NCBI GenBank assembly: GCA_964458635.1
Contig: CAYWJZ010000004.1
Span: 1-28,534 of the forward strand
Reading direction: 5' to 3'
DNA: 28,534 nucleotides
Source: an uncultured Atribacterota bacterium
Lineage (GTDB): Bacteria; Atribacterota; Phoenicimicrobiia; Phoenicimicrobiales; Stramentimicrobiaceae
Shown: positions 1 to 28,534 of the stretch, one piece after another
Layout: every line of letters starts with the position of its first letter
Numbering within the stretch: the first letter of the stretch is position 1
The notes under the pieces: model-generated
Told to the model about the DNA's origin: nothing
The model's database searches: none
What the model saw: only the letters and a program-made list of their open reading frames with translations
Program-made: the position numbers and the translations under genes

Positions 1-2
1 TC

Positions 3-257
3 TTTATAGCGATTGATGTAACACCATTTATTGATATAGAAAAATTTAAACAAAATACCGGTAATATTCTGCGGGCATTACGCTCTTCCAAAAAGGCACC
101 GGGAGCTGAGAGAATCTATACTGCCGGGGAAAAAGAATATCTAACCTGGCTGGAGAGAAAAGAAAAAGGTGTCCCTATAAATAGAAAATTACAGGAGCAA
201 CTTTTAATAATTCAAAAGGAGTTGGGTTTGAACCAATATCAATTCCCTTTTGAATAA
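3..257 (+). CDS. 3' end of an Ldh_2 (malate/L-lactate/sulfolactate dehydrogenase-like) family oxidoreductase, truncated by the window edge
   Basis: Not in the ORF track. Manual translation of frame 3 gives FIAIDVTPFIDIEKFKQNTGNILRALRSSKKAPGAERIYTAGEKEYLTWLERKEKGVPINRKLQEQLLIIQKELGLNQYQFPFE*, with TAA at 255-257. The FIAID...F...PG.ERIY..GEKE......G.PI pattern matches the Ldh_2 family C-terminus. Confidence 0.75.
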   Translation, partial: FIAIDVTPFIDIEKFKQNTGNILRALRSSKKAPGAERIYTAGEKEYLTWLERKEKGVPINRKLQEQLLIIQKELGLNQYQFPFE

Positions 258-370
258 AATAATACCAGTAGATTGATCTAATAGTCTAGTCTGTTAAAAG
301 ATTAACCTTGTTACATACTTATATCGGGATAATATTTAGTTGTTTCTAGTACCGCCATTACCAAAATGGG

Positions 371-399
371 TTGACAGTTTTATAGTTAATAGTTAATAT
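371..399 (+). promoter_or_regulatory. Putative sigma70-type promoter for the DUF6391-like/PC4 pair
   Basis: TTGACA (371-376), a 17-nt spacer and TAATAT (394-399), 46 nt upstream of the TTG start at 446. Confidence 0.5.
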
Positions 400-445
400 G
401 GATATGATTTTTAAAACCTGATGAAGAAAGAAGAGTAATTTAGGA

Positions 446-1117
446 TTGATTTTTTTATTATTGCTATATATGTTTTTAATGCCTTTGTTTTTCTTTTTTA
501 TTATTGCCCTTATATTTTTACCTTATGGTTTCACTATATATTCTTTTGTGACACTGGTTACCGTCCCCAAGCAGATATGGAAAATAGCTAAAAGCAAAAA
601 TATAAGGAGAAATCATGCAATTGAACATGCCACTATAAATGTTTTAGAGAGGGTGGCAGGATATCGCTTAAATGTTTCTGGGTTATCCCGAGAAGATGGC
701 TTTTATATTGCCGGGATACAAAATCCGGAAATGGTTGAACAGGCAGCAATTGAGGGATTATTGTTATTAAAACAGGGAAATTGTCAAATGGCCATTCACC
801 GTCGTTGTGGAACTGATGTGGCTATTGCTAATTTTATAGGGGCATTAGCATTTTTAATTTTACTTTTTACTACCGGTATGTTCAGTCTTTTAAATATTAT
901 TATTGCCCTTTTGATTTCTAATTTGCTAAGTCCTTACCTGGGAGAGTATGTGCAGAAATATTTCACTACTTCCTGTGATGTGGGAAAAATGGAGATTTTA
1001 GGACTGGAATATGAATTAGGAAGACAGGAGGCAGCTGGTATGTTATTAAAGTATTTTCCGAGGGGTTATTTTATTAAGACCAGTATACAAGATAGATTTG
1101 AAAGAATAAATGCATAA
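446..1117 (+). CDS. Membrane protein, DUF6391-like
   Basis: N-terminal hydrophobic segment, RRNHAIEHATINVL motif, HRRCGT motif and a central hydrophobic hairpin. TTG start. The family call is from motif recognition only. Confidence 0.6.
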   Translation: MIFLLLLYMFLMPLFFFFIIALIFLPYGFTIYSFVTLVTVPKQIWKIAKSKNIRRNHAIEHATINVLERVAGYRLNVSGLSREDGFYIAGIQNPEMVEQAAIEGLLLLKQGNCQMAIHRRCGTDVAIANFIGALAFLILLFTTGMFSLLNIIIALLISNLLSPYLGEYVQKYFTTSCDVGKMEILGLEYELGRQEAAGMLLKYFPRGYFIKTSIQDRFERINA

Positions 1118-1135
1118 AAGGGAAGGAGAAAACAC

Positions 1136-1354
1136 ATGAGGCAGGTAGATAAATTGGATATTACTGATAATAAAAGGCTAATTTTATCAGTTGGAGAATT
1201 TAGGGGTTCACAGAGGGTTGATCTTAGAACTTATGTGAAACTTAAGGATAAAGATGAATATATCCAGACCAAGAAAGGTATTAATTTTAACGCTGAATGG
1301 GTAGATGATTTTATTAAAATGGTAGAAAAATTAAAAGATGCTAAATTTGAGTAA
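1136..1354 (+). CDS. PC4/YdbC-family single-stranded DNA-binding protein
   Basis: 72 aa with the PC4-type pattern SVGEFRG..RVDLRTY....TKKGINF....VDDF. SD GGAAGGAG precedes the ATG. Confidence 0.75.
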   Translation: MRQVDKLDITDNKRLILSVGEFRGSQRVDLRTYVKLKDKDEYIQTKKGINFNAEWVDDFIKMVEKLKDAKFE

Positions 1355-1367
1355 TTTTCAACTAACC

Positions 1368-2471
1368 CTACTTCACTGTAAATAACCAGGATATTTTTCT
1401 TTTATAATTATTCTCTTGATCCAAAGCTGTAATTTGAGCGATCCACGATCTCTTTTGAAGCAATTTGGGTGCGATCGGGGTAAAAGATATTTCCTGTAAT
1501 TCACTTGTGTAATTATAATCCAACAACCCGGATCCGCTCAATCTAAAATGTAAGGTACTGGCTTTAATATGAGGATCATTTAATATTGCGCCGACCTTTA
1601 TTTTCTGGTTATTGGTTACCGCGCCATCAGGGGGGAAGACTTTCTTCACTTGTAAGGTTTTTTCATGGAGAAATGCCTCAAATTGCTTTATTGAACATGC
1701 AGCCGGAATAATCTGACGATTAAGGGAATGAGCATCAATCGGAGTAGTGTTATTCATATTGTTGACATTAAGCTGGGCTTGATAACCCGCTTGTTTTGCC
1801 AACATTCTAATTTGTTCACTGTAAACACCATAAGGATAGGCAAAAGAAATAACCGAACTATTGGTGTTTTTTTCTAAAATTGTCCTGGAGAGAAATATTT
1901 CATCTTTAATTCTTCTCAAATAATCTGTCTGTGATTCATTATTTTTCATATGAAGTAAATTGCAATGAGTAATACTATGAGAACCTATTTCCATGCCCTG
2001 GTCTATCATCTCCCTGATTTCCTGCCAGGATAATTGATTGGGACCATCAGCGATAAAATTGGTATATAAAAAAAGGGTGGCAGGGAATTCAAATTTTTTT
2101 AATACCGGATAGGCAAGTTTGTATACAGAGCTAAATCCGTCATCAATAGTAATTACAACAGGTTTTTCGGGGAAATTATTGTTTTCTATACACTCTACTA
2201 ATTGGGAAACAGAAATAACCTGGTATTTGTTTTCCTCAAGATAAGCCATTTGTTGCTCAAATCGGGAAATGTTTATAGTATAACTATCAGGGCTATCTCC
2301 AATGCAGAATTTGTGATAGGTAAGTATGGGAATAGTTAACTCAGGCATATTGATTGGTCTGATTCTGTTTTCCGCCTTTAATGCCGGGGAAGAGCCCATT
2401 AATAAAATTAAAAAAAACAATAGAAAGGTAACTATTTTGTTTATTTTTTTACTATTATAGAATATAATCAA
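1368..2471 (-). CDS. Secreted polysaccharide deacetylase (NodB/CE4 family) with an extra C-terminal domain
   Basis: Signal-peptide-like N-terminus, IPILTYH, TIDDG (motif 1), GSHSITH (motif 2), FAYPYG (motif 3), then about 100 further residues. Confidence 0.85.
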   Translation of the reverse strand: MIIFYNSKKINKIVTFLLFFLILLMGSSPALKAENRIRPINMPELTIPILTYHKFCIGDSPDSYTINISRFEQQMAYLEENKYQVISVSQLVECIENNNFPEKPVVITIDDGFSSVYKLAYPVLKKFEFPATLFLYTNFIADGPNQLSWQEIREMIDQGMEIGSHSITHCNLLHMKNNESQTDYLRRIKDEIFLSRTILEKNTNSSVISFAYPYGVYSEQIRMLAKQAGYQAQLNVNNMNNTTPIDAHSLNRQIIPAACSIKQFEAFLHEKTLQVKKVFPPDGAVTNNQKIKVGAILNDPHIKASTLHFRLSGSGLLDYNYTSELQEISFTPIAPKLLQKRSWIAQITALDQENNYKRKISWLFTVK

Positions 2472-2594
2472 CTATATTTTCCTGTTATTTCAAAAAATTA
2501 GAAATTTTTAGCAAGTATTATTTAATATATTATATTATAATAAAAAATATACCTGATTGCCACAACTTTAATTTTATAATTCAGCTAGAAGTTT

Positions 2595-2649
2595 TTTTAT
2601 TTAACCATGAAAAACCACCTTCTAAGAAGTTGTTCATGGTTAAATAAAA
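2595..2649. repeat. Long palindrome, dispersed family A, copy 1
   Basis: Perfect 17-bp inverted repeat TTTTATTTAACCATGAA (2595-2611) / TTCATGGTTAAATAAAA (2633-2649) around ACCACCTTCTAAGAAGTTG. Related to 23851-23899. Confidence 0.85.
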
Positions 2650-2719
2650 GGTTTTACCATAAAGATATCAAGATAAGCCTATGATCATTTTTCATCTGAA
2701 GCCCAAAGGGTGCTCTTGC

Positions 2720-2751
2720 TTGAAAATATTCAGTGTGGGTGTGATGTTTAC
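2720..2751 (+). repeat. Degenerate copy of dispersed family B
   Basis: GGGTGTGATGTTT at 2737-2749 is identical to 23984-23996. The upstream TTGAA...ATTC aligns loosely with TTAAAGCCATTC. Confidence 0.55.
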
Positions 2752-2812
2752 TAATGTGTAGAATAGGAAATAAAAATACATAAATAATAAAATTTATAAA
2801 AGGAGAATAAAT

Positions 2813-3295
2813 ATGGAAATTAAAACAATAAAACTGAATTTTCCTGAAGAAACAAATGTTATTCTGGGACAAGCCCATTTTATCAAAACTGCCGAAGATC
2901 TTTATGAGATTCTGGTTTCGTCTGTACCCGGGATAAAATTTGGATTAGCCTTTAATGAAGCATCCGGTCCCTGTCTGGTGAGGACTGAGGGAAATGACAA
3001 TAAATTGGAATCTTTGGCTATTTCCAATATAAAGGAAATCGGGGCAGGTCATGCCTTTATTGTAATTATAAAAGATGCTTTCCCCATTAATGCCTTAAAT
3101 GCAATCAAACAATGTCCTGAAGTTTGTAGTATCTTCTGTGCAACAGCAAATCCGGTAGAAGTAATTGTAGCCGAAACAGAACAGGGTAGGGGTATTATAG
3201 GAGTAGTGGATGGCTTTATACCGAAAGGCGTAGAAAAAGATGAGGATATTGAAAAACGAAGAAAATTTTTAAGAACCATTAATTATAAGTTGTAA
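2813..3295 (+). CDS. Adenosine-specific kinase family protein (DUF355-like)
   Basis: Motifs [45 protein letters not shown] and a C-terminal R...LR.I.YKL. SD AAGGAG. Confidence 0.85.
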
Positions 3296-3335
3296 TCGAT
3301 TTTGCCAGAGTAAGTATATTATAGGAAGGTTTCTA

Positions 3336-4079
3336 TTGATCCAGGTAAAAAATCTAACCAAAGTTTTTTATGATAAAAAAAGAGGCATGGTTACTGCGGT
3401 AAATGATATTGATTTTCACTGCCAAAAAGGGCAAATTTTTGGTTTGTTAGGACCTAACGGAGCCGGGAAAACAACCACGCTTCGCATTTTGGCAACTATG
3501 ATGGCTCCTACCACAGGGAAAATCCTGGTTAACGGACATAATGTAGTTAAGGAAGCGCACAAAGTCAGAAGAAGTATTGGTTTTCTTTCAGGGGAAACAG
3601 GATTATACGATCGATTTACTCCTCGAGAAACTGTCAATTTTTTTGGTAAAATAAATGGCTTAACCAAACAGGAAATTAACGAAAGAATGACTCAGATATT
3701 TCACATTCTGGGTATGACTCACTTCCAGGATGTCAGGGTTGATAAGCTTTCAACCGGAATGAAACAGAAATTATCAATTGCCCGGGCTATTATTCATGAT
3801 CCGCCGGTGCTAATCCTTGATGAGCCCACGGTGGGACTGGATGTGATTACTGCAAGAGTGGTTATAGAGTATATCAAAGAATTCAGAAAACAGGAAAAAT
3901 GCATTATTTTTTCAACACATCAAATGCATGAGGCAGAGAAACTGTGTGATAAAATTGCTATTATCCATTTAGGGAGATTACTTTCGATTGGTACAATGGA
4001 AGACTTAAAAAAATGTTTCCCTGTAGGAGACCTGGAAGAAATATTTTTTAAGCTTATTGAAAAAGAAGGCAGTATATGA
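3336..4079 (+). CDS. natA: ABC transporter ATP-binding subunit, NatA-like (sodium extrusion family)
   Basis: Walker A GPNGAGKTT, signature LSTGMKQK, Walker B LILDEPT, H-loop STH. The AVNDIDF..GQIFGLL N-terminus and the adjacent NatB-like permease support the call. Confidence 0.75.
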   Translation: MIQVKNLTKVFYDKKRGMVTAVNDIDFHCQKGQIFGLLGPNGAGKTTTLRILATMMAPTTGKILVNGHNVVKEAHKVRRSIGFLSGETGLYDRFTPRETVNFFGKINGLTKQEINERMTQIFHILGMTHFQDVRVDKLSTGMKQKLSIARAIIHDPPVLILDEPTVGLDVITARVVIEYIKEFRKQEKCIIFSTHQMHEAEKLCDKIAIIHLGRLLSIGTMEDLKKCFPVGDLEEIFFKLIEKEGSI

Positions 4080-5266
4080 ATTGGAAAAATACTTGCTTAA
4101 TCTATAAAAAAGAAACTTTGGGTGCAATTCGTGACCGCAGAACACTTATAAGCATGATTATCATTCCACTCATTTTTTATCCTCTTCTCTTCTTAGGGAT
4201 TGGCTATTTTGCATTAATGGGGCAGGAAAAATCGGAATCCTTTCCTTCTGTGGTTGCCGTAAAAGGAACAGAGAATGCTCCAGGGCTAATAGAGATATTG
4301 GCACAAGATGAGCAGATAAATCTGACAAATTTCAATACTGATTCAGATAAATCTCTGCAAACAGGAGAAATTTATTTACTGATAGAAATTCCGGAAAGCT
4401 TTCATCTGGATGATGAAGAGAATACTCGTAGTATTATTATCCAATATGATTCTACCATACAACGTTCGGAGATAGCCAGACAAAGAGTGACCGGATTAAT
4501 CGAAAATTACAGGCAGCAAATTATCCGGGAAAGATTAGAGAAATTTGGCCTAAACACAGATTATATCCAACCGATTCAGGAGCAATGGCTTGACATTGCC
4601 CCGGAGGAAAGAAAAATTGGGTCCATTCTGAGCATGATTTTACCCTATATTATTATTGTCCTTATTTTTATCGGAGCCATGCATTCTGCCGTAGATATTA
4701 CAGCCGGCGAAAAAGAGAGAGGGACTCTGGCAACCTTACTGGTCAGCCAGCTTAGCAGAATAGAGATCGTAACAGGAAAATATCTCACCGTTATGACTAT
4801 TTCGGCAACAAGTATGATTCTTGGCCTGATGGGGCTCAGTGTAGCTTTTCTTATCCCGGCCTATGCTTTAGGTGAATTATCATTAATAAAGGTACATTTT
4901 ACCTTACCTTTATTCCTTATGTTTTTTTTAGTTTTGGCACCGTTAGTAGGGTTGGCAAGTGCGATATTATTGTTAATCGGGATATTTGCCCGAAACAACA
5001 AAGAAGCTTCTACCTATATTACACCAATTTATATGGCAGCCATTTTTTTAGGTATGATTTCTTTAAGTCAGGGAATGGAATTAGCTGAACCGATGTTTTT
5101 TATTCCAATTTTAAATAGTAGCTTTACTTTTAAGGAATTGTTAATGGGAACCGTTCACTGGGGGCATATTTTAAGTACGCTTATCAGTAATATTGCTGTA
5201 ACAATAATTGCTTTATTGGCAGCAGCTAAATTGTTTACCAAGGAAAGTGTTCTTTTCCGCAGTTAG
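4076..5266 (+). CDS. natB: ABC transporter permease, NatB-like
   Basis: KKE...IRDRRTL N-terminus, one TM helix, a large extracytoplasmic loop, the AGEKERGTLATLL motif and 5 further TM helices. ATGA overlap with the upstream gene. Confidence 0.75.
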   Translation: MNWKNTCLIYKKETLGAIRDRRTLISMIIIPLIFYPLLFLGIGYFALMGQEKSESFPSVVAVKGTENAPGLIEILAQDEQINLTNFNTDSDKSLQTGEIYLLIEIPESFHLDDEENTRSIIIQYDSTIQRSEIARQRVTGLIENYRQQIIRERLEKFGLNTDYIQPIQEQWLDIAPEERKIGSILSMILPYIIIVLIFIGAMHSAVDITAGEKERGTLATLLVSQLSRIEIVTGKYLTVMTISATSMILGLMGLSVAFLIPAYALGELSLIKVHFTLPLFLMFFLVLAPLVGLASAILLLIGIFARNNKEASTYITPIYMAAIFLGMISLSQGMELAEPMFFIPILNSSFTFKELLMGTVHWGHILSTLISNIAVTIIALLAAAKLFTKESVLFRS

Positions 5267-5378
5267 AGAAAATATTTAAGCAATAAAGCAAATAAGCCGG
5301 TTTTCTGGCAAAATATGTAAATCTTAGATTGCATAAGTTATTTAAATTCAATATCCTGATAGAAGGAATTTTAAATAT

Positions 5379-6644
5379 ATGGTGATATCTTTAACGGAAA
5401 AAAATAGTTTTGATGTAGCAGTAATAGGAGGAGGGCCTGCCGGAATGATGGCAGCCGGCCGTGCTGCCCGGATGGGGAGCAAAGTTGTTTTGATTGAGAA
5501 AAATGACTATCTGGGGAAAAAGCTATTAATTACCGGTAAAGGCCGTTGTAATTTTACCCATTATGAGTTTGACAGAAGCAAAATTACTGAAAAATTTGGT
5601 AAAAAAGGTCGCTTTTTATACGGAGCCTTAGAACATTTTGGTGTTTCGGATGTACTGAAATTTTTTCAATCCCGCGGATTGAGATGGAAAGTTGAACGCG
5701 GTAATCGGGTTTTTCCGGATGGGGCAGATGCCAGGGATATCCTGAAAATACTAATTGAATATCTCGAAGAAGGAAAAGTGAGCATATATTGTAATTCCAA
5801 AGTTATTGACATAAACAGGCAGAATAATCTGGGAAAAATTGAGATAATACTTACGGAGCAGAAAATATTTTCTAAGAAAATTATTTTATGCACTGGAGGA
5901 AAATCATATCCACAAACCGGCTCAACAGGTGATGGCTACATCTGGGCAAAAAAAATGGGACATACCATTATTCCACCTTTGCCGGCATTGAATCCGATTA
6001 AGACTTGCGAAACATGGGTTCGGGAATTACAGGGTTTGACCTTAAAAAATGTCTTACTACAGTTATATCAAAATGGCAAAAAAAAAGATGAACGTTTTGG
6101 TGAAATGCTTTTTACTCACTTTGGGATTAGTGGTCCCATTGTGATGGATATGAGCAAACATGTTGGTTGCCTGTTAAAAAAGGGGAATGTAAAATTCTGG
6201 TTGGATTTAAAGCCTGCCCTGGATTTTAAGAAGTTGGATGATAGAATCCAGCGTGATTTTCGGGAGTTCAAAGGAAAGATTTTCAAAAATTCTTTAAAAA
6301 AATTACTTCCCAGCTCTTTAATAGGAGTAATTATTAAACTATCCGGAATAAATAGCGAGAAAAAAGTTGATTATATCTCTAAAGAGGAAAGAAATCGCTT
6401 GGTCCATCTTTTTAAGGAACTTGAATTAACACCGACCGAATTACTGGGATATCAATGGTCTGTAGTTACCTCTGGGGGGATAGCTTTAAAAGAAGTTAAC
6501 CCTGATACAATGGCTTCAAAAAAGCTGAGCAATGTCTATTTTGCCGGGGAAATATTAGATTTAGACGGACCCTCAGGCGGCTATAACCTGCAGATATGCT
6601 GGAGTACCGGCTATCTTGCCGGAGAAAATGCAGCAAACTGCTAA
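5379..6644 (+). CDS. NAD(P)/FAD-dependent oxidoreductase, HI0933/YhiN family
   Basis: VIGGGPAGMMAA, GKKLLITGKGRCN, TGGKSYPQTGSTGDGY, GEMLFTHFGISGP, VTSGG, YFAGEILDLDGPSGGYNLQ. Confidence 0.9.
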   Translation: MVISLTEKNSFDVAVIGGGPAGMMAAGRAARMGSKVVLIEKNDYLGKKLLITGKGRCNFTHYEFDRSKITEKFGKKGRFLYGALEHFGVSDVLKFFQSRGLRWKVERGNRVFPDGADARDILKILIEYLEEGKVSIYCNSKVIDINRQNNLGKIEIILTEQKIFSKKIILCTGGKSYPQTGSTGDGYIWAKKMGHTIIPPLPALNPIKTCETWVRELQGLTLKNVLLQLYQNGKKKDERFGEMLFTHFGISGPIVMDMSKHVGCLLKKGNVKFWLDLKPALDFKKLDDRIQRDFREFKGKIFKNSLKKLLPSSLIGVIIKLSGINSEKKVDYISKEERNRLVHLFKELELTPTELLGYQWSVVTSGGIALKEVNPDTMASKKLSNVYFAGEILDLDGPSGGYNLQICWSTGYLAGENAANC

Positions 6645-6777
6645 TATTAAGTTATTTATAAATTATTTTATATTTTTAATTTTTTTGATAAGATAACAAT
6701 AAATTTCTGTTGTTAGTATTAGGAATAAAATATAAGTCAAGATTAAGATTTTAAATTAATGAAAAAAGAGGTGTTTC

Positions 6778-7392
6778 ATGGCAGAAAAGAGTGAGCATTT
6801 ACCTACTATAAAGTTAAAGCGTTATCTTTTTTTCTTCTTAGTATTTATAGTTTATTTGATACCTATTATTGTTGTATTTATAAATGGATATGAAAGTTTA
6901 CTGCAATTATTGCCCCGCATAGCTGCATTAACCGGGATTTCTTCCCTTTTTGTAGCGATTTTGCTGAGTTTACTGGTCAGACAAAGCAGGCAAATCTTTG
7001 GTGTAGGTTATCTTAAAATCCATCATTATTTTTCAATTATTGGCTTGGTCTTAATTACTTCACACCCTGTTATTATGGCAATAGACTTTGGTACTACCAG
7101 TCTCTTTATTCCTGACTTCAGTTCCTGGAATTCATTTCTGGCTAATGCAGGTCGACCAGCATTGTACTTGATATATGTAGCCGCAATTGCCGCTTTATTG
7201 CGAAGAAATATTGCAAAATACTGGAGATATTTGCATGGTTTGCTCTATCCTGCTTTTATTTTTGGGGCTATCCATGGTATGCTTTCAGGAAGTGATATGA
7301 AAAATGATATTCTCTATATATTTTTTATTGGCCTGATAATTGCGGTTACGATTGCTTTTTTCTTTAAAAGATATTTAAATTTTAAAAAATAA
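6778..7392 (+). CDS. Stand-alone ferric reductase-like transmembrane (heme b) protein
   Basis: About 6 TM helices with paired His residues in helices (IHH...SHP; WRYLH.L.Y...HG), typical of the ferric reductase/MsrQ membrane domain. No FAD/NAD-binding domain follows. Confidence 0.7.
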   Translation: MAEKSEHLPTIKLKRYLFFFLVFIVYLIPIIVVFINGYESLLQLLPRIAALTGISSLFVAILLSLLVRQSRQIFGVGYLKIHHYFSIIGLVLITSHPVIMAIDFGTTSLFIPDFSSWNSFLANAGRPALYLIYVAAIAALLRRNIAKYWRYLHGLLYPAFIFGAIHGMLSGSDMKNDILYIFFIGLIIAVTIAFFFKRYLNFKK

Positions 7393-7460
7393 ACATAAAG
7401 GACAGTGTAAACCGACAAAAAAGAAACTGAAATTCTTTGTGTTAATAAAAAGGATGAACA

Positions 7461-8144
7461 ATGCTAACCTTTAACCCAATCTATTTTCTCTTGATTGTTC
7501 CGGCCTTATTGGGATGGTTTGCCCAGTGGCGTGTTCGACAAATTTATTCTAAGTATCTAAAAATACCGAATAAAAAGAAGATAAAGGGCACTGAAGTTGC
7601 TGAAGCTTTTTTTTCTCACCATGGTTTGAATATACCAGTATTGCAGACCAAGAAATTCATGGTTAACTATTATAACCCTCAAAGCAAAACATTGCATTTA
7701 TGTGAACAAGTTGCTGAACATTTTTCAATTACTTCAATGGGTATTGTTGCCCATGAAGTAGAACATGCAGCCCAGGACCATCAGGGTTGTCGGTTTATGG
7801 TCTTAAGAAATAAGATGGCAAGGTCGTTAGCCGTAATGGGTCAATTCAGTCCTTTGCTGTTTATGTGGGGAATATTTTTCAGAAATGCAATTTTTATTTA
7901 TTTAGGTGTCATACTATTATTTGGCATGACTGCTTTTGCACTGATATCTTTGCCCGTGGAATTAAATGCCAGTAACAGAGCAATGAAAACATTAAAAAAG
8001 ATGGAAATTGCTGATCAGGAAGAAATTGAAATGGTCTCTGTGGTTTTGCGTAATGCTGCTCTGACCTATTTTGCCGGAGCAGCGCAGAGGGTCGGGACTT
8101 TTCTGTTTATTGTAATGATATTTTTCATGTCCTATCAGAGGTAA
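7461..8144 (+). CDS. YugP-like membrane zinc metallopeptidase
   Basis: AQWRV...YSKY, NYYNP, VAHEVEHAAQ (HExxH), LPVELNASNRA, LRNAALTY. Confidence 0.8.
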   Translation: MLTFNPIYFLLIVPALLGWFAQWRVRQIYSKYLKIPNKKKIKGTEVAEAFFSHHGLNIPVLQTKKFMVNYYNPQSKTLHLCEQVAEHFSITSMGIVAHEVEHAAQDHQGCRFMVLRNKMARSLAVMGQFSPLLFMWGIFFRNAIFIYLGVILLFGMTAFALISLPVELNASNRAMKTLKKMEIADQEEIEMVSVVLRNAALTYFAGAAQRVGTFLFIVMIFFMSYQR

Positions 8145-8242
8145 TTGGCAATAATTATACTGTCTGTAGTAAAATATATAAGAAAGCCTGTAAATATGTT
8201 CCAACGAAGAATATAATTATTTGTATGCTAAAAAGAAAAGAA

Positions 8243-8262
8243 ATTTACTTGATTAAGTAAAT
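8243..8262. promoter_or_regulatory. Inverted repeat, possible operator upstream of nrdJ
   Basis: ATTTACTT (8243-8250), GATT, AAGTAAAT (8255-8262). The context is AT-rich, so the support is weak. Confidence 0.3.
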
Positions 8263-8263
8263 A

Positions 8264-10627
8264 ATGAAAGAGGGATTTGTTGTTAAAATGTTAAAAGTAA
8301 TTAAACGCAATAATACCATACAATATTTTGATCAAAATAAAATTATCAATGCCATCACCCAGGCCATGCGGGAAACGGTCAAGGGGGTTGACCGAGATCT
8401 TTCTACCAGTATTGCAGAAAAAATCGAAAAAGATTTAAAGAATTCTCGGGAGAGTGTAACGGTAGCCGATATCCAGGAACGGGTAGAAACTGAACTAATG
8501 AATAGTGAAAGAAAGGATGTTGCCAAGGTCTATATTCTCTACCGGGAGCAGCGTGATAAGTTAAGAGATATAAAACCAAAAGACAATAAGTTATTGACAG
8601 ATGAATTTATTAGTCAATATAAACATTTGCCCAATCCATTCCCAACTCAGTTAGGACATTTCGTATATTACCGTACTTATTCCAGGTGGCTCCCTTTGGA
8701 AAAAAGGAGAGAGTATTGGTGGGAGACGGTTAGAAGGGCAGTGGAATTTAATTGCAACCTGGTAAAAACCAGCCAACGGGAAGCAGAAACTCTTTACGAT
8801 AATGTTTTTCATCTTAAACAGTTTTTAGCCGGCAGAACACTTTGGACCGGGGGAACAGATGTTAGCTCAAAATATCCCATGGCAAACTTTAATTGCAGCT
8901 TTACTGTTTTAGATAAATTCAGCACATTTAAAGATCTGTTTTATCTGTTAATGATTGGTTCCGGAGTAGGGGTAAGAGTCCTAAAAACTGATGTGCAAAA
9001 ATTACCTAAAATAAGAACGAACATTAAAATCATTCACGAAGCCTACGCTCCGATACCCAAAGATAAAAGGGAGGATTTAACCAGCATTACCTTCCAGAAA
9101 GATATAGCCCACATTGTTGTAGGAGATAGTAAGGAAGGATGGGTTCAATCTCTGGACTATTATCTGAGCATTTTGTCTAAGAAGGAATATCGGCAGATTA
9201 AAACAATTATTTTTAATTATAATCATGTGAGGCCAAAAGGAGAGAAGTTAAAAACTTTTGGGGGGACTGCCTCTGGTTATGAAAGTCTGGAAAGAATGTT
9301 TTCCAAGATTGACAAGATTGTAAAGAATAACTGTTTTGGTTATCTAAAAAAATTGAGAGCTGTTGATTGTATGGATATTGCCAACATTATCGGCCAGAAT
9401 GTGGTTGTGGGAGGAGTAAGGAGAACCAGTGAAGTTGTCTTGTTTGATAAAGATGATCAGGATATATTGAATGCCAAAAATAATTTATATGAACAGATTG
9501 ACGGTAAATGGGTGAAAAATGAAGAAATTGACTATCGGGAAATGAGTAATAACAGTATTTATTATACATCCAAGCCATCTCGGGAACAACTTTCCTGGCA
9601 TGTGCAACAGATGAGATACAGCGGGGAGCCAGGCTTTATGAATGCTGAAGCTGCTGCTAAAAGAAGACCGCATTTAGAAGGCGCCAATCCCTGTATGGAG
9701 GTATTACTGGATAGGGAGCAGATGTGCAATTTAACAACGGTAAATGTTATGGGGTTTGTAATGGACGGTAAATTGAACGAAAAAGAACTATTTGAAGCAC
9801 AACGTCTTTCTGTGAGAGCAGGAATTAGAATGACTTTTCTGGATTTAGAGTTAGATCAATGGGATATCAAGCAGAAACGAGACAGACTGGTAGGCTGCAG
9901 CTTAACCGGATGGCAGGATATGGTTAATGCCACCGGCTTATCTGATGAGGAACAAAAAAAACTAAGAAAAAAATTAAGTGATGTTGCCCATAAAGAAGCC
10001 GAATTTTATGCTAGCAAGGTGGGTGTAAACCCGCCACTTCTGGTTACTACAGTAAAACCGGAAGGGACCCTTTCACAATTACCGACTGTTTCCAGTGGTG
10101 TTCACTATTCCCATTCGCCATATTTTATCAGAAGAGTTCGAATTAATGCCAATGACCCACTACTTAAAGTTTGTCAGGAGCTAGGATATGATATCAAGCC
10201 GGAAAATGGACAAACAGAGGAAAATTGTAGAACGAAAGTGATTTCTTTCCCATGCAGTGCACCGGAAGGCAAAACAAAAAATGATGTTTCAGCTATCCAA
10301 CAGCTGGAAAATTATCGGTCATTTCAAAAAGAATATACTGACCATAATACTTCAATTACCGTTCATGTAAGAAATAATGAATGGGAAGAAGTGGAGGAAT
10401 GGCTTTGGAACAATTGGGATGACGTTGTAGCAGTCAGCTTTGTATCACTCGATGACAGCTTCTATGCCCAGATGCCCTATGAGGCCATAAGCAAAGAAGA
10501 ATTCGAAAAAAGAGTGGAGAATATGATTCATTTTATCCCGTCTCTGATTTCTAAATACGAGAAAGAAGAAAATTCTATTGATCCCGGAGATGAATCATGT
10601 ACGAATGGTGTTTGCCCCATCAGGTAA
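8264..10627 (+). CDS. nrdJ: Adenosylcobalamin-dependent (class II) ribonucleotide reductase, RTPR-like, with an N-terminal ATP cone
   Basis: ATP cone (VIKRN....FD..KI..AI...IQERVE..LM....VAKVYILYR), RTYSRW, AGRTLW.GG, NCSF, GGVRRTS, NPCME (thiyl Cys), CNLT, KPEGTLSQL and a C-terminal CTNGVCPIR dithiol tail. The true start may be the ATG at 8288. Confidence 0.9.
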   Translation: MKEGFVVKMLKVIKRNNTIQYFDQNKIINAITQAMRETVKGVDRDLSTSIAEKIEKDLKNSRESVTVADIQERVETELMNSERKDVAKVYILYREQRDKLRDIKPKDNKLLTDEFISQYKHLPNPFPTQLGHFVYYRTYSRWLPLEKRREYWWETVRRAVEFNCNLVKTSQREAETLYDNVFHLKQFLAGRTLWTGGTDVSSKYPMANFNCSFTVLDKFSTFKDLFYLLMIGSGVGVRVLKTDVQKLPKIRTNIKIIHEAYAPIPKDKREDLTSITFQKDIAHIVVGDSKEGWVQSLDYYLSILSKKEYRQIKTIIFNYNHVRPKGEKLKTFGGTASGYESLERMFSKIDKIVKNNCFGYLKKLRAVDCMDIANIIGQNVVVGGVRRTSEVVLFDKDDQDILNAKNNLYEQIDGKWVKNEEIDYREMSNNSIYYTSKPSREQLSWHVQQMRYSGEPGFMNAEAAAKRRPHLEGANPCMEVLLDREQMCNLTTVNVMGFVMDGKLNEKELFEAQRLSVRAGIRMTFLDLELDQWDIKQKRDRLVGCSLTGWQDMVNATGLSDEEQKKLRKKLSDVAHKEAEFYASKVGVNPPLLVTTVKPEGTLSQLPTVSSGVHYSHSPYFIRRVRINANDPLLKVCQELGYDIKPENGQTEENCRTKVISFPCSAPEGKTKNDVSAIQQLENYRSFQKEYTDHNTSITVHVRNNEWEEVEEWLWNNWDDVVAVSFVSLDDSFYAQMPYEAISKEEFEKRVENMIHFIPSLISKYEKEENSIDPGDESCTNGVCPIR

Positions 10628-11309
10628 GATATAATAGTATAGCTAGAAAGTGAGTTATACTTCCGCCCAGAACAAAGAGATGCCAGATAGTGTGATGATA
10701 AGGTATTTTAGGTGCCAGAAAAAAGAATAGACCTAATAAATAGAGCAAACCCCCAGCAACAATTAAAAATAGCATGCTTATAGGAACAGCCAGAAGCAAT
10801 GGTTTAATTGCCATAAGAATTAGTAAACCCATGACTACATATAGTATTACAGAAACAACCTGTGTCTTATTAAAAAAGAAAGCCTTCATCAAAATTCCTA
10901 TTAGAGCGATTCCCCAAACCAATCCAAAAAGAGTCCACCCCCATGGACCACGTAGAGATATAAGGGTTATCGGAGTATAAGAACCGGCAATTAAAAGATA
11001 TATAGCTGAATGATCAAATACCTGAAAAATCCTTTTTATTCTGGTATTTAATAATCCATGGTAGATAGTAGACATTAGATATAAAACTACCAGAGTTGTA
11101 CCATAAATACCAAAACTGATTATTTGCCAGATATTTCCTTCTGTAATTGCTAAAAAAAGTAGAATAATAAAACCGACAATGCTTAGTATAGTACCTATAC
11201 CGTGAGTAATAGTATTGGCTTTTTCCTGATAAGCCATGTCCAGGGATGCTACTGAAGCATTTTCTGTTGCATTTTCTATCATATTTTCTATGAATTTTTT
11301 TAGGCTCAT
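10620..11309 (-). CDS. Hemolysin III/PAQR family membrane protein
   Basis: ANTITHG, STIYH, FDHSAIYLLIAGSYTP, HTIWHLFVLGGS.THF and about 7 TM helices. Confidence 0.9.
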   Translation of the reverse strand: MSLKKFIENMIENATENASVASLDMAYQEKANTITHGIGTILSIVGFIILLFLAITEGNIWQIISFGIYGTTLVVLYLMSTIYHGLLNTRIKRIFQVFDHSAIYLLIAGSYTPITLISLRGPWGWTLFGLVWGIALIGILMKAFFFNKTQVVSVILYVVMGLLILMAIKPLLLAVPISMLFLIVAGGLLYLLGLFFFLAPKIPYHHTIWHLFVLGGSITHFLAILLYLT

Positions 11310-11564
11310 AAAAATTTATCCTACCAAAATATATTCTTCTTTCACTTCTCTAAAAGATAAAAAATAGTTAGCGTTTATTCATAATTCTAACGATGTATAT
11401 TATATCATAATAATGTCTTTACAGTAAATAATTGCAAGTATTTCGATACAAGAGATAAATCAGCCAGTGGTTTAGTTGTTGGTATAGTGAGATTTTTTAC
11501 TGTTTGTCGGCTATCAGAAAGTAAAATATAGTCTACAAGAAGAAACAATTTATAATGCTGTGGG

Positions 11565-13382
11565 TCAGGCTAAATTCCTTCTATACTGATTACGTGAATG
11601 ATGGTCCAGGAGCTTTTTCCTTAAGCGGATGCTTTCCGGTGTTATTTCTACTAATTCATCTTCCTGGATAAATTCTAGGGCTTGTTCCAGAGAAAAATCT
11701 TTTGGTTTTTCCAAGCGCAAAGCTTCATCGGAACCGCTTGCCCGCATATTGGTGACCTGTTTTTTCTTGTTGACATTAACTTCCAGGTCATTATCTCTTT
11801 TATTTTCTCCCACAATCATCCCCTGATATACTTTTGTAGCTGGATTGATGAATAAATTACCTCTACCCTGGGCGTTATAGAGACCATAAGTGCTGGTAAC
11901 TCCACTTTCAAAAGCGATCAGTACTCCCCTGGAACGTGAGGGTATATATCCCCTGTAAGGTTGATAGTCTAGAAAAAGATGGTACATAATTCCTTTGCCT
12001 TTGGTTAAAGTAAGTAATTCACTGCGGAAACCAATCAATCCTCTAGCTGGGATTTGGAATTCAAGTCTAAGTTGATCAGAGGAAAAATCCTGCATACTTA
12101 CTAAGTCTCCTTTACGAATTCCACACATACGCATAACGGTACTCAAGTATTCTTTGGGTATGTCACAGGTCATAAGTTCTATTGGTTCATGTTTTTCGCC
12201 ATCAATATTTCGAAAGATGACTTTTGGTTTGGATACTTGAAATTCAAATCCTTCCCGGCGCATTTTTTCAATAAGGATAGAAAGATGCAATTCTCCTCTT
12301 CCGGAAACTCGGAAGGTGTTCATTGATTCTGTTTCTTCTACCCGGAGACTGACATTAGTTTCGATTTCCTTAAAAAGGCGTTCTCTCAGGTGGCGAGAGG
12401 TAACAAATTTGCCTTCCTGGCCGGCAAAAGGACTGTCATTAACCTTGAAATCAATAGTAAGAGTAGGTTTATCAATCATGATATTGGATAATGCTTCCGG
12501 TTGTTCCTGATCGGCAATTGTCTCTCCGATGTTTGCTTCACTAATTCCAGCCAATGCGATGATTTCACCAGAAAAAGCCTGTTTGGTTTCAACTCTTTCT
12601 AAACCCTCAAAGACGTAAAGTTTGACAACTTTTCCGTTGAGGTGTCTCTTATCACGTTTGATCAAAATTATATTTTCGCCTTCCTTGATTTCTCCCCGAA
12701 TAATCAGTCCCACTGCCACCTTCCCAACATAATCGTCATAGTCTAAATTGGTTATCAACATCTGTAAAGGAGCTTTGTTTTTTATAACAGGTGAAGGGAC
12801 ATATTTTACAATAGCTGAAAAGAGTATTCCCAGATTTTGATTCATAGAATCGGGAGAAAGTCCCGCTAAACCTATTCGGGCTGAGGTGTAAATTACCGGA
12901 AAATCAATTTGTTCATCATCAGCACCCAATTCAATAAATAAATCATAGATTTCATTCAGAACCTCTTTGGGTCGAGCATTAGAACGGTCTACTTTGTTGA
13001 TTACTATAATAGGAGTGATATTTAGTTCCATGGATTTACGTAAAACGAATCGTGTTTGTGGCATCGGTCCTTCAAAAGCGTCAACTATTAATAGAACTCC
13101 ATTGACCATTCTGAGAATTCTTTCAACTTCCCCCCCAAAATCTGCATGACCCGGAGTATCGACAATATTAATTTTAGTATTATTCCATATGACAGAGGCA
13201 TTTTTGGAAAAAATAGTAATCCCTCTTTCCTGTTCCATATCATTGGAATCCATAATTCTTTCCTTAATTTTCTGGTTTTCCCGGAATGTTCCACTTTGTC
13301 TTAACATAGCGTCAACCAGAGTTGTCTTACCATGATCAACATGAGCAATCAGAGCAATATTCTTTAGATTTGTATATTTCAT
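11565..13382 (-). CDS. typA: Translational GTPase TypA/BipA
   Basis: [51 protein letters not shown], and the C-terminal [13 protein letters not shown] and [14 protein letters not shown] motifs. Confidence 0.97.
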
Positions 13383-13544
13383 TATTTTTTGTACCTTTTT
13401 AACTATTTATTCTGTAATATAAAAACAGGATAAAATATTAACACAATAAGTTATAATAAGCAAAGAAAATTTCTCTACAAAATAAAATTGACCGGCAAAA
13501 AAGTGATTAACGACATTTTCAACAAAATATTTTATGATTATTTA

Positions 13545-13573
13545 TTGACATGAACTTACTTTTATGCTAAATT
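13545..13573 (+). promoter_or_regulatory. Promoter of the aro leader/operon
   Basis: TTGACA (13545-13550), a 17-nt spacer containing an extended -10 TG (13565-13566), and TAAATT (13568-13573). Confidence 0.7.
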
Positions 13574-13609
13574 TATTTTCAATAATAAACAAAAAGAGGA
13601 TTATTAAAT

Positions 13610-13699
13610 ATGTTACTAAGGAAACAGAGCCAGCAAATATTTAATTTTAACTATTATTATTTTTATTTTATTGGCGATGTTTATGCCTTAGTATCATAA
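13610..13699 (+). CDS. Phe/Tyr-rich attenuator leader peptide (29 aa)
   Basis: SD AAGAGGA (13594-13600), ATG at 13610, TAA at 13697-13699. Translation: MLLRKQSQQIFNFNYYYFYFIGDVYALVS. Eight of codons 11-20 are Phe or Tyr. Confidence 0.85.
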   Translation: MLLRKQSQQIFNFNYYYFYFIGDVYALVS

Positions 13700-13775
13700 C
13701 ATAAACAATTATAAAATAGATACCATAGGCATGAACATCAGGGAGCCTATGGTATCTTTATATGTAGCTACATGT

Positions 13776-13814
13776 AAAGGGCTATAGGTTTTTTATTACC
13801 TATAGCCCTTTTTT
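13776..13814 (+). terminator. Intrinsic terminator of the aro leader (E:F hairpin)
   Basis: AAAGGGCTATAGGT (13776-13789) pairs perfectly with ACCTATAGCCCTTT (13798-13811). A T6 tract at 13809-13814 is followed by AGTTTTT. Confidence 0.9.
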
Positions 13815-13856
13815 AGTTTTTAATTTTTTTAATCCATATAACAGGAGGTTAGGAAT

Positions 13857-14261
13857 GTGGCGATAAGAGGAATAAGAGGAGCAACGACAGTAAAGAAAAA
13901 TGATAAAAAATCTATCTTAGCAAAGACTAAAGAATTATTAATTGCCTTACAGGAAGCTAATAGTTTTGACACCAAGGATATTGCAAGCATCTTCTTTAGC
14001 ATGACCCGTGACCTAAATGCTGCTTTTCCAGCTGCGGCAGCTCGTCAACTGGGCTGGCAAAAAGTCCCTCTTTTCGGGGTTCAGGAAGCAGATATAGTAG
14101 ATACGGATGGACTGAAAAGATGTATTAGGATTCTTGTTCAGATTAATACTGAGAAATCTCAAGATGAGATAAACCATTGCTACTTGCATGAAGCAATGAA
14201 ATTAAGAAAAGATTTAACCAATAAAAAGGAGATTAAAAATGATTGTTGTAATGGATGGTAA
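13857..14261 (+). CDS. aroH: Chorismate mutase, AroH class (Bacillus type)
   Basis: IRGIRGATTV, FFSMTRDLNAAFPA.AAR, VPLF, RCIRIL, YLHEA..LR. GTG start with SD AGGAGG at 13843-13848. Confidence 0.92.
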   Translation: MAIRGIRGATTVKKNDKKSILAKTKELLIALQEANSFDTKDIASIFFSMTRDLNAAFPAAAARQLGWQKVPLFGVQEADIVDTDGLKRCIRILVQINTEKSQDEINHCYLHEAMKLRKDLTNKKEIKNDCCNGW

Positions 14262-15273
14262 GTCAAATGAGAGTCAGATTGACAAGATAACTGAGAAGTT
14301 AGAAAGTATGAAATTTGACCTGCAAATTATCAGAGGAAAGAATAAAATTGTCATTGGTATCATCGGGGATACCAGAAAATTAACCACTTTTCCCTTCCAT
14401 TCTTATCCGGGGGTCATAGATGTTCTCAGGGTCTTGAAACCATACAAACTGGCCAGCAGAGAATTCAAGGAGCTTTCTACTATTGTCAAAATTAATGATG
14501 TTTCTATTGGTGGGAAGGAACCTGTAGTTATGGCAGGTCCCTGTGCGATAGAAAGCGAAGAGCAGATCTATGAAATTGCTCGGAGAGTAAGCAGTGTGGG
14601 GGTTAAAGTACTGAGAGGAGGTGCCTTCAAACCCAGGACTTCACCTTACAGTTTCCAGGGTCTGGGCAAAAAAGGACTCAAAATAATGAGTGAAGCGGCA
14701 AAAAAATACGGACTATTGGTAATTACTGAAGTGATGTCTATTGAACAGATTGATATTATTGCACCTTATGCTGACATCTTTCAAATAGGAGCCAGAAACA
14801 TGCAAAATTTTATGTTGTTAAAAGAGATAGGGAAGACCAGAAAACCAGCAATGTTAAAGAGAGGTTTGTCCTCAACTATTGAAGAATGGCTATTATCTGC
14901 GGAGTATATTTTATCCGGAGGAAATAAAAAAGTAATCCTCTGTGAAAGAGGAATTAGAACATTTGAAAATTATACCCGGAATACCCTCGATCTAAGTGCT
15001 GTTCCTGCAATTAAAGAATTAAGTCACTTACCGATAATTGTTGATCCCAGCCATGCAACCGGAAGAAAAGAGCTGATCGGTCCCATGTCTAAAGCGGCAA
15101 TCGCTGCCGGAGCTGATGGTCTTATTATTGAAACACACCCCCATCCGGAGGCATCAATGAGTGACGGTGCGCAATCGCTGGATCTGGATCATTTTGAGAA
15201 TCTGATATCAGAAGTAGAACAAGTGGCTCATGCGGTTGGTAAGACCTTGAATCACAGTTATGCTTCTGTTTAG
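14239..15273 (+). CDS. aroF: DAHP synthase type I-beta with an N-terminal ACT-like regulatory domain, copy 1 (Ile31)
   Basis: MIVVM...GIIGD regulatory domain, AGPCAIES, GGAFKPRTSPYSFQG, QIGARNMQNF, LCERGIRTFE, DPSHATG, IETHP. Confidence 0.93.
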   Translation: MIVVMDGKSNESQIDKITEKLESMKFDLQIIRGKNKIVIGIIGDTRKLTTFPFHSYPGVIDVLRVLKPYKLASREFKELSTIVKINDVSIGGKEPVVMAGPCAIESEEQIYEIARRVSSVGVKVLRGGAFKPRTSPYSFQGLGKKGLKIMSEAAKKYGLLVITEVMSIEQIDIIAPYADIFQIGARNMQNFMLLKEIGKTRKPAMLKRGLSSTIEEWLLSAEYILSGGNKKVILCERGIRTFENYTRNTLDLSAVPAIKELSHLPIIVDPSHATGRKELIGPMSKAAIAAGADGLIIETHPHPEASMSDGAQSLDLDHFENLISEVEQVAHAVGKTLNHSYASV

Positions 15274-16371
15274 AAAGGAATATTCAGTTAAGAAAATAAT
15301 CAATAATAAGGAGATTAAAAATGATTGTTGTAATGGACGGACATTCTGATGATAAGAATTTGGATAAAATAACTGAAAAATTAAAAAGCATGGGATTCGA
15401 ATTACAGTTAAGCAAAGGAAAGAATAAAATTGTCATTGGTATCATCGGGGATACCAGAAAATTAACCACTTTTCCCTTCCATTCTTATCCGGGGGTCATA
15501 GATGTTCTCAGGGTCTTGAAACCATACAAACTGGCCAGCAGAGAATTCAAGGAGCTTTCTACTATTGTCAAAATTAATGATGTTTCTATTGGTGGGAAGG
15601 AACCTGTAGTTATGGCAGGTCCCTGTGCGATAGAAAGCGAAGAGCAGATCTATGAAATTGCTCGGAGAGTAAGCAGTGTGGGGGTTAAAGTACTGAGAGG
15701 AGGTGCCTTCAAACCCAGGACTTCACCTTACAGTTTCCAGGGTCTGGGCAAAAAAGGACTCAAAATAATGAGTGAAGCGGCAAAAAAATACGGACTATTG
15801 GTAATTACTGAAGTGATGTCTATTGAACAGATTGATATTATTGCACCTTATGCTGACATCTTTCAAATAGGAGCCAGAAACATGCAAAATTTTATGTTGT
15901 TAAAAGAGATAGGGAAGACCAGAAAACCAGCAATGTTAAAGAGAGGTTTGTCCTCAACTATTGAAGAATGGCTATTATCTGCGGAGTATATTTTATCCGG
16001 AGGAAATAAAAAAGTAATCCTCTGTGAAAGAGGAATTAGAACATTTGAAAATTATACCCGGAATACCCTCGATCTAAGTGCTGTTCCTGCAATTAAAGAA
16101 TTAAGTCACTTACCGATAATTGTTGATCCCAGCCATGCAACCGGAAGAAAAGAGCTGATCGGTCCCATGTCTAAAGCGGCAATCGCTGCCGGAGCTGATG
16201 GTCTTATTATTGAAACACACCCCCATCCGGAGGCATCAATGAGTGACGGTGCGCAATCGCTGGATCTGGATCATTTTGAGAATCTGATATCAGAAGTAGA
16301 ACAAGTGGCTCATGCGGTTGGTAAGACCTTGAATCACAGTTATGCTTCTGTTTAGAAAGGAATATTCAGTT
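14334..16371 (+). repeat. Tandem direct repeat: 14334-15289 is identical to 15416-16371 (956 nt, period 1082)
   Basis: Line-by-line comparison found no mismatch over the 956 nt. The first mismatches are at 14333/15415 and 15290/16372. Confidence 0.95.
15321..16355 (+). CDS. aroF: DAHP synthase type I-beta with an N-terminal ACT-like regulatory domain, copy 2 (Ser31)
   Basis: Identical to copy 1 from residue 33 to 344, with 12 substitutions in residues 8-32. It has its own SD (AAGGAG). Confidence 0.9.
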   Translation: MIVVMDGHSDDKNLDKITEKLKSMGFELQLSKGKNKIVIGIIGDTRKLTTFPFHSYPGVIDVLRVLKPYKLASREFKELSTIVKINDVSIGGKEPVVMAGPCAIESEEQIYEIARRVSSVGVKVLRGGAFKPRTSPYSFQGLGKKGLKIMSEAAKKYGLLVITEVMSIEQIDIIAPYADIFQIGARNMQNFMLLKEIGKTRKPAMLKRGLSSTIEEWLLSAEYILSGGNKKVILCERGIRTFENYTRNTLDLSAVPAIKELSHLPIIVDPSHATGRKELIGPMSKAAIAAGADGLIIETHPHPEASMSDGAQSLDLDHFENLISEVEQVAHAVGKTLNHSYASV

Positions 16372-17665
16372 GGATATAGCTATAGAGGGTATAAAAGACA
16401 GAAAGGTTAAAGGTATAATCACAGTACCCGGTGATAAGTCAATTACCCATCGTGCAATTATCCTGGCTTCAATTGCTCGGGGAGAATCCAGGGTCCATAA
16501 TTATCTGGATAGTTTGGATTGTAAAAATACTTTAAAGTGTATGCAGGCACTGGGTATTAAAATTGAAAAAATAAATAATACTCTTTTAAAAATAAAAGGG
16601 AAAGGCCTTCATGGATTACAGGCCCCAAAAGATGTTCTTGATGTGGGTAATTCCGGAACAACTATGAGATTATTATCCGGATTATTAAGCGGACAGGATT
16701 TTTGTAGCGTAATAGATGGAGATGATTCTATACGAAGAAGGCCAATGAAAAGAATTATTCAACCATTATCCTTAATGAATGCCCGGATAAAAGGAGTATT
16801 TAATATTAATTTCGCTCCATTAAGCATCATTGGAAGCAAACTACAGGGAATTGAGTATACTTTGCCGGTAGCAAGTGCACAGGTCAAGTCTGCCATTTTG
16901 TTAGCCGGTCTTTATGCAGAAGGAGATACAATTATCAGGGAGCCGGAAGTTACCAGGGACCACACGGAGAGGATGTTAATCTCAATGCAGGCAAATATTC
17001 AATCTTCTCCCGATCATAAGATAAAAATAAATTCTGATAAAGTCTTAACAGGAATTGATATTGATATTCCCGGAGATATTTCATCTGCCGCTTATTTCCT
17101 GGCAGCGGGATGTGCTAGAGAAGGTTCTGAGGTAACAATTAACAATGTCGGTATTAATCCGACTCGTATTGGATTTATTGATGTGTTAGAAAAAATGGGT
17201 TCACAGTTGGAATTGGTAAATCAAACAAATATTTCCAATGAGCCCAGGGCAGATATTAAAATTAAGGGTTCTTTGTTGAAGGGAATACATATTGATAAAG
17301 ATATGATTGCCGGTATTATCGATGAATTGCCCTTGGTTGCAGTGATTGCGACACAAGCTAGAGGAAAAACAGTGGTTAAAGATGCCCGGGAACTACGGGT
17401 AAAAGAAACTGATCGTATCAAAGCAATTGTAGATAGTTTATCGAGAATGGGGGCAAAGATATCAGAAAGAGATGATGGTTTTGAAGTGATTGGTCCAACA
17501 GAATTAACCGGAAGTGCGGTAAATAGCTACCATGATCATCGTATTGCCATGTCCCTGGCAATAGCAGCTTCTTATGCCGAGGGCAAAACAATAATTCAGG
17601 AAACCCAGTGTATGGATGTTTCTTATCCGGAATTTATGAAAGTTTATTATAAAATATTTCATTAA
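16370..17665 (+). CDS. aroA: 3-phosphoshikimate 1-carboxyvinyltransferase (EPSP synthase)
   Basis: PGDKSITHRA, GNSGTTMR, ASAQVKSA, TRDHTE, PGDISSA, RVKETDR, DHRIAM. TTG start. Confidence 0.96.
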   Translation: MDIAIEGIKDRKVKGIITVPGDKSITHRAIILASIARGESRVHNYLDSLDCKNTLKCMQALGIKIEKINNTLLKIKGKGLHGLQAPKDVLDVGNSGTTMRLLSGLLSGQDFCSVIDGDDSIRRRPMKRIIQPLSLMNARIKGVFNINFAPLSIIGSKLQGIEYTLPVASAQVKSAILLAGLYAEGDTIIREPEVTRDHTERMLISMQANIQSSPDHKIKINSDKVLTGIDIDIPGDISSAAYFLAAGCAREGSEVTINNVGINPTRIGFIDVLEKMGSQLELVNQTNISNEPRADIKIKGSLLKGIHIDKDMIAGIIDELPLVAVIATQARGKTVVKDARELRVKETDRIKAIVDSLSRMGAKISERDDGFEVIGPTELTGSAVNSYHDHRIAMSLAIAASYAEGKTIIQETQCMDVSYPEFMKVYYKIFH

Positions 17666-17684
17666 CAATATAAGGAGAAAAATT

Positions 17685-18554
17685 ATGGGCATTAAAACTT
17701 CAATTATTGGATTATTGGGGGAACATATAGAAAAAAGCCTTTCTCCTTTTATACATCAGCATTTTATTCGTTACTATTCTTTGAATTACCATTATTATCC
17801 TTTTCAAATAGCCGTTGACGATTTACGGGAGGCAATATTAGGAGTAAAAGCGTTAGGTATCCGGGGGGTAAATATTACTATTCCTTTTAAAGAAAGATCA
17901 ATGGAATTTATGGATTTCATTGATCCCCAGTCAGCAAAAATTGGAGCGATCAATACTGTAGTGAGTCATAATAATAGGTTGTATGGCTACAATACAGACC
18001 GTATTGGATTTAAACTGCCCCTGGTGAAAGATAGCAGAGTTGAACTTGCTGATAAGAAGGCCGTTGTTTTGGGAGCCGGAGGTGCAGCGAAGGCTGTGGT
18101 TTTTTCTCTGGCAGAAGAGGGTTGTTCCGGAATATCAATTTTCAACAGAAGCCTGCAGAATGCCCAGCAGATAAAAAAGAATTTTGAAGCCCTGTTTCCT
18201 CATTGTACGATAAAAGTATTTTCATTTCACGATAAAAACATGCAGAAAGAAATTAATGAAGCAGATCTGATTATTAATACTACACCACTGGGTAGCTGGT
18301 ATTATCCCGAAGAAAATCCTTTGCCTGAATATATTAAATTACCATTAAAATTATTTGTTTATGACCTTATTTATAATCCAGACAGAACTCCTTTGCTAAA
18401 AAAAGCAGAAAAGAATGGTAATAAAACAATAAACGGAAAAGCAATGCTGATATACCAGGCAGCCGAGAGTTTCTATTTATGGACCGATATTCGTCCTGAT
18501 CAGAAGATCATGACTCATGTATTGGATGAAATAGCGAAAAAGCTTTATATTTAA
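17685..18554 (+). CDS. aroE: Shikimate dehydrogenase
   Basis: SLSP..H, GVNITIPFK, AINT, GYNTD, LGAGGAA, NR, IINTTPLG, DLIYNP, ML.YQA. Confidence 0.95.
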   Translation: MGIKTSIIGLLGEHIEKSLSPFIHQHFIRYYSLNYHYYPFQIAVDDLREAILGVKALGIRGVNITIPFKERSMEFMDFIDPQSAKIGAINTVVSHNNRLYGYNTDRIGFKLPLVKDSRVELADKKAVVLGAGGAAKAVVFSLAEEGCSGISIFNRSLQNAQQIKKNFEALFPHCTIKVFSFHDKNMQKEINEADLIINTTPLGSWYYPEENPLPEYIKLPLKLFVYDLIYNPDRTPLLKKAEKNGNKTINGKAMLIYQAAESFYLWTDIRPDQKIMTHVLDEIAKKLYI

Positions 18555-18573
18555 TTTTAATGTATGGGAGGAT

Positions 18574-19752
18574 ATGCGGAAGATGTTGCGTTTTTTAGAT
18601 GCAGGTGAATCACATGGAAAATGTTTGTTGGGTATTATCGAGGGTTTTCCGGGTGGTTTCACTTTAGATAGTGAGGCTATAAACAAGGAACTGCAAAGAA
18701 GGCAGGGTGGATATGGCAGGGGAAATAGGATGAATATTGAAAGGGATCGTATTGATATTTTATCGGGAGTTATCTCTGGTAAGACCATAGGGAGTCCGAT
18801 AGGGTTGATGATTAAAAATAAGGATTGGGAGAATCAAAAAATAGAAGATCGGGAAAATTTAACAGTTCCAAGACCCGGACACGCTGATTTGGCCGGTGTA
18901 TTAAAATATAATCTGAATGATTACCGATCCATTTTAGAAAGGGCAAGTGCCCGTAAAACAGCCATGCGAGTAGCTATCGGTTCGGTTGCCGGGGAATTGT
19001 TAAAATATTTCTCTATTTTTACCTATAGTCATGTTGTTCGTATTGGCCAAATATCAGCCGAAAATAGAATAGTGAGCCTGAAGAAAGAACGAGAAAATAA
19101 TATTAAAAAAAAGATTAACCAATCATCAGTCTACTGTTTGGATTCAAATATTTCTGAAAAAATGTCTCAGGAGATAGACCGGGCTAAAAATGATGGAGAT
19201 TCATTGGGTGGCTTATTTGAAATAATAGTGCAGAATCTTCCTCCTGGTTTGGGAAGTCATGTTTTTTGGGATAGAAGAATTGATACCCGTATTGCGGGAG
19301 CTATTATGAGCATTCCCAGCGTTAAAGCAGTAGAAATTGGTGAGGGAATCAAAGGTTCAGAAAATAGAGGTTCTCAAGTTCAGGATGCTATTTATTATAA
19401 AGACGGACAGAATAAAAAATATAACAGAGTAGATTATTTTCGGGAAAAGAATTGGGCCGGAGGAATAGAAGGAGGTATAACCAACGGAGAAGATGTGATA
19501 GTTCGTGTTTATGTAAAACCCATTCCTACCTTACGCAAACCTCTTTCTTCGGTTGATTTAATAAGTAAAAAAGAAACAAAGGCAAATTATCAGCGATCTG
19601 ATGTTTGTGCAGTTCCGGCTGCAAGCGTTATTGGAGAAGCTGTGGTTAATTGGGAATTAGCAGCTGCCTTTATAGAGAAATTTGCCGGAGATTCTATTTG
19701 TGAAGTCGAATCCAATTATGGACATTATCTGGAGAGGCTAAAAAATTGTTAA
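18574..19752 (+). CDS. aroC: Chorismate synthase
   Basis: LRFLDAGESHG, RRQGGYGRG, PRPGHAD, ERASAR, GDSLGG, AGGIEGGITNG, KPIPTL, RSDVCAVP. The true start is probably the ATG at 18583, because SD GGGAGG is only 2 nt from 18574. Confidence 0.96.
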   Translation: MRKMLRFLDAGESHGKCLLGIIEGFPGGFTLDSEAINKELQRRQGGYGRGNRMNIERDRIDILSGVISGKTIGSPIGLMIKNKDWENQKIEDRENLTVPRPGHADLAGVLKYNLNDYRSILERASARKTAMRVAIGSVAGELLKYFSIFTYSHVVRIGQISAENRIVSLKKERENNIKKKINQSSVYCLDSNISEKMSQEIDRAKNDGDSLGGLFEIIVQNLPPGLGSHVFWDRRIDTRIAGAIMSIPSVKAVEIGEGIKGSENRGSQVQDAIYYKDGQNKKYNRVDYFREKNWAGGIEGGITNGEDVIVRVYVKPIPTLRKPLSSVDLISKKETKANYQRSDVCAVPAASVIGEAVVNWELAAAFIEKFAGDSICEVESNYGHYLERLKNC

Positions 19753-20273
19753 AGAGAAATATTTTTATTACCGGTTTTATGGGTACAGGCAAAAGCACTA
19801 TTGCCCACACCTTATCAAACAAAATGGGGAAAAAATGTATAGACATAGATAGTATTATTGAAAATAGGGAAGGAAAGCCCATCGTAAATATTTTTAATGA
19901 AGAGGGTGAAAGTTATTTTCGCAAATTGGAGAAGGAAGTCTTAAAGGAAATTCTAAAGAAAAAAAACTTGATTGTTGCTACCGGCGGAGGGACTTTGCTT
20001 GATGAAGAAAATTTTCAATTAGCTCAAAAAAATGGAATTATTGTTTTGTTAAAGGCAAGACCGGAAGTGATTTTTAATAGATTAAAAAAAGAAAACACCC
20101 GTCCTTTGTTATCAGGGGAAAACATGTTGGAAAAAATTATTTGTTTAATGAATAAGAGAAAAAAGCAATATAGTAGATTTACCAATTGTATAGATACATC
20201 AGATATTCCAGTTGAAGAAGTGGTAAAGAAGGTATTAAAGATTTGTCAGGGAGATGAATATGAAAACAATTGA
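19746..20273 (+). CDS. aroK: Shikimate kinase
   Basis: NIFITGFMGTGKST (P-loop), GESYFRKLE, VATGGG, RPLL. Confidence 0.95.
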   Translation: MLKRNIFITGFMGTGKSTIAHTLSNKMGKKCIDIDSIIENREGKPIVNIFNEEGESYFRKLEKEVLKEILKKKNLIVATGGGTLLDEENFQLAQKNGIIVLLKARPEVIFNRLKKENTRPLLSGENMLEKIICLMNKRKKQYSRFTNCIDTSDIPVEEVVKKVLKICQGDEYENN

Positions 20274-21372
20274 CATGCAATTTGAAAAAAAGTATTACTG
20301 TAAGATGATAATAGGCAATAATATTTTAGCAGACCTTAAAAACAATCTTATCCCTTTATTGCCCGCAAGAGAGGTTATTCTAATTACTAATCCTCTGGTA
20401 AAAAGACTCTATGGTGAACGGTTAGTTTATTCTTTATCCGGAGAAGATATTATCGTAAAAGTCATCGAAGTCCCCGATGGAGAAAAAAATAAGAATATTC
20501 ATGTTGCAGAAAATATATATGACCGACTGTTGGAATTAAAAACGAATCGCTCTACTACACTGATTGCCCTGGGTGGTGGGGTAATTGGAGATCTGGGAGG
20601 GTTTGTCGCTGCAACGTTTATGAGAGGAATTCCCCTGATTCATATCCCCACTACACTTTTAGCGCAGATTGACAGCAGTATCGGAGGAAAAGTAGCGGTG
20701 GATCATCTCAGGGCAAAGAATATTATTGGTAGTTTTTACCAGCCTATTGCCATTTTTACTGACTCTACGGTATTACAAAGCCTGCCGGATATGCATTTAA
20801 AAAATGGACTTGTAGAAGCGATCAAAATTGCTATTATTGGTTCTCCCTCATTTTTCCACTGGCTGGAGGAGAATATTGCTGGTTTATTACAAAAAGAGAG
20901 GGGAGCACTGGATATCCTGGTAAATCAGGCAATACAATTAAAAAGAGATATTATTCTCCAGGATCCATGGGAAAAAAAACACCGGCATTATTTGAATTTG
21001 GGGCATAGCATCGGTCATGCACTGGAAGCAATTGATAGTTACGAAATGCTAACACATGGTGAAGCGGTAGCAGCAGGGTTATTGCTGGAGGCCAGGTTAG
21101 CCTTTCATCGCAATATTTGCTCAAAAGAAGAGATAATAAAAATTGAAAATATTATTAAGAGATTAGAACTTCCCATGAAAATGGATCTCAGACAGATAAA
21201 TATGGAAAAACTCTGGAATATAATCCAACTTGATAAAAAAAATAAGAACGGAGTCACTCGCTTTGTTTTGCCTGAAAAAATCGGGAAAGTACATTTAGTT
21301 CAACCAATTTTTAAGGAAGATGTTGTTCATGTTTTTAATGCTATTTGTGACGGGAAAGAGGTGTTATGGTGA
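20254..21372 (+). CDS. aroB: 3-dehydroquinate synthase
   Basis: PDGEKNK, ALGGGVIGDLGGF, PTTLLAQIDSSIGGK, KNIIGSFYQP, EAIK, LNLGHSIGHA, HGEAVA, DKKN. Confidence 0.96.
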   Translation: MNMKTIDMQFEKKYYCKMIIGNNILADLKNNLIPLLPAREVILITNPLVKRLYGERLVYSLSGEDIIVKVIEVPDGEKNKNIHVAENIYDRLLELKTNRSTTLIALGGGVIGDLGGFVAATFMRGIPLIHIPTTLLAQIDSSIGGKVAVDHLRAKNIIGSFYQPIAIFTDSTVLQSLPDMHLKNGLVEAIKIAIIGSPSFFHWLEENIAGLLQKERGALDILVNQAIQLKRDIILQDPWEKKHRHYLNLGHSIGHALEAIDSYEMLTHGEAVAAGLLLEARLAFHRNICSKEEIIKIENIIKRLELPMKMDLRQINMEKLWNIIQLDKKNKNGVTRFVLPEKIGKVHLVQPIFKEDVVHVFNAICDGKEVLW

Positions 21373-21851
21373 AGATAGGTGTTATTAATGGGCCTAATTT
21401 AAATCAACTGGGCAAAAGGAAAGAGGAACATTACGGTACTATTACTTTGGCAGAGATTAATAATAGATTGGAGAAATATGCACTTGAAATAGGTATTAAG
21501 CTGGAGTTTATTCAGTCAAATTATGAAGGAAAAATCATTGATAGTATCCAATCATTTTCAAATGAGGTAAATGGGATTATTATTAATCCGGGAGCTTTTA
21601 CTCATTATAGCTATGCCATAAGGGATGCCCTGGAAGATTGCTCTATACCGGTTATTGAAGTTCACTTATCCAATATTTTTTCACGAGAGGATTTTCGGGA
21701 AAAATCAGTTACCGTTCCTGTTTGTGACGGACAGATTGTCGGAATGGGTTATTATGGGTATCTTATGGCTATAAAAGGACTTCAATATCTGATTAAAGTG
21801 AAAAATTCCATCAATACCAATAAGGAGGTCTTTGATGAGCGAAGAAAGTGA
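21366..21851 (+). CDS. aroQ: Type II 3-dehydroquinate dehydratase
   Basis: NGPNLNQLGKR...YG, QSNYEG, INPGAFTHYS.AIRDA, EVHLSNI..RE.FR. Confidence 0.95.
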   Translation: MVKIGVINGPNLNQLGKRKEEHYGTITLAEINNRLEKYALEIGIKLEFIQSNYEGKIIDSIQSFSNEVNGIIINPGAFTHYSYAIRDALEDCSIPVIEVHLSNIFSREDFREKSVTVPVCDGQIVGMGYYGYLMAIKGLQYLIKVKNSINTNKEVFDERRK

Positions 21852-22716
21852 CTTTAAAAAAATAACCATTATTGGTACCGGTCTAATCGGGGGGTCGATT
21901 GGTCTAGCTTTGAAAAAAAGTGCTTATTCCGGCCAAATTTTTGGAATTGATAGAAAAGTAATAATTGCAAAAGCAATTCATTGTGGTGCAATCGATCAGG
22001 GGAGTGAAAAGATCGAAGAAGGTGTAAAAAATGCAGATATGATTGTTCTGGCTACTCCGGTTAGAGATATCATTGTATCAATGAACTTGATTAAACCTTA
22101 TTTATCAAAAAATTCTCTGGTTACCGATACAGGAAGCACCAAGACAGATATTATGGAGGAGGCAGAAAATCTATTTTCAGATAAACATGATTTTATAGGT
22201 GGTCATCCTATGGCCGGTTTGGAAAGAGGCGGAATAGAATATGCCCATCCTGATTTGTTTACAAAAAAGCCTTATATCGTGATTCCCAGCAAAAAAAACA
22301 CCCCTTCAGCAGAATTGAAGATGTCTTCTTTTGTCCAGCGCATCGGAGCTATTGAAATAAAAATGGAAGTGATTGAACATGATCGTGTTGTTGCTTTAAT
22401 AAGCCATCTGCCACAATTGATTGCGGTGTCGATGACTAATATGCTGGGGAGCCTGGTTGAAGAAAAGAATAATCCGGATTATTTTAGAATAGGTGGTAAT
22501 GTATTTAATGAAATGACCCGGGTTGCCAGCAGCCCTTTTACCATATGGAATGATATTTATCAAACCAATGCGAAATGGACGATTAAGGCTATCGAAGAGT
22601 TAGAAGAAATGTTAAACAATATTAAGCAAAAAATTACCAATAATCCTGCCGAATTAGAAAACGATTTTTCAAAAGCAAGGCATTTAAAAGAAAAAATATT
22701 AAAAATAAATAATTAG
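21832..22716 (+). CDS. tyrA: Prephenate dehydrogenase without an ACT domain
   Basis: GTGLIGGS, TDTGSTK, GGHPMAG.E, HDRVVA.ISHLP, MTRVA.S....W.DI. Confidence 0.93.
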   Translation: MMSEESDFKKITIIGTGLIGGSIGLALKKSAYSGQIFGIDRKVIIAKAIHCGAIDQGSEKIEEGVKNADMIVLATPVRDIIVSMNLIKPYLSKNSLVTDTGSTKTDIMEEAENLFSDKHDFIGGHPMAGLERGGIEYAHPDLFTKKPYIVIPSKKNTPSAELKMSSFVQRIGAIEIKMEVIEHDRVVALISHLPQLIAVSMTNMLGSLVEEKNNPDYFRIGGNVFNEMTRVASSPFTIWNDIYQTNAKWTIKAIEELEEMLNNIKQKITNNPAELENDFSKARHLKEKILKINN

Positions 22717-22758
22717 AAATACAGAAAAAATATATTATTAGAAAAGGGGTATAAATCA

Positions 22759-23661
22759 ATGGATGAAAGTGTCGACGAGTATGGAAAGAAAAAAACGGTT
22801 GCTTTACAGGGAGAAATTGGTTCATTCAGTGAGATGGCTGCTCTGCAATATTTTAGTTCTTCTATTGATATAATCTCTTGTAATAGTTTTGAAGAGGTTG
22901 GTGAAAAAGTCAAATCCGGTGAAGCGGAATATGCCATTTTGCCTATAGAAAACTCCCAGACCGGAGGGATTAATCAAGTGCATGACCTATTGTTAAAGGA
23001 AAGTTTGTTTGCAATCGGAGAGGTAGTCTTAAAAATAAAACACTGTTTGATAGCACATAATGATATTAGGATAGAGCAAATTGAGAAGATTTTTTCCCAT
23101 CCACAGGCATTAGCTCAATGTGAAAGATATTTATTAAAGCATTTTCCTGATTGTCAAATCATCCCGGTATATGATACTGCCGGAAGCATAAAACAGATTA
23201 AGGAATCAAGTGACTTGAAGTCAGCAGGTATTGCCAGCAGCAGAGCTGCAAGTTATTACAAGATGAAAATTGTGGATAGCGGGATTGAAGATAACCCTAA
23301 TAATTATACAAGATTTCTGGTATTTTCCTCACAAATAAGGCACCGCCAACATAATAACAAAACATCTATTATTTTTGCCGTAGTGAGTGTCCCGGGTGCG
23401 ATATATAAGTGTCTAAAAGAATTTGCTGTTCGAGATATTAATTTAAGTCGGCTGGAATCCAGGCCAAGTAAGGTAAAGCCCTGGGAATATGTTTTTTATA
23501 TGGATTTTGAGAAAGGATTACAGGAAAAAGTTTCACAGGATGCTTTGCAGTCATTAAAAAAATACACCACTTTCATGAAAATTATTGGAACATACCAATC
23601 CCAATCAAGTGTACTTGCTTCTGCTAAAAAACATCTACAGGATATGCGTAAAGATGAGTGA
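22759..23661 (+). CDS. pheA: Prephenate dehydratase with a C-terminal ACT domain, not fused to chorismate mutase
   Basis: VALQG..GSFS, PIENS..G, SHPQALAQC, DTAGS, NYTRF, KTSIIF, INLSRLESRP, EYVFY.D. Confidence 0.94.
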   Translation: MDESVDEYGKKKTVALQGEIGSFSEMAALQYFSSSIDIISCNSFEEVGEKVKSGEAEYAILPIENSQTGGINQVHDLLLKESLFAIGEVVLKIKHCLIAHNDIRIEQIEKIFSHPQALAQCERYLLKHFPDCQIIPVYDTAGSIKQIKESSDLKSAGIASSRAASYYKMKIVDSGIEDNPNNYTRFLVFSSQIRHRQHNNKTSIIFAVVSVPGAIYKCLKEFAVRDINLSRLESRPSKVKPWEYVFYMDFEKGLQEKVSQDALQSLKKYTTFMKIIGTYQSQSSVLASAKKHLQDMRKDE

Positions 23662-23700
23662 TACTTCTTAAAGCCATCCTGCTATGCAGGTGCAATGTTT
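23660..23700 (+). repeat. Dispersed family B copy abutting the pheA stop; hairpin CCTGC-TAT-GCAGG
   Basis: GATACTTCTTAAAGCCATCCTGCTATGCAGGTGCAATGTTT aligns with 23965-23996 and 28311-28350. Confidence 0.7.
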
Positions 23701-23850
23701 ATTCTTCAATTAAAAAGTCTAATTCTATCCAATGAGTATTTTTAGGAGAAATTTATTCTATGCAAACGCAACAGCATATTAAGGCATGGATTTTTTATTC
23801 TAAATGTTGTAATATAGAAACTGTTATACTATACATAGATAGTTAGCAGA

Positions 23851-23899
23851 TTTATTTAACCATTAGCACCTTCTTAGAAGGTGGTAATGGTTAAATAAA
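23851..23899. repeat. Long palindrome, dispersed family A, copy 2
   Basis: TTTATTTAACCATTA-G-CACCTTC-TTA-GAAGGTG-G-TAATGGTTAAATAAA: 15 bp plus 7 bp stems, one G/G mismatch and a 3-nt loop. Its reverse complement matches 2595-2649. Confidence 0.88.
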
Positions 23900-23942
23900 A
23901 TTGAAAGAAAAAAGAACATAACAAAAAGTAAACTAGAAAAAA

Positions 23943-23997
23943 CAAAACCTCATTTTAGAGGTTTTTAAAGCCATTCGCTATGCGGGTGTGATGTTTT
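23943..23997 (+). repeat. Dispersed family B copy with two hairpins
   Basis: AAAACCTC-ATTTTA-GAGGTTTT (23944-23965) is followed by AAAGC-CATTCGC-TAT-GCGGGTG-TGATGTTT. It aligns over about 55 nt with 28298-28353. Confidence 0.75.
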
Positions 23998-24085
23998 CTG
24001 AATTAATAATTATAAAATTCGGTTCTTGAAAAGATTGTAGTTAATAAAATATATAAATGCCATTGTAAGGAGGCAGCCAGAATCA

Positions 24086-25807
24086 ATGAATGGGAATAAG
24101 TCCAATATTAACAAAGAATCAAGCAACTTTATTCAGGCTATCATAGACCGGGATAAGAGAAACAATAAATACGGTGGGCGTGTTCATCTCCGTTTCCCGC
24201 CGGAACCAAATGGTTATTTACATATCGGTCATGCCAAATCAATATGTCTTAATTTTGGTCTGGCTGAGAAGAACAATGGTTTGTGTAATCTTCGTTTTGA
24301 TGATACTAATCCTTCCAGAGAAGATGTAGAATATATTGAATCAATTATCAAGGATGTTCGCTGGCTGGGATTTGATTGGGGAGATCGCCTTTTTTACGCC
24401 TCCGATTATTTTGAAAGAATGTATCAAGATGCTAAATCATTAATTAAGAAAGGGAAAGCTTATGTGTGTGATTTGGCTCCCGAAGAGATTAAGGAATATC
24501 GGGGAACTTTTACCAACCCGGGAAAGGAAAGTCCTTATCGAAATCGTTCCGTAGAGGAAAACTTAAACCTCTTTGAACAGATGAAAGAAGGGGAATTTGA
24601 GAACGGCTCTAGGGTTTTAAGAGCAAAGATAGATATGAATTCCCCAAATCTAAATATGAGAGATCCGGTATTTTATCGTATAGCAAAAAAAACCCATCAT
24701 CGAACCGGGGACAAATGGTGTATATATCCTATGTATGATTATGCCCATCCTCTGGAAGATTATTATGAAGGAATTACCCATTCTGTTTGCACTTTGGAAT
24801 TTGAAGATCATCGTCCTTTATATGATTGGATACTTCATCAACTGGATTTCACTGAAATACCTCAGCAAATTGAGTTTGCCAGACTGAACCTGACTAATAC
24901 AATAATGAGCAAACGGAAGCTACGTATCCTGGTGGAAGAAGGGTATGTGAAAGGATGGGACGATCCTCGTTTGCCGACTATTTCAGGCTTGCGTCGCAGG
25001 GGTTGCACTCCTCAGGCTATCAGGAATTTTTGTGAACGCATAGGAGTAGCTAAAACCAATAGTATAGTAGATATTCGTTTTTTGGAACACTGCATAAGAG
25101 AGGATTTGAATAAAAGTGCCCATAGAGTAATGGCTGTATTGAATCCATTAAAATTGATAATTGATAATTATCCGGAAGGTCTAATAGAGGAACTTGATAG
25201 TGAAAATAATCCGGAAGACCCTGCTGCCGGGAGTCGGAAAATACCATTTTCAAAAATATTATATATTGAAAGAGAAGATTTTCATGATGATCCTCCCAAA
25301 AAATATTTTCGGTTGGCACCCGGGCGGGAAGTAAGGCTAAAAAATGCCTATATTATTCAATGTCACGATTTTGTCCGAGACAAAGAAACTGGTGAAATTA
25401 AAGAAATTCATTGTACTTATGATGTAGATAGCAGAAGTGGTAAACCGGGAGCCAAAAGAAAAGTTAAAGGCACCCTGCATTGGGTCTCTGCCGAACATGC
25501 TCTGAAGGCTGAGGTTCGTTTATATGATCATCTTCTATTGAATGAAAAAGAAGACCAGCCGGAAGAAGAAAAGGATAATTTTATAAACCAGCTAAACCCG
25601 AATTCTCTGGAGATTTTGCAGGGTTGTTTAGTAGAGCAGAATCTGGCAAATGCTATTACAGGAAACAAGTATCAGTTCATGCGTAAAGGCTATTTTTGTG
25701 TCGATCCTGATTCAAACAAGAAAGGCTTGGTTTTTAACCGAATTGTTTCTTTAAGAGATAGTTGGGAAAAAATAATAAAGACAAACCAGCGTAACGATAA
25801 AAATTGA
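24086..25807 (+). CDS. glnS: Glutamine--tRNA ligase
   Basis: [16 protein letters not shown] (HIGH), [75 protein letters not shown]. Confidence 0.96.
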
Positions 25808-25835
25808 ACATGTTAAGAAAATTTTAGGTCAGTAT

Positions 25836-26990
25836 ATGAAAATTGCTTTTTTTACCAATTGTTATAAACCTTTGATAAATGGTGTAGTTAGCAGTATTAT
25901 TTCCTTAAAAGGTGCCTATGAAAAAAAGGGGCATTATACCTATGTCTTTGCTCCCAGAGTAGAGGGATACATAGATGAAGAAAAAAATGTATTTCGATAC
26001 CATTCTGTTAATTTAACCAGTAAAGTTAAATATCCAATTGCTATCCCCCTGTCATTAAGAGCCACTAAAGTAATTAATGAATTTAACCCTGATGTAATAC
26101 ATGTCCATCATCCTTTTGTTCTTAGTTTACCGGCAATTATGTATGGTGCAAAATTAAAGATTCCCAAAGTATTAACTATTCACACTCAATATGAACGGTA
26201 TGGCTATTATGTTTCTCCGATCCCGCAAGTCATTATTAATGAGGCTGTGAGAAGAATTATTTTCAATCTTGCAACCAAAGTCGATGTTATAACAACACCT
26301 TCACAATCTATGAAAAAGCTTATAAGCCATTATGGAATAAAAAAGGAAATTGTAGTGATTCCCAACGCCATAAACCTGGAAGTCTTTCAGGAGAGGAATG
26401 AAGAGCAATGCAAGAAATTAGTAGAACAAGCAGGTTTGAAGGATAGTGATATTGTCCTTCTCTATGTTGGGAGGATTTCCTTTGAAAAAAATGTAGATAA
26501 GATTATTAAGGCATTGGCCATTATGAAAAAAAGAAATATAACCAATGTTAAGCTATTACTGGTAGGTGAAGGAACCGCATTGAAACAGATAAGAGAAATG
26601 GTTTATTCGGAGGGGATATCGGATATGGTTAAATTTATCGGAGCAGTGAACAACGAAATAATAAAATATTTTTATCAGATATCAGATATATTTACTTTTA
26701 CTTCTACTTCCGAAACGTTTGGGATGGTGATTATTGAAGCTCTTGCTTCCGGTTTGCCTGTTTTGGCAATAAAGGCTCCCGGTGTCGTAGATATCGTAAC
26801 AGATGGTGTGGACGGACTGTTAGTAGAAGACGAAATATCTCAGTTTGCAGAGCGCCTGGAGATTTTAGTAAAAAATAGAAATTTAAGGAAGAAACTTTCA
26901 GAAGGTGCCAGAAATACAGCCCAACGTTACAACGTAGATACTATTTCTGATCAGATGCTTAATCTGTACCAAAGACTCATAAAAAATTAA
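25836..26990 (+). CDS. GT4 family glycosyltransferase (possible glycolipid synthase)
   Basis: MKIAFFTN.Y.P.INGV..S, IH.HHPF, HTQYE.Y, LLYVGRIS.EKN, S.SETFGMVIIEALASGLPV. Confidence 0.85.
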   Translation: MKIAFFTNCYKPLINGVVSSIISLKGAYEKKGHYTYVFAPRVEGYIDEEKNVFRYHSVNLTSKVKYPIAIPLSLRATKVINEFNPDVIHVHHPFVLSLPAIMYGAKLKIPKVLTIHTQYERYGYYVSPIPQVIINEAVRRIIFNLATKVDVITTPSQSMKKLISHYGIKKEIVVIPNAINLEVFQERNEEQCKKLVEQAGLKDSDIVLLYVGRISFEKNVDKIIKALAIMKKRNITNVKLLLVGEGTALKQIREMVYSEGISDMVKFIGAVNNEIIKYFYQISDIFTFTSTSETFGMVIIEALASGLPVLAIKAPGVVDIVTDGVDGLLVEDEISQFAERLEILVKNRNLRKKLSEGARNTAQRYNVDTISDQMLNLYQRLIKN

Positions 26991-27040
26991 GAGTACATTT
27001 CCCAAACTACTTGTAATATAAAAACGATCTATCTTTGCTA

Positions 27041-27049
27041 TGATATAAT
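27041..27049 (+). promoter_or_regulatory. Extended -10 promoter for msrAB
   Basis: TG-A-TATAAT at 27041-27049, with no recognisable -35 at canonical spacing. Confidence 0.5.
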
Positions 27050-27074
27050 CAAAGTATAAACAAAGAGAGAGGAT

Positions 27075-28226
27075 GTGATTAAAATGAGTATTATCAGTAG
27101 ACATAAAAATAGTGGTATGGATTGCTACCATACTAATTCAAAAAATATATTATCTTCTTTTAGATTTTCTATAAATATTGCCATATTTTTAATTTTATTT
27201 ATAGCTACTTTTAATACGGCAGTCTTTGGGCAGGATAATCTGCAAAAGGCAACTTTTGCGGGCGGTTGTTTCTGGTGTATAGAGGCAGCATTTGAAGAAC
27301 TGGATGGTGTATCAGAAGCAATATCCGGATACACTGGAGGGGATACAACTGATCCGACCTATGAAGAAGTTTCCACCGGGGAAACCGGACATTATGAAGC
27401 GGTAGAAATAATTTTTGACTCGACTAAAATTACCTATTCGGAATTATTAAATGAATTCTGGCGTAATATCAATCCTACTGATCCGGCTGGACAATTTGCC
27501 GACCGAGGCAGTCAATATCAGACAGCAATTTTTTACCATGATGACCAACAAAGAATACTTGCAGAAAAATCAAAGGAAGTATTACAAGATTCAGGGACAT
27601 TTCAGGAAGAGATTGTAACAAAAATATTACCCGCATCGGAATTTTATCCTGCAGAAGAGTATCATCAGGATTATTATAGAAAAAATCTTCTCGGATATCA
27701 ACGGTATAAAACTGGCTCCGGGAGGACAGATTATATAGACAGTAAATGGGGAGGAAAAGTTATGGAAAAAACATGGGATGAAAATTACCAAAAACCGTCC
27801 AAAGAAGAATTAAAAGAAACCCTCTCACCGTTACAATACAAGGTAACACAGGAGAATGGTACGGAAAGGCCTTTTCAGAATGAGTACTGGGATAATAAGG
27901 CGGAAGGGATTTATGTGGATGTAGTATCCGGAGAACCTCTTTTCAGTTCAACGGATAAGTTTGATTCCGGAACGGGATGGCCAAGTTTTACCAGACCAAT
28001 TGAAGCTGATAACATTGTTGAAAAAGAAGATAGAAGCCATATGATGGTAAGGACAGAGGTTAGAAGCAAGCACGCGGATTCTCATCTTGGTCATCTTTTT
28101 GATGATGGCCCTCAACCTACCGGGTTGCGTTATTGTATTAATTCGGCTGCCTTAAGATTTATCCCTCAAGAAGATCTAGAAGAGGAAGGTTACGGGCAAT
28201 ATCTGGAACTTTTTAAAGACAATTGA
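27075..28226 (+). CDS. msrAB: Fused peptide methionine sulfoxide reductase MsrA-MsrB with a signal-peptide-like N-terminus
   Basis: MsrA motifs [29 protein letters not shown] and [12 protein letters not shown]. MsrB motifs [27 protein letters not shown] and [10 protein letters not shown] hydrophobic stretch precedes QDNLQKATF. The start codon is uncertain (27075, 27084 or later). Confidence 0.92.
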
Positions 28227-28297
28227 TCCATTAATCAAATTGTTTTTACATACAGATAAAGCGCTGCTACACTGGAATATTTTTACCTTCAACAACT

Positions 28298-28350
28298 CAA
28301 GCCTCATTTAGATATTTCTTGAAGCCATATGCTACACGAATGTGATGTTT
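28298..28350 (+). repeat. Decayed dispersed family B copy
   Basis: 28320-28350 matches 23966-23996 at 24 of 31 positions. The upstream CCTCATTTAGA matches CCTCATTTTAGA. Confidence 0.65.
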
Positions 28351-28403
28351 GCTTTTTTCTAAGATTCTAAGAAGAGACTTGTACTTTTAAAGAAGGGGCC
28401 TGT

Positions 28404-28465
28404 TGCCTCACATAAAAATGTACTTGAAAGCTAATACGCTGCCTCAACTAAAAATGTACTCGAAA
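28404..28465 (+). repeat. Imperfect direct repeat, 26 nt x 2, period 36
   Basis: TGCCTCACATAAAAATGTACTTGAAA (28404-28429) and TGCCTCAACTAAAAATGTACTCGAAA (28440-28465) are identical at 23 of 26 positions. Confidence 0.7.
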
Positions 28466-28534
28466 CTACTTTGAGCTTTCCTACTCATCTGTTGCTCGTT
28501 ATTCACTTTATGTTTTAAGACATTCAATCTCAGT

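What the first reader, a model, noticed from the sequence alone, without database searches (positions are those of the whole stretch)
13545..13814. Unannotated dual Phe/Tyr leader peptide and attenuator controlling the whole shikimate-Phe/Tyr operon
Seen, in order: a promoter (TTGACA-17-TGcTAAATT), SD AAGAGGA, a 29-codon ORF MLLRKQSQQIFNFNYYYFYFIGDVYALVS with 8 of 10 consecutive codons Phe or Tyr, alternative hairpins, a strong terminator with a U tract, and the aroH SD 29 nt further on. Established: enterobacterial pheL/trpL/hisL leaders sense charged tRNA this way, and they usually control terminal-branch operons; Firmicutes typically use T-boxes or TRAP. Inference: here one leader integrates both Phe-tRNA and Tyr-tRNA levels and gates the entire common pathway plus both branches. 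The ORF is too short for the supplied track, so it is likely missed by standard annotation. Caveat: TTT and TAT codons are frequent in AT-rich DNA, but the SD, the position and the hairpins argue against chance.
Basis: partly seen in the sequence, partly recalled or inferred. Interest (0 to 1): 0.9.

Follow-up and report, generated by a model that had tools for sequence, protein, structure and literature searches.

The report
Phe/Tyr leader-peptide attenuator, Atribacterota aro operon
A 29-codon mini-gene packed with phenylalanine and tyrosine codons, followed by a chain of competing RNA hairpins and a terminator, very probably lets an uncultured Atribacterota bacterium switch on its whole aromatic amino-acid pathway when charged Phe or Tyr tRNA runs short: a classical mechanism, here as an undescribed family in a little-known phylum.

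Summary
A promoter, an SD, a 29-codon ORF (13610-13699, 8 of 10 consecutive codons Phe/Tyr), alternative hairpins and a strong terminator (13776-13811) precede aroH and a ten-gene shikimate/tyrA/pheA operon.

Composition alone is not significant in this AT-rich genome. The evidence is comparative:
- The element occurs in 41 of 51 other genomes of the window's order (Atribacterota, JS1 type). It was not found in 34 genomes of the phylum's other five families.
- It almost always precedes aroH.
- The ORF, its SD, a shuffled but persistent F/Y run and an invariant 6-nt spacer before segment 1 are all conserved.
- Six segments form five mutually exclusive hairpins of similar energy (about -19 to -26 kcal/mol), with compensatory changes. 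This resembles the his leader relay.
- The F:Y ratio tracks the operon content. It is mixed with tyrA+pheA, Tyr-rich with tyrA only, Phe-rich before a second DAHP synthase, and Tyr-only before an ABC importer.

No Rfam family or T-box matches. The host is not a Firmicute. A precedent exists: C. glutamicum aroR, a Phe-Tyr-Phe leader before aroF. The verdict is a new member of a known kind.

This scan noted the same family earlier on other Atribacterota DNA. Function is inferred, not shown.

The parts
13545..13573 (+). Promoter: -35 TTGACA, 17-nt spacer, extended -10 TGc-TAAATT
   Evidence: Consensus scan. TTGACA and the TG-TAnnnT box are conserved in the 19 relatives' copies whose upstream flank was available.
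13594..13600 (+). Shine-Dalgarno AAGAGGA of the leader ORF, 9 nt before the ATG
   Evidence: nearly every one of the 31 distinct copies has a purine-rich SD-like word 5-13 nt before the start codon.
13610..13699 (+). Leader ORF, 29 codons plus stop (MLLRKQSQQIFNFNYYYFYFIGDVYALVS)
   Evidence: It is conserved as an ORF of 26-33 codons (one degenerate copy has 20) in 31 distinct copies. The exact peptide is absent from a 15-billion-protein collection, so it is not called as a gene.
13640..13669 (+). Regulatory codon run: F N F N Y Y Y F Y F (4 Phe + 4 Tyr in 10 codons)
   Evidence: The run persists with changed order and number of F and Y, and with TTT/TTC and TAT/TAC changes. Its last codon is always exactly 6 nt before segment 1.
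13609..13621 (+). Segment 0: the start-codon region, which pairs with the 3' half of segment 1 to form hairpin 0:1 enclosing the F/Y run
   Evidence: MFE folds. In family f2 the equivalent segment covers the SD and the GTG start.
13676..13695 (+). Segment 1: the last codons of the ORF (DVYALVS), invariant also at synonymous sites
   Evidence: Alignments. It pairs with segment 2: 96% of cells are paired, against 22-41% when slid. dG is -22.8.
13719..13739 (+). Segment 2: pairs either with segment 1 or, through its 5' half, with segment 3
13745..13756 (+). Segment 3: the 3' arm of hairpin 2:3. It mimics the terminator's 3' arm and can pair with the terminator's 5' arm as antiterminator 3:4.
   Evidence: The 13-bp hairpin 2:3 has 5 compensatory pairs. 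Helix 3:4 is 98.6% paired, against 12-53% when slid, with GC<->AU compensation.
13756..13779 (+). Small conserved hairpin that stacks inside the antiterminator and overlaps the base of the terminator
   Evidence: the closing pair covaries GC<->AU.
13776..13821 (+). Intrinsic terminator (segments 4 and 5: 14-bp stem at 13776-13811, then a T tract)
   Evidence: Three pairs are compensatory. dG is -22.7. One metatranscriptome contig of a close relative ends at 13814 (weak).
13857..23661 (+). Controlled operon: aroH (chorismate mutase), two DAHP synthases, aroA, aroE, aroC, aroK, aroB, aroQ, tyrA, pheA
   Evidence: NCBIfam. The same order of genes lies behind the leader in relatives. There is no strong internal terminator.

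Best explanation
This is a ribosome-mediated (leader-peptide) transcription attenuator of the six-segment, his-leader type. Transcription starts about 7 nt after the -10 box. A ribosome translates the 29-codon leader while RNA polymerase moves on. Three outcomes follow. (1) Phe-tRNA and Tyr-tRNA are plentiful. The ribosome runs to the stop codon at 13697 and covers segment 1. Segment 2 pairs with segment 3, the terminator (4:5) forms, and transcription ends near 13814. (2) Either tRNA is scarce. The ribosome stalls on the F/Y run, and its front edge reaches at most the first base of segment 1, because the spacer is always 6 nt. Segment 1 is then free but cannot pair back with segment 0. It pairs with segment 2, the freed segment 3 captures the terminator's 5' arm (3:4), and polymerase reads into aroH and the ten genes behind it. 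(3) No ribosome loads. Hairpins 0:1, 2:3 and 4:5 form and transcription terminates. Shown here: the sequence features, the alternative pairings, their energies, their covariation, the conserved geometry and the linkage to aro genes. Inferred: translation of the ORF, stalling, the response to Phe and Tyr, and the timing.
For: The ORF, SD and F/Y run are conserved in 31 distinct copies from two families. The order and number of F and Y change while the run persists. The spacer from the last F/Y codon to segment 1 is exactly 6 nt in 31 of 31 copies. The stop codon comes 24 nt after the start of segment 1 in 29 of 31. Five mutually exclusive hairpins have balanced energies: in this window -24.0, -22.8, -20.3, -22.3 and -22.7 kcal/mol, and as means over 27 copies -25.9, -22.8, -23.8, -18.9 and -18.6. 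RNA from segment 1 to the terminator's 5' arm folds as 1:2 plus 3:4 (-45.1, z -7.4). In the terminated state 98.5% of cells are paired and 9 pairs have compensatory changes, reached by 0 of 500 shuffles. Helices 1:2 and 3:4 are 96% and 99% paired, against 12-53% when slid. The covariance model finds the element in 41 of 51 other genomes of the order and in 0 of 34 genomes of other families in the phylum. A whole-GTDB pattern scan hits essentially only Atribacterota-labelled MAGs. The gene downstream is aroH in nearly all copies, otherwise aroE or DAHP synthase. Leader composition tracks content: mixed F/Y with tyrA+pheA, Tyr-dominated where pheA is elsewhere, Phe-dominated before a second DAHP synthase, and Tyr-only before an ABC importer, including G000:C48. 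Segment 1 is invariant at synonymous sites while the F/Y codons vary synonymously, so the constraint on DVYALVS acts on the RNA. One RNA-library contig ends at 13814.
Against: There is no experimental evidence of translation, stalling or regulated termination. F/Y-rich windows are common by chance in this AT-rich genome. The whole-leader MFE is the terminated state, so read-through rests on kinetics that were not modelled. In C. glutamicum aroR, tyrosine availability had no effect (PMC11802643), so sensing of both amino acids is not assured. The genome has a trp operon, and its chorismate supply would be throttled by a leader without Trp codons. That requires basal read-through or another input. 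The metatranscriptome evidence comes from assembled contigs of relatives and is not strand- or end-resolved.
Confidence: 0.87

Rival explanations
1. The element is an RNA-only switch. The conserved hairpin relay is set by a ligand or an RNA-binding protein (riboswitch-like, TRAP-like or PyrR-like). The small ORF is a by-product of T-rich sequence and is not translated.
For: The strongest conservation is in the RNA segments, not in the peptide's N-terminal half. F/Y-rich frames arise easily in AT-rich DNA.
Against: An SD and start codon are kept at the right distance in the distinct copies. Indels in the ORF come in threes. The F/Y run stays in one frame, with an invariant 6-nt spacer and a fixed stop position. 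The F:Y ratio follows the downstream genes. No conserved unpaired pocket is left over once the five helices are accounted for. No Rfam match was found.
Confidence: 0.05
2. The element is a nascent-peptide arrest element. The invariant C-terminal DVYAL(V/A/T)S acts in the exit tunnel, possibly with free Phe or Tyr as in TnaC-type sensing. It stalls the ribosome at or near the stop codon, and that stall sets the RNA fold.
For: The C-terminal heptapeptide is nearly invariant in the aro-type copies.
Against: The same codons are invariant at synonymous third positions and are complementary to segment 2, which explains their conservation at the RNA level. The paralogous importer leaders end differently (LEEVYA, TPGVIAYRV) yet keep the pairing. 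A stall at the stop codon would favour termination, which gives the wrong sign for a biosynthetic operon unless the logic is inverted.
Confidence: 0.04
3. The ORF is a free-standing small-protein gene with its own terminator. The ORF encodes a functional hydrophobic micropeptide, the hairpins merely end its transcript, and the aro operon has its own promoter.
For: The ORF is conserved, and a strong terminator lies between it and aroH.
Against: No conserved promoter lies between the terminator and aroH (13812-13856). The antiterminator that competes with the terminator is conserved and covaries. The peptide's N-terminal half differs between families. Paralogous copies precede other aromatic amino-acid genes.
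Confidence: 0.03

Closest known systems
his operon leader (hisL attenuator) of Salmonella / E. coli
   Same: It has a leader ORF with a run of regulatory codons and six RNA segments that form alternative hairpins (A:B, C:D, E:F against B:C, D:E). It terminates when the leader is not translated at all. (Established knowledge; the relay here is shown.)
   Different: It senses one amino acid (His) in Proteobacteria. There is no sequence relation, and Rfam His_leader does not match. Here the regulatory codons lie in the loop between segments 0 and 1 and stop exactly 6 nt short of segment 1.
E. coli pheL-pheA and pheM-pheST attenuators (Rfam Phe_leader RF01859)
   Same: Ribosome stalling on Phe codons relieves an intrinsic terminator before a Phe pathway gene (PMC3082878, PMC11802643).
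   Different: They have four segments, Phe codons only, and control one terminal-branch gene or the synthetase. There is no Rfam match here. The element here carries Tyr codons as well and precedes the common pathway plus both branches.
Corynebacterium glutamicum aroR leader before the aroF (DAHP synthase) operon (Neshat et al. 2014, as reported in PMC11802643)
   Same: It is a leader peptide with mixed aromatic codons (Phe-Tyr-Phe) that attenuates an operon beginning the common shikimate pathway.
   Different: It has only three regulatory codons, occurs in Actinobacteria, and is reported to respond to Phe but not Tyr. Here there are 8-11 F/Y codons, a six-segment relay and an 11-gene operon. 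Homology could not be tested because no aroR sequence was on hand.
Multivalent attenuators thrL (Thr+Ile) and ilvL (Ile+Leu+Val) of enterobacteria
   Same: One leader peptide mixes codons of two or three end products, so shortage of any one gives read-through. (Established knowledge.)
   Different: They serve other pathways and other taxa and are unrelated in sequence.
T-box leaders
   Same: They also sense tRNA charging and act by terminator/antiterminator choice. A relative's trp operon carries one (75.9 bits, below the Rfam cut-off of 93).
   Different: A T-box binds uncharged tRNA directly and needs no translation. No T-box match was found at the aro leader even at E<=10.

Membership tests
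Ribosome-mediated (leader-peptide) transcription attenuators | Short ORF with SD and start codon in the 5' leader of a biosynthetic operon | tested here: met
   ORF 13610-13699, with the SD 9 nt upstream. It is conserved in 31 distinct copies.
Ribosome-mediated (leader-peptide) transcription attenuators | Cluster of codons for the amino acid(s) made by the operon | tested here: met
   8 of 10 consecutive codons are Phe/Tyr. The run is kept, with changed order, in relatives. The F:Y ratio follows the presence of tyrA and pheA.
Ribosome-mediated (leader-peptide) transcription attenuators | Intrinsic terminator between the leader ORF and the first structural gene | tested here: met
   A 14-bp stem plus T tract at 13776-13821, with three compensatory pairs.
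Ribosome-mediated (leader-peptide) transcription attenuators | Antiterminator mutually exclusive with the terminator, and its formation governed by a segment overlapping the ORF | tested here: met
   Helices 3:4 and 1:2 are 99% and 96% paired with compensatory changes. Energies are balanced. The fold of the stalled state is shown.
Ribosome-mediated (leader-peptide) transcription attenuators | Ribosome footprint at the stall site and at the stop codon selects opposite folds | tested here: met
   Only the geometry was tested. The spacer is 6 nt in 31 of 31 copies and the stop codon directly follows segment 1 in 29 of 31. The footprint sizes are taken from general knowledge.
Ribosome-mediated (leader-peptide) transcription attenuators | Read-through rises when the cognate charged tRNA is scarce and depends on translation of the leader | not testable with these tools
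   This needs reporter or in vitro coupled assays. The only hint is an RNA-library contig that ends at 13814.
Rfam leader families (Phe_leader, His_leader, Trp_leader, Leu/phe leader and others) | Score at or above the family's gathering threshold | tested here: not met
   There were no matches at gathering thresholds in the window. None of these families appears among the hits at E<=10 on 13383-13870.
T-box riboswitch | Match to the T-box model (specifier loop, T-box sequence) | tested here: not met
   no T-box hit, even at E<=10.

The most novel reading that the evidence does not exclude
A leader-peptide attenuator works only if a ribosome translates the nascent RNA within about 100-200 nt of the transcribing polymerase. 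Cultured Atribacterota (OP9 class) have a membrane-like layer around the nucleoid. In Caldatribacterium the ribosomes appear partly or fully outside it (PMC13408713); in A. laminatus they are on both sides (PMC7736352). No JS1-class isolate exists. The family of Phe/Tyr and Tyr attenuators is conserved throughout the JS1-type order and undetected in 34 genomes of the other families. It may therefore mark a real cell-biological divide: coupled transcription-translation is retained in JS1 and lost or reduced in the compartmentalised class. At the least, it is a genomic read-out of coupling in a phylum where this is an open question.
Probability: 0.2. Interest if true: 0.75.

Novelty: new member of a known kind. 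Interest (0 to 1): 0.45.

Why it matters
Four points follow.
- It adds an undescribed family, absent from Rfam, to the classical attenuators. The family lies in a phylum with very few cultures. It has two uncommon traits: tyrosine codons as the sensor, and control of the entire shikimate pathway together with both Phe and Tyr branches by one leader.
- Paralogous copies with different F:Y ratios occur before a second DAHP synthase, a peptidase and an ABC importer. They outline an aromatic amino-acid regulon and allow a function, tyrosine uptake, to be proposed for a PF04392-type transporter.
- The short ORF is missed by gene callers, so annotation of these MAGs can be improved.
- Because the mechanism requires co-transcriptional translation, the element gives an indirect handle on transcription-translation coupling in Atribacterota.

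Tried and rejected
- Rfam at gathering thresholds on the whole window, and at E<=10 on the leader, gave only sub-threshold noise and no leader family or T-box.
- Codon composition as a statistic was rejected. F/Y-rich windows are frequent by chance in the six-frame translation of G000.
- A crude genome-wide scan of G000 for other single-amino-acid leader ORFs with a terminator gave nothing credible. It also missed the C48 Tyr leader because of its weak SD, so it is not evidence of absence.
- In five genomes of the other families, the flanks of DAHP synthase genes held no F/Y/W-rich small ORF and no Rfam hit. The flanks were short and the operon starts were often outside them, so this is inconclusive.
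- I looked for a Trp-codon leader before the trp operon of relatives and found none. A T-box-like leader is there instead.
- Metatranscriptome contigs gave only anecdotal support: they come from relatives, are assembled, and carry no read ends.
- The exact peptide was looked up among 15 billion proteins and is not on record.
- Homology to C. glutamicum aroR was not tested because no sequence was available from a tool.

Full report
**Observation**

- The promoter is TTGACA at 13545-13550, then 17 nt, then TGc-TAAATT at 13565-13573.
- The SD AAGAGGA lies at 13594-13600.
- The ORF runs from ATG 13610 to the stop at 13697-13699 and reads MLLRKQSQQIFNFNYYYFYFIGDVYALVS.
- The terminator has a 14-bp stem at 13776-13811 followed by a T tract.
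- The aroH SD lies at 13843-13848 and the GTG start at 13857.
- The 286-nt leader folds much better than shuffles (z -7.1).

Downstream lie aroH (chorismate mutase), two DAHP synthases, aroA, aroE, aroC, aroK, aroB, aroQ, tyrA and pheA. There is no strong internal terminator. typA is divergent upstream.

Windows with 7 or more F/Y in 10 occur at more than 200 places in the six-frame translation of this 1.13-Mb genome. The codon run by itself proves nothing.

**Whose genome**

Contigs holding the same leader are titled Atribacterota or Candidatus Atribacteria. They include Ca. Sediminicultor, Oleincola, Oleihabitans and Phoenicimicrobium. This is the JS1-type class, which has no isolates (PMC13408713). 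The organism is not a Firmicute. The window has 34-38% G+C.

**Conservation**

A BLAST-level search found the leader DNA in 34 of 41 related genomes from two families of one order.

A covariance model was built on segment 1 through the terminator.
- It found the element in 15 of 21 genomes of family f1 and 26 of 30 of family f2.
- It found no copy in the 34 genomes of the phylum's other five families.

A pattern scan of all GTDB species representatives hit 28 contigs. Nearly all were labelled Atribacterota.

In 31 distinct copies an SD-preceded ORF of 26-33 codons is present; one degenerate copy has 20 codons. The order and number of Phe and Tyr codons change (FNFNYYYFYF, FYFSYLYFYF, NFFSFYFFYF, SFDFYYYYYY and others), but the run persists. 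Length differences within the ORF are multiples of three.

Two distances hardly vary.
- The last F/Y codon of the run ends exactly 6 nt before segment 1 in 31 of 31 copies.
- The stop codon lies 24 nt after the start of segment 1 in 29 of 31.

The promoter hexamers are conserved too. The exact peptide is not in a 15-billion-protein collection, so gene callers have not called it.

**RNA relay**

Six segments can be defined in window coordinates.

| Segment | Coordinates | Note |
|---|---|---|
| 0 | 13609-13621 | start-codon region; in f2 the SD plus GTG |
| 1 | 13676-13695 | codons DVYALVS |
| 2 | 13719-13739 | |
| 3 | 13745-13756 | |
| 4 | 13776-13788 | terminator 5' arm |
| 5 | 13799-13811 | terminator 3' arm |

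A small hairpin at 13756-13779 stacks into 3:4.

| Hairpin | dG in this window, kcal/mol | Mean over 27 copies |
|---|---|---|
| 0:1 | -24.0 | -25.9 |
| 1:2 | -22.8 | -22.8 |
| 2:3 | -20.3 | -23.8 |
| 3:4 | -22.3 | -18.9 |
| 4:5 | -22.7 | -18.6 |

RNA from segment 1 to the terminator's 5' arm is what exists when a ribosome is stalled upstream and the 3' arm is not yet made. It folds as 1:2 plus 3:4 (-45.1 kcal/mol, z -7.4). With segment 1 masked, the fold is 2:3 plus the terminator.

Covariation supports every helix.
- In the terminated state, 98.5% of cells are paired and 9 pairs have changes on both sides. None of 500 shuffles reaches this, and slid controls give 29-63%.
- Helix 1:2 is 96.2% paired, against 22-41% when slid.
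- Helix 3:4 is 98.6% paired, against 12-53% when slid. Each of these two has two compensatory pairs.

Segment 3 mimics the terminator's 3' arm, and both change together between the families. Segment 1 is invariant at synonymous third positions, whereas the F/Y codons vary synonymously. The conservation of DVYALVS is therefore an RNA constraint, not a peptide constraint.

**Mechanism (inferred)**

- With a ribosome at the stop codon, segment 1 is covered. Hairpins 2:3 and 4:5 form and transcription ends near 13814.
- With a ribosome stalled on the F/Y run, its front edge reaches at most the first base of segment 1, because the spacer is 6 nt. Segment 1 is free but cannot fold back on segment 0. 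Helices 1:2 and 3:4 form and polymerase reads through.
- Without translation, 0:1, 2:3 and 4:5 form and transcription terminates.

This is the logic of the enterobacterial his leader.

**Regulon evidence**

The gene behind the element is aroH in nearly all copies. Once it is aroE. In genus g11 a second copy precedes a lone DAHP synthase.

| Context | Leader composition |
|---|---|
| f2 operons: end with tyrA; pheA sits behind an ilvC-like gene with no leader | Tyr-dominated (3 F, 6-7 Y) |
| g11, before the second DAHP synthase | Phe-dominated (6 F, 2-3 Y) |
| Before an ABC importer (PF04392 binding protein plus permease) | Tyr only (6-9 Tyr) |

The importer leaders turned up as weak hits of the model (37-55 bits) and are paralogous attenuators. 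One lies in the window's own genome at G000:C48:92-181 and shows the same relay. Genus g4 has an F/Y leader before a secreted M20-like peptidase.

This match between codon content and gene content is the best available argument that the codons are what is sensed.

**Other evidence**

In one salt-lake metatranscriptome, a 198-nt contig of a close relative (k-mer depth 45) covers 13638-13814 and ends at 13814. Contigs across the terminator have depth 2-5. This fits termination there. It is weak evidence, because it rests on assembled contigs of relatives in which DNA carry-over is possible.

**Limits**

Nothing here shows translation, stalling or regulation. The genome also has a trp operon. A relative's trp operon carries a T-box-like leader (75.9 bits, below the Rfam cut-off). 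The common pathway therefore also serves Trp, which the leader does not sense, and basal read-through must cover that need. In C. glutamicum aroR only Phe limitation had an effect (PMC11802643), so dual sensing remains an inference.

**Comparison and novelty**

Leader-peptide attenuators are classical in Proteobacteria and are known in Actinobacteria and some Firmicutes (PMC1262725, PMC2965389). Mixed-codon leaders (thrL, ilvL) and an aromatic Phe-Tyr-Phe leader before a DAHP synthase operon (aroR) are known.

I found no paper linking Atribacterota with leader peptides. No Rfam family matches. The element is therefore a new family of a known kind, with an uncommon specificity (Tyr as well as Phe) and an unusually wide target (11 genes).

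This scan has already noted the same family on other Atribacterota genomes (e1-5213703, e1-4856200) and the Tyr-leader importer (e1-4518156). Those notes agree with this report but are not independent evidence.

**Wider reading**

The mechanism needs ribosomes on nascent RNA. Cultured Atribacterota of the other class have a membrane-like layer around the nucleoid. In Caldatribacterium the ribosomes are partly or fully outside it (PMC13408713). In A. laminatus they are on both sides (PMC7736352).

The attenuator family is found throughout the JS1-type order and was not found in 34 genomes of the other families. That could reflect a difference in transcription-translation coupling. I rate this as possible but unproven. 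The absence rests on a sequence-based model and on a brief look at five genomes.

Noticed in passing
G000 contig C48, 29-305 (own genome, outside the window): This is a second attenuator of the same build. It has a promoter, the leader ORF at 92-181 (MKIKHLLEIHSQYYYYYYYFTPGVIAYRV, 7 Tyr + 1 Phe), the same 1:2 / 2:3 / 3:4 / terminator relay, and then an ABC importer (341-aa PF04392-like binding protein, permease, ATPase). The importer is likely a tyrosine uptake system. Homologous Tyr-only leaders precede the same transporter in many relatives (L080-L083, L094-L099).
   Followed up: partly
window 14239-15273 and 15321-16355: The two DAHP synthases are 332/344 identical. All 12 differences fall in residues 8-32 of the N-terminal regulatory domain. 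It may also reflect a recent duplication or gene conversion.
   Followed up: partly
L088-L091 and L040 (genus g11, family f2): A second copy of the attenuator carries a Phe-dominated leader (for example ..NSFNYFFFYFTTDVYALAS). It precedes a lone second DAHP synthase, whereas the aroH-operon leader in the same genomes is Tyr-dominated.
   Followed up: partly
L120-L123 and L124-L128 (family f2): In f2 the aro operon ends with tyrA and lacks pheA. pheA lies elsewhere, directly behind an ilvC-like gene, with no F/Y leader in front of it.
   Followed up: partly
L086 618-755 and L087 570-709 (genus g4, family f1): A related attenuator with the leader ..NSYYFFYFIPEVNAFGDW precedes a signal-peptide-bearing protein of more than 450 aa with an M20 peptidase dimerisation domain. 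It may be a peptidase induced on aromatic amino-acid shortage.
   Followed up: no
L085 520-760 (G008, family f1): A degenerate copy of the leader (MDNVQYGYFYYRGDLCALVP, hairpin 2:3 kept, no clear terminator) sits before a Glu/Gln-tRNA ligase gene. In the window glnS follows pheA. This looks like a remnant left after loss of the aro operon.
   Followed up: no
L106 4326-4688 (G009, family f1), upstream of trpE: The trp operon of a relative has a T-box-like leader (75.9 bits, E 1e-16, below Rfam's cut-off of 93) and a second partial T-box match behind it. The lineage therefore uses direct tRNA sensing for Trp and ribosome sensing for Phe/Tyr. G000 itself has trpB on contig C79.
   Followed up: partly
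window 13638-13814: In a salt-lake metatranscriptome, a 198-nt contig of a close relative (depth 45) ends exactly at 13814, the predicted termination point. Contigs that cross the terminator have depth 2-5.
   Followed up: partly

Follow-up and report, generated by a model that had tools for sequence, protein, structure and literature searches.

The window (the whole stretch of DNA that was analysed, 28,534 nucleotides) carries a long plus-strand aro operon. The region 13540-13860, which contains a putative attenuator, lies between this operon and the divergent gene typA/bipA (11565-13382, minus strand). The first gene placed under the control of the attenuator encodes an aroH-type chorismate mutase (13857-14261, plus strand). 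It is followed on the same strand by two nearly identical DAHP synthase genes (copy 1, 14239-15273; copy 2, 15321-16355) and then by aroA, aroE, aroC, aroK, aroB, the type II dehydroquinase gene aroQ and tyrA; the last same-strand ORF behind tyrA occupies positions 22759-23661. The operon products, namely DAHP synthase, shikimate-pathway enzymes, chorismate mutase and prephenate dehydrogenase, lead to the synthesis of Phe and Tyr. DNA of the window was found mainly in hypersaline microbial-mat and lake metagenomes.

A sigma-70-like promoter was detected at 13545-13573 on the plus strand (TTGACA, 17 nt, TAAATT, with TG ahead of the -10 element; 10 of 12 matches), and a locus of the sister family f2 (L061) has a TTGACA / TGnTAATAT pair at the equivalent position. 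The transcript would start at about 13580. A Shine-Dalgarno sequence, GAGGA (13595-13599), is situated 10 nt 5' of the AUG of an unannotated plus-strand ORF of 29 codons (13610-13699; MLLRKQSQQIFNFNYYYFYFIGDVYALVS), the translation of which contains four Phe and five Tyr in total. Phe or Tyr accounts for eight of ten consecutive codons at 13640-13669 (TTT AAT TTT AAC TAT TAT TAT TTT TAT TTT), four of each. This ORF is a real, if regulatory, gene.

Segments and hairpins of the leader

Six segments, designated A to F, can be distinguished on the plus strand of the leader. Segment A (13609-13633) contains the AUG (13610-12) and pairs with B. Segment B (13671-13697) comprises the last nine sense codons of the leader and pairs with A or C. 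Segment C (13718-13739) pairs with D through 13718-30 and with B through 13719-23 and 13727-39, whereas segment D (13745-13765) uses 13745-57 for C and 13745-53 together with 13755-65 for E. The whole of segment E (13770-13789) pairs with D, and its part 13776-89 pairs with segment F (13798-13811), the 3' arm of an intrinsic terminator. The U-tract of the terminator (13809-13821) consists of T6 (13809-13814), AG and T5.

The five hairpins formed by these segments were each folded alone and compared with 200 dinucleotide shuffles per hairpin. A:B (13609-13633 with 13671-13697; folded as 13606-13700) has a dG of -24.0 kcal/mol and a z-score of -4.9, the AUG being located in its stem and the regulatory Phe/Tyr codons in its loop. 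B:C, which is built of 13 bp with one G-U (13676-88 with 13727-39) and of 13691-95 paired with 13719-23, reaches -22.6 kcal/mol (folded as 13672-13742; z -5.9), and C:D, with 13 perfect bp (13718-30 with 13745-57), reaches -20.3 kcal/mol (folded as 13716-13759; z -5.9). D:E (13745-53 with 13781-89 and 13755-65 with 13770-80, loop AGCU; folded as 13744-13790) has a dG of -22.0 kcal/mol and a z-score of -4.9, and the E:F terminator (13776-89 with 13798-13811; folded as 13774-13813) a dG of -22.7 kcal/mol and a z-score of -5.8. For none of the five did any of the 200 shuffles fold as well as the native sequence. The pairings A:B, C:D, E:F, B:C and D:E proposed by the initial annotation are thus all present, at -20 to -24 kcal/mol.

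The hairpins overlap in pairs, which precludes the simultaneous formation of all five. The optimum of the whole leader consists of A:B, C:D, a small apical hairpin and E:F (-72 kcal/mol, z -7.3). E:F is the sole terminator-like site within 13300-14000. The leader possesses the usual hallmarks of a leader-peptide attenuator: a Shine-Dalgarno sequence and a short ORF with a run of cognate codons ahead of a biosynthetic operon, and an intrinsic terminator between the ORF and aroH that is mutually exclusive with D:E, the latter covering E except for one base.

Orthologous leaders and conservation of the helices

The blastn search found the leader in 33 of 41 related genomes, with 68-95% identity across 13640-13823; this tally is a lower bound, because one genome scored as negative (G022) holds a complete leader. 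A pattern scan of all GTDB species genomes yielded 30 stretches. Of these, 27 belong to MAGs labelled Atribacterota, Atribacteria or Caldatribacteriota, or bearing Candidatus genus names (Sediminicultor, Phoenicimicrobium, Oleincola), one to a MAG labelled just 'bacterium', and two to MAGs labelled Halanaerobiales and Promethearchaeota, which are taken to be binning errors. Within Atribacterota, the leader was detected only in the order comprising two families, referred to below as f1 and f2 (36 of 51 genomes, versus none of 34 in five other families). Three genomes of the group g4 that are 96-98% complete and have no leader gave no aroH match either. A crude scan of the 1.13-Mb, 75%-complete assembly for short ORFs that contain amino-acid runs and precede a terminator revealed no other credible leader-peptide attenuator.

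After removal of duplicates, the orthologue set included 37 distinct full-length leaders from f1 and f2. A decayed, terminator-less copy, L024, was excluded from the counts. In this copy (L024:480-800; G008:C2) the ORF reads MDNVQYGYFYYRGDLCALVP and C:D is retained, and what looks like a fragment of prephenate dehydratase (..IYSHPQALAQC) is found downstream in place of aroH. In one f2 locus (L032:6743-7792, identical to the L023 locus) an ORF of 349 aa is situated between the attenuator and the chorismate mutase gene; it is not aro-like in appearance and possibly encodes a transposase.

All 37 leaders retain the five hairpins. The dG values range from -18 to -31 kcal/mol for B:C, from -14 to -34 for C:D, from -13 to -22 for D:E and from -13 to -25 for E:F, and from -10 to -31 kcal/mol for A:B in the 36 leaders that could be scored, no in-frame start having been found in L019. 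In the 37-sequence alignment, 98.8% of the cells of C:D are paired, with two-sided changes at five pairs. The corresponding values are 98.8% and two pairs for the D:E core, 91.4% and one pair for the D:E apical stem, 99.0% and four pairs for E:F, and 89.2% and three pairs for the tail of B:C. When the partner was slid by 1-3 columns as a control, the share of paired cells dropped to 4-60% (15-60% for C:D, the D:E core, E:F and the tail of B:C), and none of 300 column shuffles matched the observed pairing or covariation. Covariation in orthologous leaders, pointed to beforehand as a sign of the relay, was therefore found, with two-sided changes in C:D, D:E and E:F.

Besides, concerted four-way changes across C, D, E and F were found at two positions in two independent lineages. 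At one of them, corresponding to the split between the families, f1 has C-G in C:D, G-C in D:E and C-G in E:F, and f2 has U-A, A-U and U-A, respectively. At the other, in L015, A-U is replaced by G-C in C:D, and the replacement is mirrored in D:E and E:F. Apart from the pairing of D with E, there is no apparent reason why the terminator stem should track that of C:D.

The sequence of B, GATGTTTATGCCTTA, is nearly invariant, third codon positions included, and for this reason the 13-bp core of B:C shows no two-sided covariation and is uninformative in this respect. Judging from the sequences, the invariance of the third codon positions points to a constraint on the RNA rather than on the peptide. 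B:C is supported instead by the C:D loop, whose nine bases on the 5' side (13731-39) are invariant or vary between A and G only opposite a U of B, by a complementary 3-bp ACC/GGT extension gained in f2, and by the ends of B, C and D (tail, head and tail, respectively), which change in concert (GUAUC/GAUAC/GUAUC, ACAUC/GAUGU/ACAUC and CCUC/GAGG/CCCUC).

Applied to the whole alignment, RNAalifold recovers just two of the five hairpins, C:D and E:F, together with a small one inside B, 11 of the 31 predicted pairs being two-sided. The hairpin inside B (13676-13695) has 6 bp, GAUGUU/AGUAUC, and differs between f1 and f2 by one-sided changes only (G-U to G-C and U-G to U-A); it was not adopted as an extra segment. 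It may merely reflect the complementarity of both B and D to C.

Balance of folds, proposed mechanism and alternatives

The optimal fold of the growing transcript is B:C when the 3' end is at 13745, A:B with C:D at 13762, B:C with D:E at 13795, and A:B with C:D and E:F at 13815. B:C and D:E, which the initial annotation assigned to a readthrough set, hence proved to be competitive in folding, as B:C is the prefix optimum at 13745 and B:C with D:E at 13795. If everything from the 5' end through a ribosome stalled in the middle of the run is blocked, the window transcript through E also folds into B:C and D:E. Once F is transcribed, both B:C with E:F (-48.9 kcal/mol) and C:D with E:F (-46.6 kcal/mol) lie below B:C with D:E (-44.6 kcal/mol). 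The terminator therefore wins at equilibrium as soon as F is made, and readthrough requires D:E to act as a kinetic trap. Such a trap is plausible, because D:E buries E except for position 13790 and F has no toehold. The barriers estimated by findpath are about 9 kcal/mol for the passage from D:E to E:F and about 25 kcal/mol for that from B:C to C:D; since the former is only about 9 kcal/mol and B:C with E:F is more stable, antitermination may be leaky. The earlier claim that the readthrough set lets transcription continue stands insofar as the set forms in transcripts through E, but the terminator is the thermodynamic winner in the presence of F.

Constrained folding was extended to the 37 leaders in silico. 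With a ribosome stalled at the middle hungry codon and the transcript reaching through E, B:C and D:E form in all 37 leaders and C:D in none. When the ribosome is placed at the stop codon, 36-37 of the 37 leaders form C:D, one forms D:E and all 37 form the terminator, in agreement with the earlier proposal that a ribosome at the stop masks B and leaves C:D and E:F to form. Without a ribosome, the terminator forms in 36 leaders. The footprint of a stalled ribosome leaves the outer arm of A uncovered, and from either of the two final hungry codons it extends over the 5' end of B. For this reason, only 16 of 37 leaders form B:C when the ribosome halts at the final hungry codon; the suggestion that a stall within 13640-69 frees B is thus borne out for the middle of the run but only in part for its end.

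If only the 31-nt footprint is blocked in the full leader, the equilibrium fold is always the terminating set, and the outer A:B stem can re-form around the ribosome. Prefix or kinetic analysis is needed for this reason, and the result was not counted against the model. It means that the model needs either a stem that would not close around the ribosome or a following ribosome that would hold A.

The stop codon (13697-99) is placed such that a terminating ribosome, reaching about 12 nt past the first A-site base, covers B and spares C, which begins 18 nt past the stop codon in the window. In two f1 leaders, L010 and L015, the ORF is four codons longer (..ALVSKSNR and ..ALVSGNKG) and 3 nt separate its stop from segment C, part of which a terminating ribosome would mask.

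The leader is likely to act ahead of the aro operon as a ribosome-mediated attenuator with six segments of the his type, responding to charged tRNA-Phe and tRNA-Tyr. The relay of six segments, which the initial annotation had preferred to the four of the trp type, holds in folding, in constrained folding and in the comparison of 37 orthologues. It seems that the position of the ribosome decides the fold, and the leader very probably switches the aro operon on under Phe/Tyr shortage. The folds, their balance, the conservation and the covariation underlying this model were all computed here; from them we infer the positions of the ribosome, the timing and the actual occurrence of termination.

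According to the model, transcription would begin near 13580, and a ribosome would load at the AUG (13610) ahead of the synthesis of B and then translate the leader. When Phe and Tyr are ample, the ribosome would reach the stop codon and mask B, leaving C free as D emerges. C:D would then form, E would be left to F, and the terminator (13776-13811) with its U-tract would halt the polymerase before aroH. When Phe or Tyr is scarce, the ribosome would stall on the Phe/Tyr codons at 13640-13660 in the A:B loop, which would block the inner part of A:B and keep B free. B would grab the emerging C (13+5 bp), leaving D free to zip with E via the pre-formed apical stem (9+11 bp). With E buried in D:E except for 13790, F would lack a toehold during the passage of the polymerase over the U-tract, and transcription would proceed into the operon. 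Finally, in the absence of translation, A, which includes the start codon (and the Shine-Dalgarno sequence in the sister family), would pair with B, so that C:D and E:F form and transcription terminates. A design of the his type would suit the aro operon, which shows no other control as far as visible.

In one metatranscriptome from a salt lake, a contig of 198 nt from a close relative spans 13638-13814 at a depth of 45 and ends in the U-tract, and contigs running on into aroH have a depth of 2-6, though contigs cannot show RNA ends or levels. The pattern of depth and U-tract end is absent from a second RNA run. It is in line with termination in the leader, but is only a hint.

In f2 genomes, a second copy of the attenuator (seen in L027, which equals L043, and in L028 and L034) is located before a stand-alone DAHP synthase gene of 340 aa. 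Its leader is Phe-rich (NYFFFYF, with six Phe and two or three Tyr), whereas the leaders of the f2 operon copies are Tyr-rich (three or four Phe and five to seven Tyr). The N-terminal sensor motif of the stand-alone DAHP synthase, NIIRGEKR, resembles QIIRGKNK of copy 1 in the window. The DAHP synthase behind the Tyr-rich operon leaders has the motif HISRGE(R/S)R, like QLSKGKNK of copy 2. This suggests that the codon mix of the leader is matched to the type of isoenzyme; in the lineage of the window, both isoenzyme genes are located behind a single mixed Phe/Tyr leader. As a tentative and rather speculative extension, the attenuator might be a tunable two-amino-acid sensor with a codon mix matched to the isoenzyme it controls, in which co-transcriptional closure of A:B also limits the time for ribosome loading. 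If A, with its start codon or Shine-Dalgarno sequence, indeed sets such timing through A:B closure, initiation of leader translation would itself be a regulated step.

Of the five helices, A:B has the weakest support, and the ribosome logic needs only B:C, C:D, D:E and E:F. The attenuator might thus be composed of five segments (B to F), with A:B serving to pause the polymerase or to throttle leader translation, or being in part a chance pairing in A/U-rich sequence. In accordance with this reading, the core of B is paired upstream with a mean probability of 0.63, versus 0.25 with the upstream part shuffled, and its upstream pairing is clearly above the leader's own shuffles in 12 of 37 orthologues and absent in L030. 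For the leader-ORF fold, the z-scores extend from +0.9 to -5.1, and the A side is non-homologous between f1 and f2. However, A:B of the window has a strongly negative z-score (-4.9), and the helix adjoining B has been retained in the form of no fewer than three distinct complementary pairs: GCCA/UGGC in most f1 leaders, CUGCU/AGCGG in L013 and GGUGG/CCACC in f2. An AAGG/CCUU contact is present in both families, even though AAGG serves as a codon in f1 but as the Shine-Dalgarno sequence in f2, and A:B hides the AUG in the window and the Shine-Dalgarno sequence with the GUG start in f2. Moreover, an untranslated transcript would default to readthrough without A. The five-segment reading is considered rather unlikely. 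The earlier statement that an untranslated leader terminates through A:B agrees with the terminator formed in 36 of 37 leaders without a ribosome, but relies on the weakest helix.

Two further explanations dispense with parts of the relay. The conservation of the RNA extends far beyond that typical of a leader peptide region, as would be expected if the switch were set by an RNA-binding protein, an uncharged tRNA or a small molecule, and the ORF were incidental. This is highly improbable, since no T-box, riboswitch or other Rfam match was obtained even at E up to 10 (the T-box covariance model has no match in the window or, at this E value, in 13400-13900), and all 37 distinct orthologues possess the ORF together with its start and Shine-Dalgarno sequence. 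With the exception of a 1-nt deletion in L019, which leads to an earlier stop, all gaps within the ORF are multiples of three across the alignment. The part of the peptide that is free at the RNA level still carries the Phe/Tyr codon run, which is retained despite varying nucleotides, with 5-13 Phe and Tyr in every in-frame orthologue, and the Phe:Tyr ratio tracks the downstream gene. The position of the stop codon, suited to a terminating ribosome that covers B and not C, argues against an incidental ORF as well. The least probable of the explanations treats C:D and E:F as constitutive, a pause or stability element and a leaky terminator which fix expression at a low level, with the B:C and D:E complementarity left over from duplication. 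C does resemble E, and D resembles F, in sequence; a tandem duplication could explain this and would make the D:E complementarity automatic. Such leftovers are difficult to reconcile with a D:E core paired in 98.8% of cells across lineages about 70% identical, with changes in the C:D helix mirrored in E:F at two positions in two lineages, with a C:D loop conserved precisely where it is complementary to B, and with hairpin energies so balanced that the best fold flips with each added segment. The six-segment, ribosome-mediated relay remains the preferred reading.

Comparison with known attenuators

No Rfam family was found in the window at the gathering score, and the models His_leader, Phe_leader, Trp_leader, Leu_leader and Thr_leader have no match in 13400-13900 even at E up to 10. 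The literature search found no paper on attenuators in Atribacterota. The type of mechanism is already known from the classical enterobacterial his operon, but the RNA family, absent from Rfam, and the phylum are new. A 2010 survey listed leader peptides as known from Proteobacteria and Actinobacteria and added Firmicutes (PMC2965389), so the present leader extends leader-peptide attenuation past the phyla named there. It represents a well-supported RNA regulatory family in a phylum known almost solely from metagenomes and allows the aro operon of these bacteria to be annotated as regulated by Phe/Tyr supply. Meanwhile, the 37 natural variants with five helices of near-equal energy make an unusually clean natural example of a his-type relay, useful for testing models of co-transcriptional folding and of the way in which an extra hairpin reduces basal readthrough (PMC1183508).

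The leader has features in common with several known systems. The trpL leader of E. coli has four segments, of which segment 1 is masked directly when the ribosome stalls at the Trp codons and segment 2 when it has reached the stop codon. As in trpL, control of the aro operon would be ribosome-mediated, and a hairpin including part of the leader ORF competes with the antiterminator, but the terminator is two exchanges further from the ribosome. The pheL and pheM leaders are described as following the trp-type pattern, with fewer segments. In E. coli pheL-pheA and pheM-pheST, genes of the Phe pathway are under terminator-antiterminator control by leader peptides in which Phe codons occur in runs (PMC11802643). 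Unlike these Phe-only leaders, the present one, which has no Rfam match, would control a whole operon with shikimate-pathway, chorismate mutase and tyrA genes. In Corynebacterium glutamicum, the leader peptide aroR, with Phe-Tyr-Phe, attenuates an operon starting with the DAHP synthase gene aroF; a response to Phe but none to Tyr was reported for it (Neshat et al. 2014, summarised in PMC11802643). Both leaders thus place a peptide with Phe and Tyr codons before an aromatic operon; aroR has just three regulatory codons, is of unrelated sequence and phylum, and is presented in that summary without a six-segment relay.

The closest parallel is the his leader of Salmonella enterica and E. coli, in which, according to the model of Johnston et al. 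(1980) as outlined in PMC4046918, A:B, C:D and E:F alternate with B:C and D:E, and termination occurs by default via A:B. The His4-His5 codons of this leader belong to the A:B stem (PMC4046918), and its extra hairpin between the first hairpin and the terminator has been argued to reduce basal readthrough after ribosome release (PMC1183508). In the leader described here, the Phe/Tyr codons are located in the A:B loop and not in A, a stalled ribosome does not mask A itself, and A extends into the initiation region, as it includes the start codon and, in f2, the Shine-Dalgarno sequence. It also differs in the mixed sensing of Phe and Tyr, in its occurrence in Atribacterota and in having no sequence or covariance-model similarity to hisL. 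It is reasonable to infer, on the basis of the sequences, that the two arose by convergent evolution, as proposed initially; the one basis for this is the lack of sequence or Rfam similarity to His_leader or Phe_leader. The parallel to the enterobacterial his attenuator, with other amino acids being sensed, is confirmed by the topology: both leaders have six segments, the same two sets of pairings, many consecutive regulatory codons and, as predicted for the present one, default termination through A:B when translation is absent.

Follow-up and report, generated by a model that had tools for sequence, protein, structure and literature searches.

The stretch of DNA analyzed here (the window, 28,534 nt) is a whole contig of a MAG of an uncultured Atribacterota bacterium (1.13 Mb, 160 contigs, 75.5% complete). 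It carries an operon for the synthesis of both Phe and Tyr in which two aroF genes lie in tandem between aroH and aroA (Table 1). The gene order of this operon is kept across the order, and tyrA and pheA are among its genes while trp genes are absent from it. As had been described in a first-pass annotation of this DNA, both aroF genes are located behind a leader with Phe and Tyr codons. The leader peptide, its non-aromatic ends included, is conserved upstream of aroH or aroF in at least 30 Atribacterota loci. The arrangement resembles the enterobacterial attenuators of the pheL/pheA type, where a short ORF rich in regulatory codons is followed by alternative hairpins and an intrinsic terminator upstream of a biosynthetic operon. 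It differs from them in the mixed Phe/Tyr run, in the host, in the conservation of the peptide ends (MLRKQSQ... GDVYALVS) across a whole order and in having no matching Rfam family (none matched anywhere in the window). The same annotation had taken the match to such a leader as a sign of real biology. As an argument for two isoenzymes we have rejected the mixed run. The leader does not discriminate, since relatives with a single aroF of the Ser31 type described below (G007 and G011) have the same mixed leader, with 4–5 Phe to 4 Tyr, and therefore the leader itself does not require two isoenzymes.

Table 1. Features of the tandem aroF locus, with positions in the window.
Feature	Position	Strand	Description
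Promoter-like site before leader	13545..13573	+	TTGACA, 17 nt, TG-TAAATT; 10/12 matches with extended -10 TG; consensus match only
Leader peptide MLLRKQSQQIFNFNYYYFYFIGDVYALVS	13610..13699	+	29 codons; 4 Phe + 4 Tyr in aromatic run; read directly from sequence
Attenuator intrinsic terminator	13776..13821	+	14-bp stem, T tract, 35 nt before aroH
aroH	13857..14261	+	AroH-type chorismate mutase; Pfam CM_1, E 1e-43; 3' end overlaps aroF copy 1 start by 23 nt
aroF copy 1	14239..15273	+	Type I-beta DAHP synthase, N-terminal ACT/ferredoxin-like domain; Ile31 type (Q29-I30-I31), candidate Phe-sensitive isoenzyme
Divergent patch, copy 1	14256..14333	+	Gene nt 18-95, codons 6-32; beta1-alpha1 loop, alpha1, beta2 of sensor domain (AF2 model)
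956-nt identical tract, first	14334..15289	+	Codons 33-344, stop codon, 16 nt of tail; identical to 15416-16371
Spacer between aroF copies	15274..15320	+	47 nt; shared 16-nt tail, short unique junction, copy of sequence preceding copy 1 (aroH 3' end + Shine-Dalgarno)
aroF copy 2	15321..16355	+	Type I-beta DAHP synthase; Ser31 type (Q29-L30-S31), candidate Tyr-sensitive isoenzyme
Divergent patch, copy 2	15338..15415	+	Counterpart of 14256..14333
956-nt identical tract, second	15416..16371	+	Compared base by base with 14334-15289
Rest of operon	16370..23661	+	aroA, aroE, aroC, aroK, aroB, aroQ, tyrA (prephenate dehydrogenase), pheA (prephenate dehydratase); Pfam

Both aroF ORFs code for 344 amino acids on the same strand (ORF listing), and no terminator was found in the spacer that separates them. 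Compared base by base, the genes differ at 30 nucleotides, all located at gene nt 18–95, with 12 amino acid replacements at residues 8, 10–14, 22, 25, 27 and 30–32 (at residues 29–33, copy 1 has QIIRG where copy 2 has QLSKG). This agrees with the first-pass annotation, that had given residues 33–344 as identical and the 12 differences as confined to residues 8–32. The chance that 30 uniformly scattered differences would all fall in one 78-nt span of the 1035 nt is ~8e-32. On the upstream side, the copies are nearly identical (2 mismatches) over the 41 nt that surround the ribosome-binding site and the first 17 nt of the coding sequence. The patch diverges by ~38% vs. zero in the 956-nt tract, although "exactly zero differences" cannot be certified because an assembler working from short reads may give both copies of a repeat the same consensus. 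The contrast between a patch at ~38% and a near-zero remainder is independent of this caveat.

The first-pass annotation took the duplication to be real and asked for confirmation from reads. We have considered the possibility of an assembly artefact, in which a single aroF with two strain alleles of the N-terminal patch had been strung into a false tandem. In favor of this, the MAG is a fragmented one, a de Bruijn graph has the two patches (A and B) as a bubble between shared nodes of 30 and 956 nt, and the Logan contigs for patch A and patch B begin and stop at equivalent positions. An allelic bubble, however, cannot create the junction of tail, spacer and Shine-Dalgarno found in the window. 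The same kind of junction appears in the independently assembled genome of a second species of the genus (G001), where copy 1 (QIIRG), a homologous spacer and the N-terminus of copy 2 (QLSKG) are followed by a scaffold gap of 100 N and then aroA. The spacer of G001 has its own length, 90 nt (40 nt longer than that of the window's genome, G000), and carries 5 nt of the aroA start. A contig from the public run X5 joins a G001-type spacer to patch B, and 31-mers specific to the window's junction were found in runs X1 and X6, that come from different studies. One Logan contig from run X1 stops exactly at 16371, where the repeat is expected to branch. In Logan contigs, the ratio of depth between shared tract and flanks was equivocal (~1.5x in X1, a low value that would fit the artefact, and ~2x in X2), and these contigs were too fragmented to bridge the repeat, so that copy number rests on the junction evidence. 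They displayed no variants specific to one paralog in the shared tract, although contigs can hide such variants. Those that were present coincide with G001 alleles and therefore reflect a mix of species, not differences between copies. Besides, two other genera (g5 and g9) hold tandem Ser31/Ile31 pairs that are fully diverged and unambiguously assembled. We conclude that the tandem duplication is genuine and consider the artefact very improbable.

Both copies contain the ferredoxin-like domain of DAHP synthases (PF18152, DAHP_snth_FXD, residues 1–67, E 2e-19 and 7e-20) followed by the barrel (PF00793, DAHP_synth_1, residues 82–331, E 1e-84). All the differences fall in the sensor domain, as the first reading of the sequence had indicated. 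Matches in the PDB were much better to DAHP synthases (E 1e-117 to 1e-87) than to the sister KDO8P synthases (E 1e-26 or weaker), Foldseek with an AF2 model gave the same ranking, and no I-alpha structure appeared among 50 PDB matches at E <= 1e-3. The exact protein of either copy was not found in public assemblies. The best structural match to the AF2 model was the enzyme of Thermotoga maritima (TM0343; PDB 1RZM, 1VR6, 3PG9), that has the same two Pfam domains and aligns without gaps over residues 1–338 at ~55% identity (1rzm/3pg9). Residues C102, H272, E298 and D309 and the motif KPRTSPYSFQG (FKPRTSPYSFQ) are present in both copies, aligned with the same residues of 1rzm; we take the former to be the metal ligands in T. 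maritima numbering, and KPRT(S) to be the PEP-binding motif.

The model (pLDDT 91.9, and 94–95 over residues 1–40) predicts beta1 at residues 2–6, alpha1 at 11–23 and beta2 at 27–32, with further elements at 36–42 (strand), 45–48 (helix) and 59–63 (strand). On this model, the divergent patch takes in the beta1-alpha1 loop, alpha1 at its ends, and beta2, and lies at the canonical ACT effector site. The T. maritima enzyme is inhibited by Tyr and more weakly by Phe, and we assume that its His29 and Ser31 contact the Tyr hydroxyl at the inhibitor site. The likeness to T. maritima noted in the first-pass annotation stands for the gapless alignment and for the sequence H29-I30-S31-K32-G33 of that enzyme, and fails at residue 29, that is Gln in both copies of the window and His in 66 of the 84 family members sampled. 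Ser31 is shared by T. maritima and copy 2 only, copy 1 having Ile31; the family consensus at 29–31 is H-x-S, with S31 in 69 of 84 sequences. T. maritima has been studied as one enzyme, while the window has two genes with differing sensor patches. In T. maritima, the effector induces two sensor domains to pair, and the active site is blocked as a result (PMC5493349, PMC5526877). By analogy, the window enzymes are presumably gated in the same way.

The patch is ancient. Over codons 6–32 the two copies differ with pS 0.94 and pN 0.26, that is with saturated synonymous sites, while there are zero differences in codons 33–344. Rapid adaptive divergence of a fresh duplicate was rejected on account of this saturation. 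The remainder of the gene has evolved in concert, although its exact identity may be partly an effect of assembly. The barrels of G000 and G001 differ at 33 of 870 nt (3.8%, dS 0.19), and the paralogs of G000 at 0 of 956. Of the patches, that of copy 2 shows no difference between the species over its 78 nt, and the other differs at 3 of 78. The boundary of the homogenized segment is near nt 115 in G001 and nt 95 in G000. Copy 2 of G001 retains the Ser-type residues E35, V37 and I38, and both copies of G000 have the Ile-type N35 together with the Ser-type P57, I60, L66 and K93. G009, of another genus, has its paralogs on a 282-kb contig; they share an internal tract of ~400 nt at 100% identity and are otherwise 60–75% identical. 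We consider gene conversion the most likely homogenizing process, a reading that relies on assemblies from short reads, in which a few differences between copies could go unseen. The split had been described as reached by changing only the sensor. The data point the other way around, since the patch is old and the remainder became identical secondarily.

The same tandem and functional split could have a shorter history. A single gene of the Ser31 type might have been duplicated recently within the genus, as a unit bounded by the aroH 3' end and the aroA 5' start, and the upstream copy might then have received a short foreign N-terminal segment of the Ile31 type by recombination, the barrels being identical mainly through youth and not through sustained conversion. 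The spacers of both G001 and G000 carry a fragment of the aroA start followed by one similar to the aroH 3' end, the signature of a tandem duplication junction, and the spacers of g5 and g9 are unrelated to them. In those genera the gene order is also reversed (the Ile31 gene comes first in the window), and therefore the history is more complex than simple vertical paralogy. The Ser-type residues of the shared body at 57, 60, 66 and 93 also fit a recent copy. So does the barrel tree, in which Ile and Ser types are not separated into clades; this tree cannot date the duplication, as the lack of separation is also expected if conversion scrambles the barrels. On the other hand, the arrangement of Ile31 gene, junction and Ser31 gene is common to G000 and G001 and so predates their split. 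Since then the orthologous barrels have diverged while the G000 paralogs are identical, and therefore homogenization after the split is still required. The different patch boundaries in the two species, the transfer of N35 from copy 1 to copy 2 in G000 only and the conversion seen directly in G009 argue in the same direction. We regard a recent origin as unlikely, though by no means far-fetched.

The long-term concerted evolution that we favor has parallels in tufA/tufB and in the L and M opsins of primates, where paralogs are also more alike than the orthologs of sister species and the mosaic boundaries are sharp. In primate opsins conversion spares the spectral-tuning sites. Here too, only the region where the functional difference is expected to lie escapes homogenization, but what is spared is a 78-nt cassette at the effector site of an allosteric domain, and none of this kind has been described for DAHP synthase in the literature searched.

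As the first-pass annotation had proposed, we have surveyed position 31 in other pairs and found that Ser31 together with a hydrophobic residue is the rule in genomes with two ACT-type DAHP synthases. Nine Atribacterota genomes pair S31 with I31 or V31 (G000, G001, G005, G013, G009, G029, G040, G084 and G080), the exception being G014 with two S31 copies. In other phyla, five of five genomes picked for a hydrophobic residue 31 also carry an S31 copy, among them the cultured Caldicoprobacter algeriensis. On the tree, the hydrophobic state has at least 6 origins, and the type-specific residues K/H8, I/L14 and I/S31 recur across genera. Duplicated biosynthetic genes can serve dosage, and the functional difference between the copies is here an inferred one, so the pair might be redundant and the patch differences neutral leftovers. 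This we find scarcely credible, given that conversion erased every difference except those of the effector-site patch, that each patch is conserved between the two species (0 and 3 of 78 nt differ, vs. 3.8% in the barrel), that the type-specific residues recur in other genera and that the pairing recurs in several phyla.

The composition of the leaders and the pheA/tyrA neighborhood mostly track residue 31, over contrasts that are few and phylogenetically clustered. Leaders of standalone N-I-I genes have 5 Phe and 1–2 Tyr (4 genomes), those of operon-located H-I-S genes from the same family (f2) have 1–3 Phe and 4–6 Tyr (12 genomes), and one genome (G084) holds both kinds. Single H-P-I genes are preceded by leaders with 6 Phe and 2–3 Tyr. 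Trp is absent from the leader peptides before Ile31 genes. In the Bacillota genome MAG124 an H-L-I gene is directly followed by pheA (PDT-ACT-CM) and an H-L-S gene by tyrA and aroA, as is the H-I-S gene of Caldicoprobacter. In the five genomes from other phyla, no riboswitch, T-box or other, was found in the surroundings of the paired genes, so that specifier codons could not be used there to assign effectors. Two cases were discordant, a single-copy H-I-I gene (G023) with a Tyr-rich, possibly frameshifted leader, and a Sedimentisphaerales genome in which the S31 gene and not the I31 gene adjoins a CM-PDT-ACT gene. Altogether, and in keeping with the first-pass annotation, these patterns suggest that copy 2 (Ser31) senses Tyr and copy 1 (Ile31) senses Phe.

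Selection on the patch in a real tandem might instead tune something other than the choice between Tyr and Phe. The copies might bind one and the same effector with different affinity or cooperativity, one of them might have lost its feedback, or another ligand (Trp or prephenate) might be sensed. The consensus His29 is replaced by Gln29 in both copies, the effectors of Ile31-type enzymes are deduced from genomic context, and the discordant genomes and the two Ser31 copies of G014 would fit as well. However, the leaders of Ile31 genes are specifically enriched in Phe and free of Trp, pheA directly follows the Ile31 gene in MAG124, and the window's operon has tyrA and pheA with no trp genes. 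A change from Ser to Ile would also remove the hydroxyl partner, probably the simplest way to disfavor Tyr. We consider this kind of tuning quite unlikely.

The reading that we prefer, with a probability of roughly 0.6, is a genuine pair of ACT-regulated isoenzymes whose old Ser31 and Ile31 patches have been held distinct by selection while the remainder was homogenized, with effectors split between Tyr and Phe. Within an attenuator-controlled aroH-aroF-aroF-aroA...tyrA-pheA operon, the pair would preserve the effector-binding half of the sensor (residues 8–32) in two old versions, one with Ser31, like most family members and T. maritima, and one with Ile31. Repeated gene conversion or unequal exchange would have made the two copies identical from codon 33 on, including 16 nt after the stop, and selection would have kept the patches apart. 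An effector placed between two sensor domains would close them over the active site of the barrel, as in T. maritima, with Tyr the main signal for the Ser31 copy and Phe for the Ile31 copy, so that each end product would shut off only part of the entry flux. Given identical tetramer-forming barrels and co-transcription of the two genes, mixed tetramers would be likely.

This is the logic of the E. coli enzymes AroF, AroG and AroH, the Tyr-, Phe- and Trp-sensitive DAHP synthases, where several isoenzymes of the entry step are each fed back by a different aromatic end product (the effectors proposed for the window being putative). The comparison is an analogy of logic only. The E. coli enzymes are of type I-alpha, with an effector site made of an N-terminal extension and barrel inserts and no ACT domain, while those of the window combine ACT with a I-beta barrel. 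The E. coli genes are dispersed, diverged over their full length and repressed by TyrR/TrpR, while the pair described here shares one attenuated operon. To our knowledge, control of entry into the shikimate pathway by feedback-sensitive isoenzymes has reached the textbooks only for the E. coli and yeast enzymes, which are of type I-alpha, and in the literature searched ACT-type regulation of I-beta enzymes is described only for T. maritima.

The locus narrows the candidate determinant of specificity to 12 residues between 8 and 32 on an otherwise identical protein, and the comparative data point to position 31 as the switch and 14 as its partner, which may be of use in engineering feedback-resistant or re-targeted DAHP synthases. 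It would also be a clean example of selection holding back gene conversion at an allosteric site. More tentatively, and with more doubt than confidence, the pattern might extend to Bacteria as a whole. ACT-regulated I-beta DAHP synthases would then come in two effector classes set largely by residues 31 and 14 (Ser31 for Tyr, Ile31 or Val31 for Phe), the hydrophobic class having arisen repeatedly and been kept as the partner of a Ser31 enzyme. In tandem pairs, conversion would keep the barrels interchangeable, and mixed tetramers with hybrid ACT-ACT sites would give graded or synergistic control by Phe plus Tyr, the genus of the window being an extreme case with the cassette trimmed to residues 8–32. 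The Ser31/hydrophobic-31 pairing in the cultured C. algeriensis makes such a general rule testable without Atribacterota cultures.

The two tandem aroF genes, which code for type I-beta DAHP synthases, were compared directly, and the first-pass annotation proved accurate in its description of the pair, i.e., the open reading frames, the position of the differences and residues 29–33 (QIIRG in copy 1, the Ile31 type, and QLSKG in copy 2, the Ser31 type). We found 30 nucleotide differences, every one located within nt 18–95 of the gene; the probability that 30 randomly placed differences over 1035 nt would all fall in one 78-nt span is ~8e-32. The proteins differ at 12 amino acids (residues 8, 10–14, 22, 25, 27 and 30–32). 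The 956 nt formed by nt 96–1035 of the gene and 16 nt past the stop codon are identical, as read from short-read contigs in which a few real differences in the barrel (catalytic domain) may have been collapsed by the assembler. In the 41 nt around the Shine-Dalgarno plus the first 17 coding nt only 2 mismatches were detected.

Features of the aroF pair and of the sequence upstream of its operon
Feature	Position	Strand	Description
Promoter-like site			Upstream of the aroH-aroF operon
Leader ORF MLLRKQSQQIFNFNYYYFYFIGDVYALVS	13610-13699		29 codons; upstream of the operon
Strong intrinsic terminator			Upstream of the operon; third of three upstream elements
aroF copy 1	14239-15273	+	ORF, 344 aa
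aroF copy 2	15321-16355	+	ORF, 344 aa

An allelic explanation needed checking, because the two divergent segments (hereafter patches A and B, of copies 1 and 2) resemble an allelic bubble in a de Bruijn graph. The window spans one complete contig of a MAG (1.13 Mb in 160 contigs, 75.5% complete), and its sequence is present in metagenomic runs from microbial mats and hypersaline lakes. The tandem proved to be true on three counts. In the separately assembled genome of a sister species of the same genus (G001), with orthologous genes 93–99% identical to those of the window, copy 1 (QIIRG) is followed by a spacer that is homologous to that of the window but longer (87 nt), and then by the N-terminus of copy 2 (QLSKG). 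A scaffold gap of 100 N comes next, at the repeat that could not be resolved, and after it the last bases of the gene and aroA. In addition, the G001-type spacer continues into patch B in a Logan contig of run X5, which belongs to a third study. Finally, all the 31-mers of the 63 nt at 15262–15324 are specific to the junction, and the words sampled were present in runs X1 and X6, from different studies. The minor variants that the Logan contigs show in the shared tract are G001 alleles, and therefore reflect a mixture of species and not differences between paralogs. The depth of the shared tract versus its flanks (~1.5x in X1 and ~2x in X2, Logan contigs) was equivocal.

Both copies contain the DAHP synthase ferredoxin-like domain PF18152 at residues 1–67 followed by the DAHP_synth_1 barrel, and both align without gaps to the Thermotoga maritima enzyme (1rzm/3pg9; E 3e-117), whose residues 29–33 are HISKG, as stated in the first-pass annotation. 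C102, H272, E298 and D309, which we take to be the metal-ligand positions of the T. maritima enzyme, are intact in the two copies, as is the KPRTSPYSFQG motif. With every feature that sequence can test present, both proteins classify as members of the ACT-regulated type I-beta family. They fall outside the family of the E. coli I-alpha isoenzymes, and the likeness to these is one of regulatory logic only. An AlphaFold2 model (pLDDT 91.9), with the T. maritima enzyme and its chimera as closest structural matches, predicts beta1 at residues 2–6, alpha1 at 11–23, beta2 at 27–32 and beta3 at 36–42. Accordingly, the differences are placed by the model in the beta1-alpha1 loop and first turn of alpha1 (residues 8 and 10–14), at the end of alpha1 and the loop after it (22 and 25) and in beta2 (27 and 30–32). 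In ACT domains the effector site is made by the beta1-alpha1 loop and the adjacent strand, at the interface between two domains, and His29 and Ser31 of the T. maritima enzyme reportedly contact the Tyr hydroxyl. In this enzyme the Tyr sites are formed by two ACT domains coming together, and the active site becomes less accessible when Phe or Tyr binds the ACT domain (PMC5493349, PMC5526877).

The patch is old. Between the copies, codons 6–32 have a pS of 0.94 (saturated) and a pN of 0.26, while both values are 0 over codons 33–344; with its synonymous sites saturated, recent mutation in a fresh duplicate is ruled out as the origin of the patch. Further genera of the family (G005 and G013, and G009) also have tandem aroF pairs, one copy having E-V/I-S at residues 29–31 and its partner Q-T/M-I. 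K8, I14 and I31 are common to copy 1 of the window and the Ile-type genes of these three genomes, and H/R8, L14 and S31 to copy 2 and their Ser-type genes. The copies of these pairs have diverged over the whole gene, with a barrel pS of 0.66–0.74 in G005 and G013. An in-frame TAA and a shift of the C-terminus were found near codon 316 in the Ile-type copy of G005, ‘Candidatus Oleincola secundus’ (contig C113, 7824–8831); these point to a paralog in decay or else to an error of assembly.

The barrels of the window's genome (G000) and of G001 differ at 33 of 870 nt (dS 0.19), whereas the G000 paralogs differ at 0 of 956 nt. Since the two species have the same arrangement, homogenisation must have gone on after they split. 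The conversion boundary also varies with the species, copy 2 of G001 retaining the Ser-type E35/V37/I38, and around nt 147 of the gene there is a T in both G000 copies and a C in both G001 copies. Both G000 copies combine the Ile-type N35 with the Ser-type P57, I60, L66 and K93, which requires conversion to have acted at least twice and in opposite directions. A clean, independent case of gene conversion in the same gene pair was found in G009 (98% complete, 282-kb contig C5, genes at 6153–7181 and 7339–8367), where the paralogs share a 100% identical tract of ~400 nt in the middle of the barrel (about nt 360–780 of the gene) with 60–75% identity at either side. The simplest reading of these sequences is that conversion wipes out all the differences outside residues 8–32 and selection maintains those within. 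We found no description of concerted evolution in DAHP synthase genes in the open-access literature searched.

The spacer between the copies (15274–15320) consists of the shared 16-nt tail, a segment resembling the 3′ end of aroH and the Shine-Dalgarno; the G001 version also keeps 5 nt of the start of aroA, and G000 is without 40 nt present in G001 between two GGAGAT repeats. By its composition, the spacer is the scar of a duplication with its limits at the end of aroH and the start of aroA. The scar also fits a history in which the Ser-type gene was duplicated recently and then imported an Ile-type segment, although later homogenisation would still be required. The Ile type comes first here, the reverse of the order in the other genera with tandem pairs (g5 and g9), which would be explained if the whole Ser-Ile pair had been duplicated and the outer members then lost.

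The survey of position 31 in aroF pairs that the first-pass annotation had proposed was carried out, and Ser31 was paired with a hydrophobic residue 31 in nearly all two-copy genomes, in Atribacterota and in five genomes of other phyla. Among 84 ACT-type DAHP synthases from many phyla, His29 is present in 66 and Ser31 in 69, Ile31 being a minority state. In Atribacterota with two ACT-type copies, Ser31 appears with an Ile31 enzyme as tandem pairs (G000, G001, G005, G013 and G009), as an operon H-I-S gene (residues 29–31) plus a standalone N-I-I gene (G029, G040 and G084) or as H-I-S plus Q-K-I (G080); G083 also has an N-I-I gene, its other copy being without N-terminus. The sole exception is G014, with two Ser31 copies. 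The operon of this genome (contig C11) is rearranged, with non-adjacent DAHP synthase genes (aroH-aroF(HIS)-aroA-aroC-aroK-aroF(QIS)-aroE-...). The five genomes from other phyla were picked because of their hydrophobic residue 31, and a Ser31 copy was also present in 5 of 5: Caldicoprobacter algeriensis TH7C1 and Clostridia MAG ZC4RG12 (both H-P-I and H-I-S), Bacillota MAG124 (H-L-I and H-L-S), a Sedimentisphaerales (H-I-I and H-V-S) and a Fusobacteriota (H-K-V and H-E-S). In a 52-sequence tree the hydrophobic state requires at least six changes, counting well-supported branches only, which points to repeated origins of this state or to repeated homogenisation of the partners. We found no description of natural Ser31/hydrophobic-31 isoenzyme pairs in the open-access literature searched. 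Other Atribacterota families (G041–G074) have one ACT-type enzyme and a second barrel, matching residues ~60–340 only, within an open frame of ~635–650 aa that is probably a fusion protein. In MAG124 a third DAHP synthase gene, without N-terminal ACT domain, is located directly upstream of the H-L-S gene (contig C101, 5207–6013).

The claim that the Ser31 enzyme is Tyr-inhibited and the Ile31 enzyme Phe-inhibited was supported by most leader peptides and pheA/tyrA neighbours and contradicted by G023 and the Sedimentisphaerales. Leader composition and gene neighbourhood, which point independently to the cognate amino acid, fit residue 31 in most cases. Within one family (f2), the aromatic run of the leader has 5 Phe and 1–2 Tyr for standalone N-I-I genes (4 genomes) and 1–3 Phe and 4–6 Tyr for operon H-I-S genes (12 genomes); G084 alone contains both kinds. 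Single H-P-I genes (G018 and G021) have 6 Phe and 2–3 Tyr. In MAG124 a PDT-ACT-CM (pheA) gene comes directly after the H-L-I gene, and tyrA and aroA come after the H-L-S gene; tyrA and aroA also follow the H-I-S gene of Caldicoprobacter. Against the rule, the leader of G023 (H-I-I, single copy) is Tyr-rich, apparently frameshifted, the CM-PDT-ACT gene of the Sedimentisphaerales adjoins the Ser31 copy, and single-copy Ser31 relatives have the leader type of the window, with 4–5 Phe to 4 Tyr. The apparent frameshift of G023 (contig C16, upstream of aroH) lies within the Tyr run, relative to the sister genome G026. Directly downstream of the Sedimentisphaerales H-I-I gene (G088, contig C1) there is a gene of the Beta_elim_lyase family, that of threonine aldolase and tyrosine phenol-lyase. 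Few contrasts support the rule, and these are in part phylogenetically related; we put at roughly 60–65% the probability that Ser31 would respond mainly to Tyr and Ile31 mainly to Phe.

The operon order is aroH (coding for an AroH-type chorismate mutase), aroF, aroF, aroA, aroE, aroC, aroK, aroB, aroQ, tyrA, pheA, and is kept throughout the taxonomic order. Beyond its Phe/Tyr run, the leader peptide is conserved at its ends in two Atribacterota families, with MLRKQSQ... and ...GDVYALVS or TDVYALTS (window and loci L022–L038 and L137–L148); no matching family was found in Rfam. A simple codon-counting attenuator would not usually have such conserved ends, which hint that the peptide sequence itself may matter, e.g., by ribosome arrest. 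In the window no terminator separates the two aroF genes, and so they should be co-transcribed. We infer, from co-transcription to mixed tetramers, the following mechanism. Both enzymes would come from a single attenuated transcript, and each would be a tetramer assembled via the barrel, mixed tetramers with hybrid ACT-ACT sites being likely because of the identical barrels and co-translation. As in T. maritima, the active sites would close when the effector binds between the sensor domains of two subunits. Tyr would close copy 2 and Phe copy 1, and therefore neither end product alone would starve the cell of the other.
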